From: Mytilus trossulus
Lineage: Eukaryota
NCBI RefSeq assembly: GCF_036588685.1
Contig: NC_086380.1
Span: 33,658,313 to 33,722,312, forward strand
Reading direction: 5' to 3'
Length of the DNA: 64,000 nt
In this document: positions 1 through 64,000 of the stretch, piece by piece
Layout of the letters: the number at the start of each line of letters is the position of its first letter
How positions within the stretch are numbered: the first letter of the stretch is position 1
The notes under the pieces: model-generated
Database searches by the model: none
What the model saw: the letters and a program-made list of their open reading frames with translations, nothing else
What the model was told of the DNA's origin: nothing
Translations under genes and position numbers: made by a program

Positions 1-1269
1 CATTTATAACTTCTTTCCAAAATACCTCAGACACACACATATATGTAAGTCCATATGTTAATTTTGTACATAGTTTGCGGTTGAGAAGCGTAGCATCAAC
101 ACGTGCTAAATTGTGTATCACATGTAAACATGGACGCAGCTTTCCCCCCTGCAAAACAACGCCATAGAATGAACCCCTGGATCATATATAACTCTGCTCT
201 TGATGGAGATGTTGAACCAAAGCATGTTGTCAAGGTCCATTTTTTTAGAATTTTCCAAGAACCTATCGTGCCTTTCGTTGTTTTCGGTGTTGGTCCCAAT
301 ATCATGGAATACCATCCATGTCACGCGCATAAATTACAGCTTGCAAACCGAAGCTGTCTTCGTTGTTTTTGTAGAGTGTATGTATTACTTCATTTAGAAG
401 AAACATCCTGACATCCTTATCCGCCGCACCAATTTCTGTTAAAGATGCTGCCGAAATCACATTTTGCTGTATAGGAAAATCACAGCACCACAAAACAAAT
501 GAATTCTCCCTGCTTAGGAAAAATGCCACTCTTCGTTAGGTCTAGAACCTTCCAGATTAAGTACTGAACGAGTGTAAATTGCATAGACAGTTTACGATAT
601 TAATTCGAACTAGATGACAGACACAAAGGATCCAAATACAAAATGACTCTTTTTTTTGTACTTGTACCGCCAACAATAAACAGTGGTTATCAGTATTCAC
701 AGGTATCTAAACAAGCTCTTTGTCAAACCAAGACATGTTACTCTCTATCGGGTTAATACCAATTTGACCGGAATCATGCTGCTGGCATAAAGAAATAATT
801 AAGATTCTCATTATCACTGAAAGCGATGTGTCCTTGCTTTGCTGATATTGATTAAAAATAGTCAATTATTATGAGACGTTCATCACCAGTAATGTGTGGC
901 AAATGTGTATTTGTCAATTTCCTGCTTGTTTGCAAATTCACCCGACATAAAACACACGCCGTCTGGGATTCAACAGAAATGTTCCAAGTTGTTATGTCAG
1001 GTTATAACAACTTCTTGGACTTCTGTAAAATCATTGAAGTAGCATGTTGGACGTTAAAATTACTTGCCATGGATAGAAGTTAAACCAAAGCGTTCCATCA
1101 ACGGAAACCAGATGGATTTTGTGCAAAACAATAAGTCATTTGTTCTTTCATATAATTATGAGGATATAGGTTGATTGGCAAAAGTTTTTATATCTTGTCT
1201 CAACAGGTCTGTGACATATGCTGAAATTGTGACCCTCCGATAGTCAACGTAGTATTTTGACTTAACATT

Positions 1270-1500
1270 ATGTGCATTATTATAATTTCTTTTCATGGCC
1301 ATTTGCTTTTATTTCAATCTCTTTGTTCGGTTCCTTTTTTGGGGGGAGAGTCTTTGGTTTGCTATTCGTCCTTTTTCTTCCCTTTCATTGTCACTGTCTG
1401 TGGTTTCAGTGTTTTTCCTCGTTTCACATTGAACATTTTATGTTTCTTTTCTTTTCATTTCATCTTAAATCTTTACTGTTTCTTTTCTTTTTATTTATAT
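1270..1500. repeat. Pyrimidine-rich (CT/TTC-type) low-complexity tract
   Basis: There are long runs of c/t on the + strand (ttcttttc..., ttttcttttcatttcatctt...). Overlapping ORFs 1270-1509 and 1272-1502 translate to F/L/S-rich nonsense. Confidence 0.6.
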
Positions 1501-1537
1501 AAATATTAAAGAATACTGATATAATTTGTAAAAAAAT

Positions 1538-1670
1538 GTACAAATTCTAATTTGTATTTGGACTTCGTACAAATTTTAATTTGTATTTGGACTTCGTACA
1601 AATTTTGATTTGTATTTGGACTTCGTACAAATTTTAACTGTATTTGGACAAATTTTAATTGTGCAAAAAG
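1538..1670. repeat. Tandem repeat, 29-bp unit GTACAAATTTTAATTTGTATTTGGACTTC, about 4.5 copies
   Basis: Three near-identical 29-mers read directly at 1538, 1567 and 1596, followed by a degenerate fourth copy. Confidence 0.85.
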
Positions 1671-1936
1671 TGCCTTTACAAAATTTGACGAAAATTCACT
1701 TATAACTTATAGTATAATTTATAATAAGTATTTTGTTGAAAAAAGCATTGATATACACTACAGAATTGTTGTTTATTGGCCACACTCTTCACCTGATTTA
1801 TCAAATAATAATGTACCATTATAGCGGGTTATGTTCGTGGGGTGTAAATTTTCGCTTATTTTCGCGGATAGAACAAAATTGACAAAATAAATTTCGCCAA
1901 TTTGAAAGTGCTCATACAAAGGTATTAATTAAGATA

Positions 1937-2055
1937 TAATTCCTTCATGTCATGCTCTATGCTCATTTTAACATGGGTAGGCATTATATTTGTCGATATT
2001 TTACACTGAGCGTTAGCATGTTAAAATGAGCATAGAGCATGACATGAAGGAATTA
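1937..2055. repeat. Perfect inverted repeat (39-bp arms, 41-bp spacer) with hairpin/cruciform potential
   Basis: taattccttcatgtcatgctctatgctcattttaacatg at 1937-1975 is exactly reverse-complementary to 2017-2055. Confidence 0.85.
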
Positions 2056-2896
2056 TTTCGATTCTAATAGGTCAAATATAGTATTTCTATAGGTCGAAGC
2101 GTACGAAATTCCCGTAAAAATGTTTGGCTGTTCCCATTTCCTCCTCGAGGAGTATGTGCATTGCATTTCATATTTGATAAGTTTAAAAGCTACGAGCAGG
2201 GTAAATATATGTTTTTTCATAATCAAATATAATAAAAGTTCATGTTAGCTGCTTAAATGTATATATTTTAAAGGATAACGATGGAAATAACGTTAATATA
2301 AACGTTAAGTTCATGCGCATGTGTCAAACATATCATGTGTGCTCATTAGAACACGGCTTTGTTTATATGATTACATGAAATCACCCCTAGTTTTCGAAGG
2401 GGTTCATGTTGTTGTACCCCTTTTTGTGACATTTTGTTCACGCATCATTGTCAATATAATTGAATTTGACGCGACTGTCCGTACAAGTGAGAGGATTAGC
2501 GCTATAAATTATGTTCAATCCACCATTTTTTACATTTGAAAATGCCTGTACCAAGTCAGGAATATGACAGTTGTTGTTCATTCGTTTGATGTCTTTAATC
2601 ATTTGATTTTGCCAATTGATTAGGGACTTTCCGTTATGAATTTTCCTCGGGATTCAGTTTTTTTGTGATTTTACTTTTTTACGTCAACTGAGGAAATGAC
2701 TAAAATAGTGTAAATATTACTAACCAGGATAAATAGCTTTAGCAACTAATTAAAGCAGTTGACCCCCAAAATAATTAGCCGTTGCAAAGCGTTGAAGAAG
2801 AGATAAATGGCACAGTGAAAGTCAAAAGATGTAATTGCCAATGCCATGATACACTCACCTGCTCAGATATTAAAATGATATACTATTTTTACATCA

Positions 2897-2915
2897 GAGG
2901 CCCCTGAGGGGCCTC
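2897..2915. repeat. GC-rich perfect palindrome gaggcccc-tga-ggggcctc
   Basis: 8-bp stem with a 3-nt loop, read directly from the sequence, sitting in an otherwise AT-rich context. Confidence 0.7.
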
Positions 2916-3795
2916 GGGTGTATTGCCATCGCCTACTTTTCAAAGATCTTCAAAGATCAAAGAAATGCATATATAATTAGTGTTGGGAAATTAACCGTAT
3001 GAACCCGCGGACATTATAGTGCAGAACAAAATTCCTTGTCGCTTCTTTAAAATTCATGTTTTCAATGGATACTAAGATTTTTTTGATTTTTTTTAAATGC
3101 AAATTAATAATATGAAAATGTTTTGTCGTTAGAAATATTCGTATATTAATCAAACGATCTTCAATATCAATGATATACCGAAAAATTGTTGTTGCGGATG
3201 AATACCACGAATGCATATTCATCAAGTGAGCAAGAGCGAGCGAGAGAAAATCAATTCACGCAATTACACACAGAAAGGTAATTATATTTCAATTATTTGA
3301 TTTAGAGTAACATCTTTAAACCGTTTGTAGCATGTAGTCTATAATATTAACGTAGCAAAATCAGGAATATTTAATCTGACACAATATTAAAATCATTTTT
3401 CAGGCCGCGTCCCCCGCAGCCATTTTGAAAATACCAGCAGATTGGGTAGGAGTAACAAGAACCTGCAAGGCCCTTAAAGATAAGGTTACTTTCTTTGTAT
3501 TCTTAAATGCAACAATTTGTGTTTTTTTTTAAAGATCTCAACAATTTTTTAAGTTAAATTTCTTTTCTTCGTAAATAACAAGTAGATTGATCACTTGGAC
3601 ACACTTGGAACTATTTTCTGTTTTTTAAGGTACTGTTTCGGATTTTCGCTCCTTCTCCGACCTAGTTACTTGCATTAATTAGTATATTTGAATAATTACG
3701 TCCCTTGACTAGAAAAAAATGCGGATTTTGTTAATGAATTTGTAAGTAATTCTTATATTTAATTATTGGTTGAAATAATTGTATTTTACATGTAT

Positions 3796-3820
3796 GAATA
3801 GAATAGAATAGAATAGAATA
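3796..3820. repeat. Microsatellite (GAATA)5
   Basis: gaatagaatagaatagaatagaata. Confidence 0.9.
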
Positions 3821-4570
3821 TTTTTATTTACCAAATTAGGGTATGTAATATTGTATGTAATATTCAGAGTATTCTTCCAATAGAGATGGACTATTTTTGA
3901 GTGTGAATTTTGACTCTTGCTCGTAAAAGCAAGAGTCTTATTTTACACTGAAAGTCAGAATTTGGGTAAATCACATTTACTGAATTACAATAAGTGGCGT
4001 TGTCCGTACCATTTACTAGCCTCTAGATATATTTGAAGAATCCTTACAATTTTAGAGGTATAAATATAGATTAACTGTTGTAGTATTGTATAATTTTGGA
4101 CCATGCCATACATGTCACATGTACATGTATTGCCAAAATTATTTAAAAGTTGTGTAATCCAAGGATTTGTATAGTATTTACTATACAAATCCTTGTGTAA
4201 TCCATGTAAAATTTTAGGTATTTGAATTAGACATATGTTCACGCAAGGATTTGTATAGTAAGATGGTTCACGCATACATGAGTACTTGAGCAAATACAAT
4301 CAGTTTCCAATCACTACGAGCACCCATGAGATCTTAAATTGAGCAAATATGATCACTTACATTTATGAGTAAAATTTGAGCTAGATCTACTCAATTGAGT
4401 TAGATATATTAATTTTGAGACTAATTCATATGGTTATTTGAGCACACATGTATCTATATATACTACACTACCAATAATTCACCCATACTTTTTTGGTACA
4501 TTTCTACCCTCGTGCATATCAGTACTGTTAGGAAAGACTGAAACTTATAATGTTATACTTTCAATGAAAT

Positions 4571-4956
4571 CAGTACTGATTTTGTCAGTACTGTTTCAGT
4601 ACTGATTTTGACAGTACTGTTTCAGTACTGATTTTGACAGTACTGTTTCAGTACTGATTTTGACAGTACTGTTTCAGTACTGATTTTGACAGTACTGTTT
4701 CAGTACTGATTTTGACAGTACTGTTTTAGTACTGATTTTGACAGTACTGTTTTAGTACTGATTTTGACAGTACTGTTTTAGTACTGATTTTGACAGCACT
4801 GTTTCAGTACTGATTTTGACAGTACTGTTTCAGTACTGATTTTGACAGTACTGTTTTAGTACTGATTTTGACAGTACTGTTTCAGTACTGATTTTGACAG
4901 TACTGTTTCAGTACTGATTTTGACAGTACTGTTTCAGTACTGATTTAGTACTGATT
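4571..4956 (+). repeat. Satellite array, 26-bp unit CAGTACTGATTTTGACAGTACTGTTT, about 15 copies
   Basis: Directly abutting copies with no spacers. Variants carry ttt/tta at the unit end. Confidence 0.9.
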
Positions 4957-7900
4957 TCGTAAGTAGTGTTTATTTACTAATTTCTTCAGTACTGTTTCAT
5001 TATAACACTTTTTAAATCAGACTGTATCTTTATAGTGATGCCTAGTTGTTTTGTATATTTAGGGTGGGTTAATAGTTCTCTTTGACACTTACCCCATTTC
5101 CATTCATTTTCTATATCGTGACATGTTAATGTTTTCGTTATGTTTTTTTTTATTTCCCTGATTTTTGTTGTCCTGAAGTGGTTCAGCTTTTCGACAGTTA
5201 CTTTAGCTTTTTTTTTTTTAAATATTCTGGCTTTATGTCATATTTATTGTCAGAATTTCATCTTGTGTGGTCTACAAGGTTCATGTTTTTAATACTTATT
5301 AATACTTCTATTTGACAATACCATATTACATGTATTTATATCTTGCTTGAGTCAAATCAGAACATATTGAACATTGGAACTCGATATATTACTTTTGAGA
5401 AGATGGGTGGATGGATTGATGTTATGTGATCCAGTGGCAAGTTAAGTGCAGGAAGAGGACATGATACTCAGATATAAATACAATGTAATTAACATATTTT
5501 GTACAGAACTAGACCAATAATGCACTGAGCTCCTTTTTAACATGCTAGTTCACCACAAGGAGAGAATCTGCTATAAGACATGTCCCCCTACATGAACAGG
5601 TACCTTCAGACTGGACAGTGTATGTTTTTCTCCTTTTACTGTGAGCTGAGCGAATATTCAGAATACGACCACTTTTTTTAGTCTAACTTCTCATAAATAA
5701 ATTTCCAATCATATGCTCATTGTAAGATTTTTAATAGTTAAATACATTTATTGACAGATTTCTTTTTTTTTGTATACATTAATCATGCTGCAATTTCATT
5801 CACTTGTAATGAGTGTATTGTGAATAGTAACTTAAATACATGTATGCATAACTCTTGTACTCTTTCCTATAAAACTGCACAGCGTATTTTACGAAAATAA
5901 TATATGAAATTTGGTGTTACTATATTTAGGCATCCCGTTAACGAGGAGTTGAAAGGGTGAGAACTACATTACTCAGTATAGCATGTTCACATGAGGACTG
6001 ATGACTTTCAGAAACTCTTGGTTTGTAGTTCCTTAGAAATCTCTGATTGATTTGAATCTTACAGACATACAAACAGAGGAACATTTTGTAAAATAAGCAT
6101 AAAAATTTAAAGAAAGATTTCCAACAGACTGATTAATGTCTGACGGAGGTCATTTGGTACATAATTAACCTTTTTGATTTTTGAACATGTATTGTTTGCT
6201 TTTAAAAATTAATTTTTATTGACTGAATAAAACAAGATGAAGAACTCAATTTTTTGTTCTATCTTCTTATCAACTGCAATAACTTCCATCGAAATACAAT
6301 AAACAGTAATCTTAAGAATGAACAGCATTAAAAAGTTAAAAAAAAATGTGTTTTTCTCTCTCTCAATTTAATGGGTTTTTTTTAATAACTGTTTCATAAT
6401 TCTGCTTCAATGTTATTTTCCATTGCTCTTCCTATGCATGTGATATATATCTTTGCCAACTTGTTTCTGGAAAGGAAAAAGTGGATAATAACATTTATCA
6501 TTTTGTTAAAGTCCAATTAAAGATTAAACATAGGTCAACCATGACATAATGTGAAACAGTGTACATGCATTACTAAAGGTGGTATAACGTTAATTATACA
6601 AGGTTTATATTATACAGGGAGAAAAATGAAAGAAAAGAATGGAACAATGTTTGATTTACCTACTTGAAAACTGGCCTTGAAGTCATTAAACTTTCGAGTC
6701 AGTTATTTACTCAAACTCCAAAATCAACAAATCAACCAATCAAAATGCTGGATTTCAATTTTTGACCACGATTTTTTTTCTCCGGGCACTGAGAAAATTT
6801 TGTATGACTTCAGGGCCTGATCTTATACGATTTGGAGAAGAACTTTAGTGTCCCAAGTCTGGGTTCATGGCAAATGTCCATGTTTTCAATACGGGCTGCA
6901 CTTTTTACAATACGGTATGGGTTTTCTCATTGTTGAAGTCTGCGCAGTTGTATATTATTGTTCACATTCACATCGTCTCAAATTTGGTGGATAGTTGTCT
7001 CAGTGACAATCCTACAACTTTTTATCATTTTATATATGCAATAGTTCAAAAATTAAATAAAAGTAATCTTTTTGTGATATTTTTCATTATTAGTACCAGT
7101 GGCAATTCTCATTATAATAAATTACTATCTTTTAAATCTGTTATTCGGTTACAGAGAAGGAGATCTTTGTTTATATTTCCTTTAGGTTCCTAAGTTCAAC
7201 TATGTCCTGCTGTAACACTCTGACATCTTTGGATCGGCAACAAAACACATATGTATTAATATAATCTGATTATTCGAGCACAATATCAATGCAATCTGTG
7301 AAACAGTTAAATGAGAAGTTGTGTGTACGGATATGTACTTCCCGTAGACTTCTTTGTTAACTTTAATGATATCTTTCAATTGTTGAAGAATGTATTTCTA
7401 CTCTTTTTTTTTTTGAACTTGCTCGTTGTTGGTTTGTTGTCATATGAACACACTACAACATTTCATGATATTGAAATAAAATTATAGGAATAACTGCAAA
7501 TACTTACTTTAAAAAAATCATAATTGAGTGTAAAACTATATATATACCTACCTTTTCAAATTATTTCAATGTTCTACTGTCACCTTTCATACCAGTTCTA
7601 TCTCTATCTCATATTTTATCTGTTCATGACAATTTTTAGTCGTTGATCTAAAACATTATTTTCCTCATAGACTTATACTTAGTCTTTGTGTTCTGGTGGG
7701 ATCCATTTTTAGATACCTATAACAATAGATCATACTGCATCAAATACTTTGCATGCATTTATAAAAAGTTGTTTTTCCCAACATGCATGTTATGGTATTA
7801 ATTATGGACGTAACACTTTGTAAATTATCCTTTGAAAAAATACACCATGAGATAAAGATTGTATCGATGATTTACAAAATTCTGTAAAGTGGTTCAGGAG

Positions 7901-9261
7901 TTATTGATGACACTTACGTGGGACATAAGGACAAGATATGTTCCATATGTGAACACATTCTCACTAAGAAAATGTCACCAGAAGTGCAAGTCAGTCATCA
8001 CAACGGATAATGTTCATGTGATACAGTAAAAACAGTATAACCATTGGTAGTAAAATTGTGCGGGATGTTTAATTTTCAACAAATGTAAGATTGGTCACCT
8101 TTAATCGGATGCCTCATATAGCATGTATAGAAAGAGAGTGCCATGATCTCTGCGGGTTAATAACTATTGCAACAACTCTTTGAGAGGCCGTCGGTGGCCT
8201 TTTGTCTGAATATGCTGCAGGGCAAATTCCTGTCCACCTTCAATATGCTTTCGTTGTCCAGTGGCAGTCCAAGTTTTATTGACCTTCTTTCACCCCAGAT
8301 GACATCTTTTACAGGACTAACCTATTGTACTTAATATATTTAACAATTGTTTTGAACATGCATGTTATATTTGCCACTGGACATTAAGCAAATTTTTAAT
8401 ACATGTACTCTATTATGTTATTATTTTGAGGAATCTCAGTAGGATAATTTTAAACTATGGGGATTATCCTCTTGAAATATAAATATTATTCATACAAAGT
8501 ATTGCTCAATAATTATGTGTCGGATTACTAGTATTCATGTGTCGGTCCAATTGGTCGTCGGACTAATAGGGCGTCAGGCTATTGGGGTGTCGGACCAATA
8601 TGGTGTCCGAACAGAAAGATTTAAAAGGCAAAAAAAAATTAAAAAAAATGTGCAACTTATAAAAGGGTCTGGTCTGGAAGTGGTTTCTTCATTTCTGTAT
8701 TCTGTAATATTCTATATCATTTTTCACTTTTTATTATTAATTTTGCCTGTTATTCTCTTTTCTTCATATTCAAGCACCACACTATTATCGATTCTTCATT
8801 GCTTCTGTCTACTTTATAACAACAATGGGAATAATATGAAAGCCAACCAAATAGGACATTGAAAAATTGTCTGTTTTCTGTTTCTTGGTTTATTCTTGCT
8901 TGTCGTTGGAGGCAAACTTTGTCTTTCTGTCTCTTTAGTTTGTGTGCATTATAATAAATTAAACGAATGTAACACAAATTTGCTGAACATTGCGTCTGTT
9001 ATTTAATCTCTTTTTAACAGAAGGAAAAAACTAAGATTAAATATAATCAACAGAAGTATAAAAAACTATGAACTAAGTCTTTGAAGTTAGATGCATGATT
9101 TTTGTTATTAGTTGTTAGTGGCTTTGGACTAGCTGCCAGTAACTACAAGTACTCTCAGATCTGTATTTAGTGACTTTTTTGTTGAGTAACGGTAACGTCC
9201 ATTATGTTTTTGTTACTGAGATGCATTTCTATTTGCATGCATCTGTTATTTAAAGTTAAAT

Positions 9262-9660
9262 AAGCCTTTTTCAACTGAATTTTATAGTTTGTTGTTATGT
9301 AGTACTATTACAACTCTGTTCCAGGTTTAGGGGGAAGACCCTAGCATGTTTAACCTCACCACATTCTGTATATATGTTCCTGTCTGAAGTCAGGAGCCTG
9401 TAATTCAGTGGTTGTTGTTTGTTGGTGTGTTACATATTCATTGTTCTTTCATTTTTGTACATGAATAAGAACGTTAGTTTTCTTGTTTGAATTCGTTGAC
9501 ATTTGTCATTTTGGTGCCATTTTTAGCTGACTATGCGATATGGCTTTGCTCATTATTGATGGCCGTATGGTGACGTATATTTGTTAATTTCTGGTCATCT
9601 GATCTGTTGTGGAGAGTTGTGATTATTCCGCTCATTTTGGGTGCCATGATTGGCAAATAA
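9262..9660 (+). mobile_element. Copy of a dispersed bivalve-type repeat (MITE/SINE-like, about 400 bp)
   Basis: Collinear with 30641-31004 (cctttttcaactga.tttatagtt...ccaggtt.aggggga...catgtttaacc...tcaggagcctgtaatt.agtggttgt...cgttagttttcttgtttgaatt...gactatgc..t.gggctttgctcatt.ttga.ggc.gta..gtgac...ttgtgga.agttgt...). Confidence 0.6.
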
Positions 9661-9809
9661 AATATATGTTGTTGCTGTTGTTGTTGTGTCGTTGGCAATA
9701 ATACGGTATCTTTTTTTATAAACAAATATGAAAATCGAATGTTCTGTTCCCTTATGAACCACATAAATTTTAACTAAATTCTTGAAGGGAAAGACATTGT
9801 TTTGTATAA

Positions 9810-9896
9810 ATGTCAACAGAATATAGAATTTTGTGTCAACAGAATACAAAATCAACATTCTGTATTCTGTTGACACAGTATACAGAATGTTGATTC
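9810..9896. repeat. Cluster of nested inverted repeats around gtcaacagaatac / gtattctgttgac
   Basis: 13-bp perfect palindrome arms at 9835-9874. A second arm pair aatcaacattctgt / acagaatgttgatt lies at about 9851 and 9882. Confidence 0.6.
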
Positions 9897-10439
9897 CGGC
9901 AAAATATATGATCTGACAGGATGCTCACGGAATAAAACTTGTGATGGAAGAACACATACATTTGTAAAACATACATGAACAATAGCAATCCGTAGATGAT
10001 TCGAAAAGGATCCGCCATCTCTGACTTGTCGTTACAATCGTCTCTTTCTGTAACTTTAAGACTTTCTGCAAGTGGCTGGTAAACCGATATTTTCTCTACT
10101 GTATTTCTGTATCCTATCCTTCCCGGCTGATCTGCTGTTGTCTCAATTTTTGCCGTTGATGTTATTATCGTAATCACAAAAGCGCGTCAATATGGAACAT
10201 ACAATTGCCTATTGTAAAACGTTTATGTGATTGGATTTACACATGACGTCATTCATTGTTTACAAACGTTATTTTTGCACTCGCACTGACATTTCAACAG
10301 TTCAACAGTTCAAACTTCTCCTGGATTGAATACCACAATGGGATTGAAGGTAGATCAAGGTATAGTAGTACATTGAATATTTTAAAACTGAGAAAAGTGT
10401 AGCATAGCTAATTCAAAACATATTACGTTAGTTAAAAAA

Positions 10440-11530
10440 GCAGAATGCGCGTTACACAGTGGCGGACCCCTGGGGTTCGGGGGGTGGGAACACCAAATTA
10501 TTTTGGACGTTCAATGCATTATTCTATATAATACTACTTAAAATATTTTATTTCCCCCATTTTTTCGCTATAATTATGAAATCTTTAGGCGACTGAGTTG
10601 GAACCCCCCTTCTTCCTTTTATCCCGAGTGTTTGGAACCACAGGCACTGTAAGTGCCTGTGTTTGGAACCCTCTTTTAAAACAATGGGTGGATCCGCCTC
10701 TGGTTACAGAACTTTCTGTAAATGTCAAAATAGGTATAAAATCGCGGGTTGTTTTGGATATATACATATTATTACTTCTTCGCCAAACCTTATTAAATAG
10801 ATTATAGTATTAATATTTGTCAAATTGATATTTGTGAAATGATCAGCCTGACTTTCTAAACATATGATTGGATAAAGGGAGGTGCGGTACACCCCTCGGT
10901 GTAAGAAGGGGGAGGGGTCCGAAGGTTTGACCCCTTTTTAACGATAAATGCATCATAAATTTGAAAAGGGAAATCTATTTGGAAACCCTATCTCGAGATT
11001 TGGAACCCCCTTTTAAAAATGTGTTTCCTATTTTGACAGGATTTTTTTTATAGGGCACAATGCTTCATTTAGTTTGGGAAACATTTTAATATATAAGTCC
11101 TAGGTGCCTACAAAATTATTTCATCTCGCCACATTGACTGCTGTGTTTGTTGCTGTTCAGTTGTTGCTGCATATATTTATATTTTTATATATAAGTAATC
11201 TCGTTTGAAATGATTTTACAACAACATTTCTGTTACTTCTGGGTTTTTTTAATAATTTGTTTGCATACTATGCGATCTGGGCAATGCGATACATGGGTTT
11301 GCTCATTGTGCATTTGATGTGGTAAAAATCAGGGGCGGATCTAATTCTAATTTGATTGTCAGTGTACACACAACCAGTATGTTGTTTCAGTCCGATGCAT
11401 TTTTGGCCCGGTGTAACCATTCTCAGTGGCGGATCCATAAATTTACATGAGTGGGGGCCCACTGACTGACTTAAGAGGGGACCGGCTCCAGTCACGCTTC
11501 AATAATTCCCCTATATAAGCAACCAAATTT
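10440..11530. repeat. Cluster of 4-5 copies or fragments of a GC-rich dispersed repeat family whose head motif is CAGTGGCGGATCC...GGGGG
   Basis: cagtggcggacccctggggttcggggggtggg sits near 10457, and ggtggatccgcc near 10688 in inverted orientation. ggaaccccc...cgagatttggaaccccc lies at 10990-11010. caggggcggatct is at 11331 and cagtggcggatccat at 11427. Related copies occur at 27470-27620, 27770-27850, 28190-28270, 36770-36870, 58250-58440, 63040-63075 and 63670-63710. Confidence 0.5.
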
Positions 11531-13209
11531 TGCCCCCCCCCCTAAATCAACCTCTGACTCTAGGCAGCCCTCACACACGAGTAATTGGGGTCGATGGGTT
11601 GGGTGGCTCAGTGTTGTATTAATATATAAGAAGATGTGGTATAACTGCCAATGAGAAAAGTCTCCTGTTCATATAAGTCGTAATTTGTAGAAGTAAACCA
11701 TTATAGGTCAAAGTACGGTCTTCAATACCGTGCCTGCATGGGCTCTCACCGAACAGCAAGGTGTAAAGGGCCCCAAAAGTGACTAGTTTAAAACCATTCA
11801 AACTTGAAAACCAACTACTGAATACCAAACTCCTGACGTAAGACAATAACCTTTTTGTATTGTTACAATCTCAAAAAACGTGTCCGATAATTTAAGAATG
11901 TGTCCGGTTAAAAAAAACAGAATATTTCAAAACTCATATACCCCCAATGATACTCTGTAAAGTAAAAACGCAATTCAATATTAATGGTGTGGGATACGAT
12001 AGAACCCGTATTGTAAATGATTAGAAAAAAAAGTCGAAGCAGGTGCCAAAAACAAATCTGGAGGAAAGGTTTAGTAATCCGTACAGACAAATGTCCAAGG
12101 CATGCTACACTGTGCACGCTTTCTTCTGCTTGCAGACACAGACTACAGGTCTGGTTAAAAAAAAAAATTGCACAATAAAAAGTTATTTTTATTTGAAGCG
12201 CTTTAATTTATGATTTTCTTTATCAATATGATTATTATCATTATAAAGTTCAGACAGAGGTACTTCACAATTTAGAAAACTAATACATCATGTATATTTT
12301 ATATTGTATTATCTTCCCGGTGCTTGACCACGTTTACTGTATGTCATTGATAAACATTAGTTTGTTCAGCATAGGTAATTCATAACAAGCACAACTGCAG
12401 GCTAAGATTACAACACATACTTTACTTTTGATTACTTAATGTCCAGTGGCAAATATGTCATGCGTATTTAGAAAAAAAAAACCATTAACATTGCATTTAA
12501 TAAGTTTTGTAAAGTTTAAATCATCGTTTATAAATAGAAAGTAAATTCTATTGTTTTATATTATACGGTGATGCCTATAAATGTCTTTTTACAAAATGTA
12601 TGTATATGAGGGTACTGCTCGACCGGCGTCCCGCAGAAGTGGTTTCGCCAGTGCAATTTGACATGTTTATCAAATCATTGACGCGTTTTGGAGGAATCAG
12701 ACACGTTTCTGTGTGCTACCATGGATAGATGTATAACATCTGTGGCTAGGTGCTACATATATGACTATGTACGATAAATTTTCAATTAAATTAAATTTCC
12801 ACTTCAATCTATTAAACATTAATGTACTTTTGTATAAAGTAGTTAGTATATATAAATGTCTTTCGTCGTTGTTTCACGGATCTTATTATAAAGAGCACAT
12901 AAATAGACCGATGGTTAAAGCTACACGTGTATGAAATACTTGCCACTGGCAAACACCAATACTTTGATGATGATGAATTAAATTATCATATTTTCCTTTT
13001 TTTTTTTTATTTAGAAACAAATTTCAACTTTGATTGATTATAATATATACATGTAGTATCAGAAGTCCAGTCCATTAGTGATTACTGGACTTATGGTAGT
13101 ATATAAAGTAATAAGTAAATTTTGATGTCATACCATTCCCTTCCATAATTGTGCATTCTTTTTATTTTTACATTTATAACACAGAAATGAGGAAAGTTTT
13201 AACATAAGA

Positions 13210-13330
13210 AAATTTATTGTAGCCTAGACCTGTTGGTGACCTTCTGCTGTTGTTTTTTATTTGGTCGGGTTGTTGTCTCTTTGACACATTCCCCATATCC
13301 ATTCTCAATTTTATTATTTATAAATTCATT
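13210..13330 (-). mobile_element. Partial copy (5' region, reverse strand) of the ~320-bp SINE-like element
   Basis: The reverse complement matches aaattgagaatggaaatggggaatgtgtcaaagagacaacaacccgaccaaa...acagcagaaggtcaccaacaggtct, which is seen at 15875 and 46915. Confidence 0.6.
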
Positions 13331-14110
13331 ACATTTTCTTTCCTCAGAATGATTAACAGCAATGGAGACAGGAGCAGACATGGGAATGTTCGATGTGAAA
13401 ATTGAAGACCTATAAACAAAATGATGTATCAATATGGCACTCATCAGAAAAAAAAAACCAACATTTAATCATGAACCATTGAATCCTGAGTTTCGTACAA
13501 TTACCAAAACATTAAAGGTGGATGCTTATAATGAGCTCATATTAGAACTAAAGTGTCCTCTTGAATTACCACTGTACATGTAAAAAGACACATCATATCC
13601 GGGACTGAATTGAGGAAAAGAGCCAGGAAACTGACATTCAACAAAGCATTCCAAAGAAAAGATGGCATAGGGGGAGAGCAATGAAACATGATACATGCAA
13701 AATTAATTGTTTCTTGATTGTTTTATTTATGAGCTTTAAAGGGTCATAAAATAACCAAGGGGCATGAAAATGACAGAGATTTTTGCCACAAACTTCACAT
13801 GTTGGTATGACATTGAATGTTTTATTATATATTAAAAAATGGTTATGAAAAGAAATTCCAGTTATGATTAAAAATAAGGTAATCGAGACATTGTTTTGTG
13901 TTGATTATAATGCATTGCCTAACATAGTAACATATGACTGCATTAATTACAATATATTTTAAGCAATAGCAAAATACCAAAAAATGAACAGTATTGAAGA
14001 TTCTTATCTTGTTTGATATATATATAAATTATGCGCTATTATACAATTGATACTGTAAAATATCAGCCTCGAACCACAGTGTGAATCTTCCTGATGTCGA
14101 GTGCGTTACC

Positions 14111-14436
14111 GTATTATTTTTATAAACACTGAAAGACAGTCACAATCAAAATCAAGAAGTAAGCAAAGAATTACAAAACGAAAGGGCATTTACAACAACA
14201 CATTGAAAAATACATATATAAAAACAACACGAACTCCATTAAAACCGGGAGTGAATTCAGGTGCTCCTAATGGGTATTATTTTTATAAACACTGAAAGAC
14301 AGTCACAACCAAAATCAAGAAGTAAGCAAACAATCACAAAACAAAAGGGCATTTACAACAACACTTTGAAAAATACATAAAAGACAACACGAACTCCATT
14401 AAAAACTGGTAGTGAAATCAGGAGCTCCTAATGGGT
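14111..14436. repeat. Tandem duplication, about 163-bp unit, 2 copies
   Basis: gtattatttttataaacactgaaagacagtcacaa...ctcctaatgggta occurs at 14111 and again at 14274 with about 90% identity. Confidence 0.85.
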
Positions 14437-14867
14437 AAAATCCGATAAACTGCTTATCTTGCTTTATTTCTGTTGTTTTCTCCTTCGCTTCAATAGTTTT
14501 TCGATAGACGAGAGTAAGCTTGATAATTTTCCTTGGTCATGTTCACGTCGCTAAAAAAAATCTGCGCAGCAAGGTGATATAGTCAAAGAGAAAAACGTAA
14601 CCAGCTAAAAAAGGATAATAATAATATTGTTACAGAATTATCAAACCTATATTTGATCAAACCTATATTTGGATACCAATTGTACTGAGATGCACATTGT
14701 AAAAACTTCTCTGATGATTAACACTTAATCAGAGATATCTACAAAAGATACAAAATATGCCACAAATTATTATATAGCATACTATACTTGCCGAGTTTAA
14801 AAGTTTTCAGTTACAAATATTTTTTGAAACAATACACATTCAAGTTAAAAAGATTAACAACACCAAA

Positions 14868-15137
14868 TCTACTGAAACAGTACTGAAAATAACAATACCG
14901 AAATAGTACTGTCAACATCAGAACTGAAACAGTACTGACAAAATCAGTACTGAAACAGTACTGTCAAAATCAGTACTAAAACAGTACTGACAAAATCAGT
15001 ACTGAAACAGTACTGTCAAAATCAGTACTAAAACAGTACTGTCAAAATCAGTACTGAAACAGTACTGTCAAAATCAGTACTAAAACAGTACTGTCAAAAT
15101 CAGTACTGAAACAGTACTGACAAAATCAGTACTGATT
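14868..15137 (-). repeat. Same 26-bp satellite in reverse-complement orientation, about 9-10 copies
   Basis: cagtactgaaacagtactgtcaaaatcagtact... is the reverse complement of the 4571-4956 array. It becomes degenerate at its inner edge (14868-14920). Confidence 0.9.
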
Positions 15138-15874
15138 TCATTGAAAGTATAACATTATAAGTTTTCAGTCTTTCCTAACAGTACTGATATGCACGAGGGT
15201 AGAAATGTACCAAAAAAGTATGGGTAAATTATTGGTAGTGTAATGAGAGCGATATTGGGATTCTGCATGAGTAAACTTAGCAAATCTTTATCATGTTTAT
15301 AGAGACAAACCTATGAGCTCTATACCACAAAAGCAACGTTATCCATTTCAGGAATAAACCTGTCAGTCGATCGGACTTCCCATTCAAATGTTCCGACTTG
15401 GATATTGATTACACTTCTTCGTACAAATACAATAGATAATGTTAATTAACCTTACAATGCAACCACCTGGAATCACACTTAATAAGGTAAAACATCTGTG
15501 TGTAGTAAGGATGTTCAATCAGATAATTAAATATAAATAGCTCAAGTCCTTGTGAACTCTCATACAGGTTTTTGCTGTCATAGGTGGTGTAGTTTGGCCA
15601 CAAAATAACATTAAGTTTTTTCACCAACATAAATAGACCTAAACAAGTCTGTCATTTTCTGACTTAGATAAGTCTAAAATTGAAACTACATTTTATAATA
15701 AATACATGTTTCGACTTATTTAAGTCAAAAACAAAAATAGACTTGTTTATGTCTGAGCTATGTATACCCTGCATATTACTGCAAGAGATATTTTAAAAGT
15801 TTTCTGGAATCCCAGATTAAAAGTTGAAGTAACATTGCAAAGGGTTAGTGTATTATTTTATTTTATCAAAATGT

Positions 15875-16183
15875 TAAAATTGAGAATGGAAATGGGGAAT
15901 GTGTCAAAAAGACAACAACTTGACCAAAGAAAAAAACAACAGCAGAAGGTCACCAACAGGTCTTCAAAGTAGCGAGAAATTCACGCAACCGGAGGCGTCC
16001 TTCAGTTAGCCCCTAATCAAATATATTATAGTTCAGTGATAATGAACGCCATACTAATTTCCAAATTGTACACAAGAAACCAAAATTAAAATAATACAAG
16101 ACTAACAAAGGCCAGAGGCTCCTGACTTGGGACAGGCACAAAAATCCGGCGGGGTTATGTTAGTGAGGTCTCAACCCTCTCCC
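15875..16183 (+). mobile_element. SINE-like non-autonomous element, about 310 bp
   Basis: About 90% identical over its full length to the insertion at 46915-47233. Begins taaaattgagaatggaaatgggg and ends gaggtctcaaccctctccc. Confidence 0.7.
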
Positions 16184-16971
16184 TATACCTCTAGCCAAGT
16201 TTGAAAAGTAAACGCATAACAATACGCACATTAAAATTCAGTTCAAGAGAAGTCTGATGTCAGAAGATGTAACCATAGAAAATAAACAAAATGACAATAA
16301 TACATAAAAAAACAAAAGACTACTAGCAGTTAACTGACATGAAAGCTCCAGACTTCAATAAAACTGACTGAAAGATTAAGATTTCATCATATGAATATCA
16401 GACACAATCCTTCCTGTTAGGGGTTTAGTATCATACCATCATAATATATATGAGAAGAACATAACCAGTGTCATGCCAACAACTGTTTTTTTGAATAAAT
16501 GTGTTTAGTTCCAATGCAAAGACCCTATAAGTGAATCGATATTAACGCCAAAATATGCAATCTTTAATGACCTGATAACAGTATCGTTACTATATCCCTT
16601 CTTAAAAAGTCTATTCAAAGGTTTGTTAGTTTCTGAGGTGAATACTGACACCTGTGTGCTTTATAAAGAATATTTCCATAAAAAAATTGGATGTGAAATA
16701 CCTGAACGTTTAAGAAGTCTGCATGTTGAGCTATATTGGATAAATAATATCCTTATACCGCTGATAAAATTGAGTAAATGTAATGACTAGGTTGTGATAT
16801 GGAAAACCCTGGTGTAATAATTTTTCAGTAATACATAAATTTCTCTCGTTAAAATCTAAAACATTGTTACATTGTGTACATACACGAGAGAATCATACAA
16901 GTTGAGATATATAAACACTGTAAGTAGGTGACAAGGGAACTTCACGATCTAAAAATGGATTGTTATCTCTT

Positions 16972-17029
16972 TTATCATAAATTTTAGTATGTTAAATGTT
17001 TTATCATAAATTTTAGTATGTTAATTGTT
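16972..17029. repeat. Tandem repeat, 29-bp unit, 2 copies
   Basis: ttatcataaattttagtatgttaaatgtt followed by ttatcataaattttagtatgttaattgtt. Confidence 0.7.
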
Positions 17030-17195
17030 TAATGTTTTTGTTTATTCATTATTCTGTGGAAATTTAAATCTCAAGAATCTTTCTGTGAGTTTGCATGAAT
17101 AATTCCATGTTCTAATTTGTACCAGAGGCCAGAGTAATGCATAAGTTAACATGGATTTAAAATGTCCACGATTAAAACCACATGTACATATAGAA

Positions 17196-17255
17196 AAGAA
17201 GATGTGGTATGATTGCCAATGAGACAACTATCCACAAAAGACCAAAATGACATGT
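17196..17255 (-). mobile_element. Fragment of the dispersed MITE family (terminal AGAAGATGTGGTATGATTGCCAATGAGACAAC motif)
   Basis: agaagatgtggtatgattgccaatgagacaactatccacaaaagaccaaaatgaca. The same motif recurs at 28661, 36293, 40094, 60246, and reverse-complemented at 31975-32000, 51775-51805, 55600-55625 and 62150-62185. Confidence 0.5.
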
Positions 17256-18780
17256 ATATATTCTAGATAATTCAAACAAAATGTTCAGCAACATTTAACA
17301 TGTTTAAAGCAACCTTTCTATTTTATTCCCAAACATAATTGTTATTACCTTAACAACCTTGTTTCAAAGCAGTTTAGATTTCTATCAAATTGGATGAGAA
17401 TCCAGGAGTTTTAAAGGGGGAGGGGTCTAGCAAGTCGATCAACACTTTGGGTAAAACTATATAAAAAAAGGACTATGCATTTACCATACATGGAGCTCCT
17501 CGAAAAAGCATGCCTTTAGCTCCTTCCTCCCCCCAAAAGTCTGCCTTAGCAATTTTAAACACTCTTACGCTGTCTATTCATGTAGCTGTACATTGGAGCC
17601 TATGAGATTACAATCTGAGTAGCCATCTGAATCACAGAAAATCAACCTATAAATATTTTCATGTATAAATTGATAATTAAATTTTAACCAATGCAATTTA
17701 TACATTTTTTTAAATTTATTTTTGATAATTTTTTGTTCATTTAAAAATATAGGGTCAACAGAGTTGGTGTATGTGGGTTCGATTCCCACCCTAGGCATTC
17801 ATTTATATTGGCTGGTGCAAAGCGGGCAGTTAAGCTTAGTGGCCCCACACTGACTCTGTTGTTCATATGTCACTTTAAAGAATCAGGCGGCCTTCTTCAG
17901 GTCTTGCCATCTCTATTTTTTATTTGTAAATCATACACAACAAAACTATTGAATAATTGTGAAAATTATACCACAGATAACTATGGTAAAACTTTAATTC
18001 TTGTTGGCATAATTAAACTTGGCAGCAATGCTGCCATCCAAGATCCAAAAAGTATTATATTGATGAATTATATATTTCAGATTTGGATTCTTTTGGTCAC
18101 AAAACATTTTGGATGGTAGGTTGCTCAGTCTTTAGTTTTCTATGTTGTTTTTAGAATAGTGTACTTTTTTTTGTCTGCATGTCTTTTTTAGTTTTAGTCA
18201 TGGAATTGTAAGTTTATTTTCGGTTTATGAGTTTGCTGTTCATCTGGTATCTTTAGCTCCAATATTACAATTTGTCTGTTTTAATATGATTGTCTTAAAT
18301 CTCTTTATCATAGTTCAGTGAGCATTGGTGAGTCACTATATAGCTACTCGAAGAATTGTTTGCTATGTTGATTCTCTATTATAAATTACATGCTAACTAT
18401 TTTTGTATGTGTGCAACTATATAGTCAAAATGCCAATCTAACAGTTCTCATTTGACCACATAATCATTGATAATTCACAAAGTTAAGTATCTATGGCACA
18501 AATTTCATCCTAGCCCCCCCCATAAAAATCAAATGGTAGCTCCCTTAGAGGCAGTTATTTCATTGTGCTTTAAATTCAAATAGAAAAAAATGCTCCTGCT
18601 CTATCTATAAGTTCATTATATTTTATGCCATTATTCTCTTCTTTTCCCCCAATATTATTATCTATTCATTTTTGTCCATTCTGTCTTGTTTTTCCGTTAT
18701 TTTCTGTTATATCAACAACCCATCCAGACCTTCATGCATGTGTATGACAGGCACCATTGTTTGTCTAATTAGAACGAGGT

Positions 18781-18890
18781 TTACATTTTTATACGACCGC
18801 AAATTTTGAAAAAATTTTCGTCGTATATTGCTATCACGTTGGCGTCGTCGTCTGCGTCGTCGTTGTCGTCGTCGTCGTCCGAATACTTTT
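18781..18890 (+). repeat. Hairpin (tatacgaccgcaaattttgaaaaaattttcgtcgtata), then atcacgttggcg, then a (CGT)n microsatellite
   Basis: The stem tatacgac/gtcgtata has an AAAATTTT core. ggcgtcgtcgtctgcgtcgtcgttgtcgtcgtcgtcgtcc runs 18841-18889. The poly-Arg ORF 18707-18961 is an artefact of this tract. Confidence 0.8.
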
Positions 18891-18892
18891 AG

Positions 18893-19365
18893 TTTTCGCA
18901 CTCTAACTTTAGTAAAAGTGAATATAAATCTATAAAATTTTATCACAAGGTTTATGACCACAAAAGGAAGGTTGGTATTGATTTTGGGAGTTTTGGTCCC
19001 AACATTTTAGGAATTAGGGGCCAAAAAGGGCCCAAATAAGCATTTTCTTGGTTTTCGCACTATAACTTTAGTTTAAGTAAATAGAAAATAATGAAATTTT
19101 AACACAATGTTTATGACCACAAAAGGAAGGTTGGTATTGATTTTGGGAGTTAAGGTCCCAACAGTTTAGGAATTAGGGGCCAAAAAGGGACCCAAATAAA
19201 CATTTTCTTGGTTTTCGCACCATAACTTTAGTATAAGTAAATAGAAATCTATGAAATTTAAACACAATGTTTATGACCATAAAAGGAAGGTTGGTAATGA
19301 TTTTGGGAGTTTTGGTCCCAACAGTTTAGGAATAAGGGGCCCAAAAGGTCCAAAATTAAACTTTG
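18893..19365 (+). repeat. Tandem repeat, about 159-bp unit, 3 copies
   Basis: gttttcgcac.ataactttagt.taagt.aatagaaa.ctatgaaatttaacacaatgtttatgaccacaaaaggaaggttggtattgattttgggagtt..ggtcccaacagtttaggaattaggggccaaaaaggg starts at 18893, 19051 and 19211. Confidence 0.85.
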
Positions 19366-19870
19366 TTTGATTTCATCAAAATTGAATAATTGGGGTTCTT
19401 TGATATGCCGAATCTAACTGTGTATGTAGATTTTCAACTTTTGGTCCCATTTTCAAATTGGTCTACATTAAGGTCCAAAGGGTCCAAAATTAAACTTCGT
19501 TTGATTTTGACAAAAAATTAATCGGTTGGGTTCTTTGATATGCTGAATCTTAAAATGTACTTAGATTCTTGATTATCGGCCCAGTTTTCTAGTTGGTCCA
19601 AATCGGGGTCCAAAATTAAACTTTGTTTGATTTCATCAAAAATTGAATAAATGGGGTTCTTTGATATGCCAAATCTAACTGTGTATGTAGATTCCTCATT
19701 TTTGGTCTTGTTTTCAAATTGGTCTACATTAAAGTCCAAAGGGTCCAAAATTAAACTTAGTTTGATTTTAACAAAAATTGAAATCTTGGGGTTCTTTGAT
19801 ATGCTGAATCCAAACATGTACTTAGATTTTTGATTATGGGCCCAGTTTTCAAGTTGGTCCAAATCAGGAT
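19347..19870 (+). repeat. Tandem repeat with a 261-bp higher-order unit (two ~130-bp sub-monomers), 2 copies
   Basis: ggtccaaaattaaactttgtttgatttcatcaaaa occurs at 19347 and 19608. The monomers alternate between ...tgccgaatctaactgtgtatgtagatt... and ...tgctgaatcttaaaatgtacttagatt.... ORF 19518-19862 is an artefact of this array. Confidence 0.85.
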
Positions 19871-21325
19871 CTAAAATTATTATATTAAGTTTTGTGCAAT
19901 AGCAAGTCTTTTCAATTGCACAGTATTGCGCAATGGCAAGAAATATCTTATTGCAAAATATTGTGAAATAGCAATTTTGTTTTTAATTAGAGTTATCTTT
20001 CTTTGTCCAGAATAGTAAGCAAGAAATATCTAATTGTAAGAATTTTTTTTATTTGGAGTTATCTTTCTTTGTCCAGAATCAACTTAAATCTTTGTTATAT
20101 ATACAATATACAATGTATATTCACTTTTTACTACCAACTGATAAATTAAAATAATCTACCATTTAGTGATAACAAGCAGTTTTTTTACATCTTAATATTT
20201 TATGATGTATTTTAATGAGTAGTAATTGTTGCAAACTCCATTAGAAATTTTAATTGAGATTAGTTTTGGAATAAGGGAAAGGGGGATGTGATTAAAAAAA
20301 ATGGGTTCAATTTTCTCATTTGAAATTTCATAAATAAAAAGAAAATTTCTTTAAACATTTTTTTGAGAGGAATAATATTCAGCAGCATAGTGAATTGCTC
20401 TAAGAGAAAGTAAATTTTTTAATTTCATTAGAACACATTCATTCTGTGTCAGAAACCTATGCTGTGTCAACTATTTAATCACAATCCAAATTTAGAGCTG
20501 AATCCAGCTTGAATGTTATGTCCATTCTTGCCCCAACCGTTCAGGGTTCAACCTCTGCGGTCGTATAAAGCTACGCCCTGCGGAGCATCTGGTTGTCTTT
20601 AAGTTGTTGTTTACATATATTATTCTCAATTGTTATCCTATTGTTTTTAATTTCCTTTTTGTGTCCATTCTGTTGTCTTTTTCTATTATTCTCTAATATA
20701 TATATAAACATCCCTTCCAGAACTTCATGCATATATATGGCAGGTCAGGTATTGTTATTGGTGAGTTATATGAAAAATATTAAGAACGAAAATTAAATCT
20801 TATTCTTTTAGCTTATAATTTACATATTATTTAAATCTAAAGGAGATACTACAAAGCCAATTAAAAAATACTTTCAATTTCAAAGTATTTATTCAAATTA
20901 ATTCCGACAAAACAATTTAAATTAACTTAAAATGAGAAGAAAATTAGTTGTAAATTAGATCTGTTTGTGAAAATACACATTTGTGGATATATTTTATTAA
21001 GTTTAAAAACGGTTGTGGAAGAACACAATGTGGTTTTTTTTGGCAATTAGTTAAATTATATCAATAATAGTTTTTTCTCTGAAAACTTAAGACACTGTGC
21101 AAAGGGAGGCAAATCAAATTTTCCCAAAAAGGTGCCGTATCGCCAGCTGATGGTGCTATATCAGCAGGTGCTCTATCAGCAGGTAAGTGATCTAGACCTT
21201 ACTGGTCTGGGTTGGTTGGCCAGGTCACACCACACATTTTTTAAACTAAATACCTCAAATAGACAATGATGATTGTGGCCAAGTTTAGTTTAATTTAGCC
21301 CAGTTGTTTCAGAGGAGAAGATTTT

Positions 21326-21510
21326 TGTAAAAGCTTTAAGCTTCTGTCAAAGTTTGGTACAAATCCAGGATAGTTTAAGAAAGTTATTAAAATTTCAAAA
21401 ACTTTAACCACAGAGTGAATATTTGTGGGGACGACGACGGAATGTAGGATTGCTATGTTTCACTATTTCGAAAAATGTTGAAGGCTAGCAAAATTAAGAC
21501 CACTTGTAAG
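21326..21510 (+). repeat. Single ~180-bp unit plus terminal flank of the S180 family (gcttctgtc.aagtttggta.aaatccag...ttcaaaaactttaaccacagagtgaatatttgtgg.gacgacgacggaatgtaggat.gct...gttgaaggct.g.caaaa)
   Basis: The same unit and terminal flank occur at 23808-23995, 58440-58990 and 59560-60150, always on the + strand. Confidence 0.6.
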
Positions 21511-21540
21511 TAATATACAACTAGAGGCTCTAAAGAGCCT

Positions 21541-23725
21541 GTGTCGCTCACCTTGGTCTATGTGCATATTAAACAAAGGAAACAAATGGATTCATGACAA
21601 AATTGTATTTTGGTGATGGTGATGTGTTTGAAGTTCTTACTTTACTGAACGATTTTGCTTCTTACAATTATATCTATCATGAACTTTGCCCATTAGTAAC
21701 AGAGAACTATATTTGGTAAAAATTTACATAAATTTACCAAATTAATGAAAATTGTTAAAAATTGACTATAAAGGGCAATAACTCCTTAAGGGGTCAATTG
21801 ACCATTTAGGTCATGTTGAATTATTTGTAGATCTTACTTTGCTGAACATTATTGCTGTTTACAGTTTATCGCTATCTATAATAGTATTCAAGATAACCAA
21901 AAACGGCAAAATTTCTTTAAAAATTACCAATTGGAGGGCAGCAACCCAACAACCAGTTGTCCAATTCATCTGAAAAATTCAGGGCAGATAGATATTGACT
22001 TGATTAACAATTTAACTTCTTGTCAGATTTGCTCTAGATGCTTTGGTTTCATAGTTATAAGCAAAAAACTGCATTTTACCCCTATGTTCTATTTTTAGCC
22101 GTGGCGGCCATCTTGGTTGAATGGCCAGGTCATCGGACACATTTTTCAAACTAGATACCCCAAAGATGATTGTGGCCTAGTAGTTTCAGTGGAGATTTTG
22201 TAAAAGATTACTTAGATTTATGAAAAATGGTTAAAGATTGACTATAAAGGGCAATAACTCCTAAAGGGGTCAACTGACCATTTTGGTCATGTTGACTTAT
22301 TTGTAGATCTTACTTTGCTGAACATTATTGCTGTTTACAATTTATCTCTATCTATAATAATATTCAAGATAATAACCAAAAACAGCAAAATTTCCTCAAA
22401 ATTACCAATTCAGGGGCAGCAACCCAACAACCGATTGACCGATTCATCTGAAAATTTCAGGGCAGATAGTTCTTGACCTGATAAACATTTTTATCCCATG
22501 TCAGATTTCCTCAAAATGCTTTGGTTTTTGAGTTATAAGCCAAAAACTGCATTTTACCCCTATGTTCTATTTTTAGCGGTGGCGGCCATCTTGGTTGGTT
22601 GACCAGGTCACGCCACACATTTTTTAAACTAGATACCCCAAAGATGATTGTGGCCAAGTTTGGATTAATTTGGCCAAGTAGTTTCAGAGGAGAAGATTTT
22701 TGTAAAAGATTACTTTAATTTACGAAAAATGGTTAAAAATTGTTTATAAAGGGCAATAACTCCTAAACGGGTCAATTGACCATTTTGGTCTTGTTGACTT
22801 ATTTGTAGATCTTACTTTGCTGAACAGTATTGCTGTTTACAGTTGATCTCTATCTATAATAATATTCAAGATAATAACCAAAAACAGCAAAATTTCCTCA
22901 AAATTACCAATTCAGGGGCAGCAACCCAACAACCGATTGACCAATTCATCTGAAAATTTTAGGGCAGATAGATCTTGACCTGATAAACATTTTTATCCCA
23001 TGTCAGATTTCCTCAAAATGCTTTGGTTTTTGAGTTATAAGCCAAAAACTGCATTTTACCCCTTTGTTCTATTTTTAGCCGTGGTGGCCATCTTGGTTGG
23101 TTGACCAGGTCAAGCCACACATTTTTTAAACTAGATACCCCAAAGATGATTGTGGTCAAGTTTGGATTAATTTGGCCAAGTAGTTTCAGAGGAGAAGATT
23201 TTTGTAAAAGATTACTTTAATTAACGAAAAATGGTTAAAAATTGACTATAAAGGGCAATAACTCCTAAACGGGTCAACTGACCATTTTGGTCATGTTGAC
23301 TTATTTGTAGATCTTACTTTGCTGAACATTATTGCTGTTTACAGTTTATCTCTAACTATAATAATATTCAAGATAATAACCAAAAACAGCAAAATTTCTT
23401 CAAAATTACCAATTCAGGGGCAGCAACCCAACAACCGATTGACCGATTCATCTGAAAATTTCAGGGCAGATAGATCTTGACCTGATAAACATTTTTACCC
23501 CATGTCAGATTTGCTCTAAATGCTTTGGTTTTTGAGTTATAAGCCAAAAACTGCATTTTACCCCTATGTTCTATTTTTAGCCGTGGCGGCCATCTTGGTT
23601 GGTTGACCGGGTCACGCCACACATTTTTTAAACTAGATACCCCAATGATGATTGTGGCCAAGTTTGGTTTGATTTGGCCCAGTAGTTTCAGAGGAGAAGA
23701 TTTTTGTAAAAGTTAACGACGACGG
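21541..23725. repeat. Tandem repeat, about 480-510-bp unit, about 4.5 copies
   Basis: gactataaagggcaataactcc recurs at 21763, 22240, about 22743 and 23254 (periods of 477, about 503 and about 511). A partial extra unit sits upstream at 21180-21325. Confidence 0.9.
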
Positions 23726-23771
23726 ACGACGACGACGACGGACGACGACGGACGACGGACGCCAAGTGATG
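23726..23771. repeat. Microsatellite (ACGG)n interleaved with (ACG)n
   Basis: acgacgacggacgacgacgacgacggacgacgacggacgacggacg. Confidence 0.9.
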
Positions 23772-23776
23772 AGAAA

Positions 23777-23807
23777 AGCTCACTTGGCCCTTCGGGCCAG
23801 GTGAGCT
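23777..23807. repeat. Long hairpin agctcacttg-gccc-ttc-gggcc-aggtgagct
   Basis: Near-perfect 14-bp stem with a perfect ggccc/gggcc core. The partner hairpin is at 24104-24135. Confidence 0.8.
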
Positions 23808-24097
23808 AAAAAAACAGGAAATAAATTTTTACAAAATTTCCATCTGAATATTAGCTTGATTGTAAACAAACTTCTGTTCATGTTTAGTACAGAGTTATTA
23901 AAATTTCAAAAACTGAGTGAATATTTGTAGAAGACTACAAAAGAAATGTAGGATGGCTTAGATAGTCTTGCTTTTGCCACTAAAGTTGCAGGCGCTATAA
24001 AAACATGAAAATAAGTTCATGGTCAGATGTACTTCATCAGACAAACATGTTTACCTTTATATAATCATTCTGTATACCAAATATAGTTGACCCTTTT

Positions 24098-25373
24098 TTA
24101 GCTCACCTGACCTGAAAGGTCAAGTGAGCTTTTCTCATCACTTGGCGTCCGTCGTCCGTCGTCCTGCGTCTGTCGTCCGTCGTCCGTCGTCCGTAAACTT
24201 TTACAAAAATCTTCTCCTCTGAAACTACTGGGCCAAATTAAACCAAACTTGGCCACAATCATCCTTGGAGTATCTAGTTTTAAAAATGTGTCCGATGACC
24301 TGGCCATCCAACCAAGATGGCCGCCATGGCTAAAAATAGAACACAGGGGTAAAATGTATATTTTGGCTTATATCTTTGAAACCAAAACATTTAGAGCAAA
24401 TCTGACATGGGGTAAAACTGTTGATCAGGTCAAGATCTATCTGCCCTGAAATTTTCAGACGAATGGGACAACTTGTTGTTGGGTTGCTGCCCCTGAATTG
24501 GTTATTTTAAGGAAATTTTGCAGTTTTTGGCTATTGTCTTGAATACTATTATAGATGGAGATAAACTGTAAACAGCAATAATGTTCAGCAAAGTAAGACC
24601 TACAAATAAGTCAACATGACCAAAATTGTCAGTCAACCCCTTAAGGAGTTATTGCCCTTTATAGTCAATTTTTAACAACTTTTCGTCATTTTTTGTAACT
24701 TGTACAAAAATCTTCTTCTCTGAAACTACATGGCCAAATTTAACCAAACTTGGCCACAATTATCATTGTGGTATATAGTTTCAAAAATGTGTCCGATGAC
24801 CCCGCCTACCAAACAAAATGGCCGACATGGCTAAAATTAGAACATAGCGGTAAAATGCAGTTTTTGAATTATATCTTTGAAACTAAGACATTTAGGGCAA
24901 ATCTTTCAAGATTTAAATGTCCATCAGAATAAGATCTTTCCCCTCACAAATTTTCAGATGAATCCGACAACTCGTTGTTGGGTTGCTGCCCTAAAATTGT
25001 TAATTTTAAGGAAATTTTGCAGTTTTTGGTTATTATCTTGAATACTGTTATAGATAGAGATAAACTGTAAACAGCAATACTGTTCAGCAAAGTAAGATCT
25101 ACAAATAAGTCAACATGATCAAAATTATTAGAGGACCCCTTTAGGAGTTATTGCCCTTTATAGTCAATATTGAACAATTTTTCGTCATTTTTGTAACTTG
25201 TACAAAAATCTTCCTTTCTGAAACTATGGGCCAAATTTAAACAAACTTGGCCACAATCATTACTAGGGTATCTATTTGAAAAAGTGTTTAGTGACCCCAC
25301 CTACCAACCAAGATGACCGACATCAGTAAATACAGTAACAGGTGAGCGACACAGGCTCTTGAGAGCCTCTAGT
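24098..25373 (+). mobile_element. Tandem-repeat-bearing element, right arm, in inverted orientation relative to 21521-23807
   Basis: Order: ttttttagctcacctgacctgaaaggtcaagtgagct hairpin at 24104-24135, then ttttctcatcacttggcg, then (CCGT/CGT)n at 24147-24195, then about 2.3 reverse-complement copies of the 480-bp unit, ending ggtgagcgacac-aggctc-ttga-gagcct-CTAG at 25341-25373. The last segment is the reverse complement of 21521-21552. Confidence 0.5.
24200..25340. repeat. About 480-bp unit, 2.3 copies, reverse complement of the 21541-23725 array
   Basis: ggagttattgccctttatagtc occurs near 24645 and 25147. The reverse-complement ORFs 24249-24449 and 24750-24932 mirror ORF 23461-23661 (MATIIxGVSSxKNV...). 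Confidence 0.85.
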
Positions 25374-25916
25374 TTTTTTTATCTCTTATAACTTTTACTT
25401 ATAGTATCCAAAATATAATCCTTATCACAAAATTTAAATATGAACAAATATCCATGAAAATAAGGTCAAGGTCAGAAGAACCTTGTTAGACAGACATGTG
25501 CACCATACAATCATTCCATCCATTAAAACATAAATAAACATGAAGAATTACCTTGTTTCAGAGAAACAAATACATAATCACAAAACTGAACATTAATCAC
25601 TGAACCAGGACTTGATTAGGCTAGGCATTCCCTCAGGATGGTAATAATGAATTGCTGTTTAAAGTCCTGTGGCAATTAAATGCATATTCAGGACAGGTTC
25701 GTGAATATTAAGCCTACTTTGTGCAATCCACAAATAGAGCAGCAGCAAATGCCATTTTTTAAATCATTGGTTTTAACATGCCAGGGGGTCCAACTTGAGA
25801 CCAACGCAATAACACAAGACCACTGATGTAATCTTTGTATGAAGGACATGTATACCTTTTTTATAATTTTATAATATACCAATATATAGTCAGCCATATT
25901 ACACATAAGGTTGCAA

Positions 25917-26190
25917 CCATTTGATTTTCTGGGGGGGGCTATGGTTTTTTTTTCCTGTGCAAACTTTTTTTTTCGCCTTTGGCGAAGAACAATTAATATA
26001 TATTTTTTAGCGACAAACCAAAAACACTTTTTTCTTTCAATTTTAGCATTACATAGTGGCAGCTGAGGGTGAAACCAAAATTTTTTTTTTCTCATGGTCC
26101 AAAACAAATTATTTTTTCACCAAAACCTGGAAACAAACTTTTTTTTTCCAAAAAAAACAATAGCCCCAGCCCCCCCCCCCCCACCCCTAA
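25917..26190. repeat. Low-complexity tract of T/A runs bounded by G8 and C-rich homopolymers
   Basis: gggggggg at 25917. Several t9-t11 runs. ccccagcccccccccccccacccc at about 26166-26190. The longest ORF in the window (25688-26107, 139 aa, K/F-rich) lies here and is spurious. Confidence 0.7.
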
Positions 26191-28660
26191 TTCTAATTTG
26201 GCTGTAAAATTAGAAAGATCATATCATAAGGAACATACATACTAAATTTCATGTTGATTGCACTTCAGCTTAAAAAAAACCTACCTTGACCAAAAACTTT
26301 AACCTGAAGCGGGACAGATGGACGAACGGTACGACAAACGGACGAACAGACCAGAAAACATAATGCCCCTCTACTATCATAGATGGGGCATAAAAACACC
26401 CTGGTTATTGAACCTGAAATATAGGGTAAAATGTATAATGAAACACCATGAGGCATCTGCATACAGATATGGAGCTATCGAGCCTCTTCTACAGTTTGCA
26501 TAATTATGATTTTACATAAATCCTTTTAGCATTATAGTCACCTATTAACAGCATTGGTAGCTATATGATGGTAATCAGCAAACACACTGATCAATTCTGT
26601 AAGGTAGTGCTTAATGCATCGTTTATTTTGGGTCTTATTCAAACCAGCAAAGAAATTACACAAAAAATTCTTAAAAAAGTTGAATGATGATGATCGACAC
26701 CTAATGGAAATATAAATCATCTGCATGTGTGTCATACTGTGGACCACAGAAATCTCTTCCCCCTTTACTTATCCAAATTCAAATGAAATGAGGCTGGTTT
26801 TTCAAATATATTTTATTTACCAATTATAATTATTATGATATATCACAATGATACAAAATATCCAAATGAAACCAAACACAATCTGCTTTTGTTAGATGTG
26901 TACGAATATCAAAAAACAAATTGATTCTAGGGATATGATTTTGGACACGTCTGTAAATTATCTCTACAATAAAAAGGAGGAAAAGGATCTGCATCATGGG
27001 TTTTGTATCATTAGCATAATATTACATTTATACAAAATAAATGTTGACATTACTGAGGATTCTATTTATTTTCCGGGTTGTTTTTATAATATTGTTTTGA
27101 ATACTAATTAGGGGGAGATAATCCTAATGTAATTTCCAATTAAATAAGCATTATGAATTAAATTAAATCATGTCTAATTTTTGATACATGTATTAAATTC
27201 TGTAAACAGAGTAATTATTCTTTGTTTAATAAAAAAAACCTTTTTATTGCTAACCAAACTTATAAAAGAATTCCATAAACAACAGAATCCTCAATTAGTG
27301 CCAACTTTTAAAAATGACATTAAAAAAACATTACAATTCTTAAACAAAGGAAATTAAAGCTATGTTTATGCTACAATAAAAAATACATGAATCAAATTAT
27401 TTTTTGAGAACAAACTCAACTTATTTACTGGGTTATAAAAAAACAAAATAGCAGAGACGTGGATTAAGAGGATTTTTCAGAGGGCCCCCTTCAGTGGGAA
27501 AAATTTGGTTTAATATTTAGGGAATCACTAAAACATGACTGGAGCAGGGCCCCACTGAAGCAGTCAGTGCCCCCCATATTCCTGGAAAATTTCTGGATCC
27601 ACCACTGACTAAATATCTTGATCTGTGCAAAAAATTATTAGATCACCAAGGATATGTTTAACAATTCATTTCATATTTTTAATCACATGCTGTTTTAAAA
27701 TAAAAAGTAAAGTTTATTTACTCACACCAAATTTCTAAGCATATTAATCTTTATTAAATATCCCCCCCCCCCCAAACCCCTTTCGGAGGAAAAATTTGGT
27801 TGATTGTACAGGAAATGACTGGTGTTGGGCCCCTTTATGTTAAGTTCTGGATTCGCAAACAGGTAAAGTGAGTAAGTGTATGATATGTTTGTTTATCCAT
27901 CTACAACTTTAACCCACAATTATCAAGATTAAATGGGACTTTCTCTAAACTTTCAAATAATCTTCAGTATCTGCCAACACTGTGTTCCATTGTTTTCACT
28001 TCAAAAAGGTTGGGAAAACCCAAAATTTCATTATAATAAATTAAAAAACATACTGCCTTTAGTACAGAAAATCAGGTGAAAGTTTCAATGAAAATCTACC
28101 AAGCTGTGGATGAGAGCTGATGATGGACAAACAAACAAACAATACATTAATCTTCTTTAACACCCCATTTCAAAGGCATATTTATGGGGATGTTTCCTCT
28201 CCCTGTTGCGGGAAAAATTTTGTTTAATCAATTGCGCTGGCCCCCTCTAAGAAAGTCCTTTAGGACCCCGCAAACTTTAAGTTTTAATGATTCATCAATT
28301 AAAAAACAATAATTGAATGCAAATGGAATACAAATAATATAAATAAAAAAATATCCAATTTGAAACTCAATACAGGAATAAAAACAATTTGTTTACAACT
28401 CATTCTGCCACAAGATTACTGTCTAAGGATTCTACTAAAAAAAGATAGTAACAGTTCAGCCACGGTTTGCAGGATATTGTCTGAAGATTGTACCACACAA
28501 GGCAGCAAAGGTGACACTTTCAACTGAAAAGAAATAAAGTCAAGTTTTAATTATTGTTTGATTTCGAATTAATTATTATTCTGGAATATAATAACATTTA
28601 ATGTGCAATTTTTCAAATAAAAAAAGAACCTGATATCACTGAATGTGAAATATAAAAAAT

Positions 28661-28800
28661 AGAAGATGTGGTATGATTGCCAATGAGACAACTCTCCACA
28701 AGAGACCAAATGATACAGAAATTTAAAACAACTTTAGACTGTATGACCGTCGACAATGAGCAATGCCCATAAACCATTATCAAGTCAACTATAAAAGATT
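28661..28800 (-). mobile_element. Partial MITE-family copy (3' half, reverse orientation)
   Basis: agaagatgtggtatgattgccaatgagacaactctccacaagagaccaaatgatacagaaatt...gaccgtcgacaatgagcaatgcccataaaccattatcaagtcaactataaaag is collinear with 40094-40240. Confidence 0.6.
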
Positions 28801-30640
28801 CCCAAAATGACATCTGTAAAACAATTCAATCAAGATAACTAATGGCCTCATTTATGTACAAAAAATGAACAAAAAACAAATATGTAACACATCAACATAC
28901 AACCCCAGAAACAGGCTCCTGAAGACAAAAATAAACTTTCCAAACTTTTCTGAGACTTAAGGTGGTACCTTACACTACAGGGAGATAACTCTGTAAAATC
29001 AGCTAAACGTTTTAATTACGTTGTGTTATTTAGGGAGGATTAAGCTTTTTAATGATCAAAAGTAGTGTTTGTAAAACTGCTATATAATCAGTGTAATTTA
29101 TCTGATAAAATAGTTCGTTCAACGTTTTTGAAATTTTTATATTTTTGTCAAAGGGTCAAAAGTAATACTTTGTCAAAATTTTATGAAAATATAAACGAGC
29201 CAAATTAATTTTAGTGAAAGTGTTGGGTACCACCTTAAAGGAGCACTAGCTACGATATATATAAAAAAATAAAGTTTATTTTTTTTTAGATTAATCAGTT
29301 ATTAAATTGGAATAATGAAATAATAATTTGCTTTTAGCAATCAATTTGCTTTAATTTTGTTGAAATAAGCGATTATACATAATTTTTGACTGATTCACTT
29401 GCAAGTGAAAACGTCATCATCATTCTAACCGGTATTCATGTGAACTTAATTTAACCCCCTAGCTAGAGACTGACAACGCATGCATTGTACGTGACCTGGT
29501 TATTTAAAGAAAAAAAATGTCAACAATGAAAGTGAAACTACGGTAAATCATTTGATTACTAGTTCGATCCACATAAATCATTCTTATACGGTTAAAACCA
29601 ATGAGAAACTTATATTTTTAATCTATAAATTCAAATCAAACAGACCTATAAAAATCCAATTGCACGTGCTGGTTTAACCTATTCATATCTTTATTTGTGT
29701 TTACATCGCTTATATGGTCATCTGAGGTCAAATCGATAGTTAATTAGATGGCGTCTGGATTTAAATACACACAAAACGAACCTACATATCATCTACCCCA
29801 TGCTCTGTAAACTGTTTATTTTAAACGTTTGATAGATTGGATACATGTTTTACATTGTTATTAATCAAATATGAGAATTTGAGTCAAATTGGTGACCATG
29901 AATTTGACAGCTAGTGCCCCTTTAACATCAATTTTCCATGAGTAATTATTTGAAATATTCAACATGATGAATGCAGAAGCTGCTGATAAATTCACTAAAC
30001 AAAAAGTTAAAATAATTGAATACGGTATGTTATTTGTTGTTTAGTTGACACTTGCAACTTTAAAAAATATATATAGATCATAATAATTGATTAAAAGTTC
30101 TCGAATAACATACAAAATTCTGTGAGAAAATAATTGGTATTCAAAATCAAACTAATGGTTATGTTTTCTGCTCTTTGTATGTTTTTTTTTATCTCTCCAA
30201 CTCATTCTCGATTGCTATTTTCAATTCTATTAAGTTTGCAATACAAAAATAAACTTGTACTTTATCATATAGTAAAGTATTTCAAACCTTTAAAAAAACA
30301 ATTGATATCAATTACTTTTAAATTATGAAAAAAACTAAAAGCTTGTATACCTACCATCATGTTAACAATATCAGATATTCAAGTCTTTAATACTCCCCAC
30401 ACCATGAAAACATTGTAATTTCAACAACCTGGAAAAAAATGTTTTTAAGATTAAATTGTACATAAGATTTTTTTTAAAAGTGTAACAAAATTATGCCTTG
30501 TCACATTTCTTATGAATTTGTCTTATACTATCATTTTCTGTATGTTAACTTGATACCTAAGGTACAAAACAATTCAATTGAATACAAGTTGTTGTTCACA
30601 TCCATTTGTATTTTTGTGCATCTGATGAGTTGAGCCTTTT

Positions 30641-32003
30641 TCAACTGATTTTTATAGTTCGTTCTTATGTTGTACTGTTATACCACTGTCCCAGGTTAGG
30701 GGGAGGGTTGGGATCCTGCTAACATGTTTAACCCCGCCACATTATTTATGTACATGCTTGTCCCAAGTCAGGAGCCTGTAATTGAGTGGTTGTCGTTTGT
30801 TTATGTGTTACATATTTGTTTTTCGTTCATTTTTTTTACATAAATAAGGCCGTTAGTTTTCTTGTTTGAATTGTTTTACATTGTCTTATCAGAACCTTTT
30901 ATAGTTGACTATGCAGTATGGGCTTTGCTCATTGTTGAAGGCTGTACAGTGACCTACATTTGTTAATGTCTGTGTCATTTTGGTCTTTTGTGGATAGTTG
31001 TCTCGGGCAGAATCAATTTGCGCCAATTGTAGTTTTGAAAAGGTATTAATTGCGCCACTATCTTTTATTTTGGTGGTATTAATTGCGCCACTAAATGAAA
31101 TGAAATTGCGCCACATTTACCTGTAAATAATTTTTACCTATATCATAAATGTATTATAATTTACCTTTCTACTTAAAATTTAACTGAACACTCGTCAAAT
31201 TTAAAAAAAAATGAATTGTTTAGTAATAGAATATTTTACACGAGTGAAGATGTCTGAAAAAGAAAAGCAACCGATATGTTGTCAAAACAACCTTCAAAAA
31301 ATAATAAATTCAGAGCTTTTCAAAATTGAAGAAAAAAATTTATAAAAGAAAGATTTAAAATATGTGCGTTAGTCAATGTATATAGAGAGAAGAAAACTCC
31401 ATTCGCCTCAACCTAAAAAACAAGCAGAATTTCACAGAATATTAGATGATATTGTGGTAATTGTTACAAACAAAGATGCTGACTTTGTATTGTTAACGAT
31501 CCAAAAAGCGGGCTAATTTTATAAGATGCGAGGCTAATTTAAAATTTATGTGTACAGTGTGTACAGAGGAAGTTTTTGCTGATGGTACCTAATACTACCT
31601 ATAAATGTTGTCAATAATATTTCAAACAACTTTATACTATACATGGCTTTAGAATAGACATTATATTCCCTTAGTAGTTTGTCTGTTGCCGTCAAAATCA
31701 GTAGCTTGTTACAAGAAAATGTTTTCCTTACTTGGTGAAAATTGCAAGAACTACCGTTCCCCAGGCCAGATAAAGGAAGAGGGAAGTCAATCATTTATAG
31801 TTGTTATAAATAAATAAAAATAAATAAAAATGGCGCAATTAGATGATTGTTTTATTGGCGCAAATGATACCTATAGTTTAGAAAATTAGGTGGCGCAAAA
31901 GAAGTATTGGCGCAATTAAGTTGTGGCGCAAATGAGTTACTTTTTGGCGCAAAAAGATATCGCCTGTTGTCTCAATGGCAATCATACCACATCTTCTTTT
32001 TAA
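30641..32003 (+). mobile_element. Dispersed MITE/SINE-like copy interrupted by a nested insertion
   Basis: The 5' part 30641-31004 ends ...tggatagttgtctc. The 3' part 31966-32003 reads gttgtctcaatggcaatcataccacatcttcttttt, the canonical terminus of the family. Confidence 0.65.
31005..31965. mobile_element. Nested non-autonomous DNA transposon (961 bp). 8-bp target-site duplication GTTGTCTC. Imperfect ~20-bp TIRs and multiple subterminal TGCGCCA repeats. hAT-like by duplication length.
   Basis: gttgtctc at 30997-31004 is duplicated at 31966-31973. The consensus host element has it once. Left subterminal a(a/t)ttgcgcca appears 4 times (31017-31117). Right subterminal (g/t)tggcgcaa appears 6 times (31831-31954). 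No internal ORF longer than 82 aa. Confidence 0.6.
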
Positions 32004-32099
32004 TGTGTTATAAAATTGTTCAGCATTGATGTAGATGTCCTCAAAATCAAACCCATTATAAACAAATAATTTAAAATGCCTATAATAATATGATCATTA

Positions 32100-33228
32100 G
32101 TTTTGTGGAATATTTCAACTCACCACACATCTTTTTCATGGTAAGGCCTCAGACTGGGTTGAAGATTTAATTGACCATCATCCTTAAGAGCTGCTATCCT
32201 AACCTGGAAGGTGGTTTATGTCCTCATCTTATTGTCTATTTGCTTTCAGAAATAACATTATGTAAAAATAAATATCAGATGCACTTTTTAAGTCTTTTGA
32301 AATTTCACCTAATCAATTGTAGTTACCCACAATTTCTCCCACCCTCCAAATCTATTATCTATAGCTAGAGCTCTGCTTACATTTTTTTTAATTTACAGAA
32401 CTCTAAATAAAAGTAATTTTAGCAAGTATACATCTGATATTTAAAGAAAATGTGTACAAAAGTGAATATTTTAATTAAAAAAGTTATATTCCATATAAAC
32501 ACTCAGGAAATTTCAAGTATAATGAGTATAACAAAGGAATTACCTCCCTTTTGTCCTGAAAATTTCACCCTGTTGAGACTCCACACCCTTTAAATATTTA
32601 ACAATACAAAATTTGTACAATTAAAATAAAGAAATAATAATATGTAAAAACTACAACACATTTCAATAAAGGGATGCGCTTTAGCACATGATACGGCCGT
32701 TGCTCTTTTAAGTTTCACCAAAACTGCATAAAATCCCCCTTTTTTAAGTATAAAAATTCATTACTTAAGAAAACGTAAAATCTAAAATTAATAAAAAGGG
32801 AAAGGGAGCTTATGTCAATAGATATAAACAATTCACCAAAGTTTCATAGACATTGGTGAAAGCCTTTTTGAGTTATTGTCCAGGTGTGAAAAATCCCCCT
32901 TTTTTATGAATAAAGCCCCATAAATTCAAAACTTAAAATCTGGAATTTATAACAATTAAAAGGGAGCAATAACAAAATGTATATAAAAATTCAGGAAACT
33001 AAAAAAAACCACTTTACATATTTTTTTTTAGATTCTCCATTCTAAACCAACTGGAGGCCTTTTGACTAGACAGACCATTATTAAGTTGACAAGTAAAATT
33101 TGTCTGCTCCATTTCATTTTCAAAGTAAAAATGAAATAGAGATACAGGGGGTGGGGGAATAACGAAGAAGATCTAACAATTGTAAATACAAGCTTCCAAT
33201 CTAATTGAAAATGGAGAATCTTTACACC

Positions 33229-33259
<31 letters not shown>

Positions 33260-33370
33260 AAAATTACATTTTTTGAAATATATACAAAAAAAATTTGAAT
33301 AACATTCTTCAGTTTTATCACATAATCATTGCTGCAGCCACAGCTTTCTGAAATAGAAATAAACATTCTT
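32100..33370 (+). repeat. About 1.3-kb dispersed segment with paralogues at 54030-55210 and 56650-57270
   Basis: Collinear blocks (ttcatggtaaggcctcagactgggttgaag...atcagatgcact...atttctcccaccc...ttacagaactct.aataa...aaaatttcacc.tgtt.agactccaca...ttagattctccatt...aatggagaatctttaca...gcagccacag) are read at all three loci. Confidence 0.7.
33229..33255. repeat. Poly(T)27
   Basis: Uninterrupted T run. The paralogous site at 54886-54900 has t10-t12 runs. Confidence 0.9.
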
Positions 33371-35454
33371 AAACATATTTGTCAAAACAAGATCAAACCG
33401 ATATACCGATTTATACAATTATTAGCAAAAAAGGATGATAAAATCAATGGTTGATGTGCATCATGTTTATTTTCCTTTATTAGTTGTATGAATTAATGCA
33501 TTGGTTTTCTAGTTTGAAACTGTTTCACATTTTGTTATGTTCAGGCAGGGCCTTTAAAACTGGTACTGTAAAACCAGAAATTATTGCATGCTATTCTTGT
33601 GATTTTTCAACAAATGGACAAATATGCAAGATAAATAATCCCAAGATTTCAGAAAAATCTGGCCTCAAAGTTTTGCATTAGAGATTAGATTTATAAATAC
33701 AAGTTCCTATTGTGATATTCAACCAGTTGCATTATTTACATTCATATAGGTTTTGCTCATTGCTGAAGGTCCTACAGTGATTGTAATTTGCTTCTCTTTA
33801 TATTGATAGTTGAGTAGTTGGCAATCTTATAACATCTCTTTATTCTTAAATACCCAATCCAGATTACCAGTATAATTAAAACTATTAATTTGGAAAATAT
33901 TTCAAAATACATGTGTTCATAAAAAAATACATGGTGAATTTAAAAGTTCATTAATCAATATTTTAGTTTCTTACCATAAAATTCAGCTCCAATGGCCGTT
34001 TCCCAGCTTCAATCCTTGCAGACAAGCTGTGGTGCTAACCTGAAATATAAAATACAAAATTGTTTTAAGGCGAAGTGTACGTAATTAAACTTTACAATGG
34101 ATTTTTTTTAAATTTCACATACGAATTCTGCTTGTAAAATTACACAATAAAATGAAATAAAAAAAGGGGGTAACTGTTTTCGTTTTTGAGATACGAGCCG
34201 TTGAAATTAACTACTCGATACACCAAAATTACAAAGGATATATAGGGAAAATCATCAAAATTAGCAGATATTTTTACATTATCAAAATTTTCTATTTTGT
34301 TGGACAATGGATTTTTTTCTTAAATTGATATACGATTTACAAATGAAAGACGAATCCATCGGTGCAAAGAAAGTCCTTGGCAACCGTATTATTTTTTTAT
34401 GCTACTCTCTGTTGAAGTTTAGTTTTTGGCCGGAACATTGAAATTATCTGGCGACGTCATTGTCTGCAGTAACGTCGCCACAACTTCTACGACGAAACTC
34501 TATTATACCGTACAATGCCGTAGCAATGGCGTTCGTGTGTATTACCCGTCTTCCTATGTATTACAAATGATCTTACGCTATAATTTGATAAGGAAATAAA
34601 CTAACTAATTTTAAAGAATATTTCTGTCGCAAAAGAAAATGCAAGTTTGTAAATTAATTTACCGCAAATGAAAGAAATTTGCCGTAGACTCTAATTTCAT
34701 CTTTTCTATATTAGAGTTATTTCCGAACCTTTTTCAATGATGGCATGGATTGTTTAATTCTTTTATGAATCAAATATCGAGTTTGAATTAGTCCCGGTTA
34801 ACACAGTGTTGTCAGAATGAATTGATCGGCTTTAATACTAAGATCTGGTATACACCTCATTTTCAATCTTACTTCTGTATGTTTGTATTTAAAAAAGTAG
34901 ACCTATTTTCTGCATATTTTCATGTTCGTCATTCTGCATGTTGTTGATCTGAGGATTTGCACACAATATAGTCTACATCATAAACCTATTTCATTAGTCA
35001 TGTTTACACACATGCTAAAGACACATCTCTGCCAAAACATATTTTATTTTACAAAATTTCCAATCCCTTTCCCTTTTCTTTAACTAAATGACAAAGAATG
35101 ATGTAATGTTTGCTGAATGAAGTTTCAGTAACATAAGAAAATATTTGTTTGTTCCATGCATTATTTGTTAAAAATCCACATTTAAGGATTTAAATTGATT
35201 GATTGATTGTTGGTTGCTTAACGTCCAGTGGCAAATATGTCATGCATGTTCAGGACGAGAACAATTTAATAATAAATACAATAGGAAGTTTTGTTCATAT
35301 AAACAGATGCCATCCGGGATGATGGTCTGAGAAATTTGGAGTGCCACTAGAAAATGAGACTACATGTATATTAGATAGGGACAGAAATTTTGCCGCATGC
35401 AACAGTCCACATATTCAACCCTTAAATTATAGTTGTTACAATGGTTTTTAACGG

Positions 35455-35635
35455 GCATAGAGTGTGGCACTCTCTTTACACGAGGCATCGGATTTAGTGT
35501 TCCCATTCTGACCGGACGTGACTGCGAGCTTAATAAATCCTGCACAGCCAAACGGATGCTCCTCTTCGGCAAATCTTTTACTGCCGGTCGGGAGAAGACC
35601 AAGCGACCATATTTCGTTACCCTAGTAACACGGAT
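35455..35635. other. GC-rich island of about 180 bp (about 50% GC against about 30% background) of unknown nature. Candidate small RNA, SINE fragment or exon.
   Basis: ggcatagagtgtggcactctctttacacgaggcatcggatttagtgttcccattctgaccggacgtgactgcgagcttaataaatcctgcacagccaaacggatgctcctcttcggcaaatcttttactgccggtcgggagaagaccaagcgacc. I compared it from memory with U1/U2/U4/U5/U6, 5S and 7SL and found no match. Confidence 0.25.
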
Positions 35636-36628
35636 TTAAACAATAAGCATAATGCATACTATGGTTCTTCAACTATTTTAGTTCTTATACATCCGTGGCT
35701 TTAAAATGTTCTGCCTTTAGTGTCCCTTATCTAGGTTAATCCAGAAAAGTGCTTCATTTCATTTTATCTTCTGAATTTTTTAGACCGCAATGAGTAAAAA
35801 GAAGGACCCGCTTATATATACATTTTTAAAAAAATTGAAAAGATCAGAGTATTTGGTATAACTACCAGTCGCAGATATTTCATACATGTATATTCAAAAT
35901 GAAAACCTTACACCTTATGTGATTCTTTTGAGATCGACGTACCTAGTCAGTGCAATAACGACCCCAACATACCCATGCAGTGTTATGAAATAATATTTGT
36001 GTAGGGGAATGCTTTAAATAGCGATGAATATAGAGTAACGCTTTAAATTAACTGGTGTAAAATTAATTATATAAGAATGCGACCTTATGAGAATTATCAT
36101 GTTCGATGCTTTAAAAATTTTATCTAATAAAATGTTACAAGAATGTTACACCACAGAGTAACTCAGTGTAATGCACGGAGATTATTCATACTGTATTGCT
36201 ACACAGGTTTACCTAACAAAGTGCAGTACGAATATAGCCTCTGCATAATGCAAATGCACGGCTTTCCTATTTATTTCATATAAAACAATAAGGAGATGTG
36301 GTATGACATCCAATGAGTCAACTACCTGCCACTGGTTAAATGAAGTCGATGTAAGCAATAACTATTAACAACCAAACTCTTTTCAACAATTAAAGGGACA
36401 AAAACATAATGTGTAGGCCACAAAAACACCGATATGAAAAATGCAAAAAATTTTCAACTAGACAATCAACAACCTAATTCATGAAAAAAAGAGTTACGAA
36501 AAACAAATACCATGTTGTGAAGTAACAGACTTGAACCAAATTGATAAACAAACCAGTATAAAACTATTAGTCCAATAATACAAATCTTTGGAGTTTGAAA
36601 TGTATATTCAACGATTTTTATCGGATAC

Positions 36629-36639
<11 letters not shown>

Positions 36640-36660
<21 letters not shown>
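36640..36660. repeat. Poly(G)21 preceded by poly(T)9
   Basis: tttttttttggggggggggggggggggggg. Confidence 0.9.
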
Positions 36661-38917
36661 TCAATGTTTAAAATAAGAAAAGTAATATCCTATAAAAAAA
36701 AATGTTGAATGTCAATGATATGAAACTCCAAATTCTTACATTATTGGACAAGTAATTTGTAGATCCTTACGGGAGTTGGACCCCCCTTTTTGGGCCGATC
36801 AATGCATTTGAATGGGGACATATAGTTGGAACCCCCCCTTTTTTTAATGGCTGGATCCGCCCCTGCTAGTACACCATGGGCTTCTCAATTCTTGTATTAT
36901 GATCTATTATCATGAACTAAGTGAAAGCATAGAGCTGACTGAGTGCGAGATCTTCTTGGATAATCATTGAGGTCATTTCACCTCTCATTTCACTAAACAT
37001 TAAATCACAGTTACAAGTGCCACAAAACTTTCCTGGCCTCTTTTCTTTAACCGTAATGATATTTTCTACTCATTTATAATCTTGAATTGAGACATATTAG
37101 GAATAATTAACACGTTACTCTGTCAAAATTACATTTTTTAAAATTTGAAATGATGCACACAGGCACAATAAAAGAAAACAAATTTTGCTATCTCTTCGAA
37201 ATTGGAATTTGGAAAAGAAGAAATATATGACATGTTATATTTTTATCATACATGAATCATGTGTATTTGTACTTTCAATTTCAATTTGGTTCTAAATTTA
37301 GATTCAGTTTTCCAATAAATTTCGGACGGAATAGAAGACACCTGTTTATTTTCTGCACATGTATAAAAAGTTGAAAACTGGAAGTTGAAGGACATAGTTT
37401 TTACTTATTCTAAGATAAATGTTTAGAGTGATCACTTTTTAGTTTACTATGAGTATATTTTTGGGGCCTAATTTGTTAACTTTTGTCTTTGTTCTTCCGA
37501 CTTGTAAGTGTTGCCCTAGACTAGTCGTCAAATTATATTCTCTTGGTATCGTCTTATTTTCTAAATTGATGTAAAACATGTCCTAAAATTTTCATTAGCA
37601 CAAAATACGAACATGTCAACGTTTTTTTAATCTAATAATTAATTTCACATGTCATTCATTAATTGTTCGGTAACCTAAAACTGTATGTTGAGTACTGTGT
37701 GTTTTTGTTCAAAACTACGGCTTGTAAAACGATATTGTTGGATCAATTCAGGTTTAATTTTAAAAATTAGATAATTAATAATAGAAGTAGAATCGTCACA
37801 TGTTTATTTATTTATAATTCTGTTGTGAGGCGTTTTTACAATCTGTTGATATCAAAAGTTTTCACACGAAATGCCTTTCATGTCCCATGCGTCTGAAACA
37901 AAAAAAAATCAACTAGTATTAAAGTCAGGCTGCACTAAACAATAGAATGCTTTGATTTCTAAATGGAGTAATTCAGATAATTTCTCATGATTAGGTTTTT
38001 TAAGACAGCATGGGCGTGCTTGTTGGATTTATGATAGACCGCACGAAGTATTTTCTCTTTACTGTGTCCTTTCTTGGAGTAAGGGAGATAACTTGCGTAA
38101 CTAACGTCGAACGTTATTAATCCCGTATTCCGCTAGGGGCGTGCAATTACGTACACTTCGCCTTAAAGGATATAACTTCTGAAATACTGTATCTATGATA
38201 TATAAAATGGGTTATATATGCGATAGGTTTTGAGAACATTGGTTAGACATCAATCCAACAACACAATTCAATCCTAAAAGGAGTAGGCTTAAAAGGTTTA
38301 AGTTGGCCCTAAGATTATTTTTTTTTAAAAATCAAGCCCAAATACTACAAATTTAACATATATATTGTTCTGGTATCATTATTGATACAAAATAAACACT
38401 TCATTTTGGCACCTGACACTATAAACTATTAAGTTATGACATCTTGATTATGCAGTTCTGGTGTATTCGCAAAAGCGCCAATTAAGGTCCAATTTTTCAC
38501 AATTCAGAACAGTTTTTAGCATATCCAGTAATAGTTTACGTCTTTTTATTTAAATACATGTATTACCCTTGGTTCCTATAAGTTACGAAACATTTTGGAT
38601 CAAAGGTATTCTTTAAGCTTTTAGGTAAGAAAATTCACAAAATTATAGCATTTTGATAATATCTCCCAATATAGCTAATTATGGAGACTACAATGTATTA
38701 TAAAGAAGCGATTTATTTTAAGTCACATTAAGTTTCTTGAAATATATCCATTTAAGATCCAAATTGGGGCCCCTTTGATATTCTATGATAAAAGTTGAAA
38801 TTTAAAATCTGTTATAAGGCCATACTTTGCCAAGAGACCATTGTCATATGATACTGATAAAATAAAGAGTATATACTGTTGACCAAACTCTTATAAACCT
38901 TTAACCCTAAAAAAGCC

Positions 38918-39200
38918 ATGGGCGTCAAGTTGGTTACCTATTCCCTATTCCCTATTCGTTACCTATTCCCTATTCCCTATTCGTTACCTATTCGTTACCT
39001 ATTCCCTATTCCCTATTCGTTACCTATTCGTTACCTATTCCCTATTCCCTATTCGTTACCTATTCGTTACCTATTCCCTATTCCCTATTCGTTGCCTATT
39101 CGTTACCTATTCCCTATTCCCTATTCGTTGCCTATTCGTTACCTATTCCCTATTCCCTATTCGTTACCTATTCGTTACCTATTCGTTACTTATTTGATTT
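38918..39200 (+). repeat. Short-unit array built from CCTATTC (7 bp) and GTTACCTATTC (11 bp)
   Basis: ggttacctattccctattccctattcgttacctattccctattccctattcgttacctattcgttacc.... ORF 38918-39223 (LPIRYLFPIPYS...) is a translation artefact of this array. The inverted twin lies at 52690-52985. Confidence 0.9.
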
Positions 39201-40093
39201 TTAATATCCATCCCCCTTTTTAATTATGGCATTGTAAAGTTTAATATGGCTGCCATGGAAACGGCACAATTGTGAAAAAAAAATATGTTTTTGGTTTTGG
39301 GTGAACTGTTTGGATATGCTTCAACTCAGAATCATCATATTTTAAAACAATGTAGGTGCCCACTATATACAGGTGTTGGATGACTTTGGCGATCATTGGT
39401 ACTACAATGTTGCCATGGAAACTACACCAAAATTTTCAAAATTCTCAAAATGCTCAAAACTTCATGAAACTTCACAGTAATGATGAGCAACAATGGTAGA
39501 TGTGGCATTTGGAGTTGGAATTTCTAAATAGGTCTTGTTTCCATGGAAACAATGCAAAAAGGTCAAAAATTTCAAAAATAAGAATTTTGAGTAAACTGGA
39601 TGAATCTTTACAGGATGGTAACTGGCATAGGCAGAGTCGGATTTTGAAGTTAAAATTTTCAAAATGGCAGCCGTAACCATGGAAACAGCAAAAATATCAA
39701 ACATTTCAAAATGTTCAAACTTAATGAAACTTTGCAAAAATGTTACTAGACATCTGTAGATGCTCTCTTTCACTTTGGAATTGTCAAAATGGCTGCCGCT
39801 CACCTGGTAATAGGGGGAAGGGTGCCATCCGTTATTGCTAGCAATTACAAATCTAGTTGTTAATACTCTTACATATGGTAATAGTTCTAAATTTGTTGAG
39901 GTAAAATGATCTTTTTATGACCTATTTATATGTGTTTGTGCTCAACCGATCCTTTTACTTCATGTTCGATACGCATTTGTTCCTTACTTGGTTTTTTTAT
40001 ACGTTCTACTTTTTAACTGCTTTATGTCCGTATGTTTGAAGATGGATCTTGGTTCGACGGGATGAAATCACCGTGTTAGCACATGCATAAAAA

Positions 40094-40352
40094 AGAAGAT
40101 GTGGTATGATTGCCAATGAGACAACACTCCACATTAGACCAAAATGACACAGAAATTATCAACTATAGTTTACTGTACGGCCTTCAACAATGAGCATAGC
40201 CCAAACCGTGTAGTCACCTATAAAAGGCCCAGGCACGATAACCTCATACAATTCAAACAACAAAATTGACCGCCGTATTTCATATACAAAAAAAACGGAA
40301 ATATGCAACACAAAAACAAACAATAACTACTTAATTTCAGGCTTATAATACG
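40094..40352 (-). mobile_element. MITE-family copy (about 260 bp) at the outer edge of the left satellite arm
   Basis: agaagatgtggtatgattgccaatgagacaacactccacattagaccaaaatgacac...gggctttgctcattgttgaaggccgtacagtaaac (reverse complement) ...cgtattataagcc. Its mirror copy lies at 51547-51805. Confidence 0.7.
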
Positions 40353-43300
40353 AGTATATTACGTTGCACCTTTTAAAACATCATTTTCAATTGTTTTGTT
40401 GTCACTGGTGGAAGATTTGGGCTCTTAGAGGTGATATAACTCTATAAGTGCATTTGTATCCGTTCCAGCGCTCGGAAAATACCCTGTTACCTATTCGTTA
40501 CTTATTCGCTTTTCCAAAGTTTTTTGTACGTTGCACCTTTTAGAAAAGAATTTTCAATTAAGTTCATATCTCTGGTGGTAATAATGTGTTCTTATAGATG
40601 AAATACCCCTATTAGCACATATTTACTCGTTCTAGCGCTCGGATAATACCCTGTTACTTATTCGTTCCTTATTTGCTTTAATGCACGGGGTATACGTTGC
40701 ACCTTGAAATAAATCGTTTTTTAATTGTGTTCATGTCTCTGGTGGTAACAATGTGTTCTTAGGGATGAGATGACCCTATTAGAGCGCATGAACCCGTTCC
40801 AGCGCTCGGTAAATAACTTGTTACCTATTCGTTACCTATTCGTTACCTATTCACTTATGATACGTTTGTTGTACGTTGCACCTTTGAGAAAAGGATTTTC
40901 TATTAAATTCATATCTCTAGTGGTAATAATGTGTTCTTATAGATGAAATACCCCTATTACCGCGTATGTACCCGTTCCAGCGCTCAGTAAATACCCTGTT
41001 ACCTATTCGTTACCTATTCACTTATAATACGTTTCTTGTACGTTGCATCTTTCAGAAAAGACTTTTCAATTGTGTCCGTGTCTCTGGTGGTAAAAATGTG
41101 TTCTTAGAGATGAAAATACCCTATTGGCGCGCATGTACCTGTCCCAGCGCTCCGTTAATAACCTGTTACCTATTCGTTACCTATTCACTTTTAATATTTT
41201 TGTTGTACGTTGCACCTTTTAGAAAAGGATTTTCAATTGTGCCCATAAGTCTGGTGGTAACAATGTGTTCTTAGAGATGAAATGACCTTATTAGCGCGCA
41301 TGTACCCGTTCCAGCGCACGGTAAATACCCTGTTACCTATTCGTTACCTATTCGTTACCTATTCACTTATAATCCGTTTGTTGTACGTTGTACCTGTTAG
41401 AAAAGGATTTTTAATTGTCTTTATGTCTCTTGTGATAACAATGTGTTCTTAGAGATGACATTACCCTATTACCGCGCATGTACCCGTTCGAGCGCTCGAT
41501 TAATACCCTGTTACCTATTCACTTATAAAACGTTTGTTGTACGTTGCACCTTTTAGAAAAGGATTTTTAATTGTCTCCATGTCTCTTGTGATAACAATGT
41601 GTTCTTAGAGATGAAATTATCCTATTAGCGCGCATGTACCCGTTTCAGCGCTAGGTAAATACCCTGTTACCTATTCGTTATCTATTCGTTACCTATTCAC
41701 TTATAGAACGTTTGTTGTACGTTGCACCTTTTAGCAAAGGATTTTCAATTAAATTCATATCTCTGGTGTTAATAATATGTTCTTAGAGATGAAAGACCCC
41801 TATTGGCGCGTATGTACCCGTTCCAGCGCTGAGTTAATACCATGTTTCTTATTCGTTCCTTATTTGCTTTTTATGCACGAGGTATACGTTGCACCTTGAA
41901 ATAAATCGTTTTTTAATTGTGTTCATGTCTCTGGTGGTAACAATGTGTTCTTAGAGATGAAATGACCCTATTAGAGCGCATGTACCCGTTCCAGCGCTCG
42001 GTAAATAACCTGTTACCTATTCGTTACTAATTCGCTTTTAATGCGCGGGGTATACGGTGCACCTTGAAATGAATCGTTTTTTAATTGTTTTCTAGTCTCT
42101 GGTGGTAAGAATGTGTTCTTAGAGATGAAATTACCCTATTAGCGCGCATGTACCCGTTCCAGCGTTCGTTTAATACCCTGTTACCTATTCGTTACCTATT
42201 CGTTACCTATTCACTTATAATACGCTTGTTGTACATTGCACCTTTTAGAAAAGGATTTTCAATTGTGCCCATGTCTCTGGTGGTAACAATGTGTTCTTAG
42301 AGATGAAATGACTCTATTAAAGCGCAAGTTCCCGTTCCAGCGCTCGGTAAATACCCTGTTACCTATTCGTTACTTATTCGCTTTTAATGCGCGGGGTATA
42401 CGGTGCACCTTGAAATAAATCGTTTTTTAATTGTGTTCATGTCTCTGGTGGTAACAATGTGTTCTTAGAGATGAAATGACCCTATTAGCGCGCATGTACC
42501 AGTTCTAGTGCTCGGTAAATAACCTGTTACCTATTCGTTACTTATTCGCTTTTAATGCGCGGGGTATACGGTTCACCTTGAAATGAATCTTTTTTTAATT
42601 GTTTTCAAGTCTCTGGTGGTAACAATGTGTTCTAAGAGATGAAATGACCCTATTAGCGCGCATGTACCCGTTCCAGCGCTCGGTTAATACCCTGTTACCT
42701 ATTCGTTACCTATTCACTTATAATACGTTTGTTGTACATTGCACCTTTTAGCAAAGGATTTTCAATTGTGCCCATGTCTCTGGTGGTAACAATGTGTTCA
42801 TAGAGATGAAATGACTCTATTAAAGCGCATGTACCCGTTCCAGCGCTCGGAAAATACCCTGTTACCTATTCGTTACTTATTCGCTTTTTAATGCGCAGGG
42901 TATACGGTGCACCTTGAAATAAATCGTTTTTTAATTGTGTTCATGTCTCTGGTGGTAACAATGTGTTCTCAGAGATGAAATGACCCTATTAGAGCGCATG
43001 TAACCGTTCCAGCGCTCGGTAAATGACCTGTTACCTATTCGTTACTTATTCGCTTTTAATGCGCGGGATATACGGTGCACCTTGAAATGAATCTTTTTTA
43101 AATTGTTTTCAAGTCTCTTGTGGTAACAATGTGTTCTTAGAGATGAGATGGCCCTATTAGAGCGCATGAGCCCGTTCCAGCGCTCGGTAAATAACTTGTT
43201 ACCTATTCGTTACCTATTCACTTATGATACGTTTGTTGTACGTTGCACCTTTGAGAAAAGGATTTTCAATTGTGCCCATGTCTCTGGTGTCAACAATGTG

Positions 43301-46218
43301 TTCTTAGAGATGAAATGACTCTATTAAAGTAAATGTACCCGTTCCAGCGCTCGGTAAAAACCCTGTTACCTATTCGTTACTTATTCGCTTTTAATGCGCG
43401 GGGTATACGGTGCACCTTGAAATAAATCGTTTTTTAATTGTGTTCATGTCTCTGGTGGTAACAATGTGTTCTTAAAGATGAAATTACCCTATTTGAGCGC
43501 ATGTACCCGTTCCAGCGCTCGGTAAATAACCTGTTACCTATTCGTTACTTATTCGCCTTTAATGTGCGGGGTATACGGTGCACCTTTAAATGAATCTTTT
43601 TTTAATTGTTTTCAAGTCTCTGGTGGTAACAATGTGTTCTTAGAGATGAAATGACCCTATTAGCGCGCATGTACCCGTTCCAGCGCTCGGATAATACCCT
43701 GTTACCTATTCGTTACCTATTCACTTATAATAAGTTTGTTGTACATTGCACCTTTTAGAAAAGGATTTTCAATTGTGCCCATGTCTCTGGTGGTAACAAT
43801 GTGTTCTTAGAGATGAAATGACTCTATTAAAGCGCATGCACCCGTTCCAGCGCTCAGTAAATAACTTGTTACCTATTCGTTACTTATTCGCTTTTAATGC
43901 GCGGGGTGTACGGTGCACCTTGAAATGAATCTTTTTTTAATTGTTTTCAAGTCTCTGGTGGTAAAAATGTGTTCTTAGAGATGAAATGACCCTATTAGCG
44001 CTTATGTACCCGTTCCAGCGTTCGGTTAATACCCTGTTACCTATTCGTTACCTATTCGCTACCTATTCACTTATAATACGTTTGTTGTACATTGCACCTT
44101 TTAGAAAAGGTTTTTTAATTGTCTACATGTCTCTTGTAGTAACAATGTGTTCTTAAAGATGAAATTACCCTATTAGCGTGCATGTACCCGTTCCAGCGCT
44201 CAGTAAATACCCTGTTACCTATTCGTTACCTATTCACTTTTAATATATTTGTTGTACGTTGCACCTTTTAGAAAAGGATTTTCAATTGTGCCCATGTCGC
44301 TGGTGGTAACAATGTGTTCTTAGAGATGAAATAACCCTATTAGCGCGCATTTACCCGTTCCAGCGTTCGGTTAATACCCTGTTACCTATTCGTTACCTAT
44401 TCACTTATAATACGTTTGTTGTACATTGCACCTTTTAGAAAAGGATTTTCAATTGTGCCCATGTCTCTGGTGGTAACAATGTGTTCTTAGAAATGAAATG
44501 ACTCTATTAGAGCGCATGTACCCGTTCCAGCGCTCGGTAAATAACTTGTTACCTATTCGTTACTTATTCGCTTTTAATGCGCGGGGTGTACGGTGCACCT
44601 TGAAATGAATCGTTTTTTTAATTGTTTTCAAGTCTCTGGTGGTAACAATGTGTTTTTAGAGATGAAATGACCCTATTAGCGCGCATGTACCCGTTCCAGC
44701 GTTCGGTTAATACCCTGTTTCCTATTCGTTACCTATTCGCTACCTATTCGTTACCTATTCGTTACCTATTCACTTATAATACGTTTGTTGTACGTTGCAC
44801 CTTTTAAAAAAGGATTTTCAATTGTGCCCATGTCTCTGGTGGTAACAATGTGTTCTTAGAGATGAAATGACCCTATTACAGCGCATGTACCCGTTCCAGC
44901 GCTTGGTAAATAACCTGTTACCTATTCGTTACCTATTCGCTTTTGATGCGCGGGGTATACGGTGCACCTTCAAATACATCTTTTTATAATTGTGTTCATG
45001 TCTCTAATGGTAACAATTTGTTCTTAGAGATGAAATGACCCTATAAGAGCGCATGAACCCGTTCCAGCGCTCGGTTAATACCCTGTTACCTATTCGTTAC
45101 CTATTCGTTACCTATTCACTTATAATACGTTTGTTGTACGTTGCACCTTTTAGAAAAGGATTTTTAATAGTCTCCATGTCTCTTGTGGTAAAAATGTGTT
45201 CTTAGAGATGCAATTACCCTATAAGCGCCCATGTACCCGTTCTAGCGCTCAGTAAATACCCTGATACCTATTCGTTACCTATTCACTTATAATACGTTTG
45301 TTGTACGTTGCACCTTTTAGAAAAGGAATTTCAATTGTGTCCGTGTCTCTGGTGGTAACGATGTGTTCTTAGAGATGAAATGACCCTATAAGAGCGCATG
45401 AACCCGTTCCAGCGCTCGGTTAATAACCTGTTACCTATTCGTTACCTATTCGTTACCTATTCACTTATAGTACGTTTGTTGTACGTTGCACCTTTAAGAA
45501 AAGGATTTTCAATTAAATTCATATCTCTGGTGGTAACGATGTGTTCTTATAGATGTATTACCCCTATAAGATTGCATGTACCCATTCCAATGCTCGGTTA
45601 ATACCCTGTTACTTATTCGTTACCTATTCGTTACTTATTCGCTTTCAATATGTTTGTTGTACGTTGCACCTTTTCAAAAAGGATTTTCAATTGTGCCCAT
45701 GTCTCTGGTAGTAACAATATGTTCTTAGAGGTGAAATAACTCTATTGGAGCGCATGTACCCGTTCCAGCGCTCGGTAAATAACTTGTTACCCATTCGTTA
45801 CTTATTCGCTTTTAATGCGCGGGGTGTACGGTGCACCTTGAAATGAATCGTTTTTTAATTGTTTTCAAGTCTCTGGTGGTAACAATGTGTTCTTAGAGAT
45901 GAAATGACCCTTTTAGCGCGCTGTACCCGTTCCAGCGTTCGGTTAATACCCTGTTACCTATTCGTTACCTATTCGTTACCTATTCACTTATAGTACGTTT
46001 GTTGTACGTTACACCTTGTAGAAAAGGATTTTCAATTAAATTCATATCTCTGGTGGTAATAATGTGTTCTTGTAGATGAAATACTCCTATTAGCGCGTAT
46101 GTATCCGTTCCAGCGCTCAGTTTATACCCTGTTTCTTATTCGTTCCTTATTTGCTTTTTATGCACGAGATATACGTTGCACCTTGAAATAAATCGTTTTT
46201 TTATTGTGTTGATGTCTC
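40353..46218 (+). repeat. Satellite DNA with a ~156-190-bp monomer (about 34 copies). Monomer subtypes A, B and B' form a ~510-bp higher-order repeat in places.
   Basis: catgtacccgttccagcgc recurs with periods 178, 156, 178 and 168. Each monomer contains 1-4 copies of gttacctattc. Subtype A reads ...cacttataatacgtttgttgtacgttgcaccttttagaaaaggattttcaattgtgccc. Subtype B reads ...cgcttttaatgcgcggggtatacggtgcaccttgaaataaatcgttttttaattgtgttc. B' reads ...gaaatgaatctttttttaattgttttcaag. The order A-B-B' repeats about 3.5 times across 42000-43900. Confidence 0.9.
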
Positions 46219-49200
46219 TGGGTTTCATCTCTAAGAACACATTGTTACTATTAGAGACATGAACACAATTATAAAAAGATGTATTTGAAGGTGCACCGTA
46301 TACCCCACGCATCAAAAGCGAATAGGTAACGAATAGGTATCAGGTTATTTACCAAGCGCTGGAACGGGTACATTTGCTCTAATAGTGTCATTTCATCTCT
46401 AAGAACACATTGTTACCACCAGAGACATGTGCACAATTGAAAATCCTTTTTTAAAAGGTGCAACGTACAACAAACATATTGAAAGCGAATAAGTAACGAA
46501 TAGGTAACAGGGTATTAACCGAGCGCTTGAACGGGTACATGCGGGCTAATAGGGTCATGTCATCTCTAAGAACACATTGTTACCACCAGAGACACACACA
46601 CAATTGAAAATCCTTTCCTAAAAGGTGCAACGTACAACAAACGTATTATAAGTGAATAGGTAACGAATAGGTAACAGGGTATTTACTGAGCGCTGGAACG
46701 GGTACATGCAATCTTATAGGGGTAATACATCTATAAGAACACATCGTTACCACCAGAGATATGAATTTAATTGAAAATCCTTTTCTTAAAGGTGCAACGT
46801 ACAACAAACGTACTATAAGTGAATAGGTAACGAATAGGTAACGAATAGGTAACAGGGTATTAACCGAGCGCTGGAACGGGTTCATGCGCTCTTATAGGGT
46901 CATTTCATCTCTAATAAAATTGAGAATGGAAATGGGGAATGTGTCAAAGAGACAACAACCCGACCAAAATAAAATAAAAAACACAACAGCAGAAGGTCAC
47001 CAACAGGTCTTCAATGTAGCGAGAAATTCCCGCACCCGGAGGTGTCCTTCAGCTGGCCCCCAAACAAACATATACTAGTTCAGTGATAATGAACGCCATA
47101 CTTATTTCCAAATTGTACACAAGAAACTAAAATTTAAATAATACAAGACTAACAAAGGCCAGAGGCTCCTGACTTGGGATAGGCGCAAAAATGCAGCGGG
47201 GTTAAACATGTTTGTGAGATCTCAACCCTCCCCCTAAGAACACATTGTTACCACCAGAGACACGGACACAATTGAAAATCCTTTTCTAAAAGGTGCAACG
47301 TACAACAAACGTATTATAAGTGAATAGGTAACGAATAAGTATCAGGGTATTTACTGAGCGCTAGAACGGGTACATGGGCGCTTATAGGGTAATTTCATCT
47401 CTAAGAACACATTGTTACCACAAGAGACATGGAGACAATTAAAAATCCTTTTCTAAAAGGTGCAACGTACAACAAACGTATTATAAGTGAATAGGTAACG
47501 AATAGGTAACAGGGTATTAAACGAGCGCTGGAACGGGTTAATGCGCTCTTATAGGGTCATTTCATCTCTAAGAACACATTGTTACCATTAGAGACATGAA
47601 CACAATTATAAAAAGATGTATTTGAAGGTGCACCGTATACCCCGCGCATCAAAAGCGAATAGGTAACGAATAGGTAACAGGTTATTTACCAAGCGCTGGA
47701 ACGGGTACATGCGCTCTAATAAGGTCATTTCATCCCTAAGAACACATTGTTACCACCAGAGACATGGGCAATTGAAAATCCTTTTTTAAAAGGTGCAACG
47801 TACAACAAACGTATTAAAAGCGAATAAGTAACGAATAGGTAGCGAATAGGTAACGAATAGGTAGCGAATAGGTAACGAATAGGTAACAGGGTATTAACCG
47901 AACGCTGGAACGGGTACATGCGCGCTAATAGGGTCATTTCATCTCTAAGAACACATTGTTACCACCAGAGACTTGAAAACAATTAAAAAAACGATTCATT
48001 TCAAGGTGCACCGTACACCCCGCGCATTAAAAGCGAATAAGTAACGAATAGGTATCAAGTTATTTACCGAGCGCTGGAACGGGTACATGCGCTCTAATAG
48101 AGTCATTTCATCTCTAAGAACACATTGTTACCACCAGAGACATGGGCACAATTGAAAATCCTTTTCTAAAAGGTGCAATGTACAACAAACGTATTATAAG
48201 TGAATAAGTAACGAATAGGTAACAGGGTATTAACCGAGCGCTGGAACGGGTACATGCGCGCTAATAGGGTCATTTCATCTCTAAGAACACATTGTTACCA
48301 CCAGAGACTTGAAAACAATTAAAAAAAGATTCATTTCATGGTGCACCGTATACCCCGCGCATTAAAAGCGAATAAGTAACGAATAGGTTATAGGTTATTT
48401 ACCGAGCGCTGGAACGGGTACATGCGCTCTTATAGGGTCATTTCATCTCTAGGAACACATTGTTACCACCAGAGACATGAACACAATTAAAAAACGATTT
48501 ATTTCAAGGTGCACCGTATAACCAGCGCATTAAAAGCGAATAAGTAACGAATAGGTAACAGAGTTTTTACCGAGCGCTAGAACGGGTACATGCGCTTTAA
48601 TAGAGTCATTTCATCTCTAAGAACACATTGTTACCACCAGAGACATGGGCACAATTGAAAATCCTTTTCTAAAAGGTGCAATGTACAACAAACGTATTAT
48701 AAACGAATAGGTAACGAATAGGAAACAGGCCTAGGGTATTAACCTAACGCTGGAACGGGTACATGCGCGCTAATAGGGTCATTTTATCTCTAAGAACACA
48801 TTGTTACCACCAGACTTATGGGCACAATTGAAAATCCTTTTCTAAAAGGTGCAACGTACAACAAATATATTAAAAGTGAATAGGTAACGAATAGGTTACA
48901 TATTATTAACGGAGCGCTGGGACGGGAACATGCGCGCCAATAGGGTATTTTCATCTTTAAGAACACATTTTCACCACCAGAGACACGGACACAATTGAAA
49001 ATTCTTTTCTAAAAGATGCAACGTACATGAAACGTATTATAAGTGAAAAGGTAACGAAAAGGTAACAGGGTATTAACTGAGCGCTGGAACGGGTACATAC
49101 GCGGTAATAGGGGTATTTCATCTATAAGAACACATTGTTACCACCAGAGACTTGAAAACAATTAAAAAAAGATTCATTTCAAGGTGCACCGTATACCCCG

Positions 49201-51546
49201 TGCATTAAAAGCGAATAAGTAACGAATAGGTAACAGGTTATTTACCGAGCGCTGGAACGGTTACATGCGCTCTAATAGGGTCATTTCATCTCTAAGAACA
49301 CATTGTTATCACCAGAGACATGAACACAATTAAAAAACGATTTATTTCAAGGTGCACCGTATACCCCGCGCATTAAAAAGCGAAAAAGTAACGAATAGGT
49401 AACAGGGTATTAACCGAGCGCTGGAACGGGTACATGCGCTTTAATAGAGTCATTTCATCTCTAAGAACACATTGTTACCAGCAGAGACATGGGCACAATT
49501 GAAAATCCTTTTCTAAAAGGTGCAATGTACAACAAACGTATTATAAGTGAATAGGTAACGAATTGGTAACAGGGTATTAACCGAGCGCTGGAACGGGTAC
49601 ATGCGCGCTAATAGGGTCATTTCATCTCTAAGAGCACATTGTTACCACCAGAGACATGAACACAATTAAAAAACGATTTATTTTAAGGTGCACCGTATAC
49701 CCCGCGCATTAAAAGCGAATAAGTAACGAATAGGTAACAGGGTATTTACCGAGCGCTGGAACGGGTACATGCGCTTTAATAGAGTCATTTCATCTCTAAG
49801 AACACATTGTTACCACCGGAGACATGTAGACAATTAAAAAACCTTTTCTAAAAGGTGCAATGTACAACAAACGTATTATAAGTGAATAGGTAACGAATAG
49901 GTAACGAATAGGTAACAGGGTATTAACCGAACGCTGGAACGGGTACATGCGCGCTAATAGGGTACTTTCATCTCTAAGAACACATTCTTACCACCAGAGA
50001 CTTGAAAACAATTAAAAAACGATTCATTTCAAGGTGCACCGTATACCCCGCGCATTGAAAGCGAATTAGTAACGAATAGGTAACAGGTTATTTACCGAGC
50101 GCTGGAACGGGTACATGCGCTCTAATAGGGTCATTTCATCTCTAAGAACACATTGTTACCACCAGAGACATGAACACAATTAAAAAACGATTCATTTCAA
50201 GGTGCAACGTATACCTCGTGCATAAAAAGCAAATAAGGAACGAATAAGAAACAGGGTATTAACTGAGCGCTGGGACGGGTACATACGCGCCAATAGGGGT
50301 CTTTCATCTCTAAGAACACATTATTAACACCAGAGATATGAATTTAATTGAAAATCCTTTGCTAAAAGGTGCAACGTACAACAAACGTTCTATAAGTGAA
50401 TAGGTAACGAAAAGGTAACGAATAGGTAACAGGGTATTTACCTAGCGCTGAAACGGGTAAATGCGCGCTAATAGGATAATTTCATCTCTAAGAACACTTT
50501 GTTATCACAAGAGACATGGAGACAATTAAAAATCCTTTTCTAAAAGGTGCAACGTACAACAAACGTATTTTAAGTGAATAGGTAACAGGGTATTAACCGA
50601 GCACTGGAACGGGTACATGCGCGGTATGGGGTAATGTCATCTCTAAGAACACATTGTTATCACAAGAGACATAAAGACAATTAAAAAAGGTGCAACGTAC
50701 AACAAATATATTAAAAGTGAATAGGTAACGAATAGGTAACAGGTTATAAACGGAGCGCTGGGACGGGTACATGCGCGCCAATAGGGTATTTTCATCTCTA
50801 AGAACACATTTTTACCACCAGAGACACTGACACAATTGAAAATTCTTTTCTAAAAGATGCAACGTACAAGAAACGTATTATAAGTGAATAGGTAACGAAT
50901 AGGTAACAGGGTATTTACTGAGCGCTGGAACGGGTACATACGCGGTAATAGGGGTATTTCATCTATTAGAACACATTATTACCACTAGATATATGAATTT
51001 AATAGAAAATCCTTTTCTCCAAGGTGCAACGTACAACAAACGTATCATAAGTGAATAGGTAACGAATAGGTAACGAATAGGTAACAAGTAATTTACCGAG
51101 CGCTGGAACGGGTTCATGCGCTCTAATAGGGTCATCTCATCTCTAAGAACACATTGTTACCACCAGAACACAATTAAAAAACGATTTATTTCAAGGTGCA
51201 ACGTATACCCCGTGCATTAAAAGCAAATAAGGAACGAATAAGTAACAGGGTATTATCCGAGCGCTAGAACGAGTACATATGTGCTAATAGGGGTATTTCA
51301 TCTATAAGAACACATTATTACCACCAGAGATATGAACTTAATTGAACATTCTTTTCTAAAAGGTGCAACGTACAAAAAACTTTTGAAAAGCGAATAAGTA
51401 ACGAATAGGTAACAGGGTATTTTCCGAGCGCTGGAACGGATACAAATGCACTTATAGAGTTATATCACCTCTAAGAGCCCAAATCTTCCACCAGTGACAA
51501 CAAAACAATTGAAAATGATGTTTTAAAAGGTGCAACGTAAGATGTT
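46219..51546 (-). repeat. The same satellite in reverse-complement orientation, about 29 monomers, interrupted by a 319-bp insertion
   Basis: gggtcatttcatctctaagaacacattgttaccaccagagacatg...gcgctggaacgggtacatgcgc is the reverse complement of the forward monomer. Higher-order order B'-B-A is visible around 47940-50200. Confidence 0.9.
46915..47233 (+). mobile_element. SINE-like element (319 bp) inserted into the satellite with a CTAA target-site duplication (or TAA)
   Basis: The satellite consensus catttcatctctaagaacac here reads catttcatctCTAA[taaaattgagaatggaaatgggg...gagatctcaaccctcccc]CTAAgaacac. The insert is about 90% identical to 15875-16183. It is absent from the corresponding position of the other palindrome arm. 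Confidence 0.8.
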
Positions 51547-51805
51547 CGTATTATAAGCCTGAAATTAAGTAGTTATTGTTTGTTTTTGTGCTACATATTT
51601 CCGTTTTTGTTTGTATATGAAATACGGCGGTCAATTTTGTTGTTTGAATTGTATGAGGTTGTCATGCCTGTGCCTTTTATAGGTGACTTCACGGTTTGGG
51701 CTTTGCTCATTGTTGAAGGCCGTACAGTAAACTATAGTTGATAATTTCTGTGTCATTTTGGTCTAATGTGGAGTGTTGTCTCATTGGCAATCATACCACA
51801 TCTTC
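51547..51805 (+). mobile_element. MITE-family copy, mirror of 40094-40352
   Basis: cgtattataagcctgaaattaagtag...gggctttgctcattgttgaaggccgtacagtaaac...ggagtgttgtctcattggcaatcataccacatcttc. Confidence 0.7.
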
Positions 51806-52689
51806 AAGTGCTAACACGGTGATTTCATCCCGTCGAACCAAGATCCATCTTCAAACATATGGACATAAAGCAGTTAAAAAGTAGAACGTATAAAAAAAAA
51901 CAAGTAAGGAACAAATGCGTATCGAACATGAAGTAAAAGGATCGATTGAGCACAAACACATATAAATAGGTCATAAAAAAATCATTTTACCTCAACAAAT
52001 TTAGAACTATTACCATATGTAAGAGTATTAACAACTAGATTTGTAATTGCTAGCAATAACGGATGGCACCCTTCCCCCTATTACCAGGTGCGCGGCAGCC
52101 ATTTTGACAATTCCAAAGTGAAAGAGAGCATTTACAGATGTCTAGTAACATTTTTGCAAAGTTTCATTAAGTTTGAACATTTTGAAATGTTTGATATTTT
52201 TGCTGTTTCCATGGTTACGGCTGCCATTTTGAAAATTCTAACTTCAAAATCCGACTCTGCCTATCTATGCCAGTTACCATCCTGTAAAGTTTCATCCAGT
52301 TTACTCAAAATTCTTATTTTTGAAATGTTTGACCTTTTTGCATTGTTTCCATGGTAACAAGACCTATTTTGGAAATTCCAACTCCAAATGCCACATCTAC
52401 CATTGTTGCTCATCATTGCTGTGAAGTTTCATGAAGTTTTGAGCATTTTGAGAATTTTGAAAATTTTGGTGTAGTTTCCATGGCAACATTGTAGTTCCAA
52501 TGATCGCCAAAGTAATCCAACACCTGTATATAGTGGGCGCCTACATTGTTTTAAAATATGATGATTCTGAGTTGAAGCATATCCAAACAGTTCACCCAAA
52601 AAAAAACAGATTTTTTTTCACAATTGTGCCGTTTCCATGGCAGCCATATTAAACTTTTCAATGCCATAATTAAAAAGGGGGAAGGATAT

Positions 52690-52985
52690 TAAAAATCAAA
52701 TAAGTAACGAATAGGTAACGAAAAGGGAATAGGTAACGAATAGGTAACGAATAGGGAATAGGGAATAGGTAACGAATAGGCAACGAATAGGGAATAGGGA
52801 ATAGGTAACGAATAGGCAACGAATAGGGAATAGGGAATAGGTAACGAATAGGTAACGAATAGGGAATAGGGAATAGGTAACGAATAAGTAACGAATAGGG
52901 AATAGGGAATAGGTAACGAAAAGGTAACGAATAGGGAATAGGGAATAGGTAACGAATAGGGAATAGGGAATAGGTAACCAACTTG
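52690..52985 (-). repeat. 7/11-mer array (GAATAGG / GAATAGGTAAC), reverse complement of 38918-39200
   Basis: aataggtaacgaataggtaacgaaaagggaataggtaacg.... ORF 52670-53011 is an artefact. Confidence 0.9.
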
Positions 52986-53465
52986 ACGCCCATAAAAAAG
53001 CCAGTATTCATTTTAAAATAATCTTATTTATAGATTTTTTTTTTTAAACAGGATTAACAATACTGGTACCTACCTACATATTAGCTGTATTTGACCACCA
53101 AGTCTTATTCCCACACCATGAAAACATGCCACAGAAAGTACCTAAAAAGAAATTAACACATTTATTAATTTTACAAACCAATTTCTATGTCAACCTAAAG
53201 ATTGATTTACACATTTTTCTGATTTCTTACTTCAAGTACCAATAGTATAAAATCCACATATTTGGTAAAGATTGAAAAACAAACAAAAGTAGTCAAGGTT
53301 TATGATTTGAATTCTGCACTCAACTAATTTGAATAATGAAAATGAGTTGTCTCCCATTGAATGAACAAATCTTGCTGTTAATTGTGCTAGTCTCCCCTTG
53401 AAAGTTAATTCCTATCTTAGAATTTACTCCTGCAATTGTAATAGAAATTCTTGTTAATGTACAAT

Positions 53466-53900
53466 CAAGGGGTACAATCAAAATTACATGATGGATATAC
53501 ACACACCGGAAGTTACAGTCGAACTCGCCGCTTGAAAGGTTAGTAGTTGCATTTTCAATTAAATTTTGATTAATAAGTTGGCACACCGAATGTCGGATAG
53601 TATGTAGTTTTAAAATACACAATTGTTTTTGCTAGAAAGCGTGCAGTTATTGAAAACACTTCGACACAGTTCCAAATTTTCAACGAATTTTTGTGTCGAA
53701 GTGTTAGCATTAACTGCACGATTTCCAGCAATGATAATTGTGCATTTCAAAACTAGATAGTATCCGACATTCCGTGCACTACCTTATTTATTTAATTTCA
53801 TTGATATAAACAAGTAAATACGACTACTTACCTTTCAAGCGGTCTGCTCGACTGTTACTTCCGGTGTGTGTATATCCATCACGTGATTTTGTACCCCTTG
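53466..53900. mobile_element. MITE (435 bp) with imperfect ~75-bp TIRs, nested internal palindromes and a putative 5-bp target-site duplication ACAAT
   Basis: 5' end: caaggggtacaatcaaaattacatgatggatatacacacaccggaagttacagtcgaactcgccgcttgaaaggt. 3' end: acctttcaagcggtctgctcgactgttacttccggtgtgtgtatatccatcacgtgattttgtaccccttg. acaat is at 53461-53465 and again at 53901-53905. The internal arm gtgcagttattgaaaacacttcgacac pairs with gtgtcgaagtgttagcattaactgcac. Confidence 0.65.
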
Positions 53901-56900
53901 ACAATGGTATCCCAAAATATTAAACTGGTAAATAAATTATTGAAAGATGTTTTTCATGCAGAAAATAAGGATGAATATGTACATTTAACAAATATTTCTA
54001 GAAAATGTATAGAAATTGTTTGACTTCAATAAACTTGCCTTCTCAATTTCATGGTAAAGCCTCAGACTTGGTTGAAAATTTTATTGACCATCTTCCTTAG
54101 AGCTGCTCTCCTGGCTGCCAGAGTGGCTGTCATCATTATCTTAATTGCAATCTTTTCGTTTTTGGTCCATTATTTATAGAAATAAATAAAAAAAATATCA
54201 GATGCACTCTCAATTAATCATGTATCTTGAAAATTTCACCAAATCAATTCTACCGATAGTGTCCCATAATTTCTCCCACCCTTAAATCTATTATCTGGAG
54301 CTCTGTTTACATTTTTTTTTTATTTACAGAACTCTGAATAATAGTCATTGTTAGCTAGTATACATCTGATATTAAACAAAAAACTTATACATATGAATAT
54401 TTAAGTAAAATAATAAATTTAAAAGAATGAGGAGTTAAACAGGGGAATAATTTATTACCTCCCTTTGCCAAAAATTTCACCTGTTTAGACTCCACATCAT
54501 TGCTATATCTAACAAAAATACAAGATGGTATAGCTATAATAAATAATAAATAATTTGATATAAATTATTTAAATAATTAACAAAAATATTTAGTACATCA
54601 TTGTTCACCTAGGTGGTTCACTTCCATTACTCCGATTTTCTCAACCAATTGAAAAAATGGACACCAAGATATATAACAAATCTTGCTTATTGTGGCATTT
54701 AACACTAAAAATCTGAATTAATCTTTTCTCACCAAGATGTGTTTTTTTCTATGCTTCTTGTGAAATAATCTTTTTTATAGCTAAAAACACTGCAAAAAAT
54801 AACAAACTAATGAAGAAAAAAAGAGATACATCCAACAAATCAGAAAACCAAAATGTACATTTTAACAAAATAACCTTTTTTTTCTTTTTTTTTTTTAGAT
54901 TCTCCATTTTTAACCTTCTGGAAATGTTTGATAACACATTGACCATAATTAAGATATCAAGAGTAGGTTTAAAAGTAAAATCGGAAAATTATGAAGTATC
55001 AATTTAGCCAACAACTTCCAGCTTTGTTGAAAATGGAGAATCTTTACAATTTAAAAAATTTTTTTTTGGTAAAAAAATATGAACATTTTTTAAAACATAC
55101 ACAAAAATAGTCTGAATTACATTCTTTTTGGTTTCAGTTGTATTGCACAATAATTTCCTGCAGCCACAGTTGAAGTCACCTGAAAAAGAAATATACATTC
55201 TAATATCTTTCAGAACAATATTCAATGCAAAGGAATAAGTAACTAGTTAATAAATGCACTTATGATGCATAGAACAATAGAACATTGCTTTTACTTTGCT
55301 TTGAAGTGATTCTGTAGACTGAATTTACAAACAACCAGTCTTCAGTAGCAAACAAGGGATGACAAGTAGTTGGTTGTTGTTCGACGTATTTATAGATTAT
55401 CGTTGAGATGACCAATGATAATCTGTTTATCGCTTTTTTACCTATGACGACCTTGTCAATTTCAATGTCAATTTTGTTAGCAACGCCACATGGTCTCCTT
55501 AGTTTCTAGCGAGAAGCAAAAAAAAAAAGATCAAAGGAAAAATGCACAAAATAGCGACCATTTGTTGCTTACATATCATTTGGTCTCTGGGAGATAGTTG
55601 TTTCAGTGGCAATCATACCACATGATGGTCCACATCCCATTCATTATACAATGTATATACGGGGAACAATTTTAGAAAACTAGATAGTAAGATTTTCTAA
55701 GTAACTGAATAATTTTTTTATTTCCTTTATTTATCTTGATACCTCCCTTTAGATTATATCACAGTTATAGTTCAAGAAAAATTAAAGTTTACTACGTCTC
55801 AAGATCTGCATAATTAAAATATAATACTTCTTTGCATAACATTCTAGGGTATTTACATGTTCTTGGCTAAATGACTCATTAATTTATGTATTGGTTCTTA
55901 CCATATTAGTCAGCTCCAATGGCCATTCTCAGCCTCAATCCTTACAGACAAGCTGATGCTAATCTGAAATATAAAGTGTTAAGTCTTACCAGAATGGTTT
56001 CAAAAGATCACTGTTACCATATGAAATTAAAAAGAAATAGGTTATATATGTGTAATAGAGGCTGAGAACATATATTAACTAGATAGCAATCCAACAAACT
56101 AAATAATTAGGTTCAATATTCAAAATTACGTTATGTTTGTACTGATAAAAAAAAAATGCGTAAACTAGAAACCAAACTCTTAGAAACTTTCAAGCCTGAA
56201 CCACATAAAATTTAAAAAGAATATTTATAAAACATTTATTTTATTCGAAACTGTATACTGGCACCTACCTATATACTAGCTGTATTAGACCTCCAAGTCT
56301 TATTCCCACACCATGAAAAAATCTCACAAAAAAAAACTGAAATATATGAAAATTTACAATTTATATACTTTATATTTCAATTTCCCTGACATTTACCAAA
56401 CATTATTCCAATTTCTTACTATAACATAAATAACTGTAAAATCAATATAAAAGATTAAAATCAAAAACAGTAAGTCTTAAGTTTATTGATTGAATTTTCA
56501 ACTCCACAAAAATAATAATTTAAATATATTCCATTGTTTATAAAGGTAAATTATGAGTTATCTCCCATTAAATGGCAAAAATAACATTTTACATTAGCAA
56601 CATCAACTCTATCATATGCCCTTAATATACAATTTTTATCAAATTACTGATTGTATAGAAAATGTTTGGCTTAATTAAACTTGCCTTCTTATTTTCTTGG
56701 TGAAGCCTCAGACTTGGTTGAAGATTTATGTAACCATCTTCCTTGGAGCTGCTGCCATGGCTACTTTTCATGCTTTTCAACATAATTCTTTGTGATAACC
56801 AGTTCACTGAATCCATTTTAATATTCCAATGTCCTTTCCGTTGTATATAATCCAATATACAATTGTCCAAAGAATGTTCCAAAGCATCTCACAATATTTT

Positions 56901-58439
56901 CTTTTTACATTCATGGCAGCATGGAAGTAATTCTCAATATAAAAAATAATTGTTTGAACTCATACATAAAACAGTAAAAATATCAGATGTGCTTTTATAC
57001 ATGTAACTTGAATTTTGAAAATTGACCAAATGTTGTTTTTTAAATACCCACAATTTCTCTTTCCATTTTTATTTAGAACTATGTTTACATTTTTTTTATT
57101 TACATAGCTCAAATTATTGCTCTTATATTAGTTAGCAGACATCTGATATGTAAATACCTAAAAAAAGAGGTTATAAAAAAAGAACAGAATATTTATTGGC
57201 TAACACCTATAAATCACAAATATTTTTTTAATATTTTGGAGCATAGTTTAATAAAATTTCCCTTGTTTTAAGTTTCTCTTCACACACATCATAAGTATGA
57301 AAATAATTCTACAAAAATTTATCATAGCCTGAAGTAGCTCAGTTGTGCAAGTTCATATTTTCCATCAACAAAGGAGAATGGTCTTTACTGAAATTTAAAT
57401 ATATGGAAATATAAAAGGTCAAACATTTGTGATGACGATTAACCTTAATCAATTTGCATGCTCATCATGTGAGTTCTAAACAAAAATTGTTACATTCTTA
57501 CGAAGGTTTAAATAAAAATCTCCTAATTCAAGAATAGAAAAAATTATAACTGCAGGAGTTGATTACACAAACGAGTACTGTCTGTAAATTTTAATAAAAT
57601 TTCACAAATTTCGGGAAAATGGGGGGAAATTTCTCAACCAGTTTCATACTAGGAATAACACAACTTCAACGTGAGTGCAATCTTCCTTTGAAGTTTCAAT
57701 GGTAAAAGAAACGCTGATAATATAAAATACAAATATAATACAAAATAGTGGTATGTTGTAAGAAATCTTTACATTTAGGATAAAATTTAGGATGAAATAT
57801 TGTAAACTCAAAAAATCCTGTTTCTTTAAATTAAAAAATAATTGTCCAAATTCAAATTCCATGTAATAAAATCATTAAACTAGAATAGTTGAAGGAAATA
57901 GTTTCAAAATTTACAATTCAAAAGTAACATTTTTGTTCCCAAATTAAGTTTGATACATGAACCATATTAATCGGTGATGTCAAAATTTGTTTTTCATAAG
58001 AATGCTTCCAAAAAACTTAAGAGAAGAGAAATCACTGATATCTTGACATTAATATAGATGGACTGACACAAGGTAAACTTTGGGAATGACTGGTTCCTTA
58101 AATGGAGGATAACAATCAGAACTAGCTCTGTCAATACACAAGACAGGAAACACCTCTTTTCTGCCATTTGGAAACAAATCCCATGTAATAACGTAAATAG
58201 TTTTTTCCATCTTCAAATGATAAAAAAGCAATTATTCTCCCCCAGGGGTGGTTCCAGCCATTTTTAAAGAGATGGGGCTCCCACCCAGGATAAAAGGCAG
58301 GGTTCAAACTAGGTTCTGTTCTCATTTAATTGCAACCAAAAAAATTGTACAGGTTCTGCAGATCCCAGTGTCTCGCTTACTTTTGCTGTTAATCCCAGGC
58401 TCAACAAAAATGAGGGGGGGGGAATATCAATAAAAATAT

Positions 58440-58990
58440 TCCTCTCAGACTATCATTTGATTGTAAGAAGCTTCTGTCCAAGTTTGGTAAAAATCCAGAA
58501 TAGTTTATGAATCTAATAATTGTTTTAAAAACTTTAACTTCAGAATATAAGGTTAACTAAGTCCATTAATAAGCAAAATACGGAAAAACAGGAAATAAGT
58601 TTTAACTATTTTTTGTCTAGATACTAGCTTTTGATCATAAACAAGCTTCTATCTAAGTTTGTTACAAATCCAGAATTTTTGAAGAAAGTTATTAAAATTT
58701 TAAAAACTTTAGTGAATGTATTGTATCCTGGCATTTATAAGTAGAATATGGAAAAATTAATTTGTTTCATTTACAAAATTTACTTCTGGGTACTATCTTA
58801 TGATCATATACAAGCTTAGGTGGAAGTTTTAGAAATCCAGAATAGTTTTAGAAAGTTATAAAAATTTCAAAAAACTTAAACTAAAGAGTGAATTTTTGTG
58901 ATCGCCAATGATGACGCTGCTGACAGAATGTAGGATGGCCAAGTCTCATGTTTTTTTCAATTAAAGTTGAAGGCTCGACAAAAAGTATTA
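58440..58990 (+). repeat. S180-family tandem array (3 units of about 170-180 bp) plus terminal flank
   Basis: cttctgtccaagtttggtaaaaatccagaatagttt occurs at 58471, 58646 and 58813. The terminal flank is ...aaaaaacttaaactaaagagtgaatttttgtgatcgccaatgatgacgctgctgacagaatgtaggatggcc...gttgaaggctcgacaaaaag. Confidence 0.8.
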
Positions 58991-59048
58991 ATGGTTTAAA
59001 AAGAATGTTAAATAAAATTTGTTGAATAGTGTTTAATCAAATTTTGCA

Positions 59049-59275
59049 GAGGTACATGCTTCCAATTGGCTTCCCTCAGAGTTACATGCCTCTAATTGGG
59101 ACCGCGCTGCCAGGGGTACTGCTTCTAATTAGCTTTAGCAGACAGAGGTATATATGTACTGCTTCAAATCAGCTTCGCAACAAGACAGAGGGTATGTGCT
59201 CCCAATTAGCTTCACTAAGAGGTACATGCTTCCAATTGGCTTCGCTCAGACAAACGTACTGCTTCCAGTGTCGAA
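59049..59275 (+). repeat. Degenerate minisatellite, about 32-40-bp unit (GAGGTACATGCTTCCAATTGGCTTCSCTCAGA), about 7 copies
   Basis: Recurring (g)aggtacatgcttccaattggcttc / gtactgcttc.aat.agcttc units. ORF 59029-59313 is an artefact. Confidence 0.8.
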
Positions 59276-59559
59276 ATGGTACGGTATGCAAGTCTGTACT
59301 ATATCCAGCCTAGTAAATGGTACATAATTGCAAGTCAAATGTCGTCCAAATATACAAAAACATATTTTATTTAACATTCTTGATCTAGTTTATTTTCGCA
59401 TCTACCTTCACTCTCCTATTTATAATTTATCCTGATGGTGACATTGTGAAATGCAAATTATCATTACAGGATTCTGCAGTTCCCTATAGTGTCAATCCTG
59501 ATGAAGGTGCCATAGGATCCAAAATATGGCTATCTTATCAAATTCACTTTAGCAATCCC

Positions 59560-60150
59560 TTAATTTTTTTTATTATCTTTTGATTAAAAGAAGCATGTCC
59601 TAGTTCTGTCAAAGTTTGGTAAAAATCCAGAATAGTTTATGAATTTAATAAATATTTTAAAAACTTTAACAGCAGACTGAATGTTATGTTAACTTGAAGA
59701 AAAACTAAGTCAGTTATAAGTGAAAAATACAGAAAAATGGAATTTTATTTTTACAAAATTTACTTCTGGGTACATGTACTATCTTATCATCATAAACAAG
59801 CTTTGGTCCAAGCTTGGTACAAATCCAGGAGAGTTTAAGAAAGTTATCAAAGTTTTTAAAACTTTAACCACAGAGTGAATGTAATATTTCCCAGGAGAAA
59901 AACTAAGTCCAGTTACAAGTAAAATACGAAGAAATGGAATGTTATTTTTACAATATTTACTTCTGAATACTATCTTATGATCATTTACAAACTTCTGTCC
60001 AAGTTTGGTATAAATCCAGGATAGTTTAAGAAAGCTATTAAAATTTTAAAAACGTTAACCACAGAGTGAATATTTGTGGACGATGCCAATGACGGAATGT
60101 AGGATCGCTATGTGTCACTTTTTCAACTTAAGTCAAAGGCTCGACAAAAG
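59560..60150 (+). repeat. Second S180-family array (3 units of about 190 bp) plus terminal flank
   Basis: Units occur at about 59605, 59801 and 59992. The flank is ...aaaaacgttaaccacagagtgaatatttgtggacgatgccaatgacggaatgtaggatcgct...gtcaaaggctcgacaaaagg. Confidence 0.8.
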
Positions 60151-63100
60151 GAGGATCCAACCTCTCCAGAACTCCCACCCTCTGAATCTACCACTGCCCC
60201 TAAAGTATGGTACATGATCTAATTTGAACCTGCTTAGTTATAAAAAAGAAGATGAGGTATGATTGCCAATGAGACAACTATCCACTATCCACTAAAGACC
60301 AAAATGACACAAACATTAACAATTATAATATGTTTAAAGTGAATATTGTATGCAATTTTTAAAAGAAATATAAGGGGAATTTCGAAAAGAAATGTCAAAA
60401 TCTTGTCATGATGAGTAATTGTTAAATGTGACGAAAAAGTTAAAATTAAAAATAGTTGTTAATTATGTACTGATAATTATAAACCAAATAGTTATACCAA
60501 ACATTTTTAAGAATTACACTGATTTTAGAAAAATATGATGCCGAATGGACAAATGTCATTTTTAGAAATTTCTTAATTAAATTAAATTTGAAACAAGTTA
60601 TCTCCCTTGCTTAAAAGTAAAAGTTTTCAGCTGTGTAAAGACAAAGCAAAGAAACAAACAACTATTTCGCTTAAATACAACATTCGAGGCTAATTGATGA
60701 AACTTGATTACAAATATTTTTCAACCAAATGTGAATACTGTGGATTCCTTATTATTGACAGTTTTTTTTATTATTATTATTCATGTGAATGACAAATTTT
60801 AGGTTTTCACAAAATTATTTTTTGGGGGATTTGTATGGAGAATTTGTAAAATGTCTGAATGAAAGCATATTATTGGGGGTTAGAGTTAAAAATGAACCCA
60901 AGAATGATATATTTGAAGCAAAATAATTAGATACTTCTGTTTAATACTAGGGATTTTTATCTAAATAACTCTGGGAAATGATGATAGTTTCAGATAAATA
61001 AGAATGAAGGTTTAAGGGGGGTATTTGAAATGATTTAAATACTTGTTCTTCCCACTTGGTCAAAGCATTAAGTGAATTTAATTTAAAAGGTAGATTATAA
61101 TTTTGAAATGTTACTTTTACTTCACCATTATCTTGTTAGCAATCAGTGCTTTTAAGAAACAGATACCCTGAAATAATTTTGATGACGCTTAAGTATATAA
61201 CATTTTGGGTAATTTTTCACAATAAGGTATTTGAATTCAATCTAAGATACAAATATATTTTTAATATTTTGGTTTCCAATACATCATAATATGTCAAATA
61301 TAATTTAGAATTTGATTAAAGACCTTTGTTTTTGACATTGTTTCGAAAATTATAAAACTTTTTTACAGATTTAAGCTCAAAATTATAATTTTTTTAATAC
61401 TTAAATTACCAAACAAATATCAAATATTTTCATTTCAGAATTACATATAAAGATTCCCTCAAAAGCAGAACACCATATCCTGAACACTTGAAAACCATGA
61501 CACCATTCAAAGAACCAATGAAAAAACAAAAGAAACAACCAGACCCTAGCAACTGCAAGCTACTCCAAAGAGAAACTATGTTAGTAATAGATAAGAAACG
61601 CAGCGCTCTGAGCTCAATGTATTTCTGAAATGGTCATTTGATATTTGCTTAGTCTTCAAAAAAAAAATCAAGATGAACATTAATGTTCAGCTATGAAACT
61701 TTAAATGCAGATGACAAACTTTAATTTAGTTTCAAGTACAAATGTACTGTTATTCTCCAATTTGACAATCAAGATGTATTGAAAACAGTAAAATATTTAG
61801 GGAAGTTGTTAAATTACAAAACTGAAATTTCAGTTTTATCATTTAAACGAGTGTATCACCAAAAACTGCATGAATTGTTTTGAAAATTTCAACCACCCGA
61901 AAGCACTAACAATGCAAACAAGACAATGTTTAAAAATGTTTTATAAATATCTGTTGATCATTTGATCCAAGGACCTTAAACTGTTTTACAACCTAATAAA
62001 CCTCATCCTAAGTTATTTCAACTATCACCCTTTCTGCATTGATCAATTTGATAAAGAAATTAAATAAATGGGCGTTCCACTCTGGGTTAATCTCCAACCT
62101 CTTTTTTAGCTTCAAATGTTGTTGCATATATAAGTATGGAGATTTGTCACATTGGCACTCATACCACATCTTCCTATATATATCAATTTAACTATTGAAA
62201 TTGATGGGCAAACCATTTTGCTGCATTTCAGAAGAAAATCTTGTTCAATGGTTAAATAGTGTTGTAATCAAATTAAATCAATCTTCTTCCACGGTTTTAT
62301 CATTTAATATCCAGTTTTTAATGTATATTATAATTTGTATGCCTGAATCTTTTTTTGAGTTTTTTTCGGTCAAATTTCTAACTTGGTTGTTCACATGAAA
62401 TGCTTAATAAAAATCTCTGTCATTTATGTATTCAAGCTGAATATGTTCTCAAATAAAATACTTTTTGGTAATTTTTAAATATGAAATGAAAATTATTCCA
62501 GAATCCACCGACAAGAATCAAATAAGTACCACTTGTATTTATATCGGCATATTTATCTTAATATTTTTAAATTATGAGAAGGTGTCCATGGCTTTAATTA
62601 ATCAAATTATTATTTGGCTACAGTTAAAAATTATTGGATGAAAACTTTTACAACAACAAAAAAATGCTCGACATAATCTTCCAGAATCGTTGATGGTGAA
62701 TGTTTGGGATAATCATAAATATTTTTTTTTATTACAATATCAACTAATTTCAGAAATTCAAAATCTTATTCAATTAATCTGAACCAAACCATATTTTCCC
62801 CAATTACTAAATACTTTGCAGACATATCTTAATTTTCAAGCAGTTTTTTACCACTTCCCAAGGGTAAAATATACATGAATTTGATCTTGGCATAGTGTAC
62901 CTGAATTTTACTTCACAAATTTAGAGCAAAATTGCATCATTTGTTGAAATACCATATCGTATTGATACCCTTATTTTATACAACTTGCCTCCCCTTCTAA
63001 TTTAGTGAATTTTTATTTCGCTACTCAGTGGCAGAATCCAGAACTTTTCATGAGGGGGCCCCCTCTAGTCATACTACAGTGATTCCTTATATAATCAACC

Positions 63101-63321
63101 AAAAGGAGTATGTTCGATAAGGTCCTAAAATGCTTAAGTTTCAAATTCAGATTAATCGACCAATATCACGATAAATTACAGCTAATCCATTGACTAGCTA
63201 GGATATACACAATTTTGTTGGAAATTTTACGTTTCTGCGTTTCATTATGACGTCACAAGTTGAACTCATATTGATTTTCACGAAAAAATCAATGAAAATG
63301 GGTAAATTTCCATAGATTATT

Positions 63322-63440
63322 GGACAGGAAATATAGAGCGCATACGTCGACAACAAAGATCTTTTAAAATAATGTTTGTGAAGACATTTCACACGTCTTA
63401 TTTGAATCTTAAGCTTGTCGACGCCTGCGCTCTATGTTTC
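63322..63440. repeat. Imperfect inverted repeat (about 27-bp arms, about 65-bp spacer)
   Basis: ggaaatatagagcgcatacgtcgacaa opposed to ttgtcgacgcctgcgctctatgtttcc. Confidence 0.6.
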
Positions 63441-64000
63441 CTGGTCCTTCATTTGGTTGCAATCTGGCTTATTTTGACAAATTTCACCAAAATCCCTTAT
63501 TTTGACCTTTTTGGGATGTAAAAATTAACGTGTTAGAAGTAAACTTTGACAAAAACAGTTCTGTGTAACTTTCTAACATGTCTTTAAGGCAACTTGAAAC
63601 AGTTATTGTCTTGTTACTATGAACTTTATAATTGGGGCCAAATATGGTTCTTACCGAACTTACTCCTTTACCAACAAAAGGGGGGGGCAAGGCTCCCTGG
63701 ATCCACCTATGCTACTGTCATTCAAGATATCAGTGTTTTCATGTAAACCTGAATCATAATTTGTCATTTTACCTTATATTTTCTGTAAAAAACAATACAT
63801 TATTATATTCTGGAACAGTTCAATTGTAAAAACTCTTAGAAGCATATCTTAATTTTCTAAAAAAAAAATATAGAAATTTTTTATTTGTAATCTTTTATTT
63901 AACACATTTATTAATTTGGTTATGCATGAAAAAGGTTTGAACATTTATTTTCATATTCGTTGATTAAAGTAAATTAACATTTCCAATAAAAAAAAAATTA

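Follow-up and report, generated by a model that had tools for sequence, protein, structure and literature searches.

An inverted pair of satellite-bearing repeats in Mytilus trossulus, compared with foldback, HINE and cut-and-paste elements

Foldback transposons such as Drosophila FB, Tetris and Galileo resemble the structure described here in having composite inverted arms of unequal length around a non-coding, variable middle. In Tetris, each arm consists of a unique outer segment, tandem subrepeats and a short inner segment, inverted at both ends, and the middle domain is variable and does not code (PMC4079207). Foldbacks give target-site duplications of 7-10 bp, and no such duplication accompanies our pair; its 9.9-kb middle, moreover, resembles ordinary genomic DNA. 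In bivalves, the usual carriers of short tandem arrays are the HINEs (Helentron-associated interspersed elements, which are non-autonomous), for which we used the definitions in PMC4067079 and PMC7492417. Members of this group (DINE-1 of Drosophila and the bivalve Cg_HINE, pearl, DTC84 and MgE-type elements) are small and non-coding like the two copies at our locus, and are similarly divided into a left flank, a central array and a right flank. HINEs further carry a subterminal motif at the 5' end, close to a short inverted repeat, and near the 3' end the complement of that motif, followed by a short palindrome, and they insert without target-site duplication; our copies resemble them weakly in these respects.

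Two families of cut-and-paste elements have to be considered as well. CACTA/En-Spm elements have CACTA...TAGTG termini, clusters of subterminal motifs at both ends and large non-coding derivatives, and they normally make 3-bp duplications. CMC elements are present in molluscs. Short terminal inverted repeats followed by dissimilar subterminal regions are characteristic of CACTA elements, whereas our pair consists of long, near-perfect inverted copies, lacks a 3-bp duplication (CTA against TAA) and contains no transposase remnant. Tc1/mariner elements that target TA share with the pair the TA on both sides, ends starting with CA-, long inverted repeats and a non-coding body, and Tc6 of C. elegans is a TA-targeting member with long inverted repeats. 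Elements of this kind usually measure 1-2 kb, and they would not ordinarily have a middle of 9.9 kb or arrays with a 26-bp unit.

Anatomy of the inverted pair

The window, a stretch of 64,000 nucleotides of Mytilus trossulus DNA, contains two copies (A and B) of a satellite-bearing unit in opposite orientation. The features of the region are as follows.

4464-4999, plus strand: copy A, made of a 107-bp head, a 26-bp array and a decayed tail
4464-4570, plus strand: head A, a unique segment of 107 bp that starts with TA-CACTACCAAT
4571-4946, plus strand: array A, 14.5 units of CAGTACTGATTTTGACAGTACTGTTT (TRF: period 26, 98% matches)
4947-4999, plus strand: tail A, decayed satellite units, ...ATTTCGTAAGTAGTGTTTATTTACTAATTTCTTCAGTACTGTTTCA
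5000-14872, no strand: interior, non-coding, 9,873 bp separating copies A and B
14873-14900, minus strand: tail B, CGGTATTGTTATTTTCAGTACTGTTTCA, homologous to tail A and 1 substitution and 3 indels apart from it
14901-15134, minus strand: array B, 26-bp repeat in 9 units, of which the one farthest inward has 3 mismatches
15135-15242, minus strand: head B, 108 bp, ending on the plus strand in ...ATTGGTAGTGTA
15242-14873, minus strand: copy B, made of a 108-bp head, a 26-bp array and a decayed tail
5045-5105 and 13226-13324, interior: fragments of a repeat family (X)
9263-9620, interior: repeat
14111-14437, interior: 163-bp duplication

The match between the copies is evident from several searches. 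A BLAST comparison of the window with itself aligned 4464-4842 to 15242-14865 in inverted orientation (94.7% over 380 bp), and an inverted-repeat search of the window returned two arms, one of 80 nt with 99% identity and one of 295 nt with 95%. A 45-mer of the head has two exact occurrences in the window, one per strand, with none expected, and the 26-bp unit, at up to 3 mismatches, occurs 23 times, always within copies A and B, where again none is expected. Each 26-bp unit of array A holds two copies of the 8-bp palindrome CAGTACTG, with start-to-start spacing of 15 and 11 bp; this palindrome is found 41 times in the window (26 in A, 15 in B, none outside), against an expectation of 0.48. One of these occurrences lies in head A (4520-4527), which also carries a 6-bp inverted repeat, TACCAA and TTGGTA separated by 20 nt. 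No diverged further copy of the head was seen elsewhere in the window.

The polarity of the two copies is identical (head, array, tail), and their heads point outward, about 9.9 kb apart. In the preliminary description, a unique segment of ~105 bp followed by the 26-bp array had been reported at one site and its exact reverse complement at the other. The inverted satellite-bearing pair is confirmed, with small corrections to that account: the segment and array are present at both sites and the segment measures 107/108 bp, but the arms are not exact reverse complements. The heads agree at 106 of 107 positions with 1 gap (1 substitution and 1 single-base indel), and the arrays, with 14.5 and 9 good units, differ in the order of their unit variants. 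Both arrays decay inward, mostly keeping the 26-bp register, and the last unit is homologous in A and B, ending ...CAGTACTGTTTCA at 4999 and 14873; in tail A, 5 nt separate the last CAGTACTG from the end of homology. Inward of the tails there is no homology between A and B (Smith-Waterman score 29, shuffles 24.7 +/- 2.8), and the notion of a weak homology running inward beyond the arrays was rejected. On the outer side, the homology stops sharply at TACACTACCAAT in both copies, as had been described, and the same limit recurs in a third copy. Neither A nor B contains an inward-facing copy of the terminus, which would have made it a symmetric MITE.

Third copy, target sites and interior

When 241 million metagenome records were scanned for exact matches to the array pattern, one contig (L001) was found. 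The contig ends within the array, its head is 83-84% identical to heads A and B, and its outer boundary is that of A and B, with unrelated flanking DNA. Because the L001 copy has the same boundary in an unrelated flank, the outer head boundary is a true end of a mobile element. TACCAA and TTGGTA with their 20-nt spacing are conserved in all three copies, whereas the loop between them diverges; array variants common to A and B (a first unit with GTCAG, and TAG units) are absent from the L001 units visible. The flank of the L001 copy belongs to a 191-bp repeat family also present in the window, and its identity to the window paralogues (~77%) is too low to tell whether the TA that precedes this copy pre-existed. 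The array pattern had no match in bacterial and archaeal genomes or in viral contigs, a spurious head ORF used as a protein probe matched nothing, 10 ORFs of the window had no entry in the protein collection, protein searches with joined ORFs of the window had no match either, and a literature search for the sequence strings and for ERZ887849 found nothing. The single L001 contig, together with the absence of a diverged copy in the window, hints that the family is low in copy number.

The preliminary description had looked to target-site duplications immediately outside 4464 and 15242 as a mark of transposition. The flanks there read ...ctatatatac on the left and atgagagcga... on the right, and they share no direct repeat, whatever its length; the 8-10-bp duplication of a foldback is absent, as is one of 3 bp. 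Taking three bases, the left side has CTA and the right side TAA, so that only the 2-bp TA agrees. TA adjoins both outer ends, and it could be the sole duplication of the pair; however, because it is palindromic and also precedes the L001 copy, it may equally be the last two bases of the repeat itself. After the TA, the ends of the pair read 5'-CACTACC...GGTAGTG-3'. A T precedes ACACT in all three copies, and a T follows the tail in both A and B, provided that variation at the final base is tolerated. Neither copy A nor copy B is surrounded by a target-site duplication of its own, and a search of the window with chimeric flanks revealed no paralogous empty site for either.

The interior had been described as holding only other repeat copies and no transposase-like ORF. 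The latter part stands. The interior has no ORF longer than 115 aa, no Pfam domain was detected in its stop-to-stop ORFs of at least 45 aa, and the ORFs of its 8.4-12.9-kb part had no protein homologue; no DDE transposase or remnant of one was found by the Pfam scan of the interior and the homologue search of that part. Outside the interior the window has no ORF of at least 140 aa, and this and the Pfam scan of the interior disclosed no Helentron partner. The repeats, by contrast with the earlier account, are few, and most of the interior is unique within the window. Its repeat fragments are old, 74-80% diverged, and resemble DNA outside the pair. The whole has the appearance of old genomic sequence of an ordinary kind. 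Three pieces of family X lie within the same 11 kb, and the region is dense in repeat copies of the same family. Two nested arrangements were rejected: copy B does not lie within an element with arms at 13226-13324 and 15862-15963, these arms being separate copies or fragments of a ~320-bp family, and constructs with chimeric flanks did not bear out an interruption of the X fragment at 5045-5105 by copy A.

Two insertions, one element or a local event

In its layout, each copy may be called weakly HINE-like. The 107-bp head and the tails of 28-53 bp are close in length to the flanks of Cg_HINE (left 50-105 bp, right ~50-100 bp). On the other hand, HINE monomers measure ~150-180 bp against 26 bp here, and the HINE right flank is a unique 60 bp, whereas the tails of A and B are decayed satellite. 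The subterminal inverted repeats of HINEs are 11-15 bp long and are set back by 2-4 nt at the 5' end and by 38-60 nt at the 3' end. In our case the placement roughly agrees, with ACACTAC 1 nt from the 5' end and its complement GTAGTGT, located in tail A, 32-38 nt from the 3' end, but the length falls short (7 bp complementary in A, ACACTAC/GTAGTGT; 5 exact, or 7/8, in B), and the motif in A and B is marginally beyond chance (shuffle p ~0.05). Within the 5' subterminal repeat of HINEs is nested a short inverted repeat, 3-22 nt farther downstream; the corresponding TACCAA/TTGGTA is only 6 bp, also with a shuffle p of ~0.05. For the short palindrome or stem-loop that HINEs have within 8-35 nt of the 3' end, there is CAGTACTG, which in A as in B lies 5 nt short of the point where homology ends, but this is the core motif of the satellite, and that GTAGTGT and the palindrome are mere variants of this core argues against the HINE reading. 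In HINEs the central part consists of tandem repeats, the left flank often contains a microsatellite, and insertion is at TT or T-rich sites; the tandem repeats are present here, but no microsatellite lies between head and array, and the flanks of A and B are not T-rich.

We see about an even chance that a small non-autonomous satellite-bearing element of ~0.37-0.54 kb inserted twice, separately, to give A and B, and the pair is most likely ordinary transposon clutter. The element would be non-coding and asymmetric, with a 107-bp head that has a sharp 5' end, (T)ACACTACCAAT, a 26-bp array of variable length that would grow and shrink by slippage, and a short tail of decayed units. Its copying would depend on a Rep/helicase-endonuclease acting in trans, its insertion would be next to T without target-site duplication, and the two copies would lie head-outward, 9.9 kb apart, by chance in a repeat-dense region. 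We infer that the mechanism is of the HINE type and that the copies arrived independently, whereas the anatomy of the unit, its sharp ends, its presence at a third, unrelated locus and its lack of coding capacity are shown. The mobile head terminus seen in L001, the common polarity and the sharp inner end of homology favour this reading, as do the HINE-like geometry, the flank lengths close to those of Cg_HINE, the presence of a classical HINE in the window, the lack of an ORF, Pfam domain or protein homologue in the interior, the dense packing of the region with repeat copies of one family and the lack of a 3-, 8-, 9- or 10-bp duplication at the pair, whereas the true foldback element of the window (38918-52993) has one of 9 bp. 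Moreover, young ends, with heads 99% identical, around old ordinary DNA are as expected from two recent insertions. The same heads also provide a counterargument: they are 99% identical to each other, yet 83-84% identical to the sole other known copy, a contrast that would follow more readily from a single element with A and B as its arms, or from one local event that produced both. The low copy number hinted at would also make a chance pair within 10 kb unlikely, and the TA-CAC... terminus is more like that of a DDE transposon than a Helentron end. The preliminary description had named two smaller satellite-bearing elements in opposite orientation as its alternative; this is at least as likely as a foldback.

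It is possible, though we doubt it, that A and B are instead the long terminal inverted repeats of one 10.8-kb, TA-flanked, non-autonomous cut-and-paste transposon with foldback-like arms. The CAGTACTG arrays and the related terminal motif would then offer a transposase, provided in trans, many putative sites at which to bind and so to pair the ends. Should TA be the obligatory target, this enzyme would be of the Tc1/mariner kind; the CACTAC...GTAGTG termini and the subterminal repeats would point to a CACTA/CMC kind instead. Such termini and subterminal clusters are indeed present, the CACTA resemblance having been noticed post hoc. A single element would account for the inverted arms with sharp outer ends and for heads that differ so much less from each other than from the third copy. 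The TA at both outer ends and at the L001 copy fits a 2-bp TA duplication, the sequence following the TA, 5'-CACTACC...GGTAGTG-3', fits the termini, and the arms parallel the flanking, outer and inner domains of Tetris. Neither copy has an inward terminus that would make it a self-sufficient element with terminal inverted repeats, the apparent low copy number makes a chance pair less likely, and both Tc1/mariner and CMC elements occur in bivalves. Against this, the palindromic TA is uninformative and a longer duplication is absent; CMC elements make duplications of 3 bp, or 2 bp in Mirage-like members, and the 3 bp expected of CACTA is contradicted by CTA and TAA. The interior, furthermore, is ordinary old DNA with fragments of other repeats and no transposase remnant, non-autonomous Tc1/mariner elements are as a rule far shorter than 10.8 kb, and only a single paired example is available. 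The foldback-type interpretation given in the preliminary description holds for the arms (4464-4999 and 14873-15242), where head, 26-bp array and tail are present in inverted orientation and the outer end is that of a mobile element, but it finds no 8-10-bp duplication and meets an ordinary interior. A single large foldback transposon is not established.

Two further explanations dispense with both schemes. A and B may be related by one local event, either re-insertion nearby or gene conversion between inverted old neighbours, which we consider unlikely. The heads, much closer to each other than to the third copy, the distance of only 9.9 kb and the array variants that A and B share to the exclusion of the visible L001 units would all agree with it; the arrays, however, differ considerably in length and variant order, and the contrast in identity would mean little if the third copy belonged to a different species, as it may. 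Even less credible, and in our view very improbable, is that the pair arose without any transposition, whether as what is left of a segmental duplication in inverted orientation or through an error of assembly. A 14-kb near-palindrome in the same window could invite that suspicion, but the 9-bp duplication around it marks it as a real insertion, and at our pair the homology ends exactly at the terminus used by the independent L001 copy, with neither flank nor interior sequence duplicated. Among described elements, the KolobokP composites of bivalves were rejected, since their long terminal repeats are direct instead of inverted, and a tRNA-derived SINE head is unlikely because the window had no hit in scans for Rfam families and tRNAs.

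Meaning of the pair and other elements of the window

If A and B are two insertions, they add one more satellite-carrying non-autonomous family to a bivalve genome, and they offer a cautionary case in which pipelines that search for terminal inverted repeats would readily misread inverted neighbours as long terminal repeats. If they form one element, the locus would represent a TA-flanked foldback-like transposon that carries 10 kb of host DNA and seeds a 26-bp satellite, which would bear on the origin of dispersed satellite arrays and of inversions in bivalves. In that case, which we hold only tentatively, it would be a 10.8-kb bivalve transposon outside the Mutator-type foldbacks, with a cargo of ~10 kb and CAGTACTG every 11/15 bp behind a 107-bp terminal domain.

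A more solid by-product is the element at 38918-52993, 24 kb from the pair, a 14-kb near-palindrome with arms of a 167-bp satellite. A perfect 9-bp duplication, AAAAAAGCC, is present on both sides of it, and because of this target-site duplication the palindrome is a real insertion. It is a genuine foldback element, in which transposon and satellite array are directly connected. The window also contains a classical HINE at ~18790-19880, so this genome does host HINEs.

Anatomy of the paired copies and their interior

Positions 4464-15242 were taken in the preliminary description for a foldback-like structure of about 10.8 kb, with two smaller elements in opposite orientation as the alternative. 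Comparison of the window with itself by BLAST bears out the two inverted copies (A and B), which align over 380 bp with 94.7% identity, and a 45-mer of the head has exactly two matches in the window where none is expected. Each copy is a small unit composed of a head, an array of 26-bp repeats and a tail:

4464-4999, + strand: copy A
15242-14873, - strand: copy B
5000-14872 (9,873 bp): interior between A and B
Head (107 bp in A, 108 bp in B): starts with TACACTACCAAT
Array unit (14.5 units in A, 9 in B): CAGTACTG-ATTTTGA-CAGTACTG-TTT
Tail of A: ATTTCG(TAA)GTAGTGTT(T)ATTT(ACTAATTTCT)TCAGTACTGTTTCA
Tail of B: ATTTCG-GTATTGTT-ATTT-TCAGTACTGTTTCA

The 5' end of the unit reads ACACTACC, and the heads of A and B are identical in 106 of 107 positions, with one gap. 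All 23 matches of the 26-bp unit in the window, and all 41 of the 8-bp palindrome CAGTACTG, lie within the two copies; a head-profile search found no further diverged copy of the head in the window. The order of the array variants differs between A and B except in the first two units, and both arrays degenerate inward, mostly keeping the 26-bp register, down to a last unit that is homologous and degenerate in both, the tail finishing with CAGTACTGTTTCA. The tails are 1 substitution and 3 indels apart. Past them the inner flanks share no homology (local alignment score 29 versus 24.7 +/- 2.8 for shuffles), and therefore the unit ends sharply on both sides.

The interior had been described as lacking a transposase-like ORF, and this holds: it contains no ORF longer than 115 aa, no Pfam domain among stop-to-stop ORFs of at least 45 aa, and no ORF with a protein homologue among those in its 8.4-12.9-kb part. 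It carries 74-80%-diverged fragments of other families, including pieces of a SINE- or MITE-like family of ~320 bp (X family) that occurs outside the pair too. Two full copies of the X family (15875-16185 and 46915-47236) are 89% identical, and one of them sits in a 14-kb foldback element, in its right arm only. The family is further represented by two fragments of 60-100 bp (13226-13324 and 5045-5105), one lying 45 bp inward of the tail of copy A. A direct duplication of ~163 bp (14111-14437, 92% identical) is found immediately inside copy B. The repeat at 9263-9620 is dispersed: sequences 74-80% identical to it lie at 28802-28922, 30633-31001, 40121-40343 and 51556-51779, and of these the copies at 40121-40343 and 51556-51779 occupy symmetric positions in the two arms of the foldback element. 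The window as a whole is eukaryotic, repeat-dense DNA, AT-rich (G+C ~32%) with tandem and dispersed repeats throughout; none of its ORFs exceeds 139 aa, and tRNA and Rfam scans of it gave no match.

Outer boundary and third copy

The head of A and B is carried by a sole metagenome contig, ERZ887849 NODE-59234 (L001; 1,608 bp), with 83-84% identity to both; the contig ends within the array and hence is uninformative on pairing. Because its homology begins at the same base as the outer boundary of A and B (...gtatc|TACACTACCAA) in an unrelated flank, a dispersed mobile element truly ends at this boundary. Despite 16-17% divergence, the three copies agree completely in the terminal 11 nt and in a 25-nt block, TTTTTTGGTACATTTCTACCCTCGT, whereas 5 of the 15 nt separating the two differ, which suggests that the head is under functional constraint.

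The flank of the third copy (L001 213-485) belongs, with 75-80% identity, to a repeat family of ~191 bp (...CCTGGATTTTTACCAAACTTGGACAGAAGCTT...) that is also present in the window at 58420-60085, in tandem at 59604-60071, and at 21290-21420. Since this family occurs in both, the contig may derive from the host organism of the window or from a relative of it.

Target-site duplications and the origin of the pair

The same window contains a positive control, a genuine foldback-type transposon:

38918-52993 (14,076 bp): foldback-type transposon with termini ATGGGCGTCAAGTTGG...CCAACTTGACGCCCAT
38909-38917 and 52994-53002: perfect 9-bp target-site duplication AAAAAAGCC

Over their outer 5.2 kb its two arms share 89.5% identity. 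An arm consists of a 36-bp array based on GTTACCTATTC (x7), then ~1.2 kb of unique sequence, and innermost a 167-bp satellite reaching the strand switch at ~46222, so that foldback transposon and satellite array are directly connected here. The length of the duplication suggests a Mutator/FB-type element.

A duplication just outside 4464 and 15242 would be expected of one such element, but inspection of both flanks (left ...ctatatatac, right atgagagcga...) revealed no direct repeat of 3, 8, 9 or 10 bp. The proposed foldback, in which A and B would move jointly, is partly supported: its architecture fits, but the duplication that would be diagnostic is missing. The pair lacks one of 8-10 bp, whereas the control has a perfect one of 9 bp, and this tells against reading A and B as a Mutator/FB-type element. 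The TA on each side is a possible 2-bp duplication if the element proper begins CACTACC, but it is inseparable from the repeat, being palindromic and also preceding the L001 copy.

Under every reading A and B are a repeat of an already known kind. The simplest account, to which we give an even chance, is that a small non-autonomous element bearing the satellite inserted twice, separately and recently, since young ends (99% identical) enclose old, ordinary-looking DNA. In neither copy does the terminus recur facing inward, and therefore neither is a symmetric MITE movable alone by a DDE transposase. It is possible, though rather unlikely, that A and B are the arms of one TA-flanked long-TIR element. 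They are 99% alike, against 83-84% for either with the only other copy, a contrast that is weak if the L001 organism is another species, which it may be. The family seems rare, since the window holds no old fragments of it and one contig in 241 million metagenome records carries it, a figure uncalibrated as copy number; were copy number low, two copies would be unlikely to fall within 10 kb of each other by chance. However, same-family neighbours are dense in the region. The arm anatomy parallels that of the known foldback element Tetris (PMC4079207).

The ends, TA|CACTACC...GGTAGTG|TA, resemble those of DDE transposons and are comparable to a Tc1/mariner TA target or to CACTA-type termini with subterminal repeats. 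Against this, a non-coding Tc1/mariner-type element of 10.8 kb with a junk interior is unusual, and the 3-bp duplication of CACTA elements is absent. That A and B owe their likeness to one local event, by copying or by conversion, is improbable, and a duplication or assembly artefact is very improbable indeed.

Likeness of the unit to HINEs

Compared with definitions of Helentron-associated non-autonomous elements (HINEs; PMC4067079, PMC7492417), the unit of A and B carries ACACTAC as its 5' motif, 1 nt inward of the end; the motif is nested in a short inverted repeat (TACCAA, 20 nt, TTGGTA) that all three copies retain. Tandem repeats occupy the centre. At 32-38 nt from the 3' end lies a complement of the 5' motif (GTAGTGT in A, GTATTGT in B), and after it, 5 nt from that end, the short palindrome CAGTACTG. 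The flank lengths are similar to those of the bivalve element Cg_HINE. A T stands on the 5' side in 3/3 copies and, provided that the last base is variable, after the tail in 2/2. On the other hand, the motifs are shorter than the 11-15 bp of the family definition, and each of them stands out only marginally from shuffled sequence (p about 0.05). Those of the tail, moreover, differ from the satellite core by a single mismatch, and the unit has neither a microsatellite nor T-rich flanks. For these reasons the unit, though HINE-like in layout, is not classed as a HINE.

A classical bivalve HINE, pearl/BIV160-like, lies at ~18790-19880, with the 5' structure TATACGACCG, 22 nt, GTCGTATA, then a (CGT)n microsatellite, a 160-bp repeat (x2.9) and a 135-bp repeat (x~3.9) with an ApaI site. 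Its presence points to a bivalve, probably mussel-like, source of the DNA. Related to its microsatellite are (ACG)n and (CGTCCGT)n at 23464-24446, found together with an inverted pair of homologous ORF-like segments.

Follow-up and report, generated by a model that had tools for sequence, protein, structure and literature searches.

The part of the 64-kb window (the whole stretch of DNA that was analysed) described here carries two tandem-repeat-bearing elements, one on each strand, whose 5′ ends face each other across a short spacer (Table 1). Both copies have the same order of parts: in the 5′ portion, a T-run is followed by a 31-nt hairpin formed by AGCTCACCT and its complement, by the core TTTTCTCATCACTTGGCG and by a (GTCC/GTC)n microsatellite, and in the 3′ portion, tandem units of ~500 bp are followed by the subterminal repeat AGGTGAGCG, the palindrome AGGCTC-loop-GAGCCT, CTAG and TT. 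The ends of the element family are AGCTCACCT and AGGTGAGC, and the microsatellite and tandem repeats between the flanks have an identical orientation in both arms and in every external copy. The features that an initial annotation of this DNA had listed for the two arms were all present, almost to the base, including an (ACGG/ACG)n microsatellite beside each unit array, a conserved segment common to both arms (TTTTCTCATCACTTGGCG), 2.3 units in the right array, and inner hairpins facing each other across ~290 bp (the 31-nt hairpins are 292 bp apart).

Table 1 Coordinates of the two elements, their parts and the adjoining repeats, in window positions
Feature	Position	Strand	Details
Left element	21521..23807	-	2287 bp; read as a complete HINE copy; ends from comparison with other copies and from empty-site alignment against three uninterrupted 191-bp units
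Left 3′ terminal CTAG	21521..21524	-	followed by TTG on the minus strand
Left 3′ palindrome	21525..21540	-	AGGCTC-TTTA-GAGCCT; stem invariant in 11 copies
Left 3′ subterminal inverted repeat	21544..21554	-	AAGGTGAGCGA; 9/11 complementary to 5′ TAGCTCACCTG
Module of left-arm subfamily	21555..21732	-	~180 bp (183 bp), between last unit and 3′ end; 98% identical in L001, 83% in L003 and L011
Left tandem units (four)	21733..23715	-	476, 502, 502 and 503 bp
Left (GTCC/GTC)n microsatellite	23716..23759	-	plus-strand reading (ACGG/ACG)n; repeat tract 23716-23757
Left conserved left-flank core	23760..23777	-	TTTTCTCATCACTTGGCG; exact match
Left 5′ hairpin	23777..23807	-	subterminal repeat AGCTCACCTG and internal complement; from fold and covariation
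Left 5′-boundary T-run	23808..23814	-	7 T (A on the plus strand); from copy alignment and empty site
Right element	24100..25372	+	1273 bp; read as a complete HINE copy of a second subfamily; from comparison with other copies
Right 5′-boundary T-run	24094..24099	+	6 T; from copy alignment
Right 5′ hairpin	24100..24130	+	subterminal repeat AGCTCACCTG and internal complement; from fold
Right conserved left-flank core	24130..24147	+	TTTTCTCATCACTTGGCG; exact match
Right (GTCC/GTC)n microsatellite	24148..24194	+	repeat tract 24146-24194
Right tandem units (2.3)	24196..25339	+	501, 498 and 145 bp
Right 3′ subterminal inverted repeat	25339..25349	+	CAGGTGAGCGA; 10/11 complementary to 5′ TAGCTCACCTG
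Right 3′ palindrome	25353..25368	+	AGGCTC-TTGA-GAGCCT; stem invariant in 11 copies
Right 3′ terminal CTAG	25369..25372	+	followed by 8 T (25373-25380)
Spacer between hairpins	23808-24099		292 bp
Spacer, part 1	23815..24002		continuation of short 191-bp-family array; insertion target of left element
Spacer, part 2	24004..24093		portion of 147-bp repeat family, resuming past right element at 25381-25560
Host sequence of left insertion	21338..21520		one 191-bp-family unit (S180 of the initial annotation) with short ACG tract
Orphan fragment	21206..21336	-	first 130 bp of 500-bp unit; outside left element, fused to 191-bp-family unit

In order to define the element boundaries, a comparison set of 13 related public metagenome contigs was used, which supplied nine further 5′ ends and nine further 3′ ends. 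A metagenome scan with the 3′ end as the query yielded five contigs, and a protein search with a spurious ORF of the unit returned 29 unannotated matches, of which the contigs of six were used. One additional 5′ relative, 73% identical, stands beside the nine aligned ends. A match on contig L013 (Ramlibacter, 60% GC) was rejected as a further copy, being a chance match; a scan of viral contigs gave no match to the 3′ end, and the core and end sequences were not found in the full text of the literature. The further copies end at the same bases as the window elements and have unrelated flanks. Alignment of several copies, which the initial annotation had proposed for mapping the termini, showed shared boundaries for 11 5′ ends and 11 3′ ends (window copies included), and the element boundaries are precise and common to many copies at unrelated loci.

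All 11 aligned 5′ ends have a T-run followed by AGCTCACCT, with unrelated sequence upstream, and at least four T close the 5′ flank in 10 of them. Folded as single-stranded DNA, the 5′ hairpin reaches -13.3 kcal/mol in the left element (z -4.5) and -11.5 kcal/mol in the right element (z -4.2), and at two base pairs the hairpins differ from each other through compensating changes. Across the 11 copies, 92% of the cells in the 13 base pairs are paired and three of the 13 pairs have changed on both sides, a covariation score that was reached by none of 500 shuffles; slid registers are 23-50% paired. A few bases downstream of the 5′ subterminal repeat, its inverted complement is present, as in DINE-1 and Cg_HINE. 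The core TTTTCTCATCACTTGGCG occurs twice in the 64-kb window, where 0.04 occurrences are expected.

At the 3′ end, the 64-kb window contains GGTGAGCGACACAGGCTCT at just two places, 21534-21552 on the minus strand and 25341-25359 on the plus strand, with any match seen in 0 of 100 shuffles, and AGAGCCTCTAG is found at 21521-21531 (minus) and 25362-25372 (plus). Subterminal inverted repeats near both element ends, a criterion for HINEs (~11-15 bp), are present with a length of 11 bp, and in the 11 copies the palindrome lies 3 nt beyond the 11-nt repeat and 4 nt short of the end. Taken alone, the 3′ palindromes are weak (-6 kcal/mol, z about -1.8) and not significantly stable, and there is no covariation in the stem among the 11 copies, as it never varies. 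Among the 11 aligned 3′ ends, neither the GAGCC arm of the stem nor the closing G-TT varies, and the flanks diverge beyond this point; all 11 flanks begin with TT. CTAG itself varies at two positions, being CTTG in two copies and TTAG in one. In a diverged subfamily found on contig L006, both ends are altered together, CACCTT occurring with AAGGTG.

The outward ends of both arms had initially been annotated as a hairpin followed by CTAG and T, and both were found, with TT as the next bases; the right end, placed at 25373, is correct in motif and strand, but its last G is position 25372, one base away. Other copies without a common hairpin-CTAG end would have spoken against that annotation, and the 11 aligned 3′ ends share the palindrome, CT(A/T)G and TT. 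The expectation that they would end in CTAG directly before T at a TT or AT site held in part: TT follows in 11 of 11, whereas the terminal bases are CT(A/T)G or TTAG and the target is a T-run. The same applies to the reading of the terminus as a hairpin plus CTRR. CTAG fits CTRR, but because related copies end in CTTG or TTAG, CTRR is not the conserved feature of the element end.

Canonical non-autonomous Helitrons, the class suggested by the hairpin plus CTRR end, would account for the hairpin 4 nt from the CTAG end and for the lack of a long target duplication. Of the features that define this class, however, a 5′ TC, insertion between A and T, and the absence of inverted repeats were not found. 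The elements are of the Helentron/HINE class and not canonical Helitrons, because the 5′ end is a T-run leading into AGCTC (AGCTCACC) instead of TC, 11-bp subterminal inverted repeats are present (along with a 5′ hairpin), and insertion is into T-runs instead of at A/T. The relatives ending in CTTG or TTAG also argue against a canonical Helitron, as does the combination of a microsatellite with central repeats, which is the layout of HINEs (PMC4067079, PMC7492417), leaving this alternative very unlikely.

Two insertions could be compared with clean empty sites. For the left element, three intact 191-bp units, at ~58.55, 59.70 and 59.90 kb, match its two flanks as one unbroken sequence, and a related element at L006 5459-6757 has an uninterrupted flank paralogue at L006 5246-5375 (87.9% identical). 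Each of the two clean sites is a T-run, at which 2-3 T are extra and nothing longer is duplicated. The paralogue of the right-element site is diverged and has a ~24-nt gap at the junction, so the insertion point of the right element is approximate. The ~2 extra T can be read equally as a 2-bp TT target duplication or as T borne by the element. The former would suit cut-and-paste MITEs with a 2-bp TT target duplication, as pearl and DTC84 were first described: the extra T are seen at the two empty sites that are well resolved, the ends each have an inverted repeat close by, and for pearl and DTC84, which have the same architecture, such a 2-bp putative duplication, AA on the other strand, was given in the older literature (PMC3879986). 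However, the ends are asymmetric (one repeat, then a palindrome and 4 bases), the inverted repeats are subterminal and just 9-11 bp long, and the number of T differs between copies, as it does in Helentron ends (PMC4067079). In addition, the pearl/DTC84-type group has since been reassigned to the derivatives of Helentrons, on the grounds of autonomous partners in mites and insects that share its ends (PMC4067079) and, in oyster, of the structure of the ends and matches to Repbase (PMC7492417). A MITE origin is highly improbable.

The surroundings of the Helentron-type elements are themselves repetitive. Positions 23810-24002 of the spacer match the 191-bp family at 58468-60149, in agreement with the initial annotation of an S180-family unit there. 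Positions 21180-21520, which the initial annotation had included, lie outside the left element and hold one 191-bp-family unit and an orphan 130-bp piece of the 500-bp unit.

Successive tandem units are spaced 476, 502 and 502 bp apart on the left and 499-501 bp apart on the right, and the three inner left units are 95-96% alike. The left array had been counted as 4.5 copies of the unit; a tandem array is present, but it contains 4.0 full units, the remainder being the 183-bp module, which is partly unit-like only and gives no alignment with the right arm. Unit variants hold their array position between copies, from which it follows that element and array move together. Of the likeness to the ~160-bp BIV160/Cg170 satellite family that marks the core repeats of pearl-related bivalve elements, one short stretch was seen: the unit begins with a 41-nt box that resembles the oyster CL1 (Cg170-like) monomer (score 40; shuffles 20.7 +/- 2.1, maximum 32 in 300), no similarity to the oyster repeat being found in the ~500-bp unit outside this box; its conservation is 0.89 against an average of 0.84 along the unit, and it is not the most conserved stretch. 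Other proposed relationships were rejected. Similarity between thirds of the 500-bp unit is within the shuffle range, which does not support an origin from three diverged ~167-bp units, and neither the 191-bp S180 unit, for which a likeness to the 500-bp unit was suggested by eye, nor the 160-bp unit of a neighbouring element showed a significant relationship to it.

Comparison of the units between loci showed how the two arms are related. Identity between the last left unit and the L001 unit is 96.6%, and right unit 2 and the right partial unit are 94.9% and 90.8% identical, respectively, to the same positions in L002. Each arm is 95-97% identical to copies at other loci, and the arms are 82-90% identical to each other. 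The 183-bp module is found in the left arm, L001, L003 and L011, and is missing from the right arm. Each arm is nearer to copies at other loci than to the opposite arm, and two independent insertions are therefore indicated. The arms do form long inverted repeats with 84-90% complementarity, and a far larger palindrome exists elsewhere in the window, as might be expected if palindrome formation or a foldback event had produced an inverted duplicate of a single element here, leaving the arms as sisters. Such an origin is already strongly disfavoured and has little probability, as it conflicts with the closer identity of each arm to other loci (96.6% and 94.9% versus 82-90%), with the confinement of the 183-bp module to the left arm, with a spacer that is asymmetrical and made of two different host repeats, and with the separate empty site of the left arm. 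Repeat-rich regions are also prone to misjoining, and the head-to-head join could in principle be an artefact of assembly; however, the arms differ in structure and by 10-18% in sequence, in contrast to a foldback read artefact, and in the spacer, itself unique sequence, the host repeats of either side carry on, making this explanation extremely unlikely. On the sequence comparisons, then, the arms belong to different subfamilies, inserted separately into a transposon-rich patch, and are not a palindrome. The inverted pairing, initially noted as unusual, is no structural feature of the element and reflects these separate insertions; the head-to-head arrangement is a chance of insertion, and the locus is real but ordinary. 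There is a slight chance that the ~1.27-kb imperfect inverted repeat (84-90% complementary, 292-bp spacer) has consequences of its own: RNA reading through it would form a long hairpin that could feed small-RNA silencing of the family, and the DNA could be fragile and prone to rearrangement.

No coding capacity was found in the elements. Stops interrupt every frame of the units, which remain open for 83 codons at most; the longest ORF listed for the element region has 69 aa, and there is no ORF above 139 aa in the 64-kb window. The only long ORF on a related contig has an uncharacterized oyster protein as its best named relative (55% identity), which speaks for an origin from a bivalve, and matches no Pfam family. 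A fragment of a retroelement (LTR or LINE) or a SINE was considered and rejected: no Pfam domains were found in the 29 relatives of the unit ORF, a window scan gave no tRNA genes or Rfam matches, and there is no poly-A tail in the element sense. No sign of an LTR or LINE fragment, an origin that the initial annotation had named as an example of what would refute its reading, was seen in these scans.

Taken together, we consider that the two elements at this locus are complete, non-coding members of a single HINE family (non-autonomous Helentron-type rolling-circle elements), which arose as separate insertions in opposite orientation, 292 bp apart, in a pre-existing patch of repeats (probability roughly 0.87). 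Of the interpretation first given to this DNA, the tandem-repeat-bearing, rolling-circle-type, non-autonomous architecture stands; the class is to be read as Helentron/HINE, MgE is a poorer match than stated, and the pairing is no structural feature.

The rolling-circle mechanism rests on analogy here, because an autonomous Helentron with these ends was not found in the window, which has no ORF above 139 aa. By that analogy, a Rep/helicase from an autonomous Helentron elsewhere in the genome would recognise the ends and nick the 5′ boundary (PMC4067079, PMC7492417), the subterminal repeats and the 5′ hairpin presumably serving as recognition structures. One strand would then be peeled off as far as the 3′ palindrome, acting as a stop mark, and the single-stranded copy would be integrated between two T. 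The number of units may shift locally by unequal exchange or slippage, after or between transpositions, of which the three 95-96% identical left units would be an example.

The left flank, microsatellite, core repeats and right flank follow the architecture published for pearl/DTC84 and for HINEs (PMC3879986, PMC7492417, PMC4067079), as had been proposed. Among the closest described systems, Cg_HINE of oyster (2020, PMC7492417) has the same order of parts, including the 5′ inverted repeat, a GTCC/GTCY-type microsatellite, repeats in one orientation and a palindrome, inserts at T-rich/TT sites without duplication, and is found in either orientation and also inside other repeats; its units are ~150-180 bp, whereas those here are ~500 bp, and the flanks are compared here in their layout. 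DINE-1 and further HINEs from Drosophila, mosquito and mite (Thomas et al. 2014, PMC4067079) resemble the present family in their subterminal repeats (with an inverted repeat beside that of the 5′ end), in the succession of conserved core, microsatellite and central repeats, in a 3′ stem-loop, and in a preference for TT with a variable string of T at the boundaries, but have no sequence relationship to it. In mite HINEs, the 3′ palindrome is 8-35 nt and the 3′ subterminal repeat 38-60 nt from the end (PMC4067079), versus 4 nt and ~24 nt here. Pearl (CvA, CvE, CvG) and DTC84 of clams and oysters (PMC3879986) have the modular layout, an array bounded on one side by an ACGG-type microsatellite and, in DTC84, a fixed order of unit variants within it; their core repeats are ~160 bp, and this comparison too is one of layout. 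MgE of Mytilus galloprovincialis (Kourtidis et al. 2006, as described in PMC3879986 and PMC7492417) comes from a mussel and has, by its published description, the general architecture seen here, but it is a poorer match than initially claimed, being reported without a microsatellite (PMC3879986). The genome carrying the pair is bivalve-like and probably that of a mussel.

Elements of this kind, with this architecture and likely mechanism, have already been described in oysters, clams and insects, and the locus opens no new question. It provides one further example of rolling-circle transposons spreading tandem repeats. For a HINE family whose central repeats, at ~500 bp, are unusually long, it also supplies a clearly bounded reference copy for which exact ends, two subfamilies and empty sites are available, and this should aid repeat annotation in bivalve, probably mussel, genomes.

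Between 21.5 and 25.4 kb the window carries two elements of the same anatomy in opposite orientation (Table), as the initial annotation had noticed and as was confirmed; the only errors in its coordinates and motifs were an offset of one base at the right end and the number of units in the left arm. In the whole 64 kb there are exactly two occurrences of the 19-nt 3′ motif and two of the 18-nt core (0.00 and 0.04 expected, respectively). The 5′ hairpins are far more stable than their shuffles (z -4.2 and -4.5; equalled by 0 of 200), and the 3′ palindrome is short, its folding energy alone not being significant (z about -1.8). Outside the left element, an orphan fragment at 21206-21336 corresponds to the first 130 bp of the 500-bp unit; it is fused directly to a unit of the 191-bp repeat family and breaks off at roughly the point in the unit where the incomplete final unit of the right arm does.

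Features of the HINE-like elements in the window
Feature	Position	Strand	Sequence or composition
Right element, whole	24100-25372	+	
Right, 5′ T-run	24094-24099	+	six T
Right, 5′ hairpin	24100-24130	+	31 nt, AGCTCAC-C-TGACCT-GAA-AGGTCA-A-GTGAGCT
Right, core	24130-24147	+	TTTTCTCATCACTTGGCG
Right, microsatellite	ends 24194	+	(GTCC/GTC)n
Right, units	24196-25339	+	501 + 498 + 145 bp
Right, 3′ subterminal repeat	25339-25349	+	CAGGTGAGCGA
Right, 3′ palindrome	25353-25368	+	AGGCTC-TTGA-GAGCCT
Right, terminus	25369-25372	+	CTAG, then eight T
Left element, whole	23807-21521	-	parts as in right element, with two differences
Left, difference 1	21733-23715	-	four units
Left, difference 2	21555-21732	-	extra ~180-bp module before 3′ end
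Third element, 5′ start		+	T-run and 5′ repeat TATACGACCGC, hairpin partner GTCGTATA
Third, core		+	ATCACGTTGGCG, resembling ATCACTTGGCG of the studied family; then (GTC)n tract
Third, arrays		+	consecutive, 160 bp x 2.9, then 261 bp x 2
Third, 3′ repeat		+	GCGGTCGTATA, perfect 11-bp complement of own 5′ repeat
Third, 3′ end		+	palindrome GCTACGC-CCT-GCGGAGC

Related copies were collected from outside contigs. Scanning metagenome contigs for the 3′ end recovered five (L001-L005); a meaningless 83-codon frame of the unit, used as query in a protein search, hit 29 ORFs without annotation on contigs from ENA and JGI, and the six longest contigs among those bearing them were taken as L006-L011. 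Within 7.6 kb, L006 contains four 5′ and three 3′ ends of the studied family; it also has a 234-aa ORF whose best named relative, at 55% identity, is an uncharacterized oyster protein (Saccostrea echinata), indicating that the copy-bearing material is bivalve. The core was also used to scan prokaryotic genome records, which yielded a further contig, L012 (FXLX01000183.1), where positions 714-1203 are related to the 5′ end and unit of the element (73% identity). This contig has 33% G+C and low coverage and is filed within a ‘SUP05 cluster bacterium’ assembly; as SUP05-clade bacteria include mussel gill symbionts, host contamination is plausible, and L012 is probably host-animal DNA inside a bacterial assembly. 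On L007, which also bears diverged element copies, a 24-bp repeat (GAGTTATCTCCCTTTTTTATATTG) is present in 204 tandem copies at 10002-14852.

All 11 aligned 5′ ends begin with a T-run followed by AGCTCACCT, the sequences upstream being unrelated, and the 11 aligned 3′ ends are invariant from AGGTGAGCGA to the GAGCC stem arm and at the final G-TT, past which they diverge completely. Judged by these alignments, both termini are real element ends. The hairpin-CTAG terminus noted initially holds as an end shared by 11 copies, except that CTAG itself varies at two positions (CTTG in two L006 copies, TTAG in L011), so that the Helitron-style CTRR is not the conserved feature. Across the 11 copies, 92% of cells in the 5′ hairpin are paired, compared with only 23-50% in slid registers, and 3 of its 13 pairs show double-sided changes (TGGCCC/GGGCCA, TGACCT/AGGTCA, TTTCCT/AGGAAA), a covariation score reached by 0 of 500 shuffles. 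The hairpins of the left and right elements themselves differ at two pairs, by compensating changes.

The joined flanks of the left element (21486-21520 and 23808 onward) align unbroken to each of three intact 191-bp-family units, which start at ~58.55, 59.70 and 59.90 kb. On the plus strand the insertion site is a run of A (a T-run in the element sense), and the filled site has 2-3 T more than the empty sites with no other duplication. Similarly, an unbroken paralogue of the flanks of the L006 element at 5459-6757 lies 100 bp upstream (87.9% identity over 132 columns), with AATTTTT-element-TTTG at the filled site versus AAATTTTTG at the empty one. Comparison of filled and empty sites identifies both elements as insertions. 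The right element is flanked by a 147-bp repeat family, and an intact L006 paralogue aligns on either side of the junction; this paralogue is diverged, with a ~24-nt gap at the junction, and so does not fix the insertion point exactly. The studied family has inserted into the 147-bp family (L006 5200-5460 and 6758-6885; window 24004-24093 and 25381-25560) on at least three occasions, each time in a different T-run. The 191-bp family, called S180 in the initial annotation, lies at 58468-60149, 21338-21520 and 23815-24002 in the window, the host of the left insertion being a short array at 21.3-24.0 kb, and some units of the family contain a short ACG/ACGG tract and, after it, a conserved tail.

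The ~500-bp unit contains no ORF of note and no threefold substructure, and no Pfam domains were found among the 29 ORF relatives of its stop-free frame. The single significant connection between the unit and known bivalve repeats is through a 41-nt box located at its microsatellite-proximal start (AATCTTTTACAAAAATCTTCTCCTCTGAAACTACTTGGCCA), which scores 40 against the oyster CL1 (Cg170-like) monomer (shuffles 20.7 +/- 2.1, maximum 32). Unit variants hold their array position from copy to copy: the last left unit shares 96.6% identity with its counterpart at the end of the L001 array versus 87-88% with its own neighbours, and right unit 2 shares 94.9% with its L002 counterpart versus 85% with right unit 1. 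This indicates that the element carries the array along, as happens in DTC84. Local amplification is suggested by the 95-96% identity among the three inner left units.

HINEs (non-autonomous Helentrons) are defined by subterminal inverted repeats, a microsatellite, central tandem repeats of fixed orientation and a 3′ palindrome, and by insertion at TT or T-rich sites without duplication, with a variable number of boundary T; in DINE-1 and the oyster HINE types an inverted repeat adjoins the 5′ subterminal repeat (PMC4067079, PMC7492417). Every sequence-testable feature of the class was found here, and the elements have the GTCC/GTCY microsatellite class in common with oyster Cg_HINEs. The Helitron/Helentron-like assignment made initially was therefore right in substance, the class being Helentron/HINE as assigned from sequence features of non-autonomous copies; a canonical Helitron was rejected, since the elements lack a 5′ TC, insert at a target other than AT and possess subterminal repeats. 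Of the architectures likened to the pair, that of pearl, described first along with DTC84, has the same layout, with a microsatellite of ACGG and, putatively, an AA duplication; the Mytilus element MgE is reported to have no microsatellite (PMC3879986). The kind is well described, and the studied family is a member of it that is new or possibly already catalogued.

The window is non-coding eukaryotic DNA: it is AT-rich (G+C ~27-40%) and crowded with tandem repeats, no ORF exceeds 139 aa anywhere in it, and tRNA and Rfam scans of it gave zero matches. A 26-bp repeat forms two arrays in opposite orientation 10 kb apart (4570-4946, 14.5 copies; 14870-15135, 10.2 copies). A ~14-kb palindrome at 38918-52993 is made of a 167-bp satellite that flips orientation at ~46222, its arms being 89.5% identical across 5.2 kb, and is flanked by mirrored blocks of a 36-bp repeat (38937-39184 and 52720-52974). 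Another complete HINE-like element, the third in the window and from a separate family, lies at 18807-~20594 (+; Table); its outer flanks (18670-18760 and 20660-20750) are similar to one another.

The inverted pairing, initially called unusual, is incidental. By sequence, the two arms belong to different subfamilies, the left having a 183-bp module and being common to L001, L003 and L011, and the right being common to L002 and L004. They also occupy different host repeats, the spacer consisting of both hosts side by side, and an origin of the pair by inverted duplication is unsupported. HINE-like pieces are dense in the window (the 18807-~20594 element, the 21206-21336 orphan, and the 191-bp arrays at 21.3-24.0 and 58.5-60.1 kb), and oyster HINEs occur in both orientations and also within other repeats (PMC7492417). 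Given this density, in the window and on L006, and the oyster precedent, two opposite insertions 292 bp apart are unremarkable.

Follow-up and report, generated by a model that had tools for sequence, protein, structure and literature searches.

Positions 38918–52993 of the window, by which we mean the whole 64-kb stretch of DNA that was analysed, probably form a single non-autonomous foldback-type DNA transposon with arms built of satellite DNA. The structure consists of two inverted mutual copies, 38918–46221 and 46222–52993 in window coordinates (~14 kb together), joined head to head without a middle domain between them. Each arm, 7.3 kb long on the left and 6.8 kb on the right, comprises a 15-bp terminus, an array of 36-bp units (7+7+11+11), a flank of ~1.17 kb, and 5.3–5.9 kb of ~168-bp satellite. 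The element is without coding capacity: no open reading frame exceeds 113 aa inside it or 139 aa in the window, and a transposase or autonomous partner was not found. No homologue with an annotated function was found, and neither was an RNA family or tRNA. If the proposed reading is correct, the element is also a vehicle by which several kilobases of satellite array reach new places in the genome. Its features, and the short direct repeat that brackets it, are listed below.

38909–38917, no strand: left copy of the 9-bp target-site duplication AAAAAAGCC
38918–38932, plus strand: left terminus ATGGGCGTCAAGTTG, the outermost 15 bp, identical in both arms
38933–39184, plus strand: left terminal array of 36-bp units, CCTATTC twice and GTTACCTATTC twice (TRF period 36, 7.0 copies, 97% matches)
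39226–39858, plus strand: left extra module, ~630 bp, degenerate ~130–140-bp repeats around GCCATGGAAAC
39859–40094, plus strand: left degenerate satellite monomer(s); 39890–40088 aligns with ~1.2 consensus monomers at 57% (z 5.9 against 300 shuffles)
40095–40341, plus strand: left-arm piece of a dispersed MITE/SINE-like repeat that inserted secondarily into the arm
40361–46221, plus strand: left satellite array, 34 monomers of ~167–179 bp and a 49-bp stub (nhmmer; TRF period 167–168)
46219–46252, no strand: asymmetric centre, the head-to-head array junction ...TCTCTGG/GTTTCATCTC..., with a possible 2-nt GG microhomology
46222–51538, minus strand: right satellite array, 29 monomers and a 78-bp stub, interrupted by a 317-bp insertion
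46917–47233, no strand: insertion found in the right arm only, a dispersed 317-bp repeat inside one monomer, with CTAA on each side
51558–51805, minus strand: right copy of the MITE/SINE-like fragment
51806–52032, minus strand: right degenerate monomer region, mirror of 39859–40094
52033–52667, minus strand: right copy of the extra ~630-bp module
52699–52978, minus strand: right terminal 36-bp array (TRF), which an 18-bp indel makes half a unit longer than its left counterpart
52979–52993, minus strand: right terminus, reverse complement of ATGGGCGTCAAGTTG
52994–53002, no strand: right copy of the 9-bp target-site duplication AAAAAAGCC

Outer ends and target-site duplication

The outer ends at 38918 and 52993 are sharp and fall on the same base in both arms (ATGGGCGTCAAGTTGG...), and the sequences adjoining them on the outside are unrelated. 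Directly outside both ends lies a perfect 9-bp direct repeat, AAAAAAGCC, which occurs only twice in the 64 kb and would match by chance with a probability of about 1e-5 (composition-based 6e-6). This repeat, which brackets the whole structure, was absent from the preliminary description. Arms that end at the same base, combined with a perfect 9-bp direct repeat, suggest the signature of TIR-element integration, and it is because of these two features that we infer an integration event.

The palindrome had previously been attributed to fold-back or template switching. By that account, replication or repair of a single satellite locus produced an inverted duplicate in situ, either by fold-back priming or by template switching, and the centre marks where the switch took place. 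The centre, asymmetric over ~30 bp and with no more than 2 nt of microhomology, is a typical product of such events, and the two arms are closest to each other, as the account would have it. However, fold-back synthesis copies outward to a second breakpoint, which leaves both the same-base arm ends and the flanking 9-bp repeat unexplained. The monomers beside the centre are the least similar (85–88%), whereas equal similarity would be expected up to the switch point. Lastly, the same terminus is a discrete end next to another flank in L008, an unrelated metagenome contig described below. Given the ends at an identical base, the 9-bp repeat, and the terminus in L008, an in situ duplication is unlikely to account for the present structure. 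Fold-back may have been the first origin of the arms of the ancestral element, prior to transposition.

Architecture of the arms and the centre

The mirror collinearity of the arms, established by arm-to-arm alignment and monomer pairing, runs their full length. When the two halves were compared by BLAST, 38918–44068 aligned with 52993–47855 on the minus strand (5229 columns, 89.5%), and the AT skew changes sign at 46 kb, from about −0.2 to +0.2. Repeat complexity falls toward the tip, from homogeneous ~168-bp monomers through degenerate monomers and the 36-bp array of 7- and 11-mers to the 15-bp terminus. TRF gives the terminal arrays of both arms a period of 36, about 7 copies, and 95–97% matches. 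The 11-mer of these arrays, GTTACCTATTC, is common to the tip and the satellite, where it recurs two or three times per monomer; its 115 exact matches in the window (0.02 expected) are all inside the element, 66 on the plus strand in the left arm and 49 on the minus strand in the right. The ~7-kb mirrored arms, with a 7/11-mer array and 5–6 kb of satellite, that the preliminary description had set out are confirmed by BLAST, TRF, and nhmmer.

Between the array and the satellite, the arms align with 1399 matches, 31 substitutions, and 8 indel events, an identity of 97.8% that agrees with the ~97% first estimated. This flank had been called a 1.2-kb unique segment, a label it does not keep: metagenome contigs contain copies of it, and a degenerate monomer makes up its inner part. 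The extra ~630-bp module, which has no similarity to the satellite monomer, is found in both arms and in contig L003 and is missing from L008 and L009. The 260-bp MITE of the original account is correct as far as a repeat fragment occurs in both arms, but the fragment is a truncated piece of a dispersed repeat, without ends of its own here. Partial copies of that repeat lie in the window at 9263–9620, 17179–17252, 28643–28922, 30633–31004, and 60239–60327, and the fragment is missing from L009. At its inner border, both arms carry a ~120-bp deletion relative to L003 and L004. The arms, which have the extra module, the MITE-like fragment, and the deletion in common, are each other's closest relatives.

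Every one of the 68 monomer matches found by nhmmer in the window falls within 40361–51538, and the counts of 34 on the left and 29 on the right bear out the ~34 and ~29 given earlier. The 22 pairs of collinear left and right partners have a mean identity of 0.961, against 0.812 (sd 0.059) for the 896 other left-by-right pairs. The insertion described as SINE-like and present in the right arm only is indeed private to that arm: it measures 317 bp, and the left-arm partner of the interrupted monomer is intact and otherwise ~98% identical. A second copy of this repeat occurs in the window at 15875–16185 (88.8%).

The arrays join at 46221/46222 (...GATGTCTCTGG/GTTTCATCTCTAAG), and arm-to-arm alignment leaves about 29–35 bp unmirrored, in keeping with the asymmetric centre of ~28 bp first noted. 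The innermost ~0.5–0.65 kb on each side is mirrored at only ~85–88%, and because of this poor mirroring, the present centre is probably not the original one. A gene-conversion gradient toward the centre, raised in the preliminary description, is absent; monomer identity is lowest beside the centre and correlates with distance from it (Spearman 0.45, p 0.035).

Satellites and palindromes are error-prone in assembly, and the centre junction is known from the assembly alone, so a chimeric fold-back read, or loci or haplotypes mis-joined through the satellite, has to be weighed. The arms are nonetheless not identical: their flanks diverge by 2.2%, with substitutions predominating (31 versus 8 indels), their monomer counts are five apart, and one of them has a private insertion bordered by its own 4-bp repeat. 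Furthermore, differing outer flanks that carry a matching 9-bp duplication are an unlikely result of mis-joining two loci. We regard an assembly artefact as highly improbable; the flank divergence, the five-monomer difference, the private insertion, and the unrelated outer flanks uphold the view that this is a real, somewhat aged palindrome and no trivial fold-back artefact.

The palindrome had also been proposed to mark a centromeric or pericentromeric domain, and inverted satellite sub-arrays of several kilobases are known from Tribolium (PMC13081366). Nevertheless, a fragment of (peri)centromeric satellite arranged with dyad symmetry, comparable to the macro-dyad symmetries of that beetle genus, is the remotest of the readings considered. 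The satellite is limited to 11 kb, with non-satellite arm sequence on either side and unrelated DNA beyond that within the window; a surrounding array is absent, a target-site duplication is present, and such symmetries have so far been documented only in Tribolium (PMC13081366). No satellite occurs in the window outside the 14-kb element, which sits in ordinary AT-rich, repeat-rich, non-coding DNA, and we see no support for a centromeric or pericentromeric meaning.

Related arms and their Helentron-like context

Other copies of the arm were found in metagenome contigs. L008 contains ATGGACGTCAAGTTGGTTACC together with the array and flank of the arm (93.9%), and the match begins precisely at the terminal base; its terminus, ATGGACGTCAAGTTGG, has one mismatch to ATGGGCGTCAAGTTG and adjoins a different flank, a ~500-bp repeat unit. 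L003 is 93.6% identical to the left arm of the window and 92.7% to the right, and L002 and L004 are additional arm copies. L009 is a distant relative that is missing the terminal 15 bp and in which the region of 39859–40094 reads straight into a degenerate monomer. These contigs (L002–L004, L008, and L009) are all at most 3 kb long, and the only complete copy available with both ends is the window element. They supply further arms and, in L008, the same terminus beside another flank, but L008 and L009 have their upstream context in common. In both, the array follows the same position of the ~500-bp unit of a Helentron/HINE-like element, and for this reason the array junction in these two contigs is considered old or site-specific. 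In L009, TTTTCTCATCACTTGG is followed by (TCG/CGTCCGT)n and 230 bp of the first unit, and then by the array. The block of array, flank, and satellite could belong as a module to some larger composite element instead of being a transposon in its own right. A HINE left flank of the L009 type also occurs in the window at 24100–24200. Elsewhere in the window, a head-to-head pair of HINE-like elements occupies 21.5–25.4 kb.

This context brings in a different interpretation of the palindrome, namely two tail-to-tail partial copies of a Helentron/HINE-like composite in opposite orientation, truncated at a module border, which we hold to be quite unlikely. Array, flank, and 168-bp satellite would then serve a rolling-circle element as its tandem-repeat module, in the manner of the bivalve HINE, pearl, and MgE, an identification that we consider equally doubtful. 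The block does follow a HINE-type left flank or unit in L009 and L008, its array, spacer, and ~160–170-bp repeats resemble the layout of Crassostrea HINE (PMC7492417), and the pair at 21.5–25.4 kb would be a second head-to-head arrangement of this sort in the window. Helitron-type elements, however, make no target-site duplication (PMC7492417), whereas one of 9 bp is present here. The arms have neither the HINE left flank (subTIR and IR) nor the right flank with its 3′ palindrome: each begins with ATGGGCGTCAAGTTG and passes directly into the array, the IR and the right flank are absent, and the satellite arrays abut. Two independent truncations at the same base, combined with a chance 9-bp repeat, would be improbable, and the order of monomers is common to both arms at 96%.

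Proposed mobilisation and comparison with known systems

On the foldback reading that we favour, a transposase supplied in trans would have excised the whole element and reinserted it as one piece. The superfamily is judged from duplication length alone: 9 bp suggests an enzyme of the Mutator/Foldback-like type, and this putative enzyme may recognise the terminus and/or the GTTACCTATTC 11-mer. After insertion, the arms would have diverged by ~2%, unequal exchange would have altered the monomer number, and one arm would have gained the 317-bp repeat. The centre may have been remodelled through asymmetric deletion, which is common in long palindromes. The comparison with known systems suggests that the element is a further member of the known foldback kind, like Drosophila FB or Tetris.

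The FB element of D. melanogaster reportedly has inverted repeats of variable length, up to several kilobases, and tandem sub-repeats, simpler the nearer they lie to the termini, are said to make up the whole of its arms. The central loop is reportedly missing in many copies, and the target-site duplication is said to be 9 bp. Long inverted repeats, sub-repeats that simplify toward the tip, a loop-free centre, and a 9-bp duplication are all seen here. FB units of 10, 20, and 31 bp are grouped into 155 bp, whereas the units of the window element, a 36-bp array and 168-bp monomers, are unrelated to them in sequence and size. FB is served by the transposase of FB4, a relative of Mutator/Phantom, of which no counterpart was identified for the window element.

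Tetris, a foldback transposon of Drosophila virilis, is non-autonomous and without ORFs, and an affiliation with Mutator has been suggested (Dias et al. 2014, PMC4079207). Its long TIRs begin on the outside with a flanking domain, behind which ~220-bp satellite-like tandem repeats follow in varying number; its target-site duplications are 8–10 bp, and its copies are modular and rearranged (PMC4079207). The window element likewise has a flanking domain, 29–34 monomers of ~168 bp, and a 9-bp duplication, with modular variants among L003, L004, L008, and L009. Unlike Tetris, it has arms of about four times the length (7 kb, compared with at most 1.7 kb), no middle or inner domain, and a tip that is a 7/11-mer array whose 11-mer recurs in every monomer. 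The two elements have no sequence similarity and occupy different hosts, that of the window element being apparently a marine invertebrate and probably bivalve-like.

Among bivalve repeats, the Helentron-derived HINE, pearl, MgE, and DTC84 carry a microsatellite-like segment, a variable spacer, and ~160–170-bp repeats (PMC7492417). HINEs have a left flank of 5′ subTIR and complementary IR followed by a microsatellite, a right flank with 3′ subTIR and palindrome, and no target-site duplication, and their arrays contain few monomers in a single orientation (PMC7492417). The window element resembles them in its short-repeat segment, spacer, and ~160–170-bp array and in the kind of genome, and its relatives in L008 and L009 are physically linked to a HINE-type left flank. 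It differs in that its ~30-monomer arrays come as an inverted pair, a 9-bp duplication is present, and the HINE flanks are absent.

The Tribolium macro-dyad symmetries belong to (peri)centromeric arrays of megabase size, and their inversion sites recur and are conserved (PMC13081366). With these the palindrome shares multi-kilobase inverted sub-arrays of one satellite and the potential to form a hairpin or cruciform; unlike them, it is an isolated, bounded insertion of 14 kb.

Anatomy of the palindrome and comparison of its arms

The window is AT-rich (GC ~0.32), non-coding and filled throughout with dispersed and tandem repeats, which identifies it as eukaryotic DNA. Several of the dispersed repeats presumably resemble those of mytilid bivalves, a likeness that we take as a lead and not as a result. 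A survey of open reading frames in the window returned none longer than 139 residues and no credible coding sequence, and Rfam and tRNA scans of its whole length found no family and no tRNA. Exact look-ups of ORFs from the flanks of the element matched no record. A BLAST comparison of the left half with the right half gave a 5.2-kb minus-strand match at 89.5% identity (38918–44068 versus 52993–47855), and the AT skew changes sign at 46 kb, in agreement with the mirrored arms claimed in the preliminary description. The outer ends are sharp: ATGGGCGTCAAGTTGGTTACCTATTC opens both arms, and the DNA beyond the two ends is unrelated. The 7-kb arms are exceptionally long and are built of the following parts.

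Parts of the 14-kb palindrome, from the outer ends inward (window positions)
Whole element: 38918–52993
Left arm: 38918–46221, plus strand
Right arm: 46222–52993, minus strand
Part 1, outermost: terminus, 15 bp
Part 2: array of a 36-bp unit in ~7 copies, each unit with CCTATTC twice and the 11-mer GTTACCTATTC twice
Part 3: ~630-bp module, left 39226–39858, right 52033–52667; degenerate 130–140-bp repeats around GCCATGGAAAC
Part 4: ~230 bp aligning to ~1.2 satellite monomers at 57% identity (z 5.9 versus shuffles)
Part 5: fragment of a dispersed MITE/SINE-like repeat, 247 bp
Part 6, innermost: ~168-bp satellite

By its alignment, the ~230-bp stretch consists of decayed monomers. A profile of the satellite monomer (nhmmer) found 68 matches in the window, all within 40361–51538; the left arm holds 34 monomers and a 49-bp stub and the right arm 29 and a 78-bp stub, confirming the unequal monomer numbers described earlier. 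The terminal 11-mer has 115 exact occurrences, all within the element, against 0.02 expected from shuffles. All of them lie on the plus strand in the left arm and on the minus strand in the right, and every satellite monomer contains two or three.

The non-satellite flank differs between the arms by 31 substitutions, only four of them in CpG context, and eight indel events in 1430 aligned bases, an identity of 97.8% where ~97% had been estimated. Within the satellite, the monomers of the two arms follow one another in mirrored order: mean identity is 0.961 for the 22 partner pairs and 0.812 (sd 0.059) for the other 896 left–right pairs, and monomers were gained or lost at L05/L06 versus R05, L12, R15–R16 and L20–L23 (monomers numbered by arm). 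A 317-bp dispersed repeat flanked by CTAA occupies 46917–47233 in the right arm only, and the left-arm partner monomer of the insertion site is uninterrupted and ~98% identical. The preliminary description had called this insertion SINE-like; the repeat is present, but a tRNA-derived SINE head is unsupported for the inserted repeats because the Rfam and tRNA scans were empty.

Strong mirroring reaches inward to ~45583 in the left arm and 46700 in the right arm. Nearer the centre, over the last 640 bp of the left arm and 480 bp of the right, identity is no more than ~85–88%, and the alignment includes a monomer indel. Identity drops on approaching the centre (Spearman 0.45, p 0.035); this trend is opposite to the gradient by which an arm-to-arm alignment had been expected to reveal gene conversion, and we reject such a gradient. 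At the centre the arrays adjoin as ...GATGTCTCTGG followed directly by GTTTCATCTCTAAG, and ~29–35 bp are present once only, much like the asymmetric junction of ~28 bp first reported. We also considered microhomology-mediated switching at a short inverted repeat inside the monomer (TCATGTCTCT...AGAGATGA) and rejected it, as the actual junction leaves this repeat unused and has an overlap of at most 2 nt (GG).

Ends of the element and copies in other contigs

The same 9-mer, AAAAAAGCC, lies in direct orientation directly outside both termini, at 38909–38917 (...CCCT, AAAAAAGCC, then ATGGGCG) and 52994–53002 (CGCCCAT, then AAAAAAGCC and AGTATT). These are its only two occurrences in 64 kb, and from base composition the probability of a chance match is ~1e-5. 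Beyond the 9-mers, ...CCTTTAACCCT precedes the left copy and AGTATTCATTTT... follows the right one. A direct target duplication around inverted termini is what an element with terminal inverted repeats leaves when it integrates at a staggered cut. A bracketing 9-bp direct repeat would not be produced by duplication in situ through fold-back or template switching, the origin proposed in the preliminary description and not supported here, nor by the joining of two independent copies, nor by a fold-back error of assembly, and an assembly artefact is unlikely. Nothing in the window backs the centromeric reading that had also been suggested. An alternative reading of the ends, in which the duplication is 10 bp long (TAAAAAAGCC) and the terminus loses one base, was rejected because L008, a contig with a related terminus, places the A inside the element. 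For satellite palindromes, the presence or absence of a target-site duplication at the outer ends is a quick discriminator.

The only relatives of the element came from marine metagenome or run assemblies. A scan with a conserved monomer 20-mer recovered three real relatives from metagenome contigs. L003 carries the array, the extra module, the decayed monomer, the MITE fragment and three monomers, and matches the left arm at 93.6% identity and the right arm at 92.7%. Over 1.1 kb, L004 agrees with L003 at 98.8%, before the two part inside the flank. In L002, the MITE fragment is joined to 2.6 monomers, and the DNA after these is unrelated. A ~120-bp deletion that L003 and L004 lack is common to the two window arms, which are therefore each other's closest relatives. 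In L004 (1136–2212), the arm flank is broken near the equivalent of window position 39842 by unrelated sequence with its own palindromic GGCCAATACAG motifs, probably a different transposon inserted within the element.

The element's spurious ORFs, used as protein queries, led to four further contigs, all short; the array's other two reading frames and a satellite ORF gave no match. L008, the most informative of them, reads ATGGACGTCAAGTTGGTTACC, array, a short flank without the 630-bp module, and then a stretch with 93.9% identity to 39854–40343. Its homology starts at exactly the end base of the window element, its terminus differs by one base, and upstream lie 303 bp of a ~500-bp repeat unit unlike the window flank. 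Because L008 starts at the identical base beside other DNA, the terminus appears to be a discrete end present in two contexts. The far end of such an insertion would read ...CCAACTTGACGTCCAT, then GTCAAGATC, then TATCTGCCC. Exact scans with a 22-mer and a 20-mer of the terminus gave no match in the metagenome collection, where L008 was missed because of the one-base difference, and none in the viral collection; the one match in the genome collection, to a rumen Bacteroidales MAG, was attributed to chance, as was the only match of satellite 19/20-mers in viral contigs.

More distantly related is L009, whose monomers are ~74% identical. This contig is continuous through the decayed monomer and has no MITE fragment, so the MITE-like piece is a secondary insertion inherited by the window arms. 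The ~630-bp module, which occurs in neither L008 nor L009, has an 86% copy at L007 218–560 and no recognisable flanking duplication; it may be a separate inserted repeat. L010 (1–947; Tara Oceans ERR1726620) consists of tandem ~60-bp units with the motif GAAGTTGGCTACCTGTTACCTATTC, related to AAGTTGGTTACCTATTC of the terminus, and has small inverted junctions near 200–240 and 600–640; it may belong to a remotely similar foldback-like family from a different marine organism.

Helentron-like units and other repeats of the window

The ~500-bp unit of L008 (1–303) recurs in L009 (355–630) and in the window (22971–23274), and resembles units of Helentron-derived elements (HINEs). In L009 it precedes the array and ends at the identical unit position, the array beginning in both of these independent contigs right after ...CAAGATC. 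Further upstream, L009 has TTTTCTCATCACTTGG and a (TCG/CGTCCGT)n microsatellite, which make up a left flank of the Helentron/HINE type. The window itself has a clear HINE-type left flank at 24100–24200, where a subTIR and an inverted-repeat hairpin (AGCTCAC...GTGAGCT) are followed by a microsatellite and then by ~500-bp units, an arrangement that matches the oyster HINE layout (PMC7492417). The junction shared by L008 and L009 could reflect one ancient insertion into the unit, or a site-specific or target preference; alternatively, the array–flank–satellite block could be a module of a composite element. Insertion of a foldback element into the unit is more parsimonious, because of the 9-bp duplication and because the window copy has no HINE flank.

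Two other inverted structures lie in the window. The first, at 4465–15241, has ~480-bp inverted ends (4465–4961 versus 15241–14862, ~95%) that start (A)CACTACCAATAATT and hold a 26-bp tandem unit, TCAGTACTGATTTTGACAGTACTGTT, in 10–14 copies; the structure resembles an element of the CACTA/En-Spm type that has sub-terminal repeat arrays, and neither a clear target-site duplication nor an ORF was seen in it. The second, at 21519–25374, has ~500-bp tandem units at 21741–23715 (plus) and 24196–25323 (minus), microsatellites toward the centre, (ACG/ACGG)n at 23716–23757 and (CGTCCGT)n at 24146–24194, HINE-type left flanks (AGCTCACCTG...GGTCAAGTGAGCT TTTTCTCATCACTTGG) and outer ends CTAGAGGCTCTnAAGAGCCTGTGTCGCTCACCT at 21519–21553 and 25340–25374; it looks like two head-to-head Helentron/HINE-like elements.

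The ~317-bp repeat of the right arm (TAAAATTGAGAATGGAAATGGGG...CTCAACCCTCCCC) also occurs at 15875–16185 and 13226–13316, with neither terminal inverted repeats nor a tRNA-like head. Its 3' part (GTTAAACATGT...CAACCCTCCCCCTAA) is similar to the tail of the arms' MITE-like family, which may point to a relationship between the two families. The MITE/SINE-like family (GAAGATGTGGTATGATTGCCAATGAGACAAC...), represented in both arms by a fragment, has dispersed copies at 9263–9620, 17179–17252, 28643–28922, 30633–31004, 31965–32005 and 60239–60327, and none of these adjoins satellite monomers. Tandem arrays at 18889–19879 (160-bp and 126–135/261-bp units) and 58468–60149 (~191-bp units, with a related piece at 21338–21469) are unrelated to the palindrome.

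The foldback reading and known foldback elements

We interpret the 14-kb palindrome as a foldback-type transposon that is non-autonomous, because its architecture agrees with that of foldback transposons point by point: arms of sub-repeats that simplify toward the tips, little or no middle domain, non-coding sequence, a 9-bp duplication and modular variant copies. The element would belong to the Mutator/Foldback superfamily and be mobilised in trans, with the 11-mer as a putative binding site; an autonomous partner would carry ATGGGCGTCAAGTTGG termini or GTTACCTATTC arrays around a Mutator/Phantom-like or other transposase gene. Later 'revision' of the palindrome by central deletion may have left the asymmetric, ill-mirrored centre, and unequal exchange the differences in monomer number.

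The 11-mer copies in each monomer raise the prospect that the satellite is more than cargo. On this speculative extension, to which we give rather low credence, the ~168-bp satellite would be made of expanded sub-terminal repeats, candidate sites of transposase binding, and the multi-kb arrays would be competent for transposition and seed new loci, with possible targeting of, or recombination with, Helentron/HINE units. If true, foldback transposition would disperse satellites in bivalve-like genomes alongside Helentrons, as a second and distinct route.

The spread of satellite DNA to new sites on chromosomes is an active research question. To our knowledge, the documented satellite carriers of bivalves are Helentron-type elements with short arrays only. 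At this locus, a target-site duplication encloses two inverted copies of a 5–6-kb satellite array, apparently through cut-and-paste insertion of a whole array as one unit, and kb-scale satellite palindromes in invertebrate assemblies need not be centromeres or assembly errors. Full-text literature searches with the monomer and MITE-like repeat strings found no paper, and the searchable literature describes no foldback element from a mollusc, bivalve papers merely citing Tetris. Foldback elements with satellite-carrying arms are already known. FB of D. melanogaster has a 9-bp duplication and arms of 10-, 20-, 31- and 155-bp repeats. Tetris of D. virilis combines a flanking domain with tandem repeats of ~220 bp, which occur as satellite arrays as well, makes 8–10-bp duplications, is non-autonomous and has a suggested Mutator affiliation (PMC4079207). 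If confirmed genome-wide, the present element would extend the Tetris/FB model, in which foldback arms are satellite nurseries, beyond insects and to arms of exceptional length.
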